Below are positions 1 to 64,000 of a stretch of DNA of 64,000 bases, piece after piece. Every line of letters begins with the position of its first letter. Position 1 is the stretch's first letter. The notes under the pieces were generated by a model. That model saw only the letters and a list, made by a program, of their open reading frames with translations. It made no database searches and was not told the DNA's origin. Source of the stretch: Alphaproteobacteria bacterium (lineage in GTDB: Bacteria; Pseudomonadota; Alphaproteobacteria; Rickettsiales; UBA998); the NCBI GenBank assembly GCA_004292675.1, contig RDXO01000020.1:7-64006 (forward strand). The letters run 5' to 3'. The translations under genes were made by a program, and so were the position numbers.

Positions 1-103
1 TCTGTGCCATAGCCCTTCTCCTTTAGCCAGTTGATTACATTCTGCCACATTATGGCATCTGATGCAACCCAACCTGACGGGGATGGACATATATGAATAT
101 TTT

Positions 104-178
104 ACTCTCCCGCTTGCGGGGGAGTCCAAAAATCAAGGGTTTTCAACGAAAAACCGCAGATGATTGGGTGGGGGGGGG
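104..178. repeat. Dispersed intergenic repeat, family B (CTCCCGCTTGCGGGGGAG hairpin followed by a second GGTTTTC..GAAAACC hairpin and a G-run)
   Basis: Similar to copies at 5936..6000 and within 15846..16030. It contains two short inverted repeats. Confidence 0.7.
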
Positions 179-236
179 CATAAGACCAAATACATAGCGT
201 GAAATATTGACATAATGCGAGAGGTAGCAAATCAAA

Positions 237-266
237 TTCGTCATTCCTGCTTTAGGCAAGCATCCG
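237..266. repeat. Dispersed intergenic repeat, family A (GTCATTCCTGC...GCA(G/A)GCATCC-type hairpin unit)
   Basis: TCGTCATTCCTGCTTTAGGCAAGCATCC resembles units at 3868, 15846, 18654, 21110 (reverse), 22553 and 24457. Confidence 0.6.
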
Positions 267-495
267 GCAACATTAGTAAGACACCCGCGTGCGCGTAAAG
301 CATATTTTTGGTCAACCGACTACATATGTGTTGATAGAGCCGCCCAATAAAATCTTTTTTCATAAGGCGAGAAGCGTGGTTTTTAATAACCATGGCTTAA
401 ATAGTACATAGACGTACATGAGTTTTTAGTGCGGGCAAACAATCGTGATGTGCTGACCATAAGAAGGAGATTCCAACCAACTCCTAACGAGTCTT

Positions 496-532
496 GAAAA
501 AGACCACAACCATAGTGGTTGCGGTCTTTTTC
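496..532. terminator. Bidirectional Rho-independent terminator hairpin
   Basis: GAAAAAGACCACAACCA-TAG-TGGTTGCGGTCTTTTTC forms an 11-bp stem with one mismatch, flanked by an A-run and a T-run. It lies about 10 nt downstream of minus-strand ORF 543..743. Confidence 0.6.
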
Positions 533-542
533 AGAATCGGTG

Positions 543-743
543 CTACCTTAAAATGTCCTTGAGCGGAATCACCTGCAGAGACATATCTTCGCCCTCCATA
601 ACAACTGTTTTCACTTTAGAATCATACTTAGATCTAGAACCAGAACCAGAATTGGAGCTAGAGCTAGAGCTAGAGCTAGAGCTAGAATTGGAATCAGCGT
701 TGGAGTTAGAGCCAGCGTTGGAGTTAGGATTGAAGCCAATCAT
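543..743 (-). CDS. Small Ser/Asn-rich hypothetical protein (66 aa) with a poly-Ser tract
   Basis: The ORF is followed immediately by a strong terminator. Its poly-Ser run is encoded by the (AGCTCT)n reading of the hexanucleotide repeat. No clear RBS and no recognisable family. Confidence 0.3.
   Translation of the reverse strand: MIGFNPNSNAGSNSNADSNSSSSSSSSSSSNSGSGSRSKYDSKVKTVVMEGEDMSLQVIPLKDILR
655..686. repeat. Hexanucleotide tandem repeat (GAGCTA)n, about 5 units, within a wider low-complexity tract at about 629..735
   Basis: Direct reading gives GAGCTAGAGCTAGAGCTAGAGCTAGAGCTAGA, flanked by related GAACCA and GGAGTTAGAGCCAGCGTT units. Confidence 0.9.
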
Positions 744-1081
744 AATATCAGTGGGTTTGTGTACAAAAAAAATAGTTCAGACTTAAACATATCATGTTTT
801 TCAAAGTAACGCAACAATAATTTTCTCGCTTAATGTTGAAATACACCAGTCACTATCCTATATATTGAAACGCCACGCACTGTGCCTTTCATGCATCATA
901 TGCGCAACTTTATGCACGGGCGGTTTATTTTTCTTACCACCAAACCCAAGGCAATCACTAGAGTTTAGCATAAATACATTTTTTCATAAGAAATAATTTG
1001 AGATACATTAACCTGTTTGTAACCTGCAATCCGTATAATCAAGATTATAGGTGAAGATATACAAATTATTAGGTTACTATC

Positions 1082-2911
1082 ATGGTTTCATTGCAAACAT
1101 TGGGGCAAATGCAGGAGTCCTACAGCACCATAGAGGATCAGTTGCGCCGAAAAAGTGCCCTAAGCCTCCCGCTTTCCACAAAAGCGCAGGTCGTGAAGGC
1201 GCAAACATTGAACCAACATGGCAGGATCGATGTACGCACCCTTACCTTAGAATCGAATCTTCGTCTTAGCGCGAAAAAAGACCCGATCATACAGAACAAT
1301 TTGGCACGCGGTCAAACCATGATGGATGTTGCCGATGGGGGCTTAAAAGAAATAGGGAGCATCATCACGAAGATGGAATCACTTGTGCAGCAAAGTGCTT
1401 TAGCCACCACAACCACCAGCGAACGCGCCATGCTTCATGCTGAGTTTATGCACCTACGCGATACCATAACGACGACGGCACAAACCACCAAATTCAATGG
1501 TATGGAATTAATCAGCGGTCAACGTGGCGATCCCTTAATCATCACTCCGAATGCGGCAACAGGGGCAGGATCAAACTTAACGGGAACAAATGCAGCAGAA
1601 TTTCTCACAGGGACAGCCAATGATGATACCCTAAATGGTGGCGCGGGAAATGATATTCTCACAGGCAATGGTGGCGATGATCTTTTTCTCGATCAAAGCC
1701 AAGTAGGGTTCACGGCGGTGACAGGTCGAATCTATGATTACACTACGGCAGGCTCAGTTACAAACCCAGCTCAGGCATCTACCATTGCTGCTGGGACTCC
1801 AAGAGCGCAATTTACTGCCACAAGAATAGATTATCGACAAGGTTCATTTGATCACGTTAAACGCTTTTTGAATTATAATGGCAATACAGACGGAAATTCT
1901 CTTACTGGCGATACCGCATGGGTAAATTCAAACCATTCCAATGAGACGGTAGTCTATGCAATGGAGGGTTTTCTCTGGTCTGCCACGGCTGGAACATTTA
2001 CTATGTCCATTCAAGGTAATGATGGATTCCGACTTAGAGTCAATAACACTACGGGTACTACAAACGGCACAAACAATACTATTATAATGGACGGTGGCAG
2101 TGGCACTAGAACAAATACGAACATGGTATTTAATCAAGGCTGGAACAGCTTTAATCTAATATATTATGAAAATACAGGTAATGATTTTCTCCATATTACG
2201 CACAATATAGGCGGGGGAGCTATGCGTACCCTTGATAACACCGTCATGTCAGGCACGCAGGCTTCTGCCGTCAATGGCGATGATACGTTTACTGGCACGC
2301 AAACAGGCTATGATATTGTGCAGTTCAGTGGCAATCGCGCCGATCATACCATTACACAGATTTCTGATCGCGTCTTTCGCGTACAAGATAACCGCGTCGG
2401 CTCTCCCAATGGTACGAACATTCTCAACGATATTGATATTGCACGTTTTGCTGATGGCGATCATCAATTCACCTATTATAATCCTAAAACCATTACCCTA
2501 CACATCAACGAAATCACAGGTGATAAAATTATCTATGAAGTACTTGATGCACGCAGCAGCGCACTATTTGAGCGCAGCAACATATCTCTACTCACACAAG
2601 CGGAAGCAACATCAACCCTTAGCGATATAAGCAAGGCAAGGGAGTTACTTGCACAACATGAAAATTATGTTGCGGGCATACAATCCGATCTGCATTCAGT
2701 CAGCACACAACATGACACAATCGTCAATGCAAACAAACAATCCTATCATACAACGCACCACCTTCTAGGTGATGTTCCATCACATACACGCGATTATTTG
2801 AATCAATTTAGTGGCAAAGAACTCATCCAAGCACAAATGGGGCATACCCATGAAGATGCTTTGAGGCAGTTACTTATGTCCTCACTGATCGACACAAAAA
2901 CATTGCATTGA
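1082..2911 (+). CDS. Flagellin-superfamily protein with a large central insert (RTX-like Ca-binding nonapeptides plus a PA14-like domain)
   Basis: The N-terminal block LARGQTMMDVADGGLKEIGSIITKMESLVQQSA...TTKFNGMELISGQ matches the conserved flagellin N-domain pattern. The C-terminal helical region ends in LLMSSL, as in the paralog at 3043. The centre carries GTANDDTLNGGAGNDILTGNGGDDLF and a PA14-like pattern (GRIYDY...EGFLWSATAGTFTMSIQGNDGFRLRVNN...WNSFNLIYYENTG). Confidence 0.7.
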   Translation: MVSLQTLGQMQESYSTIEDQLRRKSALSLPLSTKAQVVKAQTLNQHGRIDVRTLTLESNLRLSAKKDPIIQNNLARGQTMMDVADGGLKEIGSIITKMESLVQQSALATTTTSERAMLHAEFMHLRDTITTTAQTTKFNGMELISGQRGDPLIITPNAATGAGSNLTGTNAAEFLTGTANDDTLNGGAGNDILTGNGGDDLFLDQSQVGFTAVTGRIYDYTTAGSVTNPAQASTIAAGTPRAQFTATRIDYRQGSFDHVKRFLNYNGNTDGNSLTGDTAWVNSNHSNETVVYAMEGFLWSATAGTFTMSIQGNDGFRLRVNNTTGTTNGTNNTIIMDGGSGTRTNTNMVFNQGWNSFNLIYYENTGNDFLHITHNIGGGAMRTLDNTVMSGTQASAVNGDDTFTGTQTGYDIVQFSGNRADHTITQISDRVFRVQDNRVGSPNGTNILNDIDIARFADGDHQFTYYNPKTITLHINEITGDKIIYEVLDARSSALFERSNISLLTQAEATSTLSDISKARELLAQHENYVAGIQSDLHSVSTQHDTIVNANKQSYHTTHHLLGDVPSHTRDYLNQFSGKELIQAQMGHTHEDALRQLLMSSLIDTKTLH

Positions 2912-3042
2912 TAATGTCGCATTAATTTTAGCTTTTACCCTACCCCCCTCGTCTTTCACTGTCACATCTTAGCAAAAATGTATGAAGAAAGAATTACCAC
3001 GCTTAAAAATAAATTATCCAACTAAAACAAAAGGTTAGAACT

Positions 3043-3813
3043 ATGGTTACTTTTCAATCACTCCGCCATCTGACGCGCACACAAAGCCTGATGGAAACAC
3101 AACTCAAAGAACGTACTCCTCTACACGATTACAATATTCTCAAAACACCAAACGTAAATCAAACAACCTTCACTCCGTTTGAAATTCCCCTCGCATCCCA
3201 CACCGAGCGCGCCATGCGTCAAACCGTTGCACGGGCGCAAACCCAGATCAATGTTGCTGATGAAGGGCTACATAACATCGGTCAAGCATTGCAGCGTATG
3301 CACGCCATTGCCAATGAAAGCTCCCTAGAAACAACATCGGATGATGCACGTGCGATGCTGCACACTGAATTTATGCAGCTCCACGATCATATCGCACATA
3401 TTGCGCATACAACCGAATTTGAGGGAATGCATCTACTTAATGGCAACCAAGTGCTTGATGCAAGCAGCGAGGCATTCTTTGATCGCGCCACTATGTCTGT
3501 CGAAACGCAATCAGAAGCCGAGCAAACCGTTACAGATACATCTAAAGCACTGCATCTGCTCACAGAAAAACAGAGCTATATTGCCCAGCGTCGCGCCAAT
3601 ATCAACTTCACACCTACCGAACTCAGCAACAATGACAATCCAGCAACCACTGCGCCTATCACAGGCAATAATGCGCCGCCTCCACAACTACCGTCAGAAT
3701 TTGCGCAATTATTCAATCAATGGAATCCCACAGAAATGATCCAAGCGCAAGGAGGGCGCACACAACAAGAGCCGTGGAGGGAACTGCTTATGTCCTCACT
3801 CTTTGGGAGATAA
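3043..3813 (+). CDS. Short divergent flagellin-like protein (256 aa)
   Basis: It shares the N-terminus (MVTFQSL vs MVSLQTL), the flagellin N-domain block (ARAQTQINVADEGLHNIGQALQRMHAIANESS...TTEFEGMHLLNG) and the C-terminal ...MIQAQ...ELLMSSL with ORF 1082..2911. An AAAGG RBS-like sequence lies upstream. Confidence 0.65.
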   Translation: MVTFQSLRHLTRTQSLMETQLKERTPLHDYNILKTPNVNQTTFTPFEIPLASHTERAMRQTVARAQTQINVADEGLHNIGQALQRMHAIANESSLETTSDDARAMLHTEFMQLHDHIAHIAHTTEFEGMHLLNGNQVLDASSEAFFDRATMSVETQSEAEQTVTDTSKALHLLTEKQSYIAQRRANINFTPTELSNNDNPATTAPITGNNAPPPQLPSEFAQLFNQWNPTEMIQAQGGRTQQEPWRELLMSSLFGR

Positions 3814-3867
3814 TGCAAAAGCACCATAAATCATACGCTTATAGTGCTTTTACTGTTATATAACTAC

Positions 3868-3943
3868 CACGTCATGCTTGGCGTAAGGCAGGCATCCAGA
3901 ACAACGGCTCTCGCTGGACTCCTGCTCTTAAGCAGGAGTGACG
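3868..3943. repeat. Family A intergenic repeat, two hairpin modules
   Basis: GTCATGCTTGGCGTAAGGCAGGCATCCAGAACAAC... plus GGACTCCTGCTCTTAAGCAGGAGTGACG. It lies in the convergent gap between the flagellin-like gene and the RTX gene. Confidence 0.7.
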
Positions 3944-3954
3944 CATATGTTCTC

Positions 3955-5817
3955 TTAAGAAACAAACTCAAAATCACTCGCACTCAACAGATTCACAACA
4001 TTCCCAAATAATTCTACCTCAAATGCACCATTATCAGATGCAATCACCGTCTGCCATTTTGTCGCATTAAAACTAATGTTCAGATCAGACATGCTGCGAA
4101 CTCCTGTCTGTTGCGTGAGACGGAGAATATCTTGTGTATCAGTGAAATCACTGATGCGATGACGACCTGCGCCTTCAAAGATAAACACATCATTACCTGC
4201 TCCGCCTTCTAATAAGTTTGCACTCGAGCGCGCACTTACCAGCACATCATTACCTACGCCACCATAGACACTATTATTCCCTGAACCGCTATACAGCATA
4301 TCATTGCCAGCTTCGCCATTGATAATATCCGCGCTTTCATTGCCATAGATCACATCATTGCCTTCCCAACCAAAGAGCGAGTCATTGCCTGAGCCGCCAT
4401 AAAGCGTATCATCGCCCAAATCACCACCTAAGCGATCATTACCCTGTTCACCATAGATCAGATCATTGCCTGTCCAGCCCCAGATCGAATCATTACCTGC
4501 ACCGCCATAAAGCGTATCATTGCCAGAATCACCCTTGACTAGATCATTGCCAGACTCACCCGCGATGAAATCATCACCTTCACCACCTACTAGGGAATCA
4601 TGGTGTTCACCGCCATAAAGCGTATCATTGCCCACACCACCGTTCAAAGTGTCATTACCAACGTCACCCCCAAGGAAATCATTGCCTTGTTCACCGAAGA
4701 ACAGATCATTGCCCGACCATCCATAGATCGTATCATTGCCTGCACCACCATACACCGTATCATTGCCTGCATCAGCAAACACAACATCATTACCCGCTTG
4801 AGCAAAGGCGGCATCATTGCCCCCCCCCAGCGCGATGGTATCATTGCCTTGCTGCCCAATGCGTACATCCATGGCATCACTACCATTCATCACCAAGCCC
4901 GTTGTGGTGTCACCATTGGCTTTTTTCATGGCTTCAGGTTTAATTCTTTGCGCCGTTTGAACATTGATTGGCACTTCAATATCACTCAATGCCCGATCCG
5001 TAATAAGCGGAATATAATTAGGCGATAGCTCCAACAACTTATCCACAACATAGGATTGAATCTTCGGATCGGATGGATATTCAATACCCAACACAAATTT
5101 ATCCGCATTCAATGCTTGCTGTATATATTTCAGATCAAAGCGCGACCACGCAGGATAAAGTTGATTATCCAGCGTCAAGATCGCTTCTTTTACCACGCCA
5201 TCAAGAGCATTCAACAACCGCGTATTCGGAGCGAACTCAGCATTAATATCAATAATTTTCTCTCTATTGGCATTAAAAAGCATCAGCGGGTTATTCGGAA
5301 TAATCTTGAAATCAGGGTTGATTTTTTTCGCAAATTCAGAGGCACGCACGATAAAATCTTCCATCTCTTGATAAACATCCTTGTTCACCAAGCCACGTGC
5401 GCGATCTGCTTCATACGCAGCCTTGACATCAGGAAATAAAAATGCATCCGTCACATCAAACACCACACCTTCATAGCCACGTAGCATGATATTATTAAGC
5501 AAATTACTAAGCACTTGTTGTTGCCAACCTTCATGCCAATATTTAACACTATACGCGCTATCAAAACCGTTTTGTCCATTGCCAATCAGATATTCAGGGG
5601 GCTTCACATCCCAATTTGCGGAATATTCACGCGCTCTGCGTCCTTGCCCGAACTCAAGGTAGGAAACTAACGTTTTTCCATCGGAGGACAGATCGGAAAT
5701 CTGCTCTACGGTGAGCTTGCTTTCATCCTTATCAACGACCCATAATTTTGTGTCACTTGCTTTGATGCTATTATAAGTAGCATTGATGAGTTGGTACATA
5801 TAAGGTGATTCAGCCAT
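3955..5817 (-). CDS. Secreted RTX-repeat protein with an N-terminal GH114-like (endo-alpha-1,4-polygalactosaminidase-type TIM barrel) domain
   Basis: The N-terminal ~300 aa show the PF03537-like pattern (...DGKTLVSYLEFGQG..REY...YWHEGWQQ...GYEGVVFDVTDAF). About 24 GGxGNDxxx nonapeptides follow by my count, then an acidic/hydrophobic C-terminal tail typical of type I secretion substrates. Confidence 0.8.
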   Translation of the reverse strand: MAESPYMYQLINATYNSIKASDTKLWVVDKDESKLTVEQISDLSSDGKTLVSYLEFGQGRRAREYSANWDVKPPEYLIGNGQNGFDSAYSVKYWHEGWQQQVLSNLLNNIMLRGYEGVVFDVTDAFLFPDVKAAYEADRARGLVNKDVYQEMEDFIVRASEFAKKINPDFKIIPNNPLMLFNANREKIIDINAEFAPNTRLLNALDGVVKEAILTLDNQLYPAWSRFDLKYIQQALNADKFVLGIEYPSDPKIQSYVVDKLLELSPNYIPLITDRALSDIEVPINVQTAQRIKPEAMKKANGDTTTGLVMNGSDAMDVRIGQQGNDTIALGGGNDAAFAQAGNDVVFADAGNDTVYGGAGNDTIYGWSGNDLFFGEQGNDFLGGDVGNDTLNGGVGNDTLYGGEHHDSLVGGEGDDFIAGESGNDLVKGDSGNDTLYGGAGNDSIWGWTGNDLIYGEQGNDRLGGDLGDDTLYGGSGNDSLFGWEGNDVIYGNESADIINGEAGNDMLYSGSGNNSVYGGVGNDVLVSARSSANLLEGGAGNDVFIFEGAGRHRISDFTDTQDILRLTQQTGVRSMSDLNISFNATKWQTVIASDNGAFEVELFGNVVNLLSASDFEFVS

Positions 5818-5935
5818 AAAAATTCTCTTAAGGGTATAGGTTAGTGTTTAATTTTAATTAACAAGATACATCACTTCTAACATATTTTTTCCTTAGCGTC
5901 AAGAGTCTCCTTTGATAAAATCAGCGAATTGCAAC

Positions 5936-6000
5936 CCTTCACATTATGTAAATATTTCATGCTATGCATTCGATCTTATGCTCCCCCGCCTGCGTGGGAG
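5936..6000. repeat. Family B intergenic repeat
   Basis: CCTTCACATTATG...CTATGCATTCGATCTTATGCTCCCCCGCCTGCGTGGGAG is near-identical in its core to 15885..15958. Confidence 0.75.
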
Positions 6001-6088
6001 TAAACCATCCATATCTCAAGAATGATGATAAGAAGCATCACTATTTTCACTAGACAAACGCATAGAAAAACGGCATACTGTCCGCCTT

Positions 6089-6286
6089 ATGACGATGAGT
6101 TTTGCCAAATTAATTTTGATTGTGTTCGTACTGTTGCTGTTTTTTGGTGCAGGGCGTTTGCCTCGTTTAATGTCCGATGTCGGTCGGAGCATTCGCGCTC
6201 TGAAAGATGGTCTGAAGGATGAGAAAAAGCCCTCAATCCCTGAAGATACGGCATCCCTTACAACGCGTCCTTCTGATGACGTTTAA
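6089..6286 (+). CDS. tatA: Twin-arginine translocase TatA/E-family protein
   Basis: A single N-terminal TM segment is followed by FGAGRLPRLMSDVGRSIRALKDG, the TatA hinge and amphipathic-helix signature. No tatB or tatC is adjacent. Confidence 0.8.
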   Translation: MTMSFAKLILIVFVLLLFFGAGRLPRLMSDVGRSIRALKDGLKDEKKPSIPEDTASLTTRPSDDV

Positions 6287-6294
6287 GAACACCC

Positions 6295-8460
6295 ATGACG
6301 ATTGTGCGCCTTGCCCGCTTATGCGTACCCGTAATAGTGGATCGCCTCTTTGATTATGAAATCCCTGAGGATATGAATCTTGATCTTGGGGCGTTGGTGC
6401 AGGTTAATTTTGCAGGACGCATGATGTGGGGCGCGGTGTGGGAACTCGCCACCATTCCACGATCTGAAGCGCATCCCAAGCTCAAACCCATCATCGCCCA
6501 TTATGCCCATCTCCTCCCCCTAACGGCATCGTTACGGCATTTTCTCACGCTGTGCGCCCAATATAATTGCACACCACTCGGTATGATGCTCAAATCATCT
6601 TGCCCCCATATGGATGCACAGCAAACCGAACCAACAGAACGCTGGATATGCCTTGTGCATCGTGATATTCCTGCATCGGCAGCCCGCACTAAACTCTTTG
6701 ATCTATTGCACGAGGGGAGCAAACCCTATAGCGAAGTGCGCGAGGCAGGCATATCGAGTGCAGTGTTGCGCAGCGTTGAAGCCTTAGGCGCGATACGTTA
6801 TGAGGATCGAGTGCGCACCACCTTGCCCCCTCCGCCCTTATGCGTACACGCCCCTACCTTAACCCACGCCCAAAGAGAAGCAGCAGATCGCTTAATTGCA
6901 GCACAACATGAAGGCTATCAATGCTTTATGCTAGACGGCGCAACGGGTTCGGGCAAAACGGAAGTATTTTTTGAAGCAACCGAAGCTGTGATCCGCGCTG
7001 GTAAACAAGCCGTGCTATTGCTTCCTGAAATTGCTTTATCGCTCGGCATCCAACAACGTGCGGTGCAGCGTTTTGGCATTGAACCCGTCTTATGGCATTC
7101 ATCACAAACCCCGTCACACCGCATTCGTGATTTACGGCGCATCCTGAGTGGTGAGGCGCAACTCATCATTGGCGCACGTTCTGCCTTATTTCTGCCCTAT
7201 CCACATTTGGGTCTGATTGTCATTGATGAGGAGCATGAAAGTTCCTACAAACAAGAAGATGGTGCGCATTATCACGGGCGCGATATGGGCTTGCTGCGTG
7301 CGCGTATTGAGGGCATACCGATCGTTCTGGCTTCTGCCACTCCTTCTCTTGAAACATGGCACCATTGCCAAGAGCAACGCTATCACAGCATCATACTTGA
7401 ACGTAGAGCAGAGCAAGCCCTGCTGCCCGTCATTCATCGCGTTGATATGCGCAAAGAATCCTTACCAAAACAACGCTGGATTTCTACCCCGCTACACAAC
7501 GCCATACAGCGTGGCTTAGCTGCCAACACACAAAGCCTACTCTTTCTCAATCGTCGTGGCTATGCACCCTTAACCTTATGCCGTTCCTGTGGTCATCGCT
7601 ATGAATGCCCCAGTTGCTCCGCGTGGCTTGTGTATCACGCCCAGCATCAGCATCTTCTGTGCCATCATTGCGGTCTCACCACACCGCTTCCCCCAACCTG
7701 CCCTTCATGTGGCGCATCGCATGATCAATTATCGATGGTAGGGGTGGGTATTGAACGCATTGCGGAGGAAGCGCGCACCTTATTTCCTGAGGCACGCTTA
7801 TGCGTTTTAAGCGGTGATTCTCATGATAAAACCCATGAAATGCAGCACGCATTGGATAGTATGCAGCGCAATGAGGTTGATATTATCATCGGCACGCAAT
7901 TACTCGCAAAGGGGCATCATTTCCCTCACCTTGCTTGCGTTGGGGTCATTGATGGTGATAGCACCGCCATGGGTAGTGATGTGCGTGCTATGGAAAAAAC
8001 CTATCAATTACTGCATCAATTAGCGGGACGTGCAGGGCGTGAACAAGTGCGAGGCGAGGTGTACATCCAAACCTATCAACCCGAAACTCCGATGATGGAT
8101 GCCCTATGCTCATGGGATCGTGATCGGTTCATGCGCTTAGAATGCGAAGAACGGCGCAAAGCATCCATGCCCCCCTATAGCCGCCTAGCCAGCCTCATCA
8201 TTGAAGGTCGCCCTGAAGAAGAAGTGCAGCGCATTGTCAAAGAGGCGCAAAAAAACCTCCCCCATGTTGAGGGCGTGCATGTGTTTGGGCCTGCCCCCGC
8301 TCCCTTATATAAATTACGCAATAATTATCGCTATCGCTTTTTGTTAGTGGGTGGCAAACGAACGGCGTTGCAGCCTATCATCAAAGCGTGGTGCGCGACC
8401 ATAAATCCCCCCAAAACCGTACAGCTCCGCATTGATATTGATCCCATTTCGTTTGTTTAG
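6295..8460 (+). CDS. priA: Primosomal protein N' (replication restart helicase PriA)
   Basis: Walker A DGATGSGKTE, DEEH box, Cys-rich zinc-finger block (CRSCGHRYECPSCSAWLVYH...CHHCG...CPSCG), and a length of 721 aa. Confidence 0.95.
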   Translation: MTIVRLARLCVPVIVDRLFDYEIPEDMNLDLGALVQVNFAGRMMWGAVWELATIPRSEAHPKLKPIIAHYAHLLPLTASLRHFLTLCAQYNCTPLGMMLKSSCPHMDAQQTEPTERWICLVHRDIPASAARTKLFDLLHEGSKPYSEVREAGISSAVLRSVEALGAIRYEDRVRTTLPPPPLCVHAPTLTHAQREAADRLIAAQHEGYQCFMLDGATGSGKTEVFFEATEAVIRAGKQAVLLLPEIALSLGIQQRAVQRFGIEPVLWHSSQTPSHRIRDLRRILSGEAQLIIGARSALFLPYPHLGLIVIDEEHESSYKQEDGAHYHGRDMGLLRARIEGIPIVLASATPSLETWHHCQEQRYHSIILERRAEQALLPVIHRVDMRKESLPKQRWISTPLHNAIQRGLAANTQSLLFLNRRGYAPLTLCRSCGHRYECPSCSAWLVYHAQHQHLLCHHCGLTTPLPPTCPSCGASHDQLSMVGVGIERIAEEARTLFPEARLCVLSGDSHDKTHEMQHALDSMQRNEVDIIIGTQLLAKGHHFPHLACVGVIDGDSTAMGSDVRAMEKTYQLLHQLAGRAGREQVRGEVYIQTYQPETPMMDALCSWDRDRFMRLECEERRKASMPPYSRLASLIIEGRPEEEVQRIVKEAQKNLPHVEGVHVFGPAPAPLYKLRNNYRYRFLLVGGKRTALQPIIKAWCATINPPKTVQLRIDIDPISFV

Positions 8461-8586
8461 ATATTTCTAGTCACGGCACAGGGATGATAAAAAATATGTA
8501 CATTACCAAAAAAGGTAAGTATAAATTAACTATTGTACTGCTATACTGTAACAGTACTTCCTTTCGCTATAGCTACCCTTTGAATT

Positions 8587-9336
8587 ATGGAAACTACCAC
8601 GTTACGTGTTCGAGTTCCGATCTCCAGCCCTATATGCGCAAAAATACCCACTTATGATGCCGACACACCTTCCCTCAAGGAAGCTGGGGGTATCGTAATA
8701 AGAAGCTATTTGCAAGGTCATGCTTTGCGATTTTCGAGCAACTTAACAGCGGTAGCCGCATATCACCCGCATGTGAATGCACAAAATTACAGTCATTTTT
8801 TTCTGACTCCGACGAGTCACGATTTTTTTTGGGCAAAAAACGCTCCCGAAGGTTTGTTTTATGAAATGATCGATGCGGGGTTAGTTTGGCTTAAGAACCA
8901 ACAACCCAATGAAAAACGCGTGATTATTTTGAATGAAACCGCCCCAGAGCGAGTAAAGACTCCTCAAGGGGGGTTACGTTCCCAGCCTTGGGAACATATA
9001 CATTGCATATCTTTTTCTGAAATAGAAAAAGATCAAGAGGTCGAAGAGGTTGAAGTCGAATGCGCAGAAACCGAAGTGGAAAATGACGCGAGTACGGTAG
9101 TACGCACTTTACGCGAAATGCCGTATGATAATTTTTCTGCAGCTTTTTCTAAAGCTGACGAAGATCATGTGCGGTTACATTTAGTAACTGGAGCAAGCGA
9201 TCCTTGGATCTTGTTCGGTGTGAAGCCTGCAAGAATATTTTCAGAGGATCTTGAGGGTCCATGCCCTAAATATGTTGGTCGCAGCTTAAAGGCTGCACGT
9301 GATTTGGCAATACGTCAACGCATGAGCCAACAATGA
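8587..9336 (+). CDS. Hypothetical protein (249 aa), no recognisable family
   Basis: A long ORF with an acidic EVEEVEVECAETEVEND tract, followed by its own hairpin terminator. Confidence 0.5.
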   Translation: METTTLRVRVPISSPICAKIPTYDADTPSLKEAGGIVIRSYLQGHALRFSSNLTAVAAYHPHVNAQNYSHFFLTPTSHDFFWAKNAPEGLFYEMIDAGLVWLKNQQPNEKRVIILNETAPERVKTPQGGLRSQPWEHIHCISFSEIEKDQEVEEVEVECAETEVENDASTVVRTLREMPYDNFSAAFSKADEDHVRLHLVTGASDPWILFGVKPARIFSEDLEGPCPKYVGRSLKAARDLAIRQRMSQQ

Positions 9337-9382
9337 TATAGATTTCCTCCTTAAAGCCTGTGCTTAAGGGGGGAATCTATAT
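9336..9382 (+). terminator. Hairpin terminator candidate downstream of ORF 8587..9336
   Basis: ATATAGATTTCCTCCTTAA-loop-TTAAGGGGGGAATCTATAT forms an imperfect stem of about 19 bp starting at the stop codon. Confidence 0.5.
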
Positions 9383-9502
9383 TATGCGTTTAGCACCGAC
9401 AAATCTCCCCCATCCGTCTTTATCTATTGAGGTGCAGTACATTATGTGCTAAGTATGGCGTGATATGCTACGATCTGCTCCTCCGCCCTATAAGGTTGTT
9501 TT

Positions 9503-11287
9503 ATGACGAATATGCCTCTAAATCATCAGAATGAACAAACAAAATTAGGTATTTTACCCCTTCAGATGCACAACACCCAAACAGGACATCAGCATACCAA
9601 CGATTTTATTGATTCATTATTTTCTTGGAGTACAGGCGTATCCGCTGCTATTGCGGCAACACCCCTTGCACTACAGCAATTTGGCATTGGCGTGAGTGAG
9701 CATGTCAAGAAGTTGGATACGGGTTTATGTTGTGAACTCATCCAAAATGCCACCAAAGACACACCATGGCTTCAGCATGAGCATTGGAGCAAACGGCTTG
9801 ATGGTAGCACAGAAACAGTCTATGGCGTTGCGGGATGGGCATCAGGACTACTAAGCCATGTACCATGTGGCGAACAGATGCTACAACTAGAACAAGCTCT
9901 GCTAAAAAAATTAGAAGTATTACCCTTCATCAAAGAAGGTTCTGCCGATCATCTGGATGTGAGCATCCACCCCCTAGCGCGTGGCGGATTAATGAATGCA
10001 TTGGTCGCGGGTGGCATCATCATGATGGGTCATTTCGGTGGCAAAATAATGGATCATGTGCATGTACAGCGTCGTATGCAGGAAGCCCAAGATTATGGCG
10101 CAAGTGAAGAAACCTTGGCACAGATTGCACAGGAACGCAGCGCACTTGGGCGCATCACGCAAGATGCATCCAAATTGCTTGGTTTTGGCGTGCTTATTCC
10201 TGCTATTTTACCGGGCGTTGGTCATGCATTGCTCTCATTAAGTAGCACGATGGGGATTGATACCTATGCCTCCCATATGCTCGCTGATGGCATATCAACC
10301 AACATAGGCGAAGGACCCGCAACTGCATTAGCGGCTTTTCTCGGGAAAAATCCCGGTAGCTGCAAAGGAACAACAAAATTAACGGATGCACTCGAAAGCA
10401 GCCTTCTTTCGCAGCTTTGTTGCGTTGTTCCTGCCATCACAGCGGCGATTCCTGCCCTAGCGAATGTTGCACTAAATCAAAATAAAACCTATATTTATAT
10501 GCCCGAAGACATCACCCCCTATGATGCGAAACACCATGCCGATATACCCGATAAAGAAGCCCTAGCCCATCTTTCTGAGGAGATATTGCTGCAACGCTAT
10601 AAAAGCAATCAGTTTCACATTGATAATACCAAAGCCTCGCTTGATGCCACCAGTGGGCTACGTACCATGCTAAAAACAGGTAGTGCGCTTGCAGCAACGG
10701 TGGGGACGGTCGCACTTTCTCAGCATCTGATGCAGCGTGATGCACCCAGCACAGATACAGAAAATCCACAGGAACAACTAAATGAGTTAAAGAATAGAAT
10801 TACCCCTCATGGCGTTCCGGCCACCAAACATGATGTCACCACATCCCTAACCAAAGATCATAATGGCTCTACACTCAAAGCACATATTCCGCCTTATGAT
10901 TCAAGCAATGTCGATAATAGCCCTGATTTTATCTCGATGCAAACGGGGAGGGATTGTTGCCCCGGCACTGTCTATGTGCGCAAAGATAATGTCGAAAACT
11001 ATATCAAAGCAACTTCTGGTGAGGCGGCATCCGAAGAAAACAATCCACATATCACTACCAATCGCACATTATTATCTGGCGGTGTCTCGGGTCTTTTGGG
11101 TGCAGCAACCTACAAAGCGGTAGAACATGTTGTAGATGGCGCGTCTCATAAAAAAATAGCCCAATTAGAGCGAGAAAATTCTGTTATTGATACCATCCTT
11201 GCCACCAAAAACGCCCAAAAAACGGCAACTCATACAGATCGCCTTGCCCAACAAGAGGCGCAACCCCTATTTGCACAGGCGCGTTAA
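9503..11287 (+). CDS. Hypothetical protein (594 aa) with several hydrophobic Gly/Ala-rich segments, no recognisable family
   Basis: A long ORF whose stop lies 3 nt before the recJ start. It has multiple predicted TM-like stretches (GLMNALVAGGIIMMGHFGG, LLGFGVLIPAILPGVGHALL, CCVVPAITAAIPALANVAL). Confidence 0.55.
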   Translation: MTNMPLNHQNEQTKLGILPLQMHNTQTGHQHTNDFIDSLFSWSTGVSAAIAATPLALQQFGIGVSEHVKKLDTGLCCELIQNATKDTPWLQHEHWSKRLDGSTETVYGVAGWASGLLSHVPCGEQMLQLEQALLKKLEVLPFIKEGSADHLDVSIHPLARGGLMNALVAGGIIMMGHFGGKIMDHVHVQRRMQEAQDYGASEETLAQIAQERSALGRITQDASKLLGFGVLIPAILPGVGHALLSLSSTMGIDTYASHMLADGISTNIGEGPATALAAFLGKNPGSCKGTTKLTDALESSLLSQLCCVVPAITAAIPALANVALNQNKTYIYMPEDITPYDAKHHADIPDKEALAHLSEEILLQRYKSNQFHIDNTKASLDATSGLRTMLKTGSALAATVGTVALSQHLMQRDAPSTDTENPQEQLNELKNRITPHGVPATKHDVTTSLTKDHNGSTLKAHIPPYDSSNVDNSPDFISMQTGRDCCPGTVYVRKDNVENYIKATSGEAASEENNPHITTNRTLLSGGVSGLLGAATYKAVEHVVDGASHKKIAQLERENSVIDTILATKNAQKTATHTDRLAQQEAQPLFAQAR

Positions 11288-11290
11288 TCT

Positions 11291-13081
11291 ATGCTTCAAG
11301 CCTCCTCCCTCTTCGTACATCATCACGCCCCATGCGAGGGTATCTCTGCTTTAGGGCGTGCATGGTCATGGCGCAATGACGATGCTGCCTTGGTCGCGGA
11401 TATGGTGCGTTATTTGCAGATTCCTGAATTACTTGCTGCCTTATTAGCGGGGCGGGGGCAAAACCTTGATAGCGCATTGGATTATCTCACGCCCTCACTA
11501 AAACACGCCTTGCCTGATCCCCTGCATCTGCACGATATGGAGAAGGCGGTAACGCGGTTGATTCACGCAATCGAATCAAATGAACGCATCGTAATTTTTG
11601 GGGATTATGATGTGGATGGCGCAACCTCTACTGCATTGATGATCCACTATTTGCGCGCCGTGGGTGCTGATGTCGGTTATTACATCCCTGATCGTCACAC
11701 AGAGGGCTATGGTCCAAACAGTGCAGCCTTATTGAAATTAAAAGAAGAAGGCACATCGTTGGTGGTAACGGTCGATTGTGGTGCGGTATCTTTTGCTCCC
11801 TTAGCTGATGCTCATGCTGCGGGTCTCGATGTGATTGTGGTGGATCACCATAAAGGAGCTGCGGAACTCCCCAAAGCTGTAGCGGTGGTGAATCCCAACC
11901 GCTTGGATGAGATGTCGAACTATCGCCATTGCGCTGCGGTGGGGGTGGTGTTTTTGTTACTGATTGCTCTCAATGCACGTTTACGCACCATGGGATATTT
12001 CAGCACGCGCTCCGAACCAAATTTGATGCAGTGGCTCGATTTAGTCGCTATTGGCACAATCTGTGATGTGGTATCACTCACCACACTAAACCGCGCCTAT
12101 GCTGCACAAGGATTGCGTGTGGCATCCTATCGTCGCAATATGGGGCTTACAGCATTGCTTGATCATGCAGGTGTGCATGGTGAAATCACTGCCTATCACG
12201 CAGGTTTTGTTATAGGGCCACGCATCAATGCAGGAGGGCGCGTTGGTGCTTCTGATTTAGGGGTGCGTTTGCTCACCTCGGAAAACCCCAAAGAATGCGC
12301 TGAGATTGCTGCGCAATTAGGTCTCTATAATCAAGAACGGCAAGCCATTGAACAAACCGTCTTAGATGCTGCTTTAGCGGAGGCAGAAAAGCAAGTCAAC
12401 GCCCCGATGATGTGTGTGGCAGGGGATGGATGGCACGCGGGTGTCATTGGTATTGTCGCAAGCCGCCTCAAAGATCGCTATGATCGCCCTGCTATTGTCA
12501 TTGCCTTTGAAGGCGAGAAAGGCAAGGCAAGTGCGCGTTCCGTTGCAGGGATTGATATTGGTGTGGCTATTGTCCGCGCCCGCGAAGAAGGCATTATTTT
12601 AGAAGGCGGAGGGCATAGCATGGCGGGAGGTTTTAGCCTGACCCGCGCACAATATGATGAAGCTGTAGCGTTTTTTCACCATTATTGCGAAGCACCGATG
12701 CGCGCTTATGTTGAACACCGCACCCTCAAACTTGATAGTGCTATCACCTGCGCCATGGTCAACGCGAACACCATCGCGCAATTAGAACGTGCGGCTCCCT
12801 TTGGTGCAGGCAACCCCTCTGGGATGTTCATGCTCCGTAATGTGCGTGTTCTCAGTGTCGATGCGTTGAAAGAGCAGCATTTGCGGGTATTGGTGACGGA
12901 TGTCACAGGCGCACGCGTCAAAGCCATGTGTTTTCGCGCTATTGGCACGGCACTCGGCGATATGCTCCTAGGCAGCCGTGGAAAGACCATCCACCTTGCG
13001 GGCAACCTCAAAAGTGATGTCTGGCAAGGGCGCACACAAGTGACGTTCATGATCCATGATGCCATGCAGGAGGGCGTATGA
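11291..13081 (+). CDS. recJ: Single-stranded-DNA-specific exonuclease RecJ
   Basis: DHH-family motifs (FGDYDVDGATS, VTVDCG, VVDHH) and a DHHA1 motif (GGGHSMAGG). Length 596 aa. Confidence 0.95.
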   Translation: MLQASSLFVHHHAPCEGISALGRAWSWRNDDAALVADMVRYLQIPELLAALLAGRGQNLDSALDYLTPSLKHALPDPLHLHDMEKAVTRLIHAIESNERIVIFGDYDVDGATSTALMIHYLRAVGADVGYYIPDRHTEGYGPNSAALLKLKEEGTSLVVTVDCGAVSFAPLADAHAAGLDVIVVDHHKGAAELPKAVAVVNPNRLDEMSNYRHCAAVGVVFLLLIALNARLRTMGYFSTRSEPNLMQWLDLVAIGTICDVVSLTTLNRAYAAQGLRVASYRRNMGLTALLDHAGVHGEITAYHAGFVIGPRINAGGRVGASDLGVRLLTSENPKECAEIAAQLGLYNQERQAIEQTVLDAALAEAEKQVNAPMMCVAGDGWHAGVIGIVASRLKDRYDRPAIVIAFEGEKGKASARSVAGIDIGVAIVRAREEGIILEGGGHSMAGGFSLTRAQYDEAVAFFHHYCEAPMRAYVEHRTLKLDSAITCAMVNANTIAQLERAAPFGAGNPSGMFMLRNVRVLSVDALKEQHLRVLVTDVTGARVKAMCFRAIGTALGDMLLGSRGKTIHLAGNLKSDVWQGRTQVTFMIHDAMQEGV

Positions 13082-14124
13082 TTAATTATGAAGCGATAGC
13101 CCCGATGAATTTTAGCAAAGGCGATATACGGCGTGCAGGGGAATTGCTGAAACGCACGGAATTGCGGAATACAGCAGAATATCGCCAAGCGGTGCAACTT
13201 GTGCAGACATGGCGTGGATATTATTTTTATCCACTGAACACTCTACAAGCGCATGTGCGCAACCAATTAAAACATATTGGGCAAGAACCCTATATAGGGC
13301 AACGCTTAAAACGCTTACCTACCATCATCGATAAATTGTCGCGCATCAAGGGAACGCTGGAGACGATGCAAGATATAGGAGGAATGCGGGTGCTGTGCGA
13401 TGATGTGGCTTCGATGGATGCATTGATGCATTTACTGGAAAAATCACGGGCGCGCCACAAAATCAAGCGTACTAGTGACTATATAACCACACCGAAGCAG
13501 GATGGCTATCGTGGCAAGCATTTCATCTATGAAGTCTATTCCTCCTCCTCAAAAACCCCTGATTTTTTGCAGGGTATGACGGTTGAATTGCAAGTGCGCA
13601 CCAGCATTCAGCATGATTGGGCAACGGCGGTGGAAGTGGTGGATATGGTCTATCATAGCTCACTAAAAACAGGCTCAGGCTCTGATGAATGGAAGCAATT
13701 TTTCTTACTTGCCAGTGCTATGGGGGCGCATTTGGAAGGGCTACCACGTCCTGCGCCATATGAACATAGTACGACTGAGGAATTGAGGCAATGTTTTTTT
13801 GAAAATAACGCAATAAGTGATTGTTTTCTTAAATTAGATGCTATTCAGCTTATTGAACCCACTACTTTGCATGATCGCTATTATCATGTGCTTGCAACTG
13901 ATTATGATCAGTTGCATTCCTGTGTTTCCTTTGCGGATAAAGAAGAAGCCACTAAAGCCTATAATATGTTTGAGTCTATGAGTCCTGAATCTGGTGCTAT
14001 GCATGTGGTATTAGTTGAGGCAGATGGCAAAAAACTTGCAAAAATGTATAAGAATTACTTTCACAATGTGAACAATTTTGTAGAGATGATCGATGCATTT
14101 CTTTTTAAGCATGCGCACGAATAA
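13078..14124 (+). CDS. RelA/SpoT-domain protein (small alarmone synthetase / toxSAS-like) with an uncharacterised ~150-aa C-terminal domain
   Basis: Synthetase-domain motifs are DIGGMRVLCDD, DYITTPKQDGYRGKHFIY and ELQVRTSIQHDWATAVE. Its ATG overlaps the recJ stop (ATGA). Confidence 0.8.
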   Translation: MINYEAIAPMNFSKGDIRRAGELLKRTELRNTAEYRQAVQLVQTWRGYYFYPLNTLQAHVRNQLKHIGQEPYIGQRLKRLPTIIDKLSRIKGTLETMQDIGGMRVLCDDVASMDALMHLLEKSRARHKIKRTSDYITTPKQDGYRGKHFIYEVYSSSSKTPDFLQGMTVELQVRTSIQHDWATAVEVVDMVYHSSLKTGSGSDEWKQFFLLASAMGAHLEGLPRPAPYEHSTTEELRQCFFENNAISDCFLKLDAIQLIEPTTLHDRYYHVLATDYDQLHSCVSFADKEEATKAYNMFESMSPESGAMHVVLVEADGKKLAKMYKNYFHNVNNFVEMIDAFLFKHAHE

Positions 14125-14168
14125 CCTTCACCCATCCTTAAACCAACTTCCCCTATCATGAGCCTTCT

Positions 14169-15188
14169 ATGAATCATCCTTCTCGTATATTATCTGGCAT
14201 TCAACCGACTGGAAACATCCACCTTGGGAACTATCTTGGGGCGATCCGTAATTGGGTAGGGATGCAAAATGAAGCGGAATGCTTATTCATGCTTGCTGAT
14301 ATGCACGCGATCACCTTGCCTTATGTGCCTGCGGAGTTGCGCGCATGTGTACGTTCCACAGCAGCCTATTACATTGCGTGTGGCATTGACCCAGACAAAA
14401 GCGCGATCTTTCCGCAATCTGCCATAGCAGGACATGCCGAGCTTAGCTGGATACTCACCTGCCATACCCCCCTTGGCTGGTTAAACCGCATGACGCAATT
14501 TAAGGAGAAAGCGGGCAAACATAAGGATAACGCCTCTTTGGGTTTATATAGCTACCCTGTCTTGATGGCTGCGGATATATTGCTCTATCGTGCAACGCAT
14601 GTACCTGTGGGGGAGGATCAAAAACAGCACTTAGAATTAGCACGCGATCTTGCAGGGGCGATGAATCGTTTCTATGAACAAGAACTTTTTCCGCTGCCAG
14701 AGCCGGTAATCATGAAGCAAGCTGCCCGCATTATGAGTTTGCGTGATGGCACAAAAAAAATGAGTAAATCCGATGAATCGGAACAATCGCGCATTCATTT
14801 AAGTGATAGCAACGATGCCATTGCCACAAAGATTCGCAAAGCTAAATCCGATATGCTGGAAGGTATTTCTTATGACTTAGAAGCGCGCCCCGAAGCATCT
14901 AATTTGCTAAGCATCTATGCCACCATCCAAGGCATCAGCATTGAAGAAGCACAAGCCTCATGCGGTGCGCTGAATTTCTCATCCTTCAAAGAACGGTTAG
15001 CGGAGGCACTGATTGCGCATCTCACCCCCATCCGTGAGAAATATCACCTATTGATGAATAATCCTGCTTATCTCGATGGCATTATGCATGATGGTATCAG
15101 TAAAGCCCGCATCATTGCCGATGATCATATGCGTCATATTAAAGAAGTGGTAGGGTTTTATAGTGCCTCTCACGATAGGAAATGGTAG
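14169..15188 (+). CDS. trpS: Tryptophan--tRNA ligase
   Basis: Class I motifs: a HIGH-like GNIHLGNY and KMSKS (KKMSKSD). The length and overall pattern fit TrpRS. Confidence 0.95.
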   Translation: MNHPSRILSGIQPTGNIHLGNYLGAIRNWVGMQNEAECLFMLADMHAITLPYVPAELRACVRSTAAYYIACGIDPDKSAIFPQSAIAGHAELSWILTCHTPLGWLNRMTQFKEKAGKHKDNASLGLYSYPVLMAADILLYRATHVPVGEDQKQHLELARDLAGAMNRFYEQELFPLPEPVIMKQAARIMSLRDGTKKMSKSDESEQSRIHLSDSNDAIATKIRKAKSDMLEGISYDLEARPEASNLLSIYATIQGISIEEAQASCGALNFSSFKERLAEALIAHLTPIREKYHLLMNNPAYLDGIMHDGISKARIIADDHMRHIKEVVGFYSASHDRKW

Positions 15189-15191
15189 GCT

Positions 15192-15821
15192 ATGTTGCGT
15201 CTATTGATGCTCCCTTTTCAAATGTTTCGGATGATCCGTAAAATACTATGGCGCATCATCTGGCATTTTGTCTATTTTTTCTTGCTTAAACCGCAACGCT
15301 TGCTCTATTTCACGGCATTGATCATTGTTATCTCATGGCTGATGCCCGACAATCCATCTGGGTCATCCGCCCCTCCTCCCCTTGAACCTATCAAGCCAAT
15401 GGTGGAAAAAAGCGATCAAGTCGTCAACACCCTGCCTAAGATCAAAGGCACGATACGCAATGTCAATAGTGTCTTTAACGAAAGCTCTCTTGATATCATG
15501 GGTGATATGGAACGGCATAATTATTATAAGCATTTTTATCATGTCATGACGCATGAACAGGCGGATGTGCCGTACCGCTGGAAAATATCCGATAATTTTT
15601 TTGGTTCTTTCACAGCGCAAGCCCCTTTTAAGGCGCGCTCAGGGGTGATGTGCCGCTTTTATAAAGAGCTATTATCTTACCGCGGACAACATGAATCCTT
15701 TGATGGGCTAGCCTGCCAACGCCAGCGTGGCGGGTGGTGTCGCCTACGTCCTCAAAGCGCGCACACATGCTCACTTGGCAAACCAAGCAAAATGGATATG
15801 TTTTTTAACAATTTATTCTGA
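15192..15821 (+). CDS. Membrane-anchored hypothetical protein with a surface-antigen-like Cys-containing C-terminal motif
   Basis: N-terminal TM segments, with a C-terminal W..S..F.G.........G..CR.Y......G......G.ACQ...GGWC pattern reminiscent of COG4520-type surface-antigen domains. It starts 3 nt after trpS. Confidence 0.45.
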   Translation: MLRLLMLPFQMFRMIRKILWRIIWHFVYFFLLKPQRLLYFTALIIVISWLMPDNPSGSSAPPPLEPIKPMVEKSDQVVNTLPKIKGTIRNVNSVFNESSLDIMGDMERHNYYKHFYHVMTHEQADVPYRWKISDNFFGSFTAQAPFKARSGVMCRFYKELLSYRGQHESFDGLACQRQRGGWCRLRPQSAHTCSLGKPSKMDMFFNNLF

Positions 15822-15845
15822 TTTCGTTAGAGAACGACTATAAAT

Positions 15846-16030
15846 TTCGTCATTCTTGGCGTAAGGCAGGCATCCCTCACCATCCTTCACATTATCACAC
15901 TATGCATTCGGTCTTATGCTCCCCCGCTTGCGGGGGAGCTGGTGAAGCAAGGATTTCTCAAAAGAAATCCGATGCTGAACCGTGGGGGGCGTTGAGCAGG
16001 CATCCAGAACAACCCATGATCGCTGGTATA
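15846..16030. repeat. Composite intergenic repeat (family A unit + family B unit + family A tail)
   Basis: TTCGTCATTCTTGGCGTAAGGCAGGCATCC; CCTTCACATTAT..CTCCCCCGCTTGCGGGGGAG..GGATTTCTCAAAAGAAATCC..GTGGGGGG; GCAGGCATCCAGAACAACCCATGATCGCTGGTAT. Confidence 0.75.
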
Positions 16031-16065
16031 ACAAAAAGCGCGCATAACCCTACCGCGAACAAACA

Positions 16066-18192
16066 TTATTCTGATTTTGGCTTTCTTTTCTTACGACGAC
16101 GCACCGATAAATTGCTACCCCGCCCCGATAGGCTAGGATTTTCCATAAAATAACGATGCGCCGAAAAACCCTCACGATTACCGCGATGGTATGTACCATC
16201 CGAACGTAATAACCAGCTATTAGCTTCATCATTAAGATTCGCCATCATGATTTGATCAAGAATTTGCGCATGTACGGTTGGGTTAGTAATGGGAATCATC
16301 ACCTCAACGCGCTTGTTCAAATTACGTGGCATCCAATCAGCAGAACCAATATACACATGTGCGTTTGGTGAAGGTAGCCCATGCCCTCCCCCAAAACAAT
16401 AGATACGCGCATGTTCTAAAAACCGCCCCACAATCGATTTCACATGAATATGATCGGAAAGCCCCTTCACTTGCGGTCGCAAGCAACAAATGCCACGTAC
16501 CACCAGTTGAATATGCACACCCGCTTGCGATGCTGCATAAAGTGCTTCGATAATTTCTTGATCCACCAACGCATTCATTTTTGCCCAAATTGCCGCAGGC
16601 TTTCCAGCACGCGCATATTCTGCTTCTTGATGAATCATTTGCAAAACGGACGTGCGCATATGATCAGGTGCGGGGATAAGATGGTGATAATGGCTCGGCG
16701 TGCCATATCCCGTAATGTAGTTGAAAAGATAATGGGCTTCAGTGGTCAGCACATTATTACAGGTAAAATAAGAGAGATCAGTATAAATACGTGCGGTGAT
16801 GGGGTGATAATTCCCCGTACCAAAATGCACATAAGAGACAAGCGATTCACGTTCACGCCGTACCACCAGCGATATTTTCGCATGGGTCTTGAGATGTACA
16901 AATCCATACACCACCTGCACGCCCGCACGTTCCAGATTCTTTGCCCAACGAATATTAGCTTCTTCATCAAAGCGCGCCCGTAGCTCCACTAATGCCGTGA
17001 CAGATTTACCCTCCTCTGCAGCACGAATCAGGGCATTGACGATCGGTGAATCATTACTCGTGCGGTATAATGTTTGCTTAATCGACACCACATCAGGGTC
17101 TTGCGCTGCTTGATTGAGAAACTGCACCACCACATCAAATGATTCATAAGGATGATGCACGACAATATCTTTTGCCGCAATGGCAGCGAAACAATCACCA
17201 GAATGTTCGCTAATGCGTTCAGGAAACCGCGCCGTATAGGGAGGAAATTTGAGATCTTCGCGTTCAATTTTGCATAATTCTGCAAGATCGCACAACCCCA
17301 ACATCCCTTCCATTTCATGCACTTGCTGTATATCCGTCTCAACATGATCCATAAAGAAGTTCGTCAATGCAATCGATACAGGCTTGAGTGCTTTCACACG
17401 AATAATACGCCCACGACGACGGCGTTTCACTGCATGTTCATAATTCTGCACTAAATCTTCGGCATCTTCAGAAACTTCAAGATCGCTATCACGGACGATA
17501 CGAAATAAGGTACTTTCTTCAACGCTAAATCCCGGAAAAAGCAAATACGCAAAGCGTAGCGTTATATCTTCAAGCGGCACCATATGAATCCCCGCCCCTG
17601 CATGTTTGATACGATAAAAACGATGCAATTTATTGGGAAGTGGCAAGACGCTGTTGAGTAATGTGCCTGTTTTTTGATTTTTCAGCGTATAGAGCTGCAC
17701 CAATCCCAAATTAGGCAAGAACGGGAACGGGTGCGCAGGGTCAATCGCTATAGGGCTTAGTGCGGGGAAAATATCCGACAAAAAAAGCATTTCCAATGCT
17801 GCATTTTGTTCTGCACTAAGATCGCTTGGGTGCAGCACAAAAATTTGTTCTGCTGTTAATTCTTCTTTTAACTGCAACCAACATTGTTGTTGCTGCTGCA
17901 AAATGGTACGCACCGTACCGCTTAAAACCCGAAGCTGCTCAGGTACACTACGCCCATCTGGGCTAATGTTATTAATGTAGTTACGTGCTTGATCCTTCAA
18001 GCCCGCAACGCGTACCATCGTAAATTCATCAAGGTTGCTCGATGAAATAGCAAGAAAACGCACCCGTTCCAGCAAGGGTATTGTCGTATCATAAGCATAG
18101 TGCAGAACACGCTCATTGAACGCGATGGAGGACAATTCACGGTTTAAGTAACGCGTCTTAGGATCGCTAAGATCAAATTGCTCCACCACCAT
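16066..18192 (-). CDS. ppk: Polyphosphate kinase 1
   Basis: 708 aa with the N-terminal YLNRELSSIAFNERVL and the two PLD-like HKD-type regions (HLKTHAKISLV; GSADWMPRNL), typical of PPK1. Confidence 0.95.
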   Translation of the reverse strand: MVVEQFDLSDPKTRYLNRELSSIAFNERVLHYAYDTTIPLLERVRFLAISSSNLDEFTMVRVAGLKDQARNYINNISPDGRSVPEQLRVLSGTVRTILQQQQQCWLQLKEELTAEQIFVLHPSDLSAEQNAALEMLFLSDIFPALSPIAIDPAHPFPFLPNLGLVQLYTLKNQKTGTLLNSVLPLPNKLHRFYRIKHAGAGIHMVPLEDITLRFAYLLFPGFSVEESTLFRIVRDSDLEVSEDAEDLVQNYEHAVKRRRRGRIIRVKALKPVSIALTNFFMDHVETDIQQVHEMEGMLGLCDLAELCKIEREDLKFPPYTARFPERISEHSGDCFAAIAAKDIVVHHPYESFDVVVQFLNQAAQDPDVVSIKQTLYRTSNDSPIVNALIRAAEEGKSVTALVELRARFDEEANIRWAKNLERAGVQVVYGFVHLKTHAKISLVVRRERESLVSYVHFGTGNYHPITARIYTDLSYFTCNNVLTTEAHYLFNYITGYGTPSHYHHLIPAPDHMRTSVLQMIHQEAEYARAGKPAAIWAKMNALVDQEIIEALYAASQAGVHIQLVVRGICCLRPQVKGLSDHIHVKSIVGRFLEHARIYCFGGGHGLPSPNAHVYIGSADWMPRNLNKRVEVMIPITNPTVHAQILDQIMMANLNDEANSWLLRSDGTYHRGNREGFSAHRYFMENPSLSGRGSNLSVRRRKKRKPKSE

Positions 18193-18197
18193 AGGCT

Positions 18198-18536
18198 TTA
18201 TGCAGCATGAGACTGCACCACTCCTTTACTTTTTAACAATTCTTGTAGTTCACCCGATTCAAACATCTCACGCATAATGTCAGAACCGCCGACAAACTCG
18301 CCTTTGATGTAAAGCTGTGGAATGGTTGGCCAATCAGAGAATTCTTTAATGCCTTGACGGATTTCAGCATCACGCAACACATCCACATCCAAAACATTCA
18401 CGCCCAAACGCTCCAAAATCCCAGCGGCCAATGCAGAAAAACCACATTGTGGCATTGTTTTTGAACCTTTCATGTACAGAACAACATCATGTTCTGATAA
18501 TTGTTGTTGAATGCGAGCAAATACAGGGTTGGTCAT
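18198..18536 (-). CDS. grxD: Monothiol glutaredoxin (Grx4/GrxD family)
   Basis: CGFS active site (PQCGFS) and WPTIPQLYI motif. The start is placed at the internal Met (MTNPVF), which is preceded by AGGAAG. The ORF track extends to 18575. Confidence 0.9.
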   Translation of the reverse strand: MTNPVFARIQQQLSEHDVVLYMKGSKTMPQCGFSALAAGILERLGVNVLDVDVLRDAEIRQGIKEFSDWPTIPQLYIKGEFVGGSDIMREMFESGELQELLKSKGVVQSHAA

Positions 18537-18627
18537 AATCGTACTTCCTTGATGAACATAATATATATCGTGCATAATGATAGCACACTTATAGGCTTAT
18601 GCAAGTGATAATTATACCGCGTCTATC

Positions 18628-18700
18628 TTCTTGTCATGCTTGGGTATCCAGCCTACTTCTTGTCATTCCTGCGAAGGCAGGAATCCAGTAACACCAGTAA
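18628..18700. repeat. Family A intergenic repeat, two units
   Basis: TTGTCATGCTTGGGTATCCAGCC plus TTGTCATTCCTGCGAAGGCAGGAATCCAGTAACACC (a perfect ATTCCTGC/GCAGGAAT hairpin). Confidence 0.7.
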
Positions 18701-18755
18701 CCCTTCTTACGCTGGTCTAAGTTATGCAAACGACTCTACGTCATCAATCCCTTTA

Positions 18756-19067
18756 TTATCCATCAATAATGGCAATACGATCATCAATATGCGCCAGACG
18801 TAATAAATCCCGAACCTTCCCTTGAGGGCGCATAAGACGCAAACCAATATTGAGCGATGTGCATGTTTTTTCTGTATAAAGCAACATGCCAAGCCCTGAA
18901 GAATCCATAAAATGTAATTGTTCCAGAGAAATTTCTAATTGTGATGGCTTCTGCTCGGTAATGTGCAGCAATTTTTCACGATAATGTTTGCTGTCATCAT
19001 AGGTGAAACTATTGCTTAGCGAAAGCACTGCAAGATTGGGGGAAAAAGAAGATAATACAATCGACAT
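18756..19067 (-). CDS. STAS-domain anti-sigma-factor antagonist (SpoIIAA/RsbV-like)
   Basis: 103 aa with the conserved phosphorylatable-serine motif FMDSSGLGML in a STAS-like context. Confidence 0.75.
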   Translation of the reverse strand: MSIVLSSFSPNLAVLSLSNSFTYDDSKHYREKLLHITEQKPSQLEISLEQLHFMDSSGLGMLLYTEKTCTSLNIGLRLMRPQGKVRDLLRLAHIDDRIAIIDG

Positions 19068-19102
19068 AAAAAAACACTACTCCAACTAATTTTCTTGAGT
19101 CC

Positions 19103-19166
19103 TATAGTGCTTCCAAATAATTGCTGTACGTGTTCTGTACAAAATTATTTGGATAAAAGCACTATA
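19103..19166. promoter_or_regulatory. Large imperfect palindrome in the divergent promoter region between the STAS and kinase genes
   Basis: The arms TATAGTGCTTCCAAATAATT and AATTATTTGGATAAAAGCACTATA are inverted. The centre TGTAC-GTGTTCT-GTACA is itself palindromic. Confidence 0.5.
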
Positions 19167-19262
19167 AAACCTATGAATCTAGTATAGCAAAAGAACATTA
19201 TCTTTTCCCTAATCAATTTATGGTTATATGCTATATCGATTAAATCAACCAGAGGATGTTTT

Positions 19263-19838
19263 ATGTCGCGTCATTCAGCACCATGTTCATCATCACTCAC
19301 GGAAGTAACCGCATACTCTACCTTAGACTCCAGATCGGATGTTAAAAATCCGCACTCAGGTCGGCTAATCCAGCGGGGAACTTTTCGTTTTCGCACCTTA
19401 GAAGAAAGCAAAAGCCTCGCTTTTTGGTTGGCACATAGCTATCCAGACCCCGAGCGTGCCACCTATGGACTGCACGAATTATTCACCAATGCTATTGAGC
19501 ATGGCAATTTAGATATTGGCTATCAACTGAAAAGCACCTTAGTAGAAGAACATCGTTGGGATAAAGAAATTGCACGTCGCCTTAATGATGCACGCTACGC
19601 GCATCGTTATGTTGAGGTGATCTTTGTCCATGATGATGAGGGCGTGCATGTGAGCATTATCGATCAAGGCAAAGGCTTTGCTTGGGATTCCTATTTAACG
19701 ATTGATCCAATGCGTATGGCGGATTTACACGGGCGTGGCATTGCCGTGGCTGCATTGATGTCTTTTGATCGCATCACCTATCATGGATTGGGCAATCACG
19801 TCACCACCTTTGTACATTCTCCAAAACACGAACATTAG
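19263..19838 (+). CDS. Anti-sigma regulatory factor / Ser-protein kinase (RsbW/SpoIIAB-like, HATPase_c)
   Basis: N box LHELFTNAIEHGN, G1 IDQGKGF, G2 GRGIA. Confidence 0.75.
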   Translation: MSRHSAPCSSSLTEVTAYSTLDSRSDVKNPHSGRLIQRGTFRFRTLEESKSLAFWLAHSYPDPERATYGLHELFTNAIEHGNLDIGYQLKSTLVEEHRWDKEIARRLNDARYAHRYVEVIFVHDDEGVHVSIIDQGKGFAWDSYLTIDPMRMADLHGRGIAVAALMSFDRITYHGLGNHVTTFVHSPKHEH

Positions 19839-19879
19839 TGCAGTACAGTTTTATAAATTTCTTACTATAGAGAACTTTC

Positions 19880-21055
19880 ATGACCAGATTATGCAATGAA
19901 GCCCCGATAGATTACAGCACGCAAACCATACTTATTGTGGACGATTCTCCGACATGTCGCGCATTATTGCGTGCCTTTTTTGAACAGGTTGGCTTTACCC
20001 ATATTGATGAAGCGATTGATGGAATGCAGGCGCTTGAAAAAATACACCAACACGCCCCTGATTTGCTTCTTGTGGATATGCATATGCCGCGCATGGATGG
20101 GCTTGCGCTGTGCCAATCTCTCTTTGATGATGGATTACATCACGATATTGCCATCATCATGATGTCACAATCGGTGGATATGCGCTTAAGAAGCCGTGCT
20201 TTTGAAACGGGCGTGATGGATTTCATCACCAAACCTCTTTATGAAACGGAAGTGATTGCCCGCACCTTAGCACATTTAGAAAGGCATTTGCTCAGCCGTA
20301 ATGTACAAATGCATTATCTTCGTTTGCAACAAGAAATAGATGATGCCTTAAAAGTACAACGCTTCTTACTCCCCACAGATGCATTAATCGCCAACATCTA
20401 TCAGCAGACCTCTATTGATGTCGCCTATCACCATCAACCCGCAAGCACCTTAGCAGGGGATTATCTTTCGATACGCAATTTAGGAAATGGAAAAATTATG
20501 CTTACCCTTGCTGATGTATCAGGGCATGGGATTGCAGCAGCACTTTATTCTTTTTCCATTCATGCCCTACTAAATCACGCCTTAGTAAGCAGTGAAGACC
20601 CTTCCGAGATTCTTTCCATATTAAATAAGCAACTTATCAACGTTATGACGGATACTTCCTTTGCAACCATGTGCATTGTGATAATTGATGGCACACATAA
20701 GCGTCTCACTTATGCGTCTGCTGCCTCACCTAAGCCCATATTAGTACGCTCTGATGGCACGATTCTCTCTCTTGAATCTACAGGAACGGTATTGGGAATG
20801 TTTGATGATGCACATTATCTTTCGGTGAACATAGAAAGCCATGCAGGAGATGTTTTGCTTCTTTATAGTGATACATTAGTTGAATCTATGCGCAGCAACG
20901 GCAATATGATTGAAGAACATGAAGTACATGCGGTGTTAGATAGCCATAAAGATGCCTCATCTTCTGCTATTATGAATGCAGTCTTGCAGCAATTCAGTGA
21001 CTATGATCTCGCCCATCTGCATGATGATTTAACCTTACTCGCGTGCAAACTATAA
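19880..21055 (+). CDS. Response-regulator receiver fused to a PP2C/SpoIIE-type phosphatase (RsbU-like)
   Basis: REC domain (ILIVDDS...DLLLVDMHMPRMDG...TKP) followed by PP2C motifs (AGDYLS, LADVSGHGIAAAL, YSDTLVE). Confidence 0.85.
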   Translation: MTRLCNEAPIDYSTQTILIVDDSPTCRALLRAFFEQVGFTHIDEAIDGMQALEKIHQHAPDLLLVDMHMPRMDGLALCQSLFDDGLHHDIAIIMMSQSVDMRLRSRAFETGVMDFITKPLYETEVIARTLAHLERHLLSRNVQMHYLRLQQEIDDALKVQRFLLPTDALIANIYQQTSIDVAYHHQPASTLAGDYLSIRNLGNGKIMLTLADVSGHGIAAALYSFSIHALLNHALVSSEDPSEILSILNKQLINVMTDTSFATMCIVIIDGTHKRLTYASAASPKPILVRSDGTILSLESTGTVLGMFDDAHYLSVNIESHAGDVLLLYSDTLVESMRSNGNMIEEHEVHAVLDSHKDASSSAIMNAVLQQFSDYDLAHLHDDLTLLACKL

Positions 21056-21062
21056 TGAATGT

Positions 21063-21150
21063 ACTGTGAGATTTTTGCATAAGTCTCAATTCTCGTCATA
21101 CCAGCGATCATAGGTTATTTTGGATTCCTGCCTTACGCTAAGAATGACTA
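21063..21150. repeat. Composite repeat: left copy of the direct repeat GAGATTTTTGCATAAGTCTC-AATT(C/T)TCGTCATAC plus a reverse-oriented family A unit
   Basis: 21068..21101 matches 22528..22561 with a few mismatches or an indel. 21090..21150 is the reverse complement of GTCATTCTTAGCGTAAGGCAGGAATCC..ATGATCGCTGGTATGACGAG. Confidence 0.75.
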
Positions 21151-21837
21151 TAGTGCATGAACGCGTTGCGCGTGCTGCACCTGCCCCTGATGTTGGGCAT
21201 TGGGGGTATCGTCAAGTGTGGTGGTGGGAATTCCAAAAGTTTCAGCTATCTTAGGTAGACCATATTTTAAGCTGAGGAGTCCAACTCCTAACGCTACAAG
21301 AGTTGAAGAATATACTCTGATTTTCAGGTCGTCGTTATTCGTCATGTTTGCTTTGTCAATCGCATCGGCAGATAATTTCAGCAAGACACAAGCGACAGAA
21401 CCCGAAGCCATACCTTTAATGCCTAGTTTTATATCTGAATATTGTTGTGGGACTAGGTTCGATTCAGGTGTATATTTTGGTATCATCAGATCTAAGCTGC
21501 CATCGATCAGTTTATGAATGCCCATGGCGCAAGCTGGGATTCCGACCAATGCCCCTGTTATCGCAGCAACTAATCCCATTGCCCGAGGAGCAGTGCATGG
21601 TAATGTGATTTCTGGAGTAATTTTATAGGCAGCGTAGCTACCCAAGAGCAGCGATGACCCGAGTGCGCTAAGATTCAGTGCATCATGGATGGGATTCGGC
21701 TTAGGTGATTCCTCTGTAACATTAGTGGAGGGGGCTGAATCCATGGATTTTTCTTGAGTAAAGCGTTTAATGAACAAAGCGTGGAATCTGCCATGAGAGG
21801 GAGGTTTTGGAATAATCCGAAAACCACCCCCCCTCAT
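21148..21837 (-). CDS. Hypothetical multi-TM membrane protein (candidate immunity partner)
   Basis: It has about four hydrophobic segments (LGSSLLLGSYAAY, MGLVAAITGALVGIPACAMG, ASGSVACVLLKL, LVALGVGLLSL). It lies 6 nt downstream of ORF 21844..22443. The real start may be the internal Met at 21744. Confidence 0.5.
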   Translation of the reverse strand: MRGGGFRIIPKPPSHGRFHALFIKRFTQEKSMDSAPSTNVTEESPKPNPIHDALNLSALGSSLLLGSYAAYKITPEITLPCTAPRAMGLVAAITGALVGIPACAMGIHKLIDGSLDLMIPKYTPESNLVPQQYSDIKLGIKGMASGSVACVLLKLSADAIDKANMTNNDDLKIRVYSSTLVALGVGLLSLKYGLPKIAETFGIPTTTLDDTPNAQHQGQVQHAQRVHAL

Positions 21838-21843
21838 ACAACG

Positions 21844-22443
21844 TTAGTTGCTTGAACCAGTCAAATATCCTTTGACTGCGTCAAAGGCATAATAGGCGAC
21901 TGCTCCGCCAGCAACCACAGCACCAACCACGATGATAGCACCAGAGGCAGTTATAGCTGCCGATGCAACTGTGCCAATGACACCGCTTGCGACAGAATAG
22001 CCACCAGCAGCAGCTACAGAGCTAACGCCGTAGGCTGCAACGTAACTTCCTGCACCAGCCATTGCGGTTTTTGCGCCGCCCGCCACATAATCGCCATTTT
22101 TGAAGTCGTATGCTGCGTCTTTTGCGGCAGTTGTTGCAAAAGTGATAGCAGCAGCTTGAACTCCAGCAGATTGCGTGGCTTTTGATGCAGCTTGTGCATA
22201 GTGATCTGCAGTGGGCTTGACAGAGATGGGTGAAATAACAGGAACGCCATCTTGCGAACTTGCAACATGAGGAGTGAGCATTTTTGCCACTTCTTTGTTG
22301 GTTTGCTCGCCCCATTTTTTGCCAAATTTGAGAGCAGCATCTTCAACTGTCAGCTCTTTCTTTTTGGAAGGATCGCCAGTCATTGCAGAAAGTTTGTCGT
22401 GTGACATAATGAAAAAGGGTGCTATGAACTTTATTAGAGTCAT
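21844..22443 (-). CDS. Hypothetical protein with a C-terminal Gly/Ala-rich glycine-zipper-like region
   Basis: The C-terminal ~90 aa are almost entirely G/A/S/V/Y (GGAKTAMAGAGSYVAAYGVSSVAAAGGYSVASGVIGTVASAAITASGAIIVVGAVVAGGAVAYY). The start codon is uncertain, with several in-frame Met. Confidence 0.5.
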   Translation of the reverse strand: MTLIKFIAPFFIMSHDKLSAMTGDPSKKKELTVEDAALKFGKKWGEQTNKEVAKMLTPHVASSQDGVPVISPISVKPTADHYAQAASKATQSAGVQAAAITFATTAAKDAAYDFKNGDYVAGGAKTAMAGAGSYVAAYGVSSVAAAGGYSVASGVIGTVASAAITASGAIIVVGAVVAGGAVAYYAFDAVKGYLTGSSN

Positions 22444-22470
22444 AGGAAACTAGGTATGCCTTATTTATAC

Positions 22471-22490
22471 TATCTATCTATCTATCTATC
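22471..22490. repeat. Tetranucleotide tandem repeat (TATC)5
   Basis: TATCTATCTATCTATCTATC lies about 30 nt upstream of the longest start of minus-strand ORF 21844..22443. Confidence 0.9.
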
Positions 22491-22527
22491 TTGTCAATGA
22501 TAAAAATATGACAATTATGTTACAGTG

Positions 22528-22595
22528 GAGATTTTTGCATAAGTCTCGAATTTCGTCATACTTGGCGTAAGGCGGGTATCCATAAACTACTATTA
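22528..22595. repeat. Composite repeat: right copy of the GAGATTTTTGCATAAGTCTC direct repeat plus a family A unit
   Basis: CATACTTGGCGTAAGGCGGGTATCCATAAACTACTATT recurs in inverted orientation at about 24495..24533. Confidence 0.75.
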
Positions 22596-22745
22596 TCACG
22601 TACTGTATCTTTTTGGCATGTTTTTAAGCTAAATCACTAGAATAACTAAGAGAAAAATCTATATTTTATTGACTTTATGTCCTCATTATTTATACGGTCA
22701 TTATGTTGTACTGTGCATCATGATCATATATTTTTCTCACTCTTT

Positions 22746-24440
22746 ATGAATTCTATCAAACTATCTTTGCTTGCTGCATTCTTATTTCTAAGTGTCGTTG
22801 GTGCAGCCTCTGCTAGTGCCATAGATAGTTCTGCGATCCCTAATCCTGCCGATATAGGACGCATTAAACCTGAAGAAAAAATGCTACGCTCGCGCCCTAA
22901 GGCACAAGCACGCGCTAAAGAAGCGGGCGGGCTTCCATCAGTACAAGCCCCTGAAGGTGCAGAGCATATTCGCTTTATCTTAAAAGACATCCATATTACA
23001 GGAACAACCATCTTCTCGCAAAAAGAATTAGAGCCCTTATTTGCTGATTATCGTACTACAGAAATATCCCTAAAAACTGCCTATGATATTGCCCATAAAA
23101 TAACCAAGCACTATCAAAATGCCGGTTATTTTTTATCAGTTGCCTATCTCCCTGATCAAGAAATTAGTGATGGTACGATAAAAATGCAGGTGGTTGAGGG
23201 GTATATTGCCGATGTTCATATGCCTAAATCCTTAGCGTCGTACAGTCTTATCAGCTCCTATGTGCATAATATTACACAACAACGTCCCTTACGCGCTAAA
23301 ACATTAGAAAGCCTTTTATTGCTTATCAATGATTTGCCGGGATTATCAGCGAAGGGTACGCTTTCTGAACTGAACGATGCACATGATGGCGGGGTAGAAC
23401 TTACCATCGAAACATCCGAAGAGCAGGGAACTGGACTTGTGAGTTTTGATAATTATTCTTCTCGTTTTTTGGGACCACATCAAGGTACGCTTTCTTATAC
23501 GGATAGCTTCATACCTTTTCACCAAACCAACATTTCGGGATTAATGAGTGCGCCAACGGATAAGTTAAAGTTTTTCTCGCTTGGTCATAATATTGCTATC
23601 ACACCTGATATAACCTTTGAATTTGCAGGAAATCATACGCAAGCAGCTCCGGGATTTACGCTTAAACCTTTTGAAATTGACAGTACGGCAAACTTCTTAA
23701 GTGGATCGTTTCGTTATCAATTTCTTCGTCAACGGGAACAAAATTTAGCATTACGTGTCAACCTAGATATGAGGAATACGACGACGGAATCGCTCAATAC
23801 GGAAATCGCCCAAGATCATATACGTGCCTTACGCCTTGCGGCAGAATATGACATGATCGATCATTGGGATGGATACACCATAATCAATGCTCAATTTTCT
23901 CAAGGTATTGGCGGGCTAGGATCAACGCCTGAAGGTGATACCAAATTATCGCGCCAGCAGGCATCTCCTGATTTTAGCAAAATTGAATTATCCGTCACAC
24001 GAATACAAGCCTTGAGTGATCAATGGTCATTTATCATCAGTGCCGCCTCACAAATAGCATCCGATCCGCTTTATTCTGCAGAAGAATTCGGATATGGCGG
24101 TCAAGGCTTTGGTCGTGCTTTTGATGCATCAGAAATTATTGGTGATAGTGGCGTATTAGGATCGTTAGAGCTTCGCTATAGCGAGTGGAAAGAGCCTAAG
24201 CCCGTTGGATTTGAGCCTTATGTATTTTATGATATGGGGCGCATTTGGAATAAGGATAGTGGGCAACCCGCCCGCGAATCAGGTTCTTCTATAGGCTTTG
24301 GTGTGCGTGCTACCACTGAATTCAACATGAGTGGCAATTTAGGGATAGCTTTTCCCGTGAATAGGGATGTTGTCACTCCTATTTATGGTGATAAAAATAA
24401 CCATCCACGTCTATTATTGGAAATCACGCATAGTTTCTAG
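22746..24440 (+). CDS. Two-partner-secretion outer-membrane transporter (TpsB; ShlB/FhaC/HecB family)
   Basis: Signal peptide MNSIKLSLLAAFLFLSVVGAASASA, a POTRA-type block (IRFILKDIHITGTTIFSQKELEPLF...YQNAGYFLSVAYLPDQEISDGTIKMQVVEGYI) and a beta-barrel ending in an aromatic residue (...EITHSF). The start is set at the internal Met; the ORF track starts at 22677. Confidence 0.85.
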   Translation: MNSIKLSLLAAFLFLSVVGAASASAIDSSAIPNPADIGRIKPEEKMLRSRPKAQARAKEAGGLPSVQAPEGAEHIRFILKDIHITGTTIFSQKELEPLFADYRTTEISLKTAYDIAHKITKHYQNAGYFLSVAYLPDQEISDGTIKMQVVEGYIADVHMPKSLASYSLISSYVHNITQQRPLRAKTLESLLLLINDLPGLSAKGTLSELNDAHDGGVELTIETSEEQGTGLVSFDNYSSRFLGPHQGTLSYTDSFIPFHQTNISGLMSAPTDKLKFFSLGHNIAITPDITFEFAGNHTQAAPGFTLKPFEIDSTANFLSGSFRYQFLRQREQNLALRVNLDMRNTTTESLNTEIAQDHIRALRLAAEYDMIDHWDGYTIINAQFSQGIGGLGSTPEGDTKLSRQQASPDFSKIELSVTRIQALSDQWSFIISAASQIASDPLYSAEEFGYGGQGFGRAFDASEIIGDSGVLGSLELRYSEWKEPKPVGFEPYVFYDMGRIWNKDSGQPARESGSSIGFGVRATTEFNMSGNLGIAFPVNRDVVTPIYGDKNNHPRLLLEITHSF

Positions 24441-24456
24441 GAGACTAATGTTATTA

Positions 24457-24533
24457 AATTTCGTCACTCCTGCGTAGGCAGGAGTCCAGTAACAATAGTC
24501 GTTTATGGATACCCGCCTTACGCCAAGTATGAA
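24457..24533. repeat. Family A intergenic repeat, two units, inverted relative to 22553..22595
   Basis: TTCGTCACTCCTGCGTAGGCAGGAGTCCAGTAACAATAGTCGTTTATGGATACCCGCCTTACGCCAAGTATG. Confidence 0.75.
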
Positions 24534-24623
24534 AAAAATCTAGCGTTATACGGAGGTTTATCTATAGTCGTTTGAAATATAGTGCTTTTACCATTATATG
24601 ATAAAAAATAATGATTACCATAA

Positions 24624-24700
24624 TGGTAGCGAAGGAGGGATTTGAACCCCCGACACGCGGATTATGATTCCGCTGCTCTGACCAACTGAGCTACTTCGCC
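24624..24700 (-). tRNA. tRNA with a CAU anticodon (elongator tRNA-Met, or a lysidine-modified tRNA-Ile2 type)
   Basis: The reverse complement folds as a cloverleaf: GGCGAAG-UA-GCUC-AGUUGGUCA-GAGC-A-GCGGA-AUCAUAA-UCCGC-GUGUC-GGGGG-UUCAAAU-CCCUC-CUUCGCU-A-CCA. CCA is encoded. It lacks the three G:C pairs of an initiator anticodon stem. Confidence 0.85.
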
Positions 24701-24749
24701 ATCTTACGTAACAGGAACATGCTTATAGCAAAATGTCTGTGCTTTGTCA

Positions 24750-25373
24750 TCAAAAAAATAGATGGGTGCGGATATAGTTATAGAGTACAGAACTACAATG
24801 TTCTACCTGATGGTGCGCCGTATCAAGAACAATTTCTGCATCATGCGGTATTTCATAAGGTGCTGAAATACCAGTAAAATCTTTTATTTCACCCAAGCGC
24901 GCCTTGCGATAAAGCCCTTTGACATCACGTTCTTCACATAATTCAACCGAGGCATTGACATGTACTAGGTGAAATTTATCCCCTGCAGCGTGGCGAGCGC
25001 GATTGCGATCTTCCTCATAAGGTGAAATGAACGCGCACAGCACAATAATTCCTGCATCTGCAAAAAGGGCGGCAACTTCACCGATGCGACGGATATTTTC
25101 ACTTCGATCATTCGGGGAAAATCCAAGATCACGATTCAATCCTTGACGTATATGATCCCCATCAAGCACATACACTTGGCATCCCTCATCGAATAATCGT
25201 TTCTGCACGATTTGTGCAAGTGTTGATTTGCCTGATCCTGAAAGCCCTGTAAACCATAATACACCACCTTGATGTTGATTTTTTTGTGTACGCATAGTAT
25301 AGCTTATGGATGATTGCGGTGGAATAGTGATGATATTTGTGTTCATTCCATGACTATTAGCGTAAAAAATCAT
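24750..25373 (-). CDS. cysC: Adenylyl-sulfate (APS) kinase
   Basis: GGVLWFTGLSGSGKSTLA P-loop, LDGDHIRQGLNRDLGFS and FISPY motifs. The true start may be an internal Met. Confidence 0.9.
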   Translation of the reverse strand: MIFYANSHGMNTNIITIPPQSSISYTMRTQKNQHQGGVLWFTGLSGSGKSTLAQIVQKRLFDEGCQVYVLDGDHIRQGLNRDLGFSPNDRSENIRRIGEVAALFADAGIIVLCAFISPYEEDRNRARHAAGDKFHLVHVNASVELCEERDVKGLYRKARLGEIKDFTGISAPYEIPHDAEIVLDTAHHQVEHCSSVLYNYIRTHLFF

Positions 25374-25415
25374 TTAGGACAATGATAATTTTGTGTATTA
25401 TTTGTCTATGATACC

Positions 25416-25856
25416 ATGTTTACAGGTATAATCATGGTTATGAGTGAGTCTGCTTTTCTTATCGATATTTTTTTTGAGCATATTGCCCGAGCAAGCATTG
25501 TACCGTTTGTCTCAAGTGTGACCTTAGAAGCCATGTATTTATTTGGTGGATATGCCTTGCTAAAACCAATTTTTGCAGGGATAGCAGGTATGATCTGTGG
25601 TTGTTTAACATCATGGTGTTTTGGTTGTGGTTTGCGTCGATTATATTATCGTTGGAAATCCATAGATGATGCTCTATTTTTGAAGCTGAACGGTGCGATG
25701 CATCATTATGGGTGGGTGGCAGCGATTTTATTTCCTTTGCCCTTAGCGACGCTTATTATCGTTGTGTTGGGCTTTTTTCAGGTCTCCTTGGTGCGTGTGG
25801 GAATAATGGTACTTTTTGGGGCTATCATCTCCATGAAAACATTTTTTCTTGCATGA
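25416..25856 (+). CDS. Small inner-membrane protein (YqaA/DedA-like?)
   Basis: 146 aa with four hydrophobic segments. The family assignment is tentative. Confidence 0.4.
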   Translation: MFTGIIMVMSESAFLIDIFFEHIARASIVPFVSSVTLEAMYLFGGYALLKPIFAGIAGMICGCLTSWCFGCGLRRLYYRWKSIDDALFLKLNGAMHHYGWVAAILFPLPLATLIIVVLGFFQVSLVRVGIMVLFGAIISMKTFFLA

Positions 25857-25859
25857 ATG

Positions 25860-26260
25860 ATAAAATAAACGCTTTCTTATAGATTTCATGCGATAGTTAT
25901 ACACAGAAATTTTCTTCCTTCTAAATATAATATATATAAATTTAAAGTAGAAGTAGTTGTTAGTTGTGCCTGTGTTTTATGGGGATAAGTGGTTATCCTG
26001 TGCTTATGCTGAATGTTATGCACAGCAAAAAACATGCTAAGCAACCTAAATGCTTCATTTTTTCTTGATGGTTGTGGATAAGCCAAAATTTACTATCTAC
26101 ATGGCTCAAGATCGTGCATAAACTGTGGATGCGCTGTGGATGTCTGTGGATAAGTCGTGCCTTTTTTTCTATCCACAATGTTATAACGGTTTTTTCCCAT
26201 AGCTTATCCACAGCATGATGCATAAAAAACTTCTTGTTGTTCGTGGCATTAAGGTGTAGG
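25860..26260. other. Candidate chromosomal origin of replication (oriC)
   Basis: An AT-rich tract (CTAAATATAATATATATAAATTTAAAG, 25921..25947) is followed by a cluster of DnaA boxes. There is no credible CDS in this gap. Gene orientation and G/C composition change around it. Confidence 0.65.
26073..26212. promoter_or_regulatory. Cluster of six DnaA boxes (three perfect TTATCCACA/TGTGGATAA)
   Basis: TGTGGATAA 26073..26081; TGTGGATGC 26124..26132; TGTGGATGT 26135..26143; TGTGGATAA 26145..26153; CTATCCACA 26169..26177; TTATCCACA 26204..26212. Confidence 0.8.
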
Positions 26261-26270
26261 ACTATGTCCT

Positions 26271-27386
26271 ATGATTGCCTATATTTTCAAACGACTCATC
26301 CTTATTATTCCAACACTTTTGGGTGTCATGGTGTTGAATTTTGTCATCACGCAAGCTGCACCCGGAGGGCCTGTGGATCGGATGATTTATCAGTTGACCG
26401 TGCAGGATGGCGGTTCTGCAACATCCAATTTCACGGGCAGTGGGCAAGGCGATGCAGGTTCATCGAAAGGGGGTATGATTCCCTTGGTGCAGTCTTATGA
26501 GGGGAAAACGCGCTCATCGCGTGGCTTAGACCCTGAAATGATTGCACAAATTGAAAAAATGTATGGTTTTGATAAACCTCCCTTAGAGCGTTTTATGCAT
26601 ATGATGCAGGGTTATATGCGCGCAGATTTTGGTGAGAGTTTTTTCCGAGATGCACGGGTGATGGATATTATCATTGAGAAATTGCCTGTTTCCATTTCAT
26701 TGGGCTTATGGACGACTCTTCTTACCTATCTTTGCTGTATTCCGCTTGGCATTAAGAAGGCGGTGCGCGATGGCTCACCTTTTGATATTGCAACCAGTTG
26801 GGCGATTCTGATAGGTTATTCCATACCGAGCTTTTTGTTTGCCATTGTCTTATTGATTGTGTTTGCGGGTGGTGAATATGTTCAATGGTTTCCGTTGCAA
26901 GGCATAAGCTCCGATTTACCAGAGGGGACATCCTTGTGGATACGCATCAAGGATTATATGTGGCATATGACCTTGCCTATTGTGGCGATGATGATTGGTT
27001 CGTTTGCGAGTCTCTCGATGCTAACTAAAAATTCCTTTCTTGATGAAATTGGCAAGCATTATGTCATGACGGCGCGTGCGAAGGGCTTACGGGAACGTCA
27101 TGTGTTGATGCGCCATGTTTTTCGTAATGCCATGTTAATTGTAATTGCGGGCTTTCCTCAGGCTCTTATTAAGATATTATTTACCAGCTCCCTATTAATC
27201 GAAGTGATTTTTTCATTGGATGGGTTGGGATTATTAGGCTTTGAGGCGGTAGTGAATCGTGATTATCCTATTGTATTTGGTACGTTATTCATCTTTACGT
27301 TGCTTGGATTGGTGATGAATTTGATCGGGGATATTATTTATATGTTGGTTGATCCGCGTATTGATTTTGAGCGGAGGTCTGTATGA
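26271..27386 (+). CDS. yejB: Peptide/microcin-C-type ABC transporter permease YejB
   Basis: The Opp/Dpp-family BPD permease pattern has the characteristic long YejB insert. The N-terminus is MIAYIFKRLILIIPTLLGVMVLNF. Confidence 0.85.
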   Translation: MIAYIFKRLILIIPTLLGVMVLNFVITQAAPGGPVDRMIYQLTVQDGGSATSNFTGSGQGDAGSSKGGMIPLVQSYEGKTRSSRGLDPEMIAQIEKMYGFDKPPLERFMHMMQGYMRADFGESFFRDARVMDIIIEKLPVSISLGLWTTLLTYLCCIPLGIKKAVRDGSPFDIATSWAILIGYSIPSFLFAIVLLIVFAGGEYVQWFPLQGISSDLPEGTSLWIRIKDYMWHMTLPIVAMMIGSFASLSMLTKNSFLDEIGKHYVMTARAKGLRERHVLMRHVFRNAMLIVIAGFPQALIKILFTSSLLIEVIFSLDGLGLLGFEAVVNRDYPIVFGTLFIFTLLGLVMNLIGDIIYMLVDPRIDFERRSV

Positions 27387-28417
27387 AATTTTCTCCTATT
27401 ACAAAGCGTCGTTGGAAGAATTTTAAGTCTAATCGTCGTGGCTATGTGTCGCTATGGTTGATGGTAGTGGTGCTATGTGTTACGTTGCCAGCCGAGTTCA
27501 TTGCGAATGATCGCCCTGCGTTGATTTATTATAAAGAGGCATTCTATATGCCTATATTTCATTCCTATCCCGAAACGACTTTTGACGGTTATTTTGAAAC
27601 CGAAACAAGATATGCCGATCCGTTTATACGTCAACAAATAAACGCGCATGGATGGATGATTGAGCCAATTATCCCCTATTCTGCCCGTTCGATGGATTAT
27701 GAAGTACCTCGCGCTCCTTATCCGCCATCATCGCGTCATTGGTTTGGTGTGGATGATCAAGGGCGCGATGTGTTAGCTCGATTAATCTATGGGTGCCGTA
27801 TATCATTATTATTTGCTTTTATGCTCTCTATAGCAAGTTCCGTTATAGGGATTATTGTCGGAGCGATTCAGGGTTATTATGGTGGCATGATCGATTTGCT
27901 CTCGCAGCGTTTTGTTGAGATATGGTCGGGTTTGCCGATGCTGTATATGTTGATTATACTCACTACTCTAGTAGAACCGAATTTTTGGTGGTTACTATTG
28001 TTGTTGTTATTATTCTCATGGATGGAATTAGTGGGAGTTGTGAGGGCAGAATTTTTGAAAGTTCGTAATTATGATTATGTCCGTGCAGCGCGTGCGTTAG
28101 GGGTCGGTGAAATAACGATTATGTGGCGACATATCATGCCCAATGCGATGGTGGCGACGTTGACCTATATGCCGTTCATCGTTAATGGGGCGATGACTAC
28201 CCTCACCTCATTAGATTTTCTTGGTTTTGGTTTGCCTGTAGGTTCACCTTCTTTGGGGGATTTATTGTCGCAAGGTAAGAATAATCCTACGTCACCATGG
28301 CTTGGGCTGACTGCCTTTGCTACTCTTTCCTTATTGCTGACGATGATGATGTTCATTGGGGAAGCGTTGCGTGATGCATATAATCCACATAAGGTATTTC
28401 GTCATGACGTTGCTTGA
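27383..28417 (+). CDS. yejE: ABC transporter permease YejE
   Basis: N-terminal ...RRWKNFKSNRRGY... and an OppC-like permease core. It overlaps yejB by 4 nt. Confidence 0.85.
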   Translation: MKFSPITKRRWKNFKSNRRGYVSLWLMVVVLCVTLPAEFIANDRPALIYYKEAFYMPIFHSYPETTFDGYFETETRYADPFIRQQINAHGWMIEPIIPYSARSMDYEVPRAPYPPSSRHWFGVDDQGRDVLARLIYGCRISLLFAFMLSIASSVIGIIVGAIQGYYGGMIDLLSQRFVEIWSGLPMLYMLIILTTLVEPNFWWLLLLLLLFSWMELVGVVRAEFLKVRNYDYVRAARALGVGEITIMWRHIMPNAMVATLTYMPFIVNGAMTTLTSLDFLGFGLPVGSPSLGDLLSQGKNNPTSPWLGLTAFATLSLLLTMMMFIGEALRDAYNPHKVFRHDVA

Positions 28418-29984
28418 AGTAAAGAACCTTGCCATCCAGTTTTATGGATCGTCACAGCCAACCGTAGAACAGCTTTCATTTTCGGTACAAAAAGGCGAGA
28501 CATTAGCGATTGTTGGAGAGAGCGGATCGGGTAAATCCATCACGGCATTATCGATGATGCGGTTGAATCCTGCCACCCATATAGCCGATGGAACGATCCA
28601 TTTTGAAGGTAATGATATTACCAATGCCACACAGTTAGAGCTTTATGCCATGCGTGGCGGTGATGTCGGGATGATCTTTCAAGAACCGATGACGGCACTT
28701 AATCCGTTGCATACGATCACCAAACAGATTGCGGAAACGATAGCATTGCATCAACCGCAGATGCGCGTTGATGAAGTACGTGCGCGTGTGAGGGAATTAT
28801 TGCAAGAAGTTGGCTTAGATTATCTGAATCGAAGAAAAAAACCCTACCCTCATCAATTATCAGGGGGGGAGCGTCAACGTGTGATGATTGCTATGGCGAT
28901 TGCAAATCGTCCTAAATTGCTTATTGCCGATGAACCAACAACTGCATTGGATGTTACAACCCAAGCGCATATTATGGAATTGCTGAAAGAGTTGCAGCAA
29001 AAATATCAGATGGCATTGATTCTGATTACGCATGATTTGCATGTTGTGCGCAATATTGCGCATCGTGTGGTGGTCATGCGGCGTGGTCGTCTAGTAGAGA
29101 GCGCGCCAACACAGCAGCTTTATGAACACCCAAGCCATGATTATACGAAAGAACTCTTAGCATCCACTCATGCGCGTGCGCCCGATACGAAGCCTAATAG
29201 AGAACACATGCTTATTCAGGCGTATGATGTGAGTGTGTCCTATGCAGGCTCAGATCGTTGGACGTGGCGCAAAACTACCCGTCACGTGCTTGCGCCCTTA
29301 TCCTTGGAGGTGGCAGAATCTGAAACGCTTGGCATTCTTGGTGAGAGTGGTTCAGGAAAAACAACCTTGGGCTTAGCACTGGCGCGATTAGTATCTGCGC
29401 AAGGGCGTGTTGAGTTTATGGGGAAAAATCTCTATGATATGTCACGGCAGAGTTTGCGGGAAGTGCGTGCTTCGGTACAATTCGTATTTCAAGACCCCTA
29501 TTCTAGCTTGAATCCACGCATGACAATAGAACAAATTCTTACAGAAGGTTTGACTATTCATGCGCCGCATGTGTCTGATAAAGAACGTCATATGCGTGTA
29601 GTGGATATGATAGAGCAGGTTGGATTAGATCATAGTGCATTATCACGTTATCCGCATGAGTTTAGTGGAGGACAAAGGCAGCGTATTAATATCGCACGTG
29701 CTATGATTGTTCGTCCACGTTTTGTGATTTTCGATGAACCGACGTCAGCGTTAGATATTACCCTGCAAACGCATATTTTAGCCTTGTTAAAAGAATTACA
29801 ACAGCGTTTTGGTTTGGGATATGTTTTTATTAGCCATGATTTGCATGTGATTCGTAGTATTAGTCATCGTGTCATGGTGTTACAGCAAGGGAAAGTTGTC
29901 GAGTCGGGCGATGCTGATAAGGTGTTGATGCACCCTCAGCATCCTTACACCCAATCACTCGTTGAAGCGTCAGGTATGCTATGA
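28404..29984 (+). CDS. yejF: ABC transporter ATP-binding protein YejF (duplicated ATPase)
   Basis: Two Walker A motifs (GESGSGKS twice) and two LSGG(E/Q)RQR signatures. The start is set at [13 protein letters not shown] and overlaps the yejE stop. The ORF track starts at 28356. Confidence 0.9.
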
Positions 29985-31318
29985 TCCATGATACTATTAT
30001 TGCCCAAGCAACGCCTCAAGGTGTTTCTGGTGTTGCTGTGCTGCGTCTTTCTGGTAAAAACGCCTATCAATGTGCTTTGCTTTTTGTTGAACGTGAATAT
30101 CTAAAACCGCGATACGCTCATTATGTGACGTTGCGGCATCCTCATACAAAGGATGTTTTAGATTATGCCTTGATGCTTTATTTTCCAGCACCTCATAGCT
30201 TTACAGGTGAAGATGTTGTGGAGATTCATTGTCATGGTAGTCGAATGGTGATTCGTTCTATTATTGATGCAGCTCTCATCTGTGAGGGAGTGCGTTATGC
30301 GCAAGCGGGAGAGTTTACGCGCCGAGCATGTGAAAATGGAAAACTTGATTTATTGCAAGCAGAAGCACTTGCTGATTTGATAGCAGCAGATACGCCAAAA
30401 CAGCAAAAACTAGCGTGCCGTCATTTGAGTGGGGCTGCATCACAACATTATATAGAGTTGGAGCGAGCCATTATAGAAGCGCGGGCTTTTTGCGAAGTTT
30501 TTATTGATTTCCCAGATGATGATTTACCCGAAAATTTAGATGATCAAATAAATGAGAAAATAGATTCATGCATCACAATGATTCGTTCAATGTTGGATTG
30601 TGCGCGAGCAGGAAAGCATATACGTGATGGTGTTCGCGTTGCCATAATGGGTGTTCCGAATGCAGGAAAATCCACGCTCATTAATCGCATTGCGGGGCGA
30701 CATGTCGCTATTGCCTCACCTGTAGCCGGAACAACACGTGATGCAATAGAATGCTCCGTGGTGCTGAATGGTGTGGTGTTTCAATTTTTTGATACAGCAG
30801 GATTACGTAGTAGCACAGATGATATAGAAGTGCAAGGAATAAATATTGCGAAAAAACTCGCTTCTCAAGCGGATGTAGTGTTGATTATTTTGGATCAAAC
30901 GCAACCGCTAAAAGAACAAATGGATTCTTTGGATGAAATTGTTTCACGTGAAACAATTTGGGTGGTGAATAAAATAGACGCCTCTCCTCATTTAATGTGG
31001 GAAATGAACGAAAATGTTTCACGTGAAACAATTTTGATTTCATCACAGACGGGCGAAGGTGTAAATCACCTTGTCAATAGATTGATTGAATTCACTACAG
31101 AAGTTCCGATGGAAGATATTTATGTTACGCGCGATCGTCATATAGGGCATCTTAATGAGGCGTTGCAATCTCTTGTGGATGCACATGATGAGTTGCAATT
31201 AGTTCTTAAAGCAGAACATACACTTCATGCTTGCAATTATGTTGGTTTTATATTAGGAAGAATTGATATAGAGCGTGTTTTAGATGCCTTGTTTTCCAGT
31301 TTTTGCATTGGCAAATAA
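29981..31318 (+). CDS. mnmE: tRNA modification GTPase MnmE
   Basis: N-terminal [23 protein letters not shown]1 motif [10 protein letters not shown], and the C-terminal CIGK motif. Confidence 0.95.
30940..30955. promoter_or_regulatory. parS site 1 (TGTTTCACGTGAAACA)
   Basis: A perfect 16-bp palindrome matching the canonical ParB-binding consensus. It lies inside mnmE and is read as VSRET. Confidence 0.85.
31015..31030. promoter_or_regulatory. parS site 2 (TGTTTCACGTGAAACA)
   Basis: An identical 16-mer 75 bp from site 1, inside mnmE, again read as VSRET. Confidence 0.85.
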
Positions 31319-31327
31319 GTGTATCAG

Positions 31328-31343
31328 TGTTTCACGTGAAACA
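31328..31343. promoter_or_regulatory. parS site 3 (TGTTTCACGTGAAACA)
   Basis: An identical 16-mer in the short mnmE-mnmG gap. Confidence 0.85.
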
Positions 31344-31358
31344 ATCAAAGAGAGAGAA

Positions 31359-33212
31359 ATGGAAAAGAATTTTGATGTTATTGTTATTGGTGGCGGACAT
31401 GCTGGTATTGAAGCAGCAACAGCAGCAGCACGTATGGGTGCTAGCACGGCGCTTATAACCATGAAATATGACAACCTCGGGGTAATGTCATGTAATCCTG
31501 CTATTGGTGGAGTTGGAAAGGGTACTTTAGTGAGGGAGATAGATGCTTTAGATGGGGTAATGGCAAAGATTGCTGATAAATCTGGCATACATTTCAAGAT
31601 GTTGAACCGTAGTAAAGGGCCGGCAGTTTATGGTCCTCGCACTCAAGCAGATCGTGCTTTGTATCAACAGGCAACACAAGATATGCTGAGTGATTATGAA
31701 AATCTCACCATTATCATTGATACTGCAGAAGAATTATTGAGTGATAAGGATGGAATTAATGGTGTGCGAGGTCAATTAGGAATGTACTATACTCGATCGG
31801 TCGTGTTGACAACAGGAACTTTTTTGCGTGGGCTAATTCACATAGGAACAAAAACCACCCCCGCTGGTCGGGTGGGGGAGTCACGTGCAGAAGCTATGTC
31901 GTGGTCATTGTTAAAGCATGGATTGCAATTAGGGCGGCTCAAAACGGGTACGCCAGCTCGGTTAGACAAACATTCCATTGATTTTGAGCGTTGTGAAATT
32001 CAGCATTATGATGAATACCCCTCACCAATGTCGTATATGAATGATATTATTGATGTTCCTCAAGTGCCGTGCCATATTACGCGCACAACGGCAAAAACAT
32101 TAGAAGTAGTACGGGATAACATTAAGTCTTCTGCCGTATATTCGGGGCAGATTGAAGGTCGTGGACCACGCTATTGTCCATCCATAGAAGATAAAATTGT
32201 TCGTTTTGCAGATAAGTCATCACATCAAATTTTTCTTGAACCAGAAGGATTGACAAGTGATTTAATTTATCCAAACGGAATTTCGACATCGTTTCCAGAA
32301 GATATTCAAATCGAGTTAGTTCATTCAATAGCTGGCTTAGAAGAAGCGAAGATCATACAATATGCATACGCAATAGAATATGATTATGTTGATCCGCGAG
32401 AGCTAAAACATTCTTTAGAATGCAAAAAAATAGCAGGATTGTTCTTGGCAGGACAAATTAATGGGACAACAGGTTATGAAGAAGCGGCTGCTCAAGGTCT
32501 TGTTGCGGGGGTTAATGCAGCGTTAAAAGCACAAGAACGTCCTCAGTGGATGCTGTCACGCACAGATGCATTTATAGGGGTGATGATAGATGATTTGGTA
32601 ACACAGGGAGTGTCAGAACCGTACCGCATGTTTACATCACGATCGGAATATCGGCTTCTGCTGCGTCCTGATAATGCGCACCATAGACTAACTTCGTTAG
32701 GTGCTGAGGTTGGAGTTGTGGGACGCGAACGTTCATTGTTTCACGTGAAACACTATGAATTATATAATCGCACAAAAGAAAAATTAGAAACTAATTTTGT
32801 TACGCCTCATGAATTATTAGAACATGGCATTTCTATGAAGCTGGATGGACGAAAACGATCGTGGTATGAGCTGATGGGAATAGAACAAATATCTCATGAG
32901 GTGCTTTGTACTATTGCTCCTTTTGTCTTGGAGTTAAGTGACGACATGTGTGAGTTGTTAAGAATAGATAGTATGTACCAAAGTCATATTATACGACACC
33001 AATACGAAATTGAACGTATAAAGAGAGATGAAAGTTTGGTTATATCAGAGGATATTGATTATGGTTGCATGGCATCATTGTCAAACGAAATGAAAGAAAA
33101 ATTGATTCGTCACAGGCCGCAGACGATAGCAGAAGCGTCACGCATACCAGGGGTAACGCCTGCTGCATTAGTTGCGCTGTATGCGGAGGTGCGAAAACAT
33201 GAGTTCGCATAG
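31359..33212 (+). CDS. mnmG: tRNA uridine 5-carboxymethylaminomethyl modification enzyme MnmG (GidA)
   Basis: FAD-binding [16 protein letters not shown] plus conserved [11 protein letters not shown] and [16 protein letters not shown]. The start is set at MEKNFDV, preceded by GAGAGAGA. The ORF track starts at 31284. Confidence 0.95.
32737..32752. promoter_or_regulatory. parS site 4 (TGTTTCACGTGAAACA)
   Basis: An identical 16-mer inside mnmG, read as FHVKH in that frame. Confidence 0.85.
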
Positions 33213-33807
33213 TCAAGAATTAATATTATCATATGTTTCACGTGAAACATATGATAAATTGCAGAAATATGTAGAAGAGTTGCTTCTCTGGAATCAGTCT
33301 CTTAATTTAATTTCTTCGGCAACAGTCAACGAAGTGTGGAGTCGTCATATATTAGATTCCGTTCAAATTATCCCATTTCTTGATAAGGCAGAGGTAATTG
33401 TAGATTTTGGAAGTGGTGGTGGACTCCCAGCTATTCCAGTTGCATTAGAGAAAGAATGTACGGTTATTATGATTGAGTCTGATAGGAAAAAATATGAATT
33501 TTTAGCGCACTGCAAAAGGATGCTTCCTTTGCAAAACACAGAAGTCATATGTAAAAGAATTGATGAAATACAGCACCTTAGTGCTGATTTTGCTATTTCG
33601 CGCGCTTGCTCGTCGTTGGATAAATTATGTGGGTTTATGCATAGGCATGTTAGGTCAGAGGGAAAAGGTTTTTTCCTCAAAGGAAAAACAATTTATGATG
33701 AAATAATGGTTGCATCTTCCTACAGGTATGACTATACTCTGCACCGAAGCATCACCGATGAGAGTGGTGTGATTTTAGAAATACAACATTTAAGGAAATC
33801 AACATGA
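33199..33807 (+). CDS. rsmG: 16S rRNA (guanine527-N7)-methyltransferase RsmG (GidB)
   Basis: SAM-binding [12 protein letters not shown], with an N-terminus containing VSRET. The start is set at MSSHSQE and overlaps the end of mnmG. Confidence 0.9.
33234..33249. promoter_or_regulatory. parS site 5 (TGTTTCACGTGAAACA)
   Basis: An identical 16-mer near the 5' end of rsmG, read as VSRET. Confidence 0.85.
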
Positions 33808-34598
33808 CGCGAATTATTGCTGTAGTGAATCAAAAAGGTGGCGTTGGAAAGACAACCACAACAGTTAATTTGGCTACTGCTCTTGCGGCCATCGGAAAAA
33901 AAACACTTGTCATAGACCTTGATCCTCAGGGGAATGCTAGCACAGGGTTGGGTGTGGAGCATCGTGATCGGGTTGTTTCATCATATCATATTCTAATTGG
34001 TAGCGTGACTTTGGCGCAGGCATCGGTTGTTACCTCAATCCCTAACCTGCATGTTGTGCCATCGAATATAGATTTATCTGCTGCTGAGATTGAACTTGTT
34101 CAAGAAATGGCTCGTGAAGGTCGTTTGAAAGCTGCGTTAGAGTCTGGTGCGGATGGTTATGATTATATTCTCATTGACTGCCCACCGTCATTAGGTTTGA
34201 TTACGATGAATGCGCTTGTTGCGGCGCAATCGGTTTTTATCCCTCTTCAGTGTGAATTTTATGCTTTAGAAGGATTGAGTCATTTATTAAAGACTATACA
34301 ATTAATTCAGCGTAGGTTAAATCCAGAATTGGATATATGCGGTGTTGTGCTAACAATGTATGATAAACGCAATAAATTGACGGAGCATATTGAATCTGAC
34401 GTGAGAGGTTTTCTGAAGGAAACTGTTTTTTCAACGGTTGTGCCAAGAAATGTACGTTTGTCGGAAGCCCCTTCTCACGGCAAGCCCGCTATTGTGTATG
34501 ATATGAACTGCTCTGGATCACGTGCATACATAATGATGGCCAAGGAATTATTGCAACGTGAAAAAACTAGAATTTCCTCATCGGCAAAGGTGGCGTGA
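33804..34598 (+). CDS. parA: Chromosome partitioning ATPase ParA
   Basis: Deviant Walker A NQKGGVGKTTT, and DCPPSLG. Confidence 0.95.
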   Translation: MTRIIAVVNQKGGVGKTTTTVNLATALAAIGKKTLVIDLDPQGNASTGLGVEHRDRVVSSYHILIGSVTLAQASVVTSIPNLHVVPSNIDLSAAEIELVQEMAREGRLKAALESGADGYDYILIDCPPSLGLITMNALVAAQSVFIPLQCEFYALEGLSHLLKTIQLIQRRLNPELDICGVVLTMYDKRNKLTEHIESDVRGFLKETVFSTVVPRNVRLSEAPSHGKPAIVYDMNCSGSRAYIMMAKELLQREKTRISSSAKVA

Positions 34599-34599
34599 T

Positions 34600-35604
34600 A
34601 TGATAGCAGCACCAACGAAAGGTTTAGGTAAGGGGCTTTCTGCATTGATGGCTGAAGAATACGGTCAAGAAACGGGAGTTGTTGCGGATCGCTTGGGTGC
34701 TTTGCCGATAGATCAGATTACCTCTGGGGCATATCAGCCTCGTACTTATTTTGATCAAGAGGCATTGAAAGAGTTAGCTGATTCTATTCGTAGCAATGGC
34801 GTGATGCAACCTATTTTGGTGCGGCAACTTCCTGAAGCGCGCAATGGTGCATTATATGAAATTGTTGCGGGTGAGCGAAGATGGCGCGCCTCAAAAATTG
34901 CAGGTTTAACGGAAGTGCCTGTGATCATCAAGGAAATAGATGATCAAAAAGCACTAGAAATGGCGTTGATAGAGAACATACAACGCCAAGACCTTAACGC
35001 CATTGAAGAAGCTGATGGGTATCAGCAACTAATGGATGGCTTTGGTTATACGCAAGAAGAGCTATCCGTTGTTGTTGGTAAGAGTCGCAGTTATATTGCT
35101 AATATGTTGCGTCTTCTTGCTTTGCCGGTGCTTGTCAAAGATATGTTAAAATCTGGCGAGATTACCGCAGGTCATGCTCGTGCATTGTTAAAAGCCTCTG
35201 ATCCTGAGAAATTAGTTCAAGAGATTGTCCGTCGAGGATTAAATGTTCGTCAAACAGAGAATATTGTAAAGGCTGGTGGGTTGCCTTCAAAAGACAGCGA
35301 AGAGTGGGATGGGCTATCTTCTGGTGAAACTATCGTTGTACATCAATCGGACACCGCTTCCTCAAAGCATAGTAAACATAATGATGTGCCTGCCTCGTCT
35401 GTTAAAACTAAATCTCAGCACGCAACGGTTGCTCACCAAGCACCAAAAGATCCCGATATTGTAGCTTTGGAAGAAGCTCTTACTGAGCATTTAGGGATGC
35501 GCGTTGTTATTGATGATCAGGGGGAATGTGGTAGCGTAACCTTGCATTATCGATCTTTAACGCAACTTGATGATATTTTACGCCAGTTTGGAGGGTCGCT
35601 TTAG
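34600..35604 (+). CDS. parB: Chromosome partitioning protein ParB
   Basis: GLGKGLSAL, the arginine-patch box GERRWRA, and an HTH region. The start is set at MIAAPTKGLG; the ORF track starts at 34558. Confidence 0.95.
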   Translation: MIAAPTKGLGKGLSALMAEEYGQETGVVADRLGALPIDQITSGAYQPRTYFDQEALKELADSIRSNGVMQPILVRQLPEARNGALYEIVAGERRWRASKIAGLTEVPVIIKEIDDQKALEMALIENIQRQDLNAIEEADGYQQLMDGFGYTQEELSVVVGKSRSYIANMLRLLALPVLVKDMLKSGEITAGHARALLKASDPEKLVQEIVRRGLNVRQTENIVKAGGLPSKDSEEWDGLSSGETIVVHQSDTASSKHSKHNDVPASSVKTKSQHATVAHQAPKDPDIVALEEALTEHLGMRVVIDDQGECGSVTLHYRSLTQLDDILRQFGGSL

Positions 35605-36440
35605 TGTCCTCGCCACGGATGTCTACACCAATATATCTTCTTTCTGACTCAACGGGCGAAACAGTGAGTGCGGTTGCTCGTGCTGCATTGGCGCAATTTG
35701 CTTCAGTCGATGTTGCTGAGCATCATCATACCCTTATACGTTCTGTTTCACAATTAGAGCGAATTTTGCAAACGATAAAAGCACACCCGGGGCCTGTGAT
35801 GTTCACGTTGGTGAAAAGAGAAATGCGTGATGCTGTGCGCGTCTTTTGTGAGCAGGAGCAGTTGCCCTGTATCTCAATTTTGGGTGGTGTCATTACCCAA
35901 TTAAGTGCGTATTTTGGTGTAGCAACCGCAGCATTGCCAGGGCGACAACATGAGTTGAATGATAATTATTTTCACCGTGTTGAAGCAATTAATTTTGCTT
36001 TAGCGCATGATGATGGGCAGAATAGTTGGAATCTTAACGCGGCAGATGTGATTCTGGTAGGTCCGTCGCGTACCTCGAAGTCCCCTACATGCGTGTATCT
36101 GGCAAATAAAGGCTTAAAAGCCGCCAATGTTCCTTTTGTTCATCAATGTGCATTGCCCGACGCGCTCTTTCAGGCATCGCACCCGTTTATTGTGGGCTTG
36201 TTGATTGATGCGGAGCGATTGGGACAAATACGGCAAACGCGCCTTGAAACATTAGGTGAGAGAAGCGTGCAAGGTTATGCTGATTTTGATCAGATTGAAG
36301 CGGAATTATTTGCAGCACGGCGTTTGTTTGTGAAACAACGTTGGCCTGTGATTGATGTGAGTTTGCGATCAGTTGAAGAAACGACGGCACATATTTTGCA
36401 ACTCTATCGAAAATTTAGGCAGGTGCATCGTGTCAGCTAA
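35604..36440 (+). CDS. Pyruvate, phosphate dikinase / PEP synthase regulatory protein (DUF299 bifunctional kinase-pyrophosphorylase)
   Basis: LLSDSTGET at the N-terminus and the P-loop GPSRTSKSPT. Its start overlaps the parB stop. Confidence 0.9.
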   Translation: MSSPRMSTPIYLLSDSTGETVSAVARAALAQFASVDVAEHHHTLIRSVSQLERILQTIKAHPGPVMFTLVKREMRDAVRVFCEQEQLPCISILGGVITQLSAYFGVATAALPGRQHELNDNYFHRVEAINFALAHDDGQNSWNLNAADVILVGPSRTSKSPTCVYLANKGLKAANVPFVHQCALPDALFQASHPFIVGLLIDAERLGQIRQTRLETLGERSVQGYADFDQIEAELFAARRLFVKQRWPVIDVSLRSVEETTAHILQLYRKFRQVHRVS

Positions 36441-37284
36441 AAATGGAAAAGCACGTGTTGCGTGTGTGATAGGCGACCCCATTGCTCATAGTTTATCCCC
36501 CTATATTCACGAATATTGGTTGCAAAAATATGATATTAATGGTGCATATGTGCCTTTTCGCGTTACCGCCGATGCTTTTTCATCGACATTAGATAGCCTT
36601 TTTTCTTGTGGCTGCGTTGGTATGAACATCACCCTGCCCCATAAACAACAGGCTTATGCCTATGCCGATCATGTGGATGAAACTGCAATCCGTTTAGGCG
36701 CGGTGAATACATTAGTGTTGCGTGATGGTGCTGTGCATGGCTTCAACAGTGATGCGTTGGGCTTTGCGCGATTATGGCAAGAATCATTCGCACAGTCTCG
36801 CGCAACTAATCCTCAGCGTGTTGTTCTGTTGGGTGCGGGTGGTGCTGCCCCTGCGATCATCGCTGCGCTGTATGATAATGGTTGCCGTGAGGTGATTATT
36901 GCAAACCGCACCTTGGAGCGAGCGCATAATGTGGTAGCATTGATGCAAACATCATGCCCTGAGTGCCATTTTTCTGTATGCCACCTTGATGATGTGGTGG
37001 GCATTATCCCTTCTGTGGATGCATTGGTAAATTCGATTGCGATTGGGATGTTGGATGAACATTATTTTGTGCCATGGTTTGATAATGCGCCTATTCATAT
37101 GTGTGTTGTTGATGTTTCCTATAGTGCTTTAGGGACTCCTCTAACTCGTTTCGCTATCGAACGTGGTTTTAATGCCTATGATGGATTGCCGATGTTGGTA
37201 TGGCAGGCAACAGTAGGATTTGAGTTGTGGTTTGGTGTACAGCCAGAAATTGACACTGCCCTCTATGGATATTTGCGAACATAG
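36430..37284 (+). CDS. aroE: Shikimate dehydrogenase
   Basis: GDPIAHSLSPYIHE, NITLPHK, and the NADP-binding motif LLGAGGAAPA. A GTG start at 36430 is proposed to avoid a 68-nt overlap; the ORF track starts at 36373. Confidence 0.85.
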   Translation: MSAKNGKARVACVIGDPIAHSLSPYIHEYWLQKYDINGAYVPFRVTADAFSSTLDSLFSCGCVGMNITLPHKQQAYAYADHVDETAIRLGAVNTLVLRDGAVHGFNSDALGFARLWQESFAQSRATNPQRVVLLGAGGAAPAIIAALYDNGCREVIIANRTLERAHNVVALMQTSCPECHFSVCHLDDVVGIIPSVDALVNSIAIGMLDEHYFVPWFDNAPIHMCVVDVSYSALGTPLTRFAIERGFNAYDGLPMLVWQATVGFELWFGVQPEIDTALYGYLRT

Positions 37285-37296
37285 ATAAGGGGTTGT

Positions 37297-37872
37297 GTGA
37301 TGCGCTGCATTGGGATTACGGGAGGCATAGCAAGCGGAAAATCCTCCGTTGCGAAATTGTTTCGGTATCGAAATATTCCCGTGTTTGATGCAGATATTGT
37401 TGCCCGTCACGGCTATGATGATGTTGATTGGACGTTCTTATATCATTTCGATAGCGAAATTAATTGTGAACAAGGCGTGGATCGAGCGGTATTGCGTGCC
37501 TTGATTGCGCGTTATCCCGTCATTCTGGATATGCTAGCCGAGCAACTTCACCCTTATGTATGGCAAAAGTGGCATGATTTTAAGCGCGAGCATCAACGGC
37601 GCGGAACGGGCGTGATTGCAGCGGAAGTCCCCTTATTGCTTGAATGCGGATGGCAAAATGCCTATGATGCCGTATGGGTAACTCATGCCCCGCAATGGTT
37701 GCGCATTCAGCGCGTTTTTAAGCGACATACGATGAATGAAGCCACGTTGCGTGCGATTTTGGAGCGTCAATATCGTGACCATGAGCGTTGCTCGTTGGCG
37801 GATGTGATTATACCTACTGCACATGGGAAAGCAGATATGGCGTTGCATGTGTGGCGTTATTTAGATAAATAA
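37297..37872 (+). CDS. coaE: Dephospho-CoA kinase
   Basis: P-loop IGITGGIASGKSSV and a length of about 190 aa. Confidence 0.9.
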   Translation: MMRCIGITGGIASGKSSVAKLFRYRNIPVFDADIVARHGYDDVDWTFLYHFDSEINCEQGVDRAVLRALIARYPVILDMLAEQLHPYVWQKWHDFKREHQRRGTGVIAAEVPLLLECGWQNAYDAVWVTHAPQWLRIQRVFKRHTMNEATLRAILERQYRDHERCSLADVIIPTAHGKADMALHVWRYLDK

Positions 37873-37874
37873 GG

Positions 37875-38591
37875 ATGGTTTTTATGACACATAGGCAAAT
37901 ATGTTTTGATACCGAAACGACAGGTTTTGAACCGAGTGCAGGGCATCGTATTGTAGAAATTGGTTGCGTGGAGATGATAGGCTATGTGCGCACAGGCGCG
38001 GTGTATCATGCTTATGTGAATCCACAGCGTTCTATGCCCCCTGAGGCGCAAAAAGTTCACGGCTTAAGCGAGGCATTCCTTAAGGATAAGCCGCTTTTTA
38101 GCCATGTTGCGGATGCGTTTCTTGAATTTATTGGCGATGCTGCTTTGGTGGCGCATAATGCCCGCTTTGATATGAAATTTATCAATCATGAATTACAGGC
38201 GATTGGTAAAAAACCCATAGCGGCCAATCGTGCGATTGACACGTTGGAACTTGCAAAACGTGCCTATCCGGGGCAGCCATCAAGCCTTGATGCCTTGTGC
38301 CGTCGTTTTGGGATTGATTTAAGTGCGCGTACCCATCACGGCGCATTGCTCGATGCTGAATTGCTTGCAGATGTCTATCTGGAATTGATGGGCGGACGAC
38401 AAGTGAGTTTTGGATTGCAGGCATCGGATAATGCAACGACCCGTAGTCAGGAAGATACGGCAAGGGATGGTGCTTCTCATGCCCCCTTCCCTCGTCGAAT
38501 TGCTGTGGTGCGTGACGAAGAACGCACAGCGCATCGGGCATTTATCCAAGCCAAAATAAAAAACGCGTTGTGGGATAGTGAAGCATCATGA
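37875..38591 (+). CDS. dnaQ: DNA polymerase III subunit epsilon (proofreading 3'-5' exonuclease)
   Basis: Exo I FDTETTG, Exo II HNARFDMKF, Exo III HGALLDAELLADVY. Confidence 0.95.
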   Translation: MVFMTHRQICFDTETTGFEPSAGHRIVEIGCVEMIGYVRTGAVYHAYVNPQRSMPPEAQKVHGLSEAFLKDKPLFSHVADAFLEFIGDAALVAHNARFDMKFINHELQAIGKKPIAANRAIDTLELAKRAYPGQPSSLDALCRRFGIDLSARTHHGALLDAELLADVYLELMGGRQVSFGLQASDNATTRSQEDTARDGASHAPFPRRIAVVRDEERTAHRAFIQAKIKNALWDSEAS

Positions 38592-39673
38592 ATCAACGCG
38601 ATGCAATGCCCTCCTTATCGATTGAGGATGTGTCAAGCACATATGGTACTCAGAGCGTTTTGCGTGCGGTGCATATGCATGTGCCTGCAGGTACGCTCAC
38701 TTGCCTTGTGGGGGCATCGGGAGCAGGAAAAACAACCTTGCTGCGGATTATTGCGGGGTTGTTGCAACCGCACCATGGGCGCGTGTGTTTGGGGGATGAA
38801 TTATGGGGACGCTATGGTGATGGGGCTGTGGTGCATATGCCACCACAACAACGACGTGTTGGCTTTATGTTTCAAAATGCCTCGCTTTTTCCGCATATCA
38901 CGGTATTGGGGAATGTGTGCTTTGGCATTCGGCATATGCCCAAAAAGCAACGTTATGAGATGGCGCGCATGTGGCTGGATAATGTCGGGATGGGCAGTAA
39001 AGCGGATGCCTATGCGCATCAACTTTCAGGCGGGCAACATCAGCGTGTGGCATTGGCACGGGCATTATGTGCGCAACCGCGTGTGATGCTGTTGGATGAG
39101 CCATTTGCGAGCCTTGACCCGAGTTTACGTCGGGATATACGCGATGAGATTCTTGCCTTAGTGCGCTCTGCCCATATGCCAATGGTGATGGTAACGCATG
39201 ACCCTGAGGAGGCATTAGCAGTCGCGGATCAGATGGTGGTATTGCGCGGTGATGGAACGATTCATCAAGCGGGGACTCCGTATCAGATTTATCATCATCC
39301 CGTGGATGCTGTGTGCGCGGAGTTTTTTGGATCGGTTGTGCGGATGAACGGACGCGTTCGCGGGGAACATGTTTATACAAGCCTAGGATTGCTCCCTAAG
39401 CAGCTTTGCGCCCCTAGCTTAAGTGATGGCACGGAACTGTCTGTTGTGGCGCGCCCTGAAGGAATACGCTGCGTGTATGATGGCGAGCAAGGGGTGCGCG
39501 TGGTTGTTTGTCATAGCCGTTTGACGGCACAAGGTTGGATGGTTGACGCGATTACGCCCGAAGGGATGCGTATGATGTTTCATCATCGTGAGAATGCTCC
39601 CCTATCAAGCGGGGATGAGGTGCTGGTAACGCTGCAACTACCTTACGTCTATGTTTTTCAAAATGGTTTATAG
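38588..39673 (+). CDS. ABC transporter ATP-binding protein (FbpC/PotA/CysA-like importer ATPase with a C-terminal regulatory domain)
   Basis: Walker A GASGAGKTT, signature LSGGQHQRV, Walker B LLDEP. No permease or binding-protein gene is adjacent. Confidence 0.85.
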   Translation: MNQRDAMPSLSIEDVSSTYGTQSVLRAVHMHVPAGTLTCLVGASGAGKTTLLRIIAGLLQPHHGRVCLGDELWGRYGDGAVVHMPPQQRRVGFMFQNASLFPHITVLGNVCFGIRHMPKKQRYEMARMWLDNVGMGSKADAYAHQLSGGQHQRVALARALCAQPRVMLLDEPFASLDPSLRRDIRDEILALVRSAHMPMVMVTHDPEEALAVADQMVVLRGDGTIHQAGTPYQIYHHPVDAVCAEFFGSVVRMNGRVRGEHVYTSLGLLPKQLCAPSLSDGTELSVVARPEGIRCVYDGEQGVRVVVCHSRLTAQGWMVDAITPEGMRMMFHHRENAPLSSGDEVLVTLQLPYVYVFQNGL

Positions 39674-40107
39674 ATAACCAATACCACAATAATAATCATC
39701 AGCACGGTTGGAGCTTCATTGAGCCAACGAAAATAGCGTGCGCTGCGTTGATTGCTGCCTGAGGCAAATTGCTTACGGTGCATGGCAAGCATACCGTGAA
39801 TGCCACTCATCAGCAGCACAAGCATCATTTTGCTGTGCATCCACCCAAAGGCGAAAAAATCAAAGGCAATGGCAAGCCATAAGCCAAACACCCATGTTGC
39901 GATCATGGCGGGGTTCATAATAAACCGCAAGAGCTTGCGCTCCATCACTTGTAGCATCGTATCGCTTTCGCTGCCCACAGCAACACCCGCATGGTACACA
40001 TAAAGACGGGGCAAATAAAGTAAACCTGCCATCCATGAGATGAGCGCGATGATGTGAAGTGTTTTGAGTGTAGCGTATAAGGTTTCTTGATCCATAATGC
40101 TGTACAT
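39658..40107 (-). CDS. hemJ: Protoporphyrinogen IX oxidase HemJ-family membrane protein
   Basis: LKTLHIIALISWMAGLLYLPRLYVYH and four TM segments (UPF0093/HemJ pattern). It is convergent with the ABC ATPase gene and overlaps its 3' end. Confidence 0.8.
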   Translation of the reverse strand: MYSIMDQETLYATLKTLHIIALISWMAGLLYLPRLYVYHAGVAVGSESDTMLQVMERKLLRFIMNPAMIATWVFGLWLAIAFDFFAFGWMHSKMMLVLLMSGIHGMLAMHRKQFASGSNQRSARYFRWLNEAPTVLMIIIVVLVIYKPF

Positions 40108-40177
40108 AATGAATCTATTTGCGCGCTACAAGATGTTTCTGTTGCGGTAGGGATAGATTTTTTGGTATAGTGGTATA

Positions 40178-40444
40178 ATGAAAACATGGATGAGTCTTAT
40201 TATGTGCGCGTTTTTGGTTGCATCATGCCGCCCTGCCCCGCTTTATTATGTTGAGCCGCAAGGGCCACCTGAATATCAATTAGGGTGGCAAGATGGCTGT
40301 GATACGGGCATTTCTTCCAAGAGTGGCTTTCTCTATAAAATCATGTATGGCTTTCGTAAGCGTCCTGAATTTGGAAATAATGAATTATACAAGATCGCAT
40401 GGAACGAAGGGCATACCTATTGCCAGAATATGATGTTTGATTAG
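40178..40444 (+). CDS. Small putative lipoprotein (88 aa)
   Basis: Signal peptide with a lipobox (FLVASC). No recognisable family. Confidence 0.5.
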   Translation: MKTWMSLIMCAFLVASCRPAPLYYVEPQGPPEYQLGWQDGCDTGISSKSGFLYKIMYGFRKRPEFGNNELYKIAWNEGHTYCQNMMFD

Positions 40445-40589
40445 GGCGTGTTGACACTATCTACTATGGCGTGCTGCAAACAACGGTTTTCTACGCTTCC
40501 GCTACTCATGTACTTCTATGGACATTCCGTTGCGGTTCTCGTAAACCATTGTTTTCGCTATGCCCTAGCGATAGTGTCAACACGCCCTA
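40442..40589. mobile_element. MITE-like element with perfect 20-bp terminal inverted repeats
   Basis: TAGGGCGTGTTGACACTATC at 40442..40461 and its exact reverse complement GATAGTGTCAACACGCCCTA at 40570..40589. It is about 148 bp long and non-coding. Confidence 0.6.
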
Positions 40590-40702
40590 GAGCGTATTAT
40601 ATTTTATGTGCGATGAGTATAGGTAAATTTTTTATGAAGAATGTGATGAAGAAGGATTGGAATTTGCAATTTTTCATGCTACAATAGAGATATTATAGTA
40701 AT

Positions 40703-40744
40703 TCAACCTAAGATTTCCCCGTTTTTGGCGAAATCTTAGGTTGA
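40703..40744. repeat. Perfect 15-bp-stem hairpin
   Basis: TCAACCTAAGATTTC-CCCGTTTTTGGC-GAAATCTTAGGTTGA. A second, imperfect palindrome lies at 40782..40821 (CAATTTTATTACCCATC / GATGGGTCATTGTAAAATTG). Confidence 0.7.
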
Positions 40745-40935
40745 GAAATTGTTATAAGTCATTATAATATACAGCATGACTCAATTTTATTACCCATCCA
40801 CGATGGGTCATTGTAAAATTGAAGTGCTGTAGCAATGTATGATGTGATCTTGATTTTTTTATTCGATGATCTTATTTCATTCATTATATGCCCTATAACA
40901 CTCTATAACGTCCTACTTAACAATCGAGAATTCTG

Positions 40936-41553
40936 GTGTCTAACAGTTACTTACGCAATACTATTCAGTTTCCTAGCAAGCAACGCGCACATGTGCAGCA
41001 TGGCTCATATGAAGGGCAGTTTTTGATCGCGACACCGGCAATGACGGGTGAAGTGTTTGCTCATTCACTGATTTATCTGTTCGCTCATAACCCCGGAGGA
41101 GCGATGGGCGTGATGTTAAACAAGCCACTGGATATGGTGCATCATGCGACTCTATTTCAGCAATTAGGCATTGAATTTATGCGTGATGATTCTGACCTTG
41201 CCGTGCATCATGGTGGCCCTGTGGAAGAAAATCGCGGATTTGTTTTGCATAGTAATGATTATGCCACGGAAGATACGTTGGTGCAACCATCGGGCATTTC
41301 TGTTACTGCGAGCATGACGATCTTGCGCGATATTGCACGGGGTAAAGGCCCTGCGCAAGCATTGCTTGGGATTGGTTATGCAGGGTGGGCAGCAGGGCAG
41401 CTTGAAGCAGAAATTGAGTCCAATTATTGGCTTACCGCCCCCGCCTCTTCTGTGATCGCGTTTTATCCTGATGATGATGCTAAACATGCGATGGCAGCAA
41501 AATCATTGGGTATTGATATGTGTCGGTATTCGATTCATGTCGGACATGCTTAA
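40936..41553 (+). CDS. YqgE/AlgH-family protein (UPF0301)
   Basis: GQFLIATPAMTGEVFAHSLIYLFAHNPGGAMGVMLNKP matches the family signature. A non-ATG (GTG) start is implied. Confidence 0.8.
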   Translation: MSNSYLRNTIQFPSKQRAHVQHGSYEGQFLIATPAMTGEVFAHSLIYLFAHNPGGAMGVMLNKPLDMVHHATLFQQLGIEFMRDDSDLAVHHGGPVEENRGFVLHSNDYATEDTLVQPSGISVTASMTILRDIARGKGPAQALLGIGYAGWAAGQLEAEIESNYWLTAPASSVIAFYPDDDAKHAMAAKSLGIDMCRYSIHVGHA

Positions 41554-42404
41554 TCGTCTGGAAGCGTTCCCCAATCGGGTAGGCGCACCTCAATCGGGAT
41601 GTTATTAAGCATCATCCTTGCCCCTGTATCGCGCATATGTCGCCATGCATCGTAGCGCACTAAGGCTAGCCCACTTGTATGATGATAAGAGAGCAATTCA
41701 CCGCAGGAACGTTCTTGCCCTGTGACGTAGATAAGGGGATCATCGCAAGTGATGGGCGTTGTTGCGCTGATGATCGCAATGCCTTTGCGCAATGTGCCTT
41801 TATAATGGGTACGTGCCGTTACCTCTTGCCCAACATAGCAGCCTTTGCGATAATCAATGGCGTTGAGGGCTTCATAACCTAATTCTAATGGGAAAAATCT
41901 CTCACCCACGGCATCGCGGTGTGCTTCCACCACCCCGCACGCAATGCGCCGTGCTTCATAGGCATCATTATCAGCATTCCAATCAGAGGATGGCGATAAA
42001 GGAGCAACGCCACGCCAACCAAGCGCAGCATGGCGCGGATCAGCGAACCAGCATAATGCATCGGTGGGGGCATGGGGAAGATGTGCGCTCACTAACACGC
42101 CGAGATCATCACGCACGCGCCATTGCACCTTTGATCGCAAGCGGTAGCGTTGTAATTGTTTGGTGAGAGGTTCTATCGCCGCACGCGCACTATCAAGCCA
42201 TAGACCTTCGTCATTTTGCGCGGGCATGATGATGAAATCATGCAGCACTTTTCCTTGTGGGGTTAAAAATACCGCAAGCTGTGCTACGCCATCTTTCACA
42301 GTGCGTTGCACATCTTGCGTGATGAGTCCCTGCAAAAATGTGGCAGCATCCATGCCAGAAAGGTGCAGGATGGTACGATCGTGTAAAATGCATAAATCTG
42401 TCAT
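41550..42404 (-). CDS. ygfZ: Folate-dependent Fe/S-cluster and tRNA-modification-associated protein YgfZ (CAF17 family)
   Basis: KGCYVGQEVTARTHYKGTLRK signature. The start is set at MTDLCILHD; the ORF track extends to 42476. Confidence 0.85.
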   Translation of the reverse strand: MTDLCILHDRTILHLSGMDAATFLQGLITQDVQRTVKDGVAQLAVFLTPQGKVLHDFIIMPAQNDEGLWLDSARAAIEPLTKQLQRYRLRSKVQWRVRDDLGVLVSAHLPHAPTDALCWFADPRHAALGWRGVAPLSPSSDWNADNDAYEARRIACGVVEAHRDAVGERFFPLELGYEALNAIDYRKGCYVGQEVTARTHYKGTLRKGIAIISATTPITCDDPLIYVTGQERSCGELLSYHHTSGLALVRYDAWRHMRDTGARMMLNNIPIEVRLPDWGTLPDD

Positions 42405-42543
42405 AATGTTGGATATAGGGTGCTTATTTACTTTATTCAAGCCGTTAAATCTTCTATGATGGTATATGTACAGCAACTATTCTCAATAAAACATTAACCT
42501 TTTTATGATGCAATTAGGCAATCAGTAAGGATATAGGGTATAT

Positions 42544-43461
42544 ATGCCATTGCCTATAAGATACATCGTGTTGTGCGTGTTTTTGCTCATTGGATCGGGA
42601 GGTGCGCTTGCGATTGTGGCGCAAAAGGATGTCGAGCCAACCAATCTTGAAGTGCAGGCGGATCAGTCGTCTAAGCCACGTGAAAATGTGAACCCGAAAC
42701 GCTTTATTGTTTATTATGGTGCGGAAGCAAAGGAAGAACAATTCTACCCCTATGATATTATCGTCTTTGATCGTGATAAGCACCCATCGTTGCAGAAATT
42801 ACGCAGAAAAAACAAAGTATTGCTTGGATATATTAGTGGCGGAGAGCTGGAGCAATATCGTGATAATTTTGAACAGCTAAAGACTAAATTTGATATTTTA
42901 GGCACGAATGAGACGTGGAAGGATCATATGATTGTTGATGTGCGTGATCCTGAATGGACACGTCATTTGATTGAGGATATTATCCCGCCTATCGTGAAAC
43001 AGGGCTTTAATGGTATATTTATTGATACATTGGATAGTGTGACGCATTATGAAACAATCGATCCGAAACGTTATAAAGGTATGATTCAGGCGACCGCTAC
43101 TATGATTAAAACGATACATTATCACTATCCCGAATTAAAAATAATGATAAATCGTGGCTTCGATGTGCTTCCTTTTATTGCTAACGATATTCATTATGTG
43201 CTAGCAGAAAGCACATTGGTGCAGTATGATTTTACGAACCATACAACGAAACTTATGGATGATGCCATCTATCAACATTATGTGCAGCGTATGTTCGACT
43301 TAAAAAAACAAGCACCTCATTTAGAGATGACAACCTTAGATTATTGGAAAATGGATGATACCGCTATGGTACAAGAACTATATCGACGGCATGAAGCCAA
43401 TGGATTTATGCCTTATGTCACTACTATTGAGTTGAACCGTGTCGATAACCGTCCGCAATAG
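42544..43461 (+). CDS. PelA hydrolase-domain-like glycoside hydrolase (GH114/GH166-type TIM barrel), stand-alone
   Basis: N-terminal signal/anchor, then FIVYYG...YDIIVFD...LLGYISGGE...WKDHMIVDVRDPEW...GFNGIFIDTLDSV. The pattern is the same as in the N-terminal domain of the RTX protein at 3955..5817. It is the first gene of the Pel-type cluster. Confidence 0.75.
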   Translation: MPLPIRYIVLCVFLLIGSGGALAIVAQKDVEPTNLEVQADQSSKPRENVNPKRFIVYYGAEAKEEQFYPYDIIVFDRDKHPSLQKLRRKNKVLLGYISGGELEQYRDNFEQLKTKFDILGTNETWKDHMIVDVRDPEWTRHLIEDIIPPIVKQGFNGIFIDTLDSVTHYETIDPKRYKGMIQATATMIKTIHYHYPELKIMINRGFDVLPFIANDIHYVLAESTLVQYDFTNHTTKLMDDAIYQHYVQRMFDLKKQAPHLEMTTLDYWKMDDTAMVQELYRRHEANGFMPYVTTIELNRVDNRPQ

Positions 43462-43465
43462 AACT

Positions 43466-45793
43466 ATGTCGTGTATAAAAGCTCTTGGTCTTTTGTGTCT
43501 CATTATGTGTGCTTATGCGCATCATGCCGTTGCAGAAAAGCCTATCCCGCGTATTATGTACGCACTTTATGATAAAGAGGTGGAGACAAAACCACGTCTT
43601 TCTTCGGCGCATCGTACCTTAGAAATGCCGCTTAATTGGCTTGGCTATCATTTGCAATTTTTTGAACATGGCGACGCACTACCCGCATGGGGTGATGATG
43701 CGCTTGGCATGGTATGGTGGTTGCATCCGGGCGTGGAAGTGCGCGATCCTGAAAAGCTGGTGGCGTGGATTGAAGAAGGGATAAAGCGCAAAAAGAAAAT
43801 CATTATTATGGGAAATATGGGACTTCCTAGTGCATGGTACTCCGAACCAGAGAAGAAAAAACGTGTTGAAGCATTATTAAATTATATCGGCGTTGATTAT
43901 GGTGATGTGTGGGTATCAATTACCTATAATTCACAATTTATCAAAAAAGATCGCGCTATGGTGGAGATGGAAGGGCGAACCTATGAAGGGATTGTGCCAG
44001 CCTATGTCCATACGCAGGCGGTGGCGGGGGCAACATCCCATGTGCGGCTTCGTAACACTTTAGAGGATGGGCGCACGTTAGAGAGCGATGTTGTGGTTAC
44101 AAGCTCTAATGGTGGCTACATCGCACAGGGATTTGCTCTTTACACCCATCAAGCGAATACGGAAGAAAAAGAATTTACGCAACGCTGGTTGGTTGATCCC
44201 TTTCGCTTTTTATCAACAACTCTTGGAGCGAAAGATAAACCGCGCCCTGATGTGACGACTTTATGGGGCAAGCGCATTTTTTATACGCATTTGGATGGCG
44301 ATGGCTGGAATAACCTAACAGAATTGGATGAATATAAGGATCAACGGGTTATTTCTGCCAAGGTACTTATGGAAAAAGTCTATAAGGCGTTCCCTTCTTT
44401 TGCCTTTACGGTTGGCCCGATCGTATCAGAATTGCAAGAATCATGCTATGGCTCTGCCAATAGTGTTGCGGTGGCGCGTGAGATTTTTGCCCTACCTAAT
44501 GTGGAAGCCTCAAGTCATACGATGACGCATCCGCTTTTTTGGGAATATTTTGATGATGGCGATAATGTAAAAGAAGTACGTTATCTGGATCAATATCCTC
44601 CCAAACCAACGGATAATGAATCGATTTATGATGCCTTGTCGCATAGTTTAGAGCGTGACGAAAGCGCGAAGCAATGGGAAAAAATACGCGCACAATATGA
44701 TGCGGATGCGCCGTTGAGTCCGATGGATGCGTATATGCGCAGATTTTATAAAACGCCACGTAGCTATGCGTGCGCGCCTTATAATGAAGATGCTGAGATC
44801 ACGGGGGCTGCCGCGTATATCCAAAATCTTTTGCCTAAGGGTAAAAAGGTGAAATTGGTGCAATGGTCGGGCAATACCTCCCCTAGTGAGCAGATTTTAC
44901 GCAAAACGCGTGAGGCGGGTTTGCTGAACATTAATGGCGGAGATAGCCGTTTTGATAAGGAATATCTATCCTATGCCTATGTTGCGCCCATTGGAATTGC
45001 GGTGGGGAACGAGCGTCAGATTTATTCTTCTAATAGTAATGAGAACACCTATACGGAATCATGGAGTGATAAATTTTTTGGATTTCGCTATTTGGTAGAT
45101 ACGTTGCGCAATACAGAAGAACCGCGTCGGGTGAGCCCCGTCAATATCTATTATCATACCTATTCGGCGCAAAAGCAAGGAAGTATGGAAGCGTTGTTGC
45201 AAAATTATCGCTTTGCGGAAGCGCAACAAACTATCCCCATTTTCACCAGCCATTATGCGCGTATCGCGCTTGGCTATTATGAAACGCAGTTGATCGATTT
45301 GGGAGAGCAGCGGTGGCGCGTGCGCAATCGTGGTGCATTGCAGACCATACGCTTTGATGATGCTACCCTCAAACAGGTGGATTTTGCGCGATCCGTTGGG
45401 GTGATTGGGCAGAATCATTATCAATCCTCCTTATATGTTGCGTTAAATCCAACGGTGAGTGAGCCGATCATCGCGCTTAAACGCAAAGATGATCTTATCT
45501 TCCCTGCCCCCGCCTCCATCCCATACCTTATGGATTCACGGTGGGATATTTTGGATTTTAAGCACAGCAAGAACAGTGTGACGATGCGCTTAAAGGGATT
45601 TGGGCGAGGTGTGGTGCATCTTGTCTGGCCAAGGCAGAAAGCAGGAGGGAAGCAAAAATTGCGTGTGCGTACCCAAATAGGTGCGAATCCACCAACGGAA
45701 CGTGATGTTTATGTGAGTCCTATCGGATTGGTTACTACGACATTGCAGGATAATAGTTATTCTGATGTTACCGTGGAGTGGTTTGTCCCGTAA
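43466..45793 (+). CDS. PelA deacetylase-region-like protein (CE4-type polysaccharide deacetylase with flanking domains), stand-alone
   Basis: It has its own signal peptide (MSCIKALGLLCLIMCAYAHHAVA). CE4-like motifs are THLDGDGW and SSHTMTHP. It starts 4 nt after the stop of the hydrolase gene; the ORF track starts at 43439. Confidence 0.7.
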   Translation: MSCIKALGLLCLIMCAYAHHAVAEKPIPRIMYALYDKEVETKPRLSSAHRTLEMPLNWLGYHLQFFEHGDALPAWGDDALGMVWWLHPGVEVRDPEKLVAWIEEGIKRKKKIIIMGNMGLPSAWYSEPEKKKRVEALLNYIGVDYGDVWVSITYNSQFIKKDRAMVEMEGRTYEGIVPAYVHTQAVAGATSHVRLRNTLEDGRTLESDVVVTSSNGGYIAQGFALYTHQANTEEKEFTQRWLVDPFRFLSTTLGAKDKPRPDVTTLWGKRIFYTHLDGDGWNNLTELDEYKDQRVISAKVLMEKVYKAFPSFAFTVGPIVSELQESCYGSANSVAVAREIFALPNVEASSHTMTHPLFWEYFDDGDNVKEVRYLDQYPPKPTDNESIYDALSHSLERDESAKQWEKIRAQYDADAPLSPMDAYMRRFYKTPRSYACAPYNEDAEITGAAAYIQNLLPKGKKVKLVQWSGNTSPSEQILRKTREAGLLNINGGDSRFDKEYLSYAYVAPIGIAVGNERQIYSSNSNENTYTESWSDKFFGFRYLVDTLRNTEEPRRVSPVNIYYHTYSAQKQGSMEALLQNYRFAEAQQTIPIFTSHYARIALGYYETQLIDLGEQRWRVRNRGALQTIRFDDATLKQVDFARSVGVIGQNHYQSSLYVALNPTVSEPIIALKRKDDLIFPAPASIPYLMDSRWDILDFKHSKNSVTMRLKGFGRGVVHLVWPRQKAGGKQKLRVRTQIGANPPTERDVYVSPIGLVTTTLQDNSYSDVTVEWFVP

Positions 45794-45902
45794 ATTATAA
45801 AGATTTCTTGCCATTAGTTCTTTTTTATTCTATATCTTGCTACTAAAATATTTCGCTAAAGATGTCACCCTATGAAATGAGGTGACTAGGTAGAAAAGAT
45901 CT

Positions 45903-55770: not shown

Positions 55771-56622
55771 ATGGTGCAGGCAGATCAATATATTGCGTTT
55801 ATGGGTGTAGCAGGTGCGAATGCGGATTTGGCGTGCCGACAAAAAGAACCCTATATGAATACCCTTGCGTTACCTGCCTTTGATGATGTGTTTGAGGCCG
55901 TCAGTGAAGGGCGTGCGCATTTAGGGATGATTCCGATTGAAAATTCGCAAGCAGGTCGCGTGGCAGAAATTCACAACCTCTTGCCTCATTATGATGTGCA
56001 TATTGTGGGTGAGCATATACAGCGCGTTGAGCATCATTTGCTTGGAATTAAGGGAACGAATCTTGAGCATGTGCGTGATGTCTATTCACATCCGCAAGCG
56101 ATTATGCAATGTCGTGGCTATTTGCGCGCGCATTCACAGTGGAGTCCTCGTTTGCATTCTAATACGGCGGTTGCCGCTTGTGATGTGGCGCAATGGAATG
56201 ACCCTACCAAAGTGGCGATTGCATCCGAATTGGCGGCAGAGCTTTATGGGCTAGAGATTCTTGAGCGCAATATTGAAGATGCCAAAGATAATGTCACGGT
56301 GTTTGTGATGATTGCGCGTGAGCCGAATGATCCGAGCCTAGAAGATGGAATCACACTGACTTCGCTATTGTTTGAATTGCGCAATATCCCTTCAGCCTTA
56401 TATAAAGCGATAGGGGGATTTGCCACCAATGGGATCAACCTCGTGAAGTTAGAAAGCTATATTCGTGGTGGCGGATCAAGTGAATCGCAATTTTTTGTGA
56501 CGTTTGAGGGGCATCCTGATAGTGCGCCCGTTAAACGTGCCTTAGAGGAATTGGGGTTTTATTCTCGTCGTGTGCGCGTTTTGGGCGTGTATCTGGCAGA
56601 CCCTACGCGTTATCAATATTAA
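55771..56622 (+). CDS. pheA: Prephenate dehydratase
   Basis: PDT domain (GMIPIENSQAGRV) and a C-terminal ACT domain (TSLLFELRNIPSALYKAIGGFA). An AAGGAG RBS lies upstream. Confidence 0.9.
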   Translation: MVQADQYIAFMGVAGANADLACRQKEPYMNTLALPAFDDVFEAVSEGRAHLGMIPIENSQAGRVAEIHNLLPHYDVHIVGEHIQRVEHHLLGIKGTNLEHVRDVYSHPQAIMQCRGYLRAHSQWSPRLHSNTAVAACDVAQWNDPTKVAIASELAAELYGLEILERNIEDAKDNVTVFVMIAREPNDPSLEDGITLTSLLFELRNIPSALYKAIGGFATNGINLVKLESYIRGGGSSESQFFVTFEGHPDSAPVKRALEELGFYSRRVRVLGVYLADPTRYQY

Positions 56623-56644
56623 ATCTGTATCAAGGACATAATCT

Positions 56645-57991
56645 ATGGTATCTTCTCATCGACCTATTCTCACTCGCCCAACGTGGAATCTTTCCCCTTC
56701 TAAGAAAACCGCCTATGTTAATGCGCGGGTGATCGACCCTGCATCGGGTTTTGATGATCGGGGCTATGTGCTGGTGGCGGGGGATACGATTATTGCCGTG
56801 GAGCGTGGCAATTTTAATGATGATGCGAGCCATGAATTTGATGTGGTGGACTGCAAAGGCTTGGTGCTTGCGCCGGGATTGTTGGATATTCAAGTGCATT
56901 TCCGTGAACCGGGTTTTGAATATAAAGAAACGATTGAGACGGGGAGCAGATCGGCCGCCGCAGGGGGCGTAACGCTTGTGGCGTGTATGCCGAATACTAA
57001 TCCCGTGATTGATGATGTGTCTATTGTTGATTTTGTCCATAAACGTGGGCGTGAGACGGGGTATGTGCATGTGCGTACCTATGGCGCGATCTCGAAGGGG
57101 CTAAAGGGCAAGGATTTAACCGAAATGGGGCTATTGGTGGAAGCGGGAGCAGTGGGCTTCACGGATGATGGATTGCCATTGATGAATGCGGGCTTGATGC
57201 GTCAAGCACTTACCTATTCCCGTGATTTAGGCGTGCCGATCGCGCAACATGCGGAAGATTTAGACCTCTCCGCTGGAGGCTGCATGAATGAAGGGGCGGT
57301 TTCTGCCAAGTTGGGCGTGAAGGGGATTCCTAATGCTGCCGAAGCAGTGATGGTGGAGCGCGATATTTTGCTCACCGAACTCACGGGCGGGCAATATCAT
57401 GTGCTGCATATTTCTACGGCAGAAGCAATCGAAGCGGTGCGCCGTGCCAAAGATAAGGGCTTGCGTGTGACTGCCGAAGCTGCACCGCATCATTTTACTC
57501 TTACGGATGAAGCCGTGCTGAATTACCGCACCTTCTCAAAAATGAACCCACCGCTACGTTGCGAAAAAGATCGTCTTGCCGTGTTGCAAGGGTTGAAAGA
57601 TGGCACGATTGATGCGATTGCCACCGACCATGCACCGCATGACCGTGAAAGTAAGGAATTGCCACTTTCGCAAGCATCATTTGGGATTGTTGGCTTGGAA
57701 ACTATGTTGCCTTTATCCTTAGCATTGGTGCATCGTGGTGAAATGAAACTGATTGATGTGCTGGGCGCGATGACCTACCGCGCTGCTGATATTATTCATG
57801 TGCCATCTGGCAGGCTGCAAAAAGGTGCGAAAGCCGATATGGTGCTGATTGATATGAATTATGATTGGAGCATTGATCCTGATAGTTTTGTGAGTAAATC
57901 GAAAAACTCCCCCTTTGATGGCACGACGGTTAAAGGGCGTGCGGTGCGTACCATTGTTGCGGGTGAAACCGTATTTATGCTGAAAGAATAG
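56645..57991 (+). CDS. pyrC: Dihydroorotase (amidohydrolase superfamily)
   Basis: LLDIQVHFREPG metal-binding motif, ATDHAPH, and a length of about 448 aa. Confidence 0.85.
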   Translation: MVSSHRPILTRPTWNLSPSKKTAYVNARVIDPASGFDDRGYVLVAGDTIIAVERGNFNDDASHEFDVVDCKGLVLAPGLLDIQVHFREPGFEYKETIETGSRSAAAGGVTLVACMPNTNPVIDDVSIVDFVHKRGRETGYVHVRTYGAISKGLKGKDLTEMGLLVEAGAVGFTDDGLPLMNAGLMRQALTYSRDLGVPIAQHAEDLDLSAGGCMNEGAVSAKLGVKGIPNAAEAVMVERDILLTELTGGQYHVLHISTAEAIEAVRRAKDKGLRVTAEAAPHHFTLTDEAVLNYRTFSKMNPPLRCEKDRLAVLQGLKDGTIDAIATDHAPHDRESKELPLSQASFGIVGLETMLPLSLALVHRGEMKLIDVLGAMTYRAADIIHVPSGRLQKGAKADMVLIDMNYDWSIDPDSFVSKSKNSPFDGTTVKGRAVRTIVAGETVFMLKE

Positions 57992-58012
57992 ATTCTAACG
58001 TGCTATAAGCCT

Positions 58013-58450
58013 ATGCCCCCTTATAAAAAACCTGTAGATTCTTTGAGTGAGTTGCAACATTATGTCACATGTGGCAATGGTACTGAGCCACCCTTTAATA
58101 ATCTTTATTGGAATCATAAAGAAGAAGGGCTGTATGTGGATATTCACACAGGTGAGCCACTTTTTTCCTCACGGGATAAATTTGATTCGGGGACAGGGTG
58201 GCCAAGTTTTACGCGCCCCGTGCAACCCGATGCCGTTGTTGAGCATCGTGATGTTTCACATGGGATGGTGCGTGTTGAGGTGCGATCCGCGAGTGGGGAT
58301 TCCCATCTTGGGCATGTCTTCCCTGATGGACCGCAGGGGGAAGGGGGGATGCGCTATTGTATTAATTCCGCAGCACTGCATTTCATCCCCAAAGAGGAGC
58401 TAAAAACACAAGGATATGAGGCTTTCATGGCGCAGGATGAGCGCGATTAA
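58013..58450 (+). CDS. msrB: Peptide-methionine (R)-S-oxide reductase
   Basis: [17 protein letters not shown] and RYCINS catalytic Cys motifs. Confidence 0.95.
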
Positions 58451-58539
58451 GGAAGTTTTGTTTGGGTTTGCGTGCCTTGTGCTTGTGCCAAGGTGTAGAT
58501 TCGTGTAAAGCAAACTATGACTCAGTAATGGTGTTCGGT

Positions 58540-59247
58540 ATGATACAGAAAAAAGATATACAAGAATATGATGCGAATATTGTTTCTCTTGCGCAAGTGA
58601 ATATGTTCAAGGGGCAATTAGCAACCAACAAGATTTCCGATGAACGCGTGATTCATGCGCTTATGTCTGTGGATCGTAGCCATTATATACCCGAGCATCT
58701 GCATAATAATGCCTATGTCGATGCGGATGTGAAATTGTGCAATCATCGCTATCTTCTAGCACCGCTAACTTTTGCGCGTATGTTAGTGCTGGCGAATGTT
58801 GCTCCGCATCATCAGGTGTTGGATGTGGGAGCTGGAAAAGGATATAGTGCTGCAGTGTTGGCGCATATGGCAAAGCATGTCGTTGCCATTGAGGAAAATC
58901 CCGAGCTTGTTGCTGCTGCACGTAAGAAGTTAGCGCAACATCATGTTCGTAATGTTGATATTGTGACGACTCCTCTTGCTATTGGTTGCAGCGCGCATCA
59001 ACCTTATGATGTGATTATCGCTGAGGGAGTACTGCAAGCTATCCCAACAAAATATGAGAAGCAACTTGCCGAAGATGGTACGATTGTTGCTCTCAAGGCT
59101 GCCGCACCGATGTTTGCTACCAAACAAGTATTAGCACATATTGTGGTAGGCAAAAAACGGCAAGATCAGGTGCATTATGCCGAATATGAGACGAAATTTG
59201 CGTATCCACTCTACGAAACACTTGCACAAGATGGCTTTGTGTTTTAA
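58540..59247 (+). CDS. pcm: Protein-L-isoaspartate O-methyltransferase
   Basis: SAM-binding VLDVGAGKGYSAAVLA. The start is uncertain; the internal Met MIQKKD was chosen and the ORF track starts at 58462. Confidence 0.8.
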   Translation: MIQKKDIQEYDANIVSLAQVNMFKGQLATNKISDERVIHALMSVDRSHYIPEHLHNNAYVDADVKLCNHRYLLAPLTFARMLVLANVAPHHQVLDVGAGKGYSAAVLAHMAKHVVAIEENPELVAAARKKLAQHHVRNVDIVTTPLAIGCSAHQPYDVIIAEGVLQAIPTKYEKQLAEDGTIVALKAAAPMFATKQVLAHIVVGKKRQDQVHYAEYETKFAYPLYETLAQDGFVF

Positions 59248-59285
59248 ACAGTAGAATGAATCATTGTGTAGTACAGAGAAATATT

Positions 59286-60710
59286 ATGAATAAAAAAAAC
59301 TTCCGTTCCTGTGTTTGTGTTGCCCTATGTGCTACCAGCATGTTAGCCCCATCCCTACTTTATGCGGAAGCAAAAATAGCCAAAAAGCCCGATGTGGCAA
59401 AGGCTAAAAAGAATGATGCTGTTATTGTGCCAACGGATAAACTTTTTCGAGACGCATTGATTCATACCTATGAGAATAATCCGCGTATTTTAGCGCAGCG
59501 TGATATTTTTGAGCAATCAGGCGAACAGCATATGCAGGCCTTGTCTGGGTGGTTGCCTACGGTGAGTGCTACTTATAGTAAGGGTCGTCGTCGTAATATG
59601 TTCGGTAATCAGCGTGATTGGGATTATGTCGATGCACGCACGCGTCAGTTGGATGTATCGCAACCAGTGTTTAACGTGTCCACTTTTTACGCCCTTTCGC
59701 AAGCGGATAATACCATTGCAGCATCAGGAGCTGAACTCATCAATATCACGCAAGAAGTGCTTAGTGGCGCGATACGAAGCCATTTGGATGTCGTGCGCGA
59801 TAGAGAGATTCTGAAACTGAGTGAGCATAATGAGAAAGTGCTAACCAAGCATCTTATGGCGACGCGTGAGCGTTTTAATGTGGGCGAAGCAACACGTACT
59901 GATGTATCGCAATCTGAAGCACGCCTTTCGCGTGCCGAATCTGATACGATTCAAGCGGCAGCGAATATCAAAATAGCAACGGCAGCGTTTGAACGAATTG
60001 TAGGCTATGAAGCACCCGAAGCTGTGGCGTATCCAGTGGATATGCCTCCATTGCCTCAATCATTGGATGAAGTGGTAGAATTAGCACAAAAGGCAAATCC
60101 GCGTTTGATGGCTGCAAAATTTGCAGAAGAAGCGGCGCATGATGGCGTGGGTGCTTCCGTGACGCGTTTATTGCCCACTGCTGCCGTTCAAGGCTCTGTA
60201 AGCCGTCAGGAAGGTCTCGGATTTACCGATCAAGCGATTAGCTCGGATTCTGTGCTGCTTAATGTGAATATCCCAATCTATCAGGCAGGGTCGGATCATT
60301 CGCGTATTCGTCAATCGAAAGAAGAACGTAGCCGTCGTCGTCATGAAATGTTGGATGCAGGCAATCAAGCTCGTGAACAGGCAATTTCAGCGTGGGAGCA
60401 ATATCGCGCCTCACTTGCTGCTATTGATGCGCAAAATGATGTTATCCGTGCTGCAGAAATCGCATTAGATGGCGTGCAGCAAGAACAACTATACGGTTCA
60501 CGTACCGTGTTGGATGTGTTGGATGCTGAGCAGGAATTGTTTATTGCCAAGGTTACGTTGGAGCGTAATAAGCGTGATATGATCTTATCTGCGTATAATA
60601 TCCTTGCGGTTGCTGGTCAGCTTAGCCCCTCGATGCTGAAGCTAGGAGTGCAGGAATATGATAATGAAGACGTGATGGATGGGATTAAATATCAATTTAT
60701 CGGTTTTTAA
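59286..60710 (+). CDS. tolC: TolC-family outer-membrane efflux/type I secretion channel
   Basis: Signal peptide MNKKNFRSCVCVALCATSMLAPSLLYAEA, and two tandem OEP repeats with a coiled-coil pattern (VSQSEARLSRAESD...; VLDVLDAEQELF). Confidence 0.85.
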   Translation: MNKKNFRSCVCVALCATSMLAPSLLYAEAKIAKKPDVAKAKKNDAVIVPTDKLFRDALIHTYENNPRILAQRDIFEQSGEQHMQALSGWLPTVSATYSKGRRRNMFGNQRDWDYVDARTRQLDVSQPVFNVSTFYALSQADNTIAASGAELINITQEVLSGAIRSHLDVVRDREILKLSEHNEKVLTKHLMATRERFNVGEATRTDVSQSEARLSRAESDTIQAAANIKIATAAFERIVGYEAPEAVAYPVDMPPLPQSLDEVVELAQKANPRLMAAKFAEEAAHDGVGASVTRLLPTAAVQGSVSRQEGLGFTDQAISSDSVLLNVNIPIYQAGSDHSRIRQSKEERSRRRHEMLDAGNQAREQAISAWEQYRASLAAIDAQNDVIRAAEIALDGVQQEQLYGSRTVLDVLDAEQELFIAKVTLERNKRDMILSAYNILAVAGQLSPSMLKLGVQEYDNEDVMDGIKYQFIGF

Positions 60711-60778
60711 TGTTTTTTTAAGAAAAAAATGATTAACAATGATCTTGTCAATGATCATAGTGAGAACGAGGCACAATT

Positions 60779-61372
60779 ATGGCACAAGCGCAAGAGGGTA
60801 AAGATCAGTCTATGGAAGATATTTTGCAATCCATAAAGCGTATTATTGCGGATGAGGAAAAAGCACCAGTGGAGCAACCTACGCAAGCCCCTGCTGTGAA
60901 AGCCTTGGGTTCTGAGGTGCTTGAACTGCATGATTTGGTGGAACAGCCAAAAGAAGAGGTGAAACCTAAGGATTCTGAAGTTGCGCCTGTGGAGCATAAT
61001 CCGCTGGACGTGCTGCATATGATTGATCATATGCCCCCTGTAGCTGCCCCTGTTGTTGCGGTGGAAGAAGTGGTCGTGGAAGCAACACCAAGCAAAGAGG
61101 ATGCGGCGGAGGCGTTGCTTTCTGATGCTGTGGTGCAGGATGCTACAGCGGCATTACAGATGTTGAAAGTGCGGGCGCAAACACCGCCACCACCTCCGCC
61201 ACCGCCTCCCCCTGTGATTGCGGAAGTGAAGCCAAAATTAGACGTGACTATCGAAGATTTAGTACGTGAAGCACTTCGCCCTGAATTGCGTGCATGGCTT
61301 AATACCCATATGACGGGAATTGTGGAGCGTATGGTTGCTGAGGAAATTAAAAAGATTCATCCTGCGTCATGA
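60779..61372 (+). CDS. PopZ-like / DUF2497 pole-organising protein
   Basis: N-terminal MEDILQSIKRIIADEE, an acidic Pro/Ala-rich linker containing a run of ten prolines, and a C-terminal TIEDLVREALRPELRAWLNTHMTGIVERMVAEEIKKI. Confidence 0.75.
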   Translation: MAQAQEGKDQSMEDILQSIKRIIADEEKAPVEQPTQAPAVKALGSEVLELHDLVEQPKEEVKPKDSEVAPVEHNPLDVLHMIDHMPPVAAPVVAVEEVVVEATPSKEDAAEALLSDAVVQDATAALQMLKVRAQTPPPPPPPPPPVIAEVKPKLDVTIEDLVREALRPELRAWLNTHMTGIVERMVAEEIKKIHPAS

Positions 61373-61427
61373 AATCCTTCACGTGCAGAAAAGATACAGT
61401 GCTTTGTTATCGCGTTACAATTTATGC

Positions 61428-61456
61428 TTGCATAGGCACGTGTGCAAAGTTATAAA
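61428..61456 (+). promoter_or_regulatory. Sigma-70-like promoter candidate upstream of the cytochrome c gene
   Basis: TTGCAT-N17-TATAAA lies about 45 nt upstream of the ATG at 61499. It is flanked by an inverted pair of A(C/T)AGTGCTTTG motifs (61394..61407 and 61459..61472). Confidence 0.35.
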
Positions 61457-61498
61457 ATCAAAGCACTATATATGTTGATCAGACAATGAGAACGTAGA

Positions 61499-62161
61499 AT
61501 GAAAGATTTAGAACTCAATAAAATTGCTGCAGCCATCTTTTTTACTGGCGTCACTGCTCTAGCTATCAGCCTGACGGTTGAAGGACTCTATGGTGGTGGG
61601 CATAGTGCGCATGGTGAACAAGAACGTGGTTATAAAATTGATGTTGTGGAAGATGCAGGGGCAGGGGGCGGTGCTGCAGAAGAAGCGAAGCCGATTGAGA
61701 TAGCGCAATTTTTTGCTGCCGCATCTGCTGAAAAAGGGGCGAATCTTTCTAAAGCATGTGCAAGTTGCCATAGCCTTGATAAGGGCGGAGCGCACAAAGT
61801 TGGTCCTGCATTGTGGGGACTGGTGAATGCAAAAGTTGCACGTCATGCCGATTATTCCTATTCAACCGCGATGGCAGGACATGGTGGTGAATGGACGTTC
61901 CAATCGCTCTCTGAATTCCTTGAAAAGCCTAAGAAATATATTTCAGGTACAAAAATGGCGTATGCAGGGATGAAGAAGCCTGAAGATCGCGCCTCTTTGC
62001 TTGCCTATTTAGCGACTCTCAATGATAGCCCTGTGCCATTACCGCAACCTGTGCCTCAAGCTGCTACTGCACCCGTAGAGGAAGCACCAGCAGAACCTGC
62101 AGCACCTACGCCTGCGGTTGATGCTGCTACACCCACGGAAGAACCTGCTCCTGCGCAATAA
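61499..62161 (+). CDS. cycM: Membrane-anchored c-type cytochrome (CycM-like)
   Basis: An N-terminal TM anchor, the heme-binding CASCH motif, a distal KMAYAG Met ligand region, and a Pro/Ala-rich C-terminal tail. Confidence 0.85.
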   Translation: MKDLELNKIAAAIFFTGVTALAISLTVEGLYGGGHSAHGEQERGYKIDVVEDAGAGGGAAEEAKPIEIAQFFAAASAEKGANLSKACASCHSLDKGGAHKVGPALWGLVNAKVARHADYSYSTAMAGHGGEWTFQSLSEFLEKPKKYISGTKMAYAGMKKPEDRASLLAYLATLNDSPVPLPQPVPQAATAPVEEAPAEPAAPTPAVDAATPTEEPAPAQ

Positions 62162-62167
62162 TTGCTT

Positions 62168-62914
62168 TCAACGGCAGGGTGAAGCGGTAAGGGAAGGGGT
62201 GCTTGCTGATCGTTCCGTATGACGATCGAGGCTTTTAATCATGCGGGTGAAGGGGAGGCATAGTTCTTCCTCATCATGCTGTATTTGTAGAAAAAAGCGT
62301 GACATGCCCGCATGTTCTGGTTGGATATGAAAGCGCAAGCACGATAGATCATCCGTGGGCATGGGGTGTGTATGGATGAAATTTTTACCATCCGCACTGA
62401 AGCCTGCCATATGCGCTTTCGCGCCCATAATATCATCTAGCTGCGTGATGGAATTGCCTTGAGCATCGGTTAAGCGGATCTGTATTTCGGTGGATGTGCC
62501 TTGCTGCAAGGGCGCATCTGCTGCCTCTAGCCACTCCGCCTGAATATTGCCTATTTGCGCATTCTTGGATGGTGTGAGCGTGGGCATGAAGGATAGAGCG
62601 GACGTATGAGGAAGTTCGAGTTTGATGCGATCGGCATGATCATTGCCTTGGCGCGTAAACTCTACCCACACACTATAGGGTTGATTGCTGTGGGGAGTAA
62701 AATGAAAGGCATAGACCCCATCTTCTTGCGTGGGGGTGGGGTGGATATGTTGATAATCCCTGAGTGATTGATCGATAACAAACAGATGCACTTTGCGCGT
62801 ATGGGTAGTTTCGATGAGGGCATCGCTTAAAGGGCTGCCCGTGCGGGGATCGGACAAGAGAAATCGCCCATCATAGGGCATATTCGCGTGGGTTGTGGGC
62901 AATGTTTCCATCAT
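62168..62914 (-). CDS. Hypothetical protein with two tandem ~100-aa repeats, each carrying an H-x-H-P motif
   Basis: Repeat 1 is KVHLFVIDQSLRDYQHIHPTP...YSVWVEF. Repeat 2 is KAHMAGFSADGKNFIHTHPMP...SRFFLQI. The start is set at the internal MMETLP; the ORF track extends to 62977. Confidence 0.5.
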   Translation of the reverse strand: MMETLPTTHANMPYDGRFLLSDPRTGSPLSDALIETTHTRKVHLFVIDQSLRDYQHIHPTPTQEDGVYAFHFTPHSNQPYSVWVEFTRQGNDHADRIKLELPHTSALSFMPTLTPSKNAQIGNIQAEWLEAADAPLQQGTSTEIQIRLTDAQGNSITQLDDIMGAKAHMAGFSADGKNFIHTHPMPTDDLSCLRFHIQPEHAGMSRFFLQIQHDEEELCLPFTRMIKSLDRHTERSASTPSLTASPCR

Positions 62915-63042
62915 GAGTTTATCATAGCAGAAATGAAAATAAACGCAATGGCACTTTATGTGGGAGAATGGTATCAAAGCCTATCAGACTCATTCCTTTG
63001 CAGAAATGAGCCTAATAAACTTTTTACGCAAAAGCGAAGCGA

Positions 63043-63909
63043 TTAGCGGTTTGTGCGGTTAAATACGTTACGTATTTTACGCGTCGCGTTGCACCAAAAC
63101 GCATTGCGATTATACGCAGCCAAAAGAATTTTGACGACGTCTTCTTCGCTGTATGTCGGGTTGCTTGGGTTATGTTCACCCGCATAATTGTGCGCTCTTA
63201 AGGGTTCGCCCGCACGTTCGTGGAAGATGTTTTCCACGTCGATAGATGGGTTTTCCCACAATCCCGTAAGGAATGCGCTGAAAGCATCGTCACCGATAGA
63301 AAAAAAGTCGGCTTCAAAACCATCAATGATGGCTTCAATTTCAGGGTTAAACTCCTGAGTGCATTCTTCTTTCGTCCGTGAACGCAGATAATCCCGCAAT
63401 GTATCAGTTGATACGCCCGTTTCATCTAATGAACGGGTTGCGGTTTTCAGTGCCTTCGACAATGTTCCTGCAGTTTTTGCTTGAACGATATGCGCCAAAA
63501 ATGCATGATATAGTTCATAGCTGCGGATATGCTGCATTTCGTGTGCGATGACCGCACTCAAATTCAGCAAAGGGTAGAATTCTCCATCCAACCCCATATA
63601 ATGCAGTGTTTTCAAGGCATCGGGATTAATGAGAATGACTTGCCCCGAAGGGTAAGCGCAGTTAAGTGCGTGCTTACTTACGAAAACTACAACACCACGA
63701 GGTGGTGCATTTTCCGCTAGGTAGGCGAGTAAACTTGGAGTTGCCTCCTCGATTTCCGCAAAGGCTTTTTCCGTGGGTTCGAGGAACTCATTGCCTATCA
63801 CGCAAACTTTAATTTGCGGATAGTTTTTGAGCGAAAAAGAGGTAAATTCAGCGTATTGCATCACTGCAAGTGCGAATTTAGTCAGATCATCAATGTTAGA
63901 GTTGCTCAT
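63043..63909 (-). CDS. Hypothetical protein with an HExxH zinc-metalloprotease-like motif
   Basis: VIAHEMQHIRS lies in the middle of a 288-aa ORF. There is no signal peptide and no recognisable family. The start is set at MSNSNIDD; the ORF track extends to 63978. Confidence 0.5.
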   Translation of the reverse strand: MSNSNIDDLTKFALAVMQYAEFTSFSLKNYPQIKVCVIGNEFLEPTEKAFAEIEEATPSLLAYLAENAPPRGVVVFVSKHALNCAYPSGQVILINPDALKTLHYMGLDGEFYPLLNLSAVIAHEMQHIRSYELYHAFLAHIVQAKTAGTLSKALKTATRSLDETGVSTDTLRDYLRSRTKEECTQEFNPEIEAIIDGFEADFFSIGDDAFSAFLTGLWENPSIDVENIFHERAGEPLRAHNYAGEHNPSNPTYSEEDVVKILLAAYNRNAFWCNATRKIRNVFNRTNR

Positions 63910-64000
63910 TGTTTTTACCCGTTGGGTGTACAAAAATGGATAGATACACAAATGAGTATCTTTTTGTTCATGGAACAAGAGAAAATTAGCAAAAGAACAA

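What the first reader, a model, noticed from the sequence alone, without database searches (positions are those of the whole stretch)
25860..26260. Candidate oriC: six DnaA boxes plus an AT-rich tract, in a non-canonical gene context
- **DnaA boxes:** a ~400-bp gap with no credible CDS holds six boxes within 140 bp. Three are perfect TTATCCACA/TGTGGATAA and three differ at one or two positions, and both orientations occur.
- **AT-rich tract:** a nearly pure A/T tract (25921..25947) lies upstream and could serve as the unwinding element.
- **Gene orientation:** 14 consecutive genes to the right (yejB through the ABC ATPase at 39.7 kb) are co-directional, with tiny or overlapping gaps.
- **Strand composition:** spot counts of G versus C on the + strand give C>G left of the gap (priA, recJ and the kinase gene, even where genes are on the + strand) and G>C to the right. 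This is the polarity expected at an origin.
- **parS:** five parS sites lie 4.7-7 kb to the right.
- **Context:** the flanking genes (a YqaA-like gene and yejB) are not the hemE-type neighbours commonly described for alphaproteobacterial origins, and dnaA is not in the window.
Basis: partly seen in the sequence, partly recalled or inferred. Interest (0 to 1): 0.7.

Follow-up and report, generated by a model that had tools for sequence, protein, structure and literature searches.

The report
Chromosomal replication origin, rearranged neighbourhood
The 414-bp gap upstream of yejB is very probably the chromosome's replication origin (oriC) in an uncultured alphaproteobacterium; it is an ordinary DnaA-type origin, and only its reshuffled gene neighbourhood is unusual.

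Summary
The 414-bp non-coding gap 25857-26270 holds 11 DnaA-box-like 9-mers, three of them perfect TTATCCACA. Its cluster score is 24; the next best 400-bp stretch in the window scores 8, and 300 simulated 64-kb sequences never exceeded 10. The AT tract at 25919-25961 is the least stable duplex stretch of all 64 kb.

Strand skew at third-codon and four-fold sites flips from C-rich to G-rich here, whatever the gene orientation. Five perfect parS sites lie 4.7-7.0 kb to the right.

A sister MAG (about 91% DNA identity) keeps every box and the AT tract. A distant relative has the same type of element at its own skew switch.

The context is a rearranged canonical one. The two gene arms that normally diverge from alphaproteobacterial origins (mnmE-mnmG-rsmG-parA-parB and DUF299-aroE-coaE-dnaQ) lie here in tandem to the right, and hemE is absent. 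No CtrA, IHF-consensus or GANTC sites occur.

Verdict: a DnaA-dependent oriC (confidence about 0.85), a new member of a known kind, of modest interest. Whether it is the only such cluster in the genome, and whether it actually fires, could not be tested.

The parts
25857..26270 (.). Candidate oriC: non-coding gap between a 146-aa membrane ORF and yejB.
   Evidence: 65% AT against 55% for the window. No family-matched ORF, Rfam hit, terminator-like site or +-strand promoter-like site. 95.4% identical in sister MAG L003, against about 91% overall.
25919..25961 (.). AT-rich tract, the proposed DNA unwinding element.
   Evidence: Least stable 30-, 40- and 60-bp duplex stretch of the whole 64-kb window by nearest-neighbour free energy. 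100% conserved in L003.
25945..25956 (+). AAG TAG AAG TAG, a run resembling DnaA-trios between the AT tract and the first box.
   Evidence: Read directly from the sequence. It lies 23 bp from box 25980, beyond the 0-16 bp rule for the basal unwinding system (PMC8287927), so this is only suggestive.
25897..25905 (+). DnaA box TTATACACA (1 mismatch), left of the AT tract.
25980..25988 (-). DnaA box TTATCCCCA (1 mismatch), the box nearest the AT tract.
   Evidence: The same TGGGGATAA box sits at the matching place in L116 and occurs in the box cluster of SAR116 locus L014.
26016..26024 (+). DnaA box TTATGCACA (1 mismatch).
26073..26081 (-). Perfect DnaA box TTATCCACA.
26093..26101 (+). Weak DnaA box CTATCTACA (2 mismatches).
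   Evidence: In L003 it reads TTATCTACA (1 mismatch).
26113..26153 (-). Head-to-tail array of four boxes at 26113, 26124, 26135 and 26145. The last three are spaced 11 and 10 bp apart and end in a perfect box.
   Evidence: The helical phasing is read from the coordinates. The region is 100% conserved in L003.
26169..26177 (+). DnaA box CTATCCACA (1 mismatch), in the opposite orientation to the array.
26204..26212 (+). Perfect DnaA box TTATCCACA, 58 bp upstream of the yejB start.
30940..33249 (.). Five perfect parS sites (30940, 31015, 31328, 32737, 33234) in the mnmE 3' end, the mnmE/mnmG spacer, mnmG and the rsmG 5' end.
   Evidence: expected 0.25. The coding-embedded sites encode VSRET or FHVKH. 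Equivalent clusters occur in L003, L004, L112 and L116.
26271..29984 (+). yejB-yejE-yejF ABC importer operon, the first genes on the right replichore.
   Evidence: NCBIfam matches: YejB 497 bits, YejE-type permease 454 bits, YejF 636 bits.
29981..35604 (+). mnmE-mnmG-rsmG-parA-parB, the classic origin-proximal arm.
35604..38591 (+). DUF299 (COG1806/RP001 homologue)-aroE-coaE-dnaQ. In Caulobacter and Rickettsia this arm starts at the origin; here it is fused to the parB stop codon.
   Evidence: Literature: PMC1914354 and PMC6393856.

Best explanation
This is the DnaA-dependent chromosomal replication origin (oriC) of an uncultured alphaproteobacterium.

**Inferred mechanism**
- DnaA sits on the three consensus boxes (26073, 26145, 26204).
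- It then spreads cooperatively over the weaker boxes. These include the helically phased head-to-tail array 26124/26135/26145 and the oppositely oriented boxes 26169/26204, giving two opposed arrays as in E. coli oriC.
- The DnaA oligomer extends leftward through boxes 26016 and 25980 and opens the AT-rich tract 25919-25961.
- The helicase loads there and forks leave in both directions.
- ParB bound to the five parS sites 4.7-7 kb to the right then segregates the duplicated origin region.

**What is shown and what is inferred**
- Shown here: the sequence anatomy, the statistics, the skew switch and the conservation.
- Inferred: DnaA binding, unwinding at the AT tract, and firing.

**Context (inferred from gene order)**
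In canonical alphaproteobacteria the origin lies between hemE and DUF299. The DUF299-maf-aroE-coaE-dnaQ arm leaves on one side and the hemE-hemJ-rho-mnmE-mnmG-rsmG-parA-parB arm leaves on the other. Here a single inversion that carried the origin together with the mnmE-parB arm would give the observed order: oriC | yejBEF-mnmE...parB-DUF299...dnaQ. hemE, rho and maf are lost from the block and yejBEF now lies next to the origin.
For: - **Box cluster.** Score 24, against a runner-up of 8 and a simulated maximum of 10. There are 3 perfect boxes in 140 bp, and 4 in the whole window against 0.83 expected.
- **AT tract.** It is the least stable stretch of the 64 kb and lies directly beside the boxes.
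- **Skew.**
  - Third-codon skew is negative for left-flank genes on both strands.
  - It is positive for all right-flank genes, including the four on the minus strand. Mann-Whitney p = 2e-6 for plus-strand genes and 0.03 for minus-strand genes.
  - Four-fold-site skew shows the same switch between ShlB (22.7-24.4 kb) and yejE.
  - The cumulative G-C minimum is at 24076 and the best change point at 25270.
- **Gene direction.** 30 of the 33 ORFs of 80 aa or more to the right of the gap are co-directional with a rightward fork.
- **Origin markers.** parS x5 plus parAB, mnmE/mnmG/rsmG and DUF299-aroE-coaE-dnaQ all lie within 12 kb.
- **Conservation.** In L003 the gap is 95.4% identical. Only 1 of 19 substitutions falls in the 99 bp covered by boxes (binomial p = 0.04), and that one improves the box.
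- **Positive control.** In SAR116 loci L008, L014 and L015 the same score finds the cluster exactly at the canonical DUF299 | hemE gap.
- **Independent relative.** L116 (YejB 68% identical) has the same gene array. It carries a TTATCCCCA-TTATCCACA cluster beside its least stable 40-mer, at its own skew flip, 7.5 kb upstream of yejB. In reverse orientation its order mirrors the window's: AT tract, then short repeats, then TGGGGATAA.
- **Canonical site unavailable.** The parB stop overlaps the DUF299 start by 1 nt.
Against: - Only 64 kb is visible, so a second cluster elsewhere (for example near dnaA) cannot be excluded.
- Left-flank skew is weaker than right-flank skew.
- 13 of the 20 left-flank ORFs of 80 aa or more are on the + strand, head-on to a leftward fork.
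- Seven more distant loci share the gene array (L004, L112, L114, L115, L117, L118, L119) but have no consensus-box cluster within 10 kb of yejB. The adjacency to yejB is therefore lineage-specific.
- In L112, yejB and yejE sit on the C-rich side of the skew switch.
- No CtrA, IHF-consensus or GANTC sites are present. That departs from the best-studied alphaproteobacterial origin, though it is not evidence against an origin as such.
- There is no functional data.
Confidence: 0.85

Rival explanations
1. An auxiliary DnaA-binding locus rather than the origin. It could be a DnaA-titrating or DnaA-recharging site (like datA or DARS), or a DnaA-controlled promoter region for yejBEF, that happens to lie in the origin-proximal region. 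The true origin would then use weak boxes nearby or lie elsewhere.
For: - The boxes lie directly upstream of yejB, the last one 58 bp from its start.
- Relatives with the same array lack the cluster, yet still show a skew change in this block. Origins in this clade may therefore be poor in consensus boxes, as Caulobacter Cori is (PMC4468827).
Against: - The cluster is paired with the least stable DNA of the window.
- It sits within about 1-2 kb of the skew switch.
- There is no +-strand promoter-like site and no IHF consensus, which datA and DARS2 depend on (my recollection, not tested here).
- No other gap near the switch carries any boxes.
- L116 shows the same pairing of boxes and AT tract at its own skew switch.
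Confidence: 0.07
2. A relic or secondary origin. The sequence was once an origin, or is a duplicate, and the active origin is elsewhere on the replicon, for example beside dnaA.
For: - dnaA is not in the window.
- The rest of the genome is unseen.
Against: - A long-dead origin would not coincide with the present skew switch at neutral four-fold sites.
- It would also not keep all 11 boxes intact across about 9% overall divergence.
Confidence: 0.05
3. A chance accumulation of TTATCCACA-like words in an AT-rich promoter gap.
For: Single 1-mismatch boxes are common: 32 in the window against 18 expected.
Against: - The cluster score is three times the runner-up and more than twice the maximum of 300 simulations.
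- None of 100 shuffles reached 4 perfect boxes.
Confidence: 0.01

Closest known systems
E. coli-type oriC (high-affinity R boxes anchoring oppositely oriented arrays of weaker boxes beside an AT-rich unwinding element)
   Same: - Three consensus TTATCCACA boxes.
- Weaker boxes in a phased 10-11 bp head-to-tail array that ends in a perfect box.
- Opposed box orientations.
- An AT-rich tract at one edge.
- A size of about 320-400 bp.
   Different: - There is one GATC in the gap, so no sign of Dam/SeqA-type control.
- No IHF consensus.
- No 13-mer repeats were recognised.
- The neighbours are yejB and a small membrane ORF, not gidA/mioC. mnmG (gidA) is 5 kb away.
Caulobacter crescentus Cori and Rickettsia-type alphaproteobacterial origins (between hemE and DUF299/COG1806)
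   Same: - The same phylogenetic class.
- The same set of neighbourhood genes within 12 kb (DUF299-aroE-coaE-dnaQ and mnmE-mnmG-rsmG-parA-parB).
- parS a few kb away.
- An AT-rich region plus DnaA boxes in a gap of about 400 bp.
   Different: - hemE is absent, and DUF299 is 9.3 kb away, fused to parB.
- There are no CtrA sites (TTAA-N7-TTAA), no GANTC sites and no IHF consensus.
- There are three full-consensus boxes, whereas Cori has only two moderate G-boxes plus very weak W-boxes (PMC4468827).
Wolbachia, Ehrlichia and Anaplasma origins (hemE | COG1253), where a rearrangement split the hemE-COG1806 pair
   Same: They are a precedent for rearrangement changing the boundary genes of alphaproteobacterial origins while the origin stays with one arm (PMC1914354).
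   Different: There the origin stayed next to hemE. Here neither hemE nor DUF299 flanks it, and the two arms have become tandem.
Basal unwinding system (DnaA box + DnaA-trios + AT-rich DNA; B. subtilis, H. pylori and others)
   Same: The order and orientation fit my recollection of the layout: AT tract, then AAG TAG AAG TAG (four 3'-GA[T/A]-5' trios), then a box in TGTGGATAA orientation.
   Different: The spacer is 23 bp. The published search rule allows 0-16 bp, most commonly 13 bp.

Membership tests
Bacterial DnaA-dependent chromosomal origin (oriC) | A cluster of DnaA boxes in a non-coding region, above chance. | tested here: met
   11 boxes with 2 mismatches or fewer, 3 of them perfect. 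Score 24, against a runner-up of 8 and a simulated maximum of 10. No family-matched ORF or Rfam hit.
Bacterial DnaA-dependent chromosomal origin (oriC) | An AT-rich, easily melted element next to the boxes. | tested here: met
   25919-25961 is the least stable 30-, 40- and 60-mer of the 64 kb. Actual unwinding was not tested.
Bacterial DnaA-dependent chromosomal origin (oriC) | It lies at the strand-skew sign change with origin polarity (C-rich to G-rich on the + strand). | tested here: met
   Met within the window: third-codon and four-fold-site skews flip between 22.7 and 27.4 kb regardless of gene strand, and the change point is at 25270. The replicon-wide minimum could not be tested.
Bacterial DnaA-dependent chromosomal origin (oriC) | Origin-marker genes and parS nearby. 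| tested here: met
   Five parS sites at 4.7-7.0 kb. mnmE-mnmG-rsmG-parA-parB and DUF299-aroE-coaE-dnaQ within 12 kb.
Bacterial DnaA-dependent chromosomal origin (oriC) | Boxes conserved in relatives. | tested here: met
   L003 keeps all boxes and the AT tract; only 1 of 19 substitutions falls in a box. L116 has an analogous element. Seven more distant loci have no cluster within 10 kb of yejB.
Bacterial DnaA-dependent chromosomal origin (oriC) | It is the only such locus in the replicon. | not testable with these tools
   Only 64 kb is available. The source genome is not in the searchable genome set: the best MnmE hit is 91% identical.
Bacterial DnaA-dependent chromosomal origin (oriC) | DnaA binding, unwinding and autonomous replication. 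| not testable with these tools
   Needs experiments.
Caulobacter/Rickettsia-type alphaproteobacterial origin | Located between hemE and the DUF299/COG1806 gene. | tested here: not met
   The flanks are a 146-aa ORF and yejB. DUF299 is at 35604-36440, fused to parB. No hemE in the window. The SAR116 control loci do meet this feature.
Caulobacter/Rickettsia-type alphaproteobacterial origin | CtrA sites (TTAA-N7-TTAA), an IHF site and GANTC methylation sites in the origin. | tested here: not met
   None of the three occurs in 25857-26270; the one GANTC in the 25800-26330 scan lies inside yejB. IHF consensus scans are insensitive.
Caulobacter/Rickettsia-type alphaproteobacterial origin | Only moderate or weak DnaA boxes (G and W boxes). 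| tested here: not met
   Three full-consensus boxes. One TTATCCCCA box sits near the AT tract; from memory it resembles a W box, which was not checked.
Basal unwinding system | A DnaA box (2 mismatches or fewer) within 0-16 bp of three or more DnaA-trios. | tested here: not met
   Four trios at 25945-25956 are 23 bp from box 25980. On the other side, four NTN triplets at 26230-26241 are 17 bp from box 26204. Both are read from the sequence; the rule comes. Both are near misses, so the working resemblance stays open.
datA/DARS-like auxiliary DnaA site | A box cluster with an IHF site, away from the unwinding element and the skew switch. | tested here: not met
   No IHF consensus. The cluster adjoins the least stable DNA and the skew switch.

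The most novel reading that the evidence does not exclude
Within a clade of uncultured alphaproteobacteria, the two canonical origin arms have been fused into one tandem array (yejBEF-mnmE...parB-DUF299...dnaQ), and the origin element itself is not fixed in position.

- It abuts yejB here and in L003.
- It sits 7.5 kb further upstream, in the opposite orientation, in L116.
- It is unrecognisable within 10 kb of yejB in seven other lineages, although at least three of them still change skew sign inside the array.

This would mean repeated relocation or remodelling of oriC. In this lineage it would also mean a switch from the weak-box, CtrA-gated type to a strong-box, CtrA-free, E. coli-like type.
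Probability: 0.25. Interest if true: 0.5.

Novelty: new member of a known kind. Interest (0 to 1): 0.3.

Why it matters
- It fixes the replication start point, and therefore the replichore layout, for a poorly known lineage recovered from microbial-mat and freshwater metagenomes.
- It gives a clean example of an alphaproteobacterial origin detached from both hemE and DUF299. Rules that look for hemE or COG1806 next to the origin would miss it; a box-plus-skew method finds it.
- The apparent lack of CtrA and CcrM sites, together with three consensus boxes, suggests replication control unlike the Caulobacter model. That could be tested once a complete genome or a culture exists.
- It does not reveal a new kind of element.

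Tried and rejected
- **Known RNA, promoter or terminator.** No Rfam family in the gap at E up to 1, no terminator-like site and no +-strand promoter-like site.
- **Coding potential.** The two minus-strand ORFs in the gap (66 and 76 aa) match no Pfam family.
- **CtrA, IHF and GANTC scans.** All empty in the gap.
- **Finding the source genome.** Exact-protein look-ups returned only short Logan and JGI contigs, so whole-replicon skew and box scans were impossible.
- **Metagenome scan with YejB.** It gave no further close relatives.
- **Read depth.** Only assembler contigs are held for the runs that contain this organism. The expected gradient over 20 kb is also far below noise, so marker-frequency analysis was not possible.
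- **Origins of the relatives.**
  - I looked for consensus-box clusters and AT-rich minima in L004, L112, L114, L115, L117, L118 and L119 and found none.
  - The TTATCC hits inside yejF appear to be codons of the ABC signature motif (LSGGQ), not DnaA boxes; this is my reading of the hits.
  - I first thought the negative third-codon skew of yejB and yejE in relatives was an amino-acid artefact. It persists at four-fold sites in L112, so it stays unexplained.

Full report
**1. The observation**

The gap 25857-26270 (414 bp) lies between a 146-aa membrane ORF (25416-25856, +) and yejB (26271-27386, +).

- **Boxes.** Five more boxes with 2 mismatches or fewer lie at 25897(+), 25980(-), 26016(+), 26093(+) and 26113(-).
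- **Statistics.** I scored boxes as perfect = 4, one mismatch = 2, two mismatches = 1, summed over 400 bp. This stretch scores 24. The next best place in the window scores 8, and 300 first-order Markov simulations of 64 kb never exceeded 10. Only one other perfect box exists in the window (5039, inside an RTX-type gene).
- **AT tract.** By nearest-neighbour free energy, 25919-25961 is the least stable 30-, 40- and 60-bp stretch of the entire window.
- **Other readings excluded.** No Rfam family, terminator-like site or +-strand promoter-like site is found, and the small ORFs in the gap match no Pfam family.

**2. Strand composition**

- All-site GC skew is near zero or negative from 1 to 24 kb and +0.09 to +0.20 from 25 to 64 kb.
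- Third-codon skew depends on position, not on gene strand.
  - Left of about 21 kb it is negative for 10 of the 11 plus-strand genes and for all four minus-strand genes.
  - Right of 25.4 kb it is positive for all genes, including the four on the minus strand.
  - Mann-Whitney p = 2e-6 for plus-strand genes and 0.03 for minus-strand genes.
- Four-fold degenerate sites, which remove amino-acid effects, show the same switch: priA -0.28, ppk -0.40, ShlB -0.12, then yejE +0.28, yejF +0.26, mnmG +0.43.
- The cumulative G-C minimum is at 24076 on a flat floor between 21 and 25.4 kb. The best single change point is at 25270.
- The polarity (C-rich on the left, G-rich on the right) is that of an origin, not a terminus.

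**3. Neighbourhood**

- **To the right, all on the + strand with overlapping or tiny gaps:** yejB-yejE-yejF, mnmE, mnmG, rsmG, parA, parB, a DUF299 (Kinase-PPPase, COG1806) gene, aroE, coaE, dnaQ and an ABC ATPase. hemJ follows on the minus strand.
- **parS.** Five perfect sites lie at 30940-33249. Two are inside mnmE, one is in the mnmE/mnmG spacer, one is inside mnmG and one is in the rsmG 5' end.
- **To the left:** cysC, tRNA-Met, a ShlB/FhaC-type transporter, a partner-switching module, ppk, trpS, recJ and priA.
- **Absent:** dnaA and hemE are not in the window.

**4. How this compares with the canonical context**

The Caulobacter and Rickettsia origins lie between hemE and the DUF299/COG1806 gene (PMC1914354; PMC6393856).

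Three SAR116 loci fetched with the same MnmE query serve as a positive control. They read dnaQ<-coaE<-maf<-DUF299<- | gap | hemE->hemJ->rho->mnmE->...parB. My score places their best box cluster (15-17) exactly in that gap.

In the window both arms are present but in tandem. The parB stop codon overlaps the DUF299 start by 1 nt, so the canonical site has no room for an origin.

One inversion that carried the origin with the mnmE-parB arm would give this order. That is an inference from gene order only. So the context is a rearranged canonical one rather than a foreign one.

**5. Relatives**

The organism is an uncultured alphaproteobacterium found in microbial-mat and freshwater metagenomes.

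| Locus | Relation to the window | Box cluster | Skew |
|---|---|---|---|
| L003 (RDZH01000012) | sister MAG, about 91% DNA identity | all boxes and the AT tract kept | not examined |
| L116 | YejB 68% identical | score 18, 7.5 kb upstream of yejB | flips at the cluster |
| L004, L112, L114, L115, L117, L118, L119 | YejB 66-73% identical | none (best scores 4-8) | varies; see below |

- **L003.** The gap is 95.4% identical, as conserved as the flanking genes. Only 1 of 19 substitutions falls in the 99 bp covered by boxes (p = 0.04), and it improves that box.
- **The fused array is a clade trait.** Eight further loci (the last two rows of the table) carry it.
- **L116.** Its gap contains tandem TTATCCCCA-TTATCCACA plus CTATCCACT repeats, directly beside the least stable 40-mer of that locus, where four-fold skew flips (obg -0.59, then positive). 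Read in reverse it mirrors the window: AT tract, short repeats, then TGGGGATAA.
- **The other seven.** They have no consensus-box cluster within 10 kb of yejB. Their origins may use weak boxes, as Caulobacter does (PMC4468827), or may lie further away.
- **Unexplained.** L112, L114 and L004 still change skew sign inside the array, and in L112 yejB and yejE are on the C-rich side.

**6. Features of the Caulobacter model that are absent**

- There are no TTAA-N7-TTAA (CtrA) sites, no IHF consensus and no GANTC in the gap, and only one GATC.
- Three full-consensus boxes contrast with Cori's two moderate and five very weak boxes.
- Anatomically the element is closer to the E. coli type:
  - strong anchor boxes;
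  - a 10-11-bp phased head-to-tail array (26124, 26135, 26145);
  - an opposed pair (26169, 26204);
  - an AT-rich edge.
- A run resembling DnaA-trios (AAG TAG AAG TAG, 25945-25956) lies between the AT tract and box 25980, in what I recall as the right orientation. It is 23 bp away, beyond the 0-16 bp rule of the basal unwinding system, so I treat it as a near miss.

**7. Verdict**

Chance is excluded. The two serious rivals are disfavoured but not excluded, because only 64 kb of the replicon is visible:

- an auxiliary DnaA site or DnaA-regulated yejBEF promoter;
- a relic origin.

Against them stand the pairing with the window's least stable DNA, the coincidence with a skew switch at neutral sites, and the conservation of every box.

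This is a new member of a known kind. Its only unusual aspects are the fused-arm neighbourhood, which is shared by a clade of MAGs, and the E. coli-like, CtrA-free anatomy.

Noticed in passing
window 21148-22604: Two hypothetical minus-strand ORFs (229 and 199 aa, no family match) are absent from sister MAG L003. Their skew is opposite to that of their surroundings (four-fold skew +0.14 and +0.54). This looks like a recent 1.46-kb insertion about 4 kb from the origin, and a copy of the small palindromic repeat lies at its right edge.
   Followed up: partly
window 24460-24530, 22556-22594, 18662-18693: A small dispersed palindromic (REP- or MITE-like) element, core CTCCTGCGTAGGCAGGAG, occurs in intergenic gaps. 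Assembler depth in the source run jumps to about 110 against about 20 for the flanks, and contigs break there. The gap holding it (24441-24623) is only 49% identical to L003.
   Followed up: partly
window 25931-26184: A 254-nt contig from a freshwater metatranscriptome (run X8) matches the core of the origin gap exactly. In the surrounding 20 kb the only other exact contigs are two 151-nt pieces in ORF 21148-21837. This is a weak hint of transcription across the origin (Caulobacter has an origin-encoded small RNA), or it may be DNA carry-over.
   Followed up: partly
window 30940-33249; L004, L112, L116: The parS sites are embedded in coding sequence and three times encode the peptide VSRET (twice in mnmE, once in the rsmG N-terminus). 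Matching parS clusters are kept in relatives as distant as 54% MnmE identity.
   Followed up: partly
window 30000-34000; L004 9.7-15 kb; L112 13.7-18.4 kb: GC content dips across mnmE-mnmG-rsmG(-parA): about 40% here, and 35-45% against 50-60% flanks in relatives. The dip coincides with the parS zone. The cause is unknown.
   Followed up: no
L112 10001-13720; L114; L004: In relatives with the same gene array but no DnaA-box cluster, the skew sign change falls inside the array (near the yejF 3' end and mnmE 5' end), where there is no intergenic space. L112 yejB and yejE are significantly C-rich at four-fold sites. Where these genomes start replication is unexplained.
   Followed up: partly
L115 (whole 21-kb locus): All genes, including mnmE-parA, have negative four-fold skew. 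In this genome the whole array seems to lie on the other side of the origin. The locus is about 21 kb from the end of a 1.37-Mb contig.
   Followed up: no
window 42544-55739: A Pel exopolysaccharide operon. PelF and PelG are matched directly; the GH114 hydrolase, TPR proteins and GAF protein are consistent with PelA, PelB/PelE and PelD.
   Followed up: no
window 1082-5817 and 22677-24440: Two proteins with a flagellin N-terminal domain (one with RTX repeats), a 620-aa RTX-repeat protein with a glycoside-hydrolase-like N-terminus, and a ShlB/FhaC-type two-partner secretion transporter.
   Followed up: no
window 13078-14124: A small RelA/SpoT-like synthetase homologue (YjbM-like) has positive skew (+0.26 third-codon, +0.17 four-fold) among C-rich neighbours. 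It may be a recent acquisition or inversion.
   Followed up: no
L004 4946-4985 and 6064-6103: A near-identical AT-rich repeat (AAAAACACTATAAA.TATA.GGTTATAGTCATTTTATC) occurs in two neighbouring intergenic gaps, one of them just upstream of yejB. Its function is unknown.
   Followed up: no
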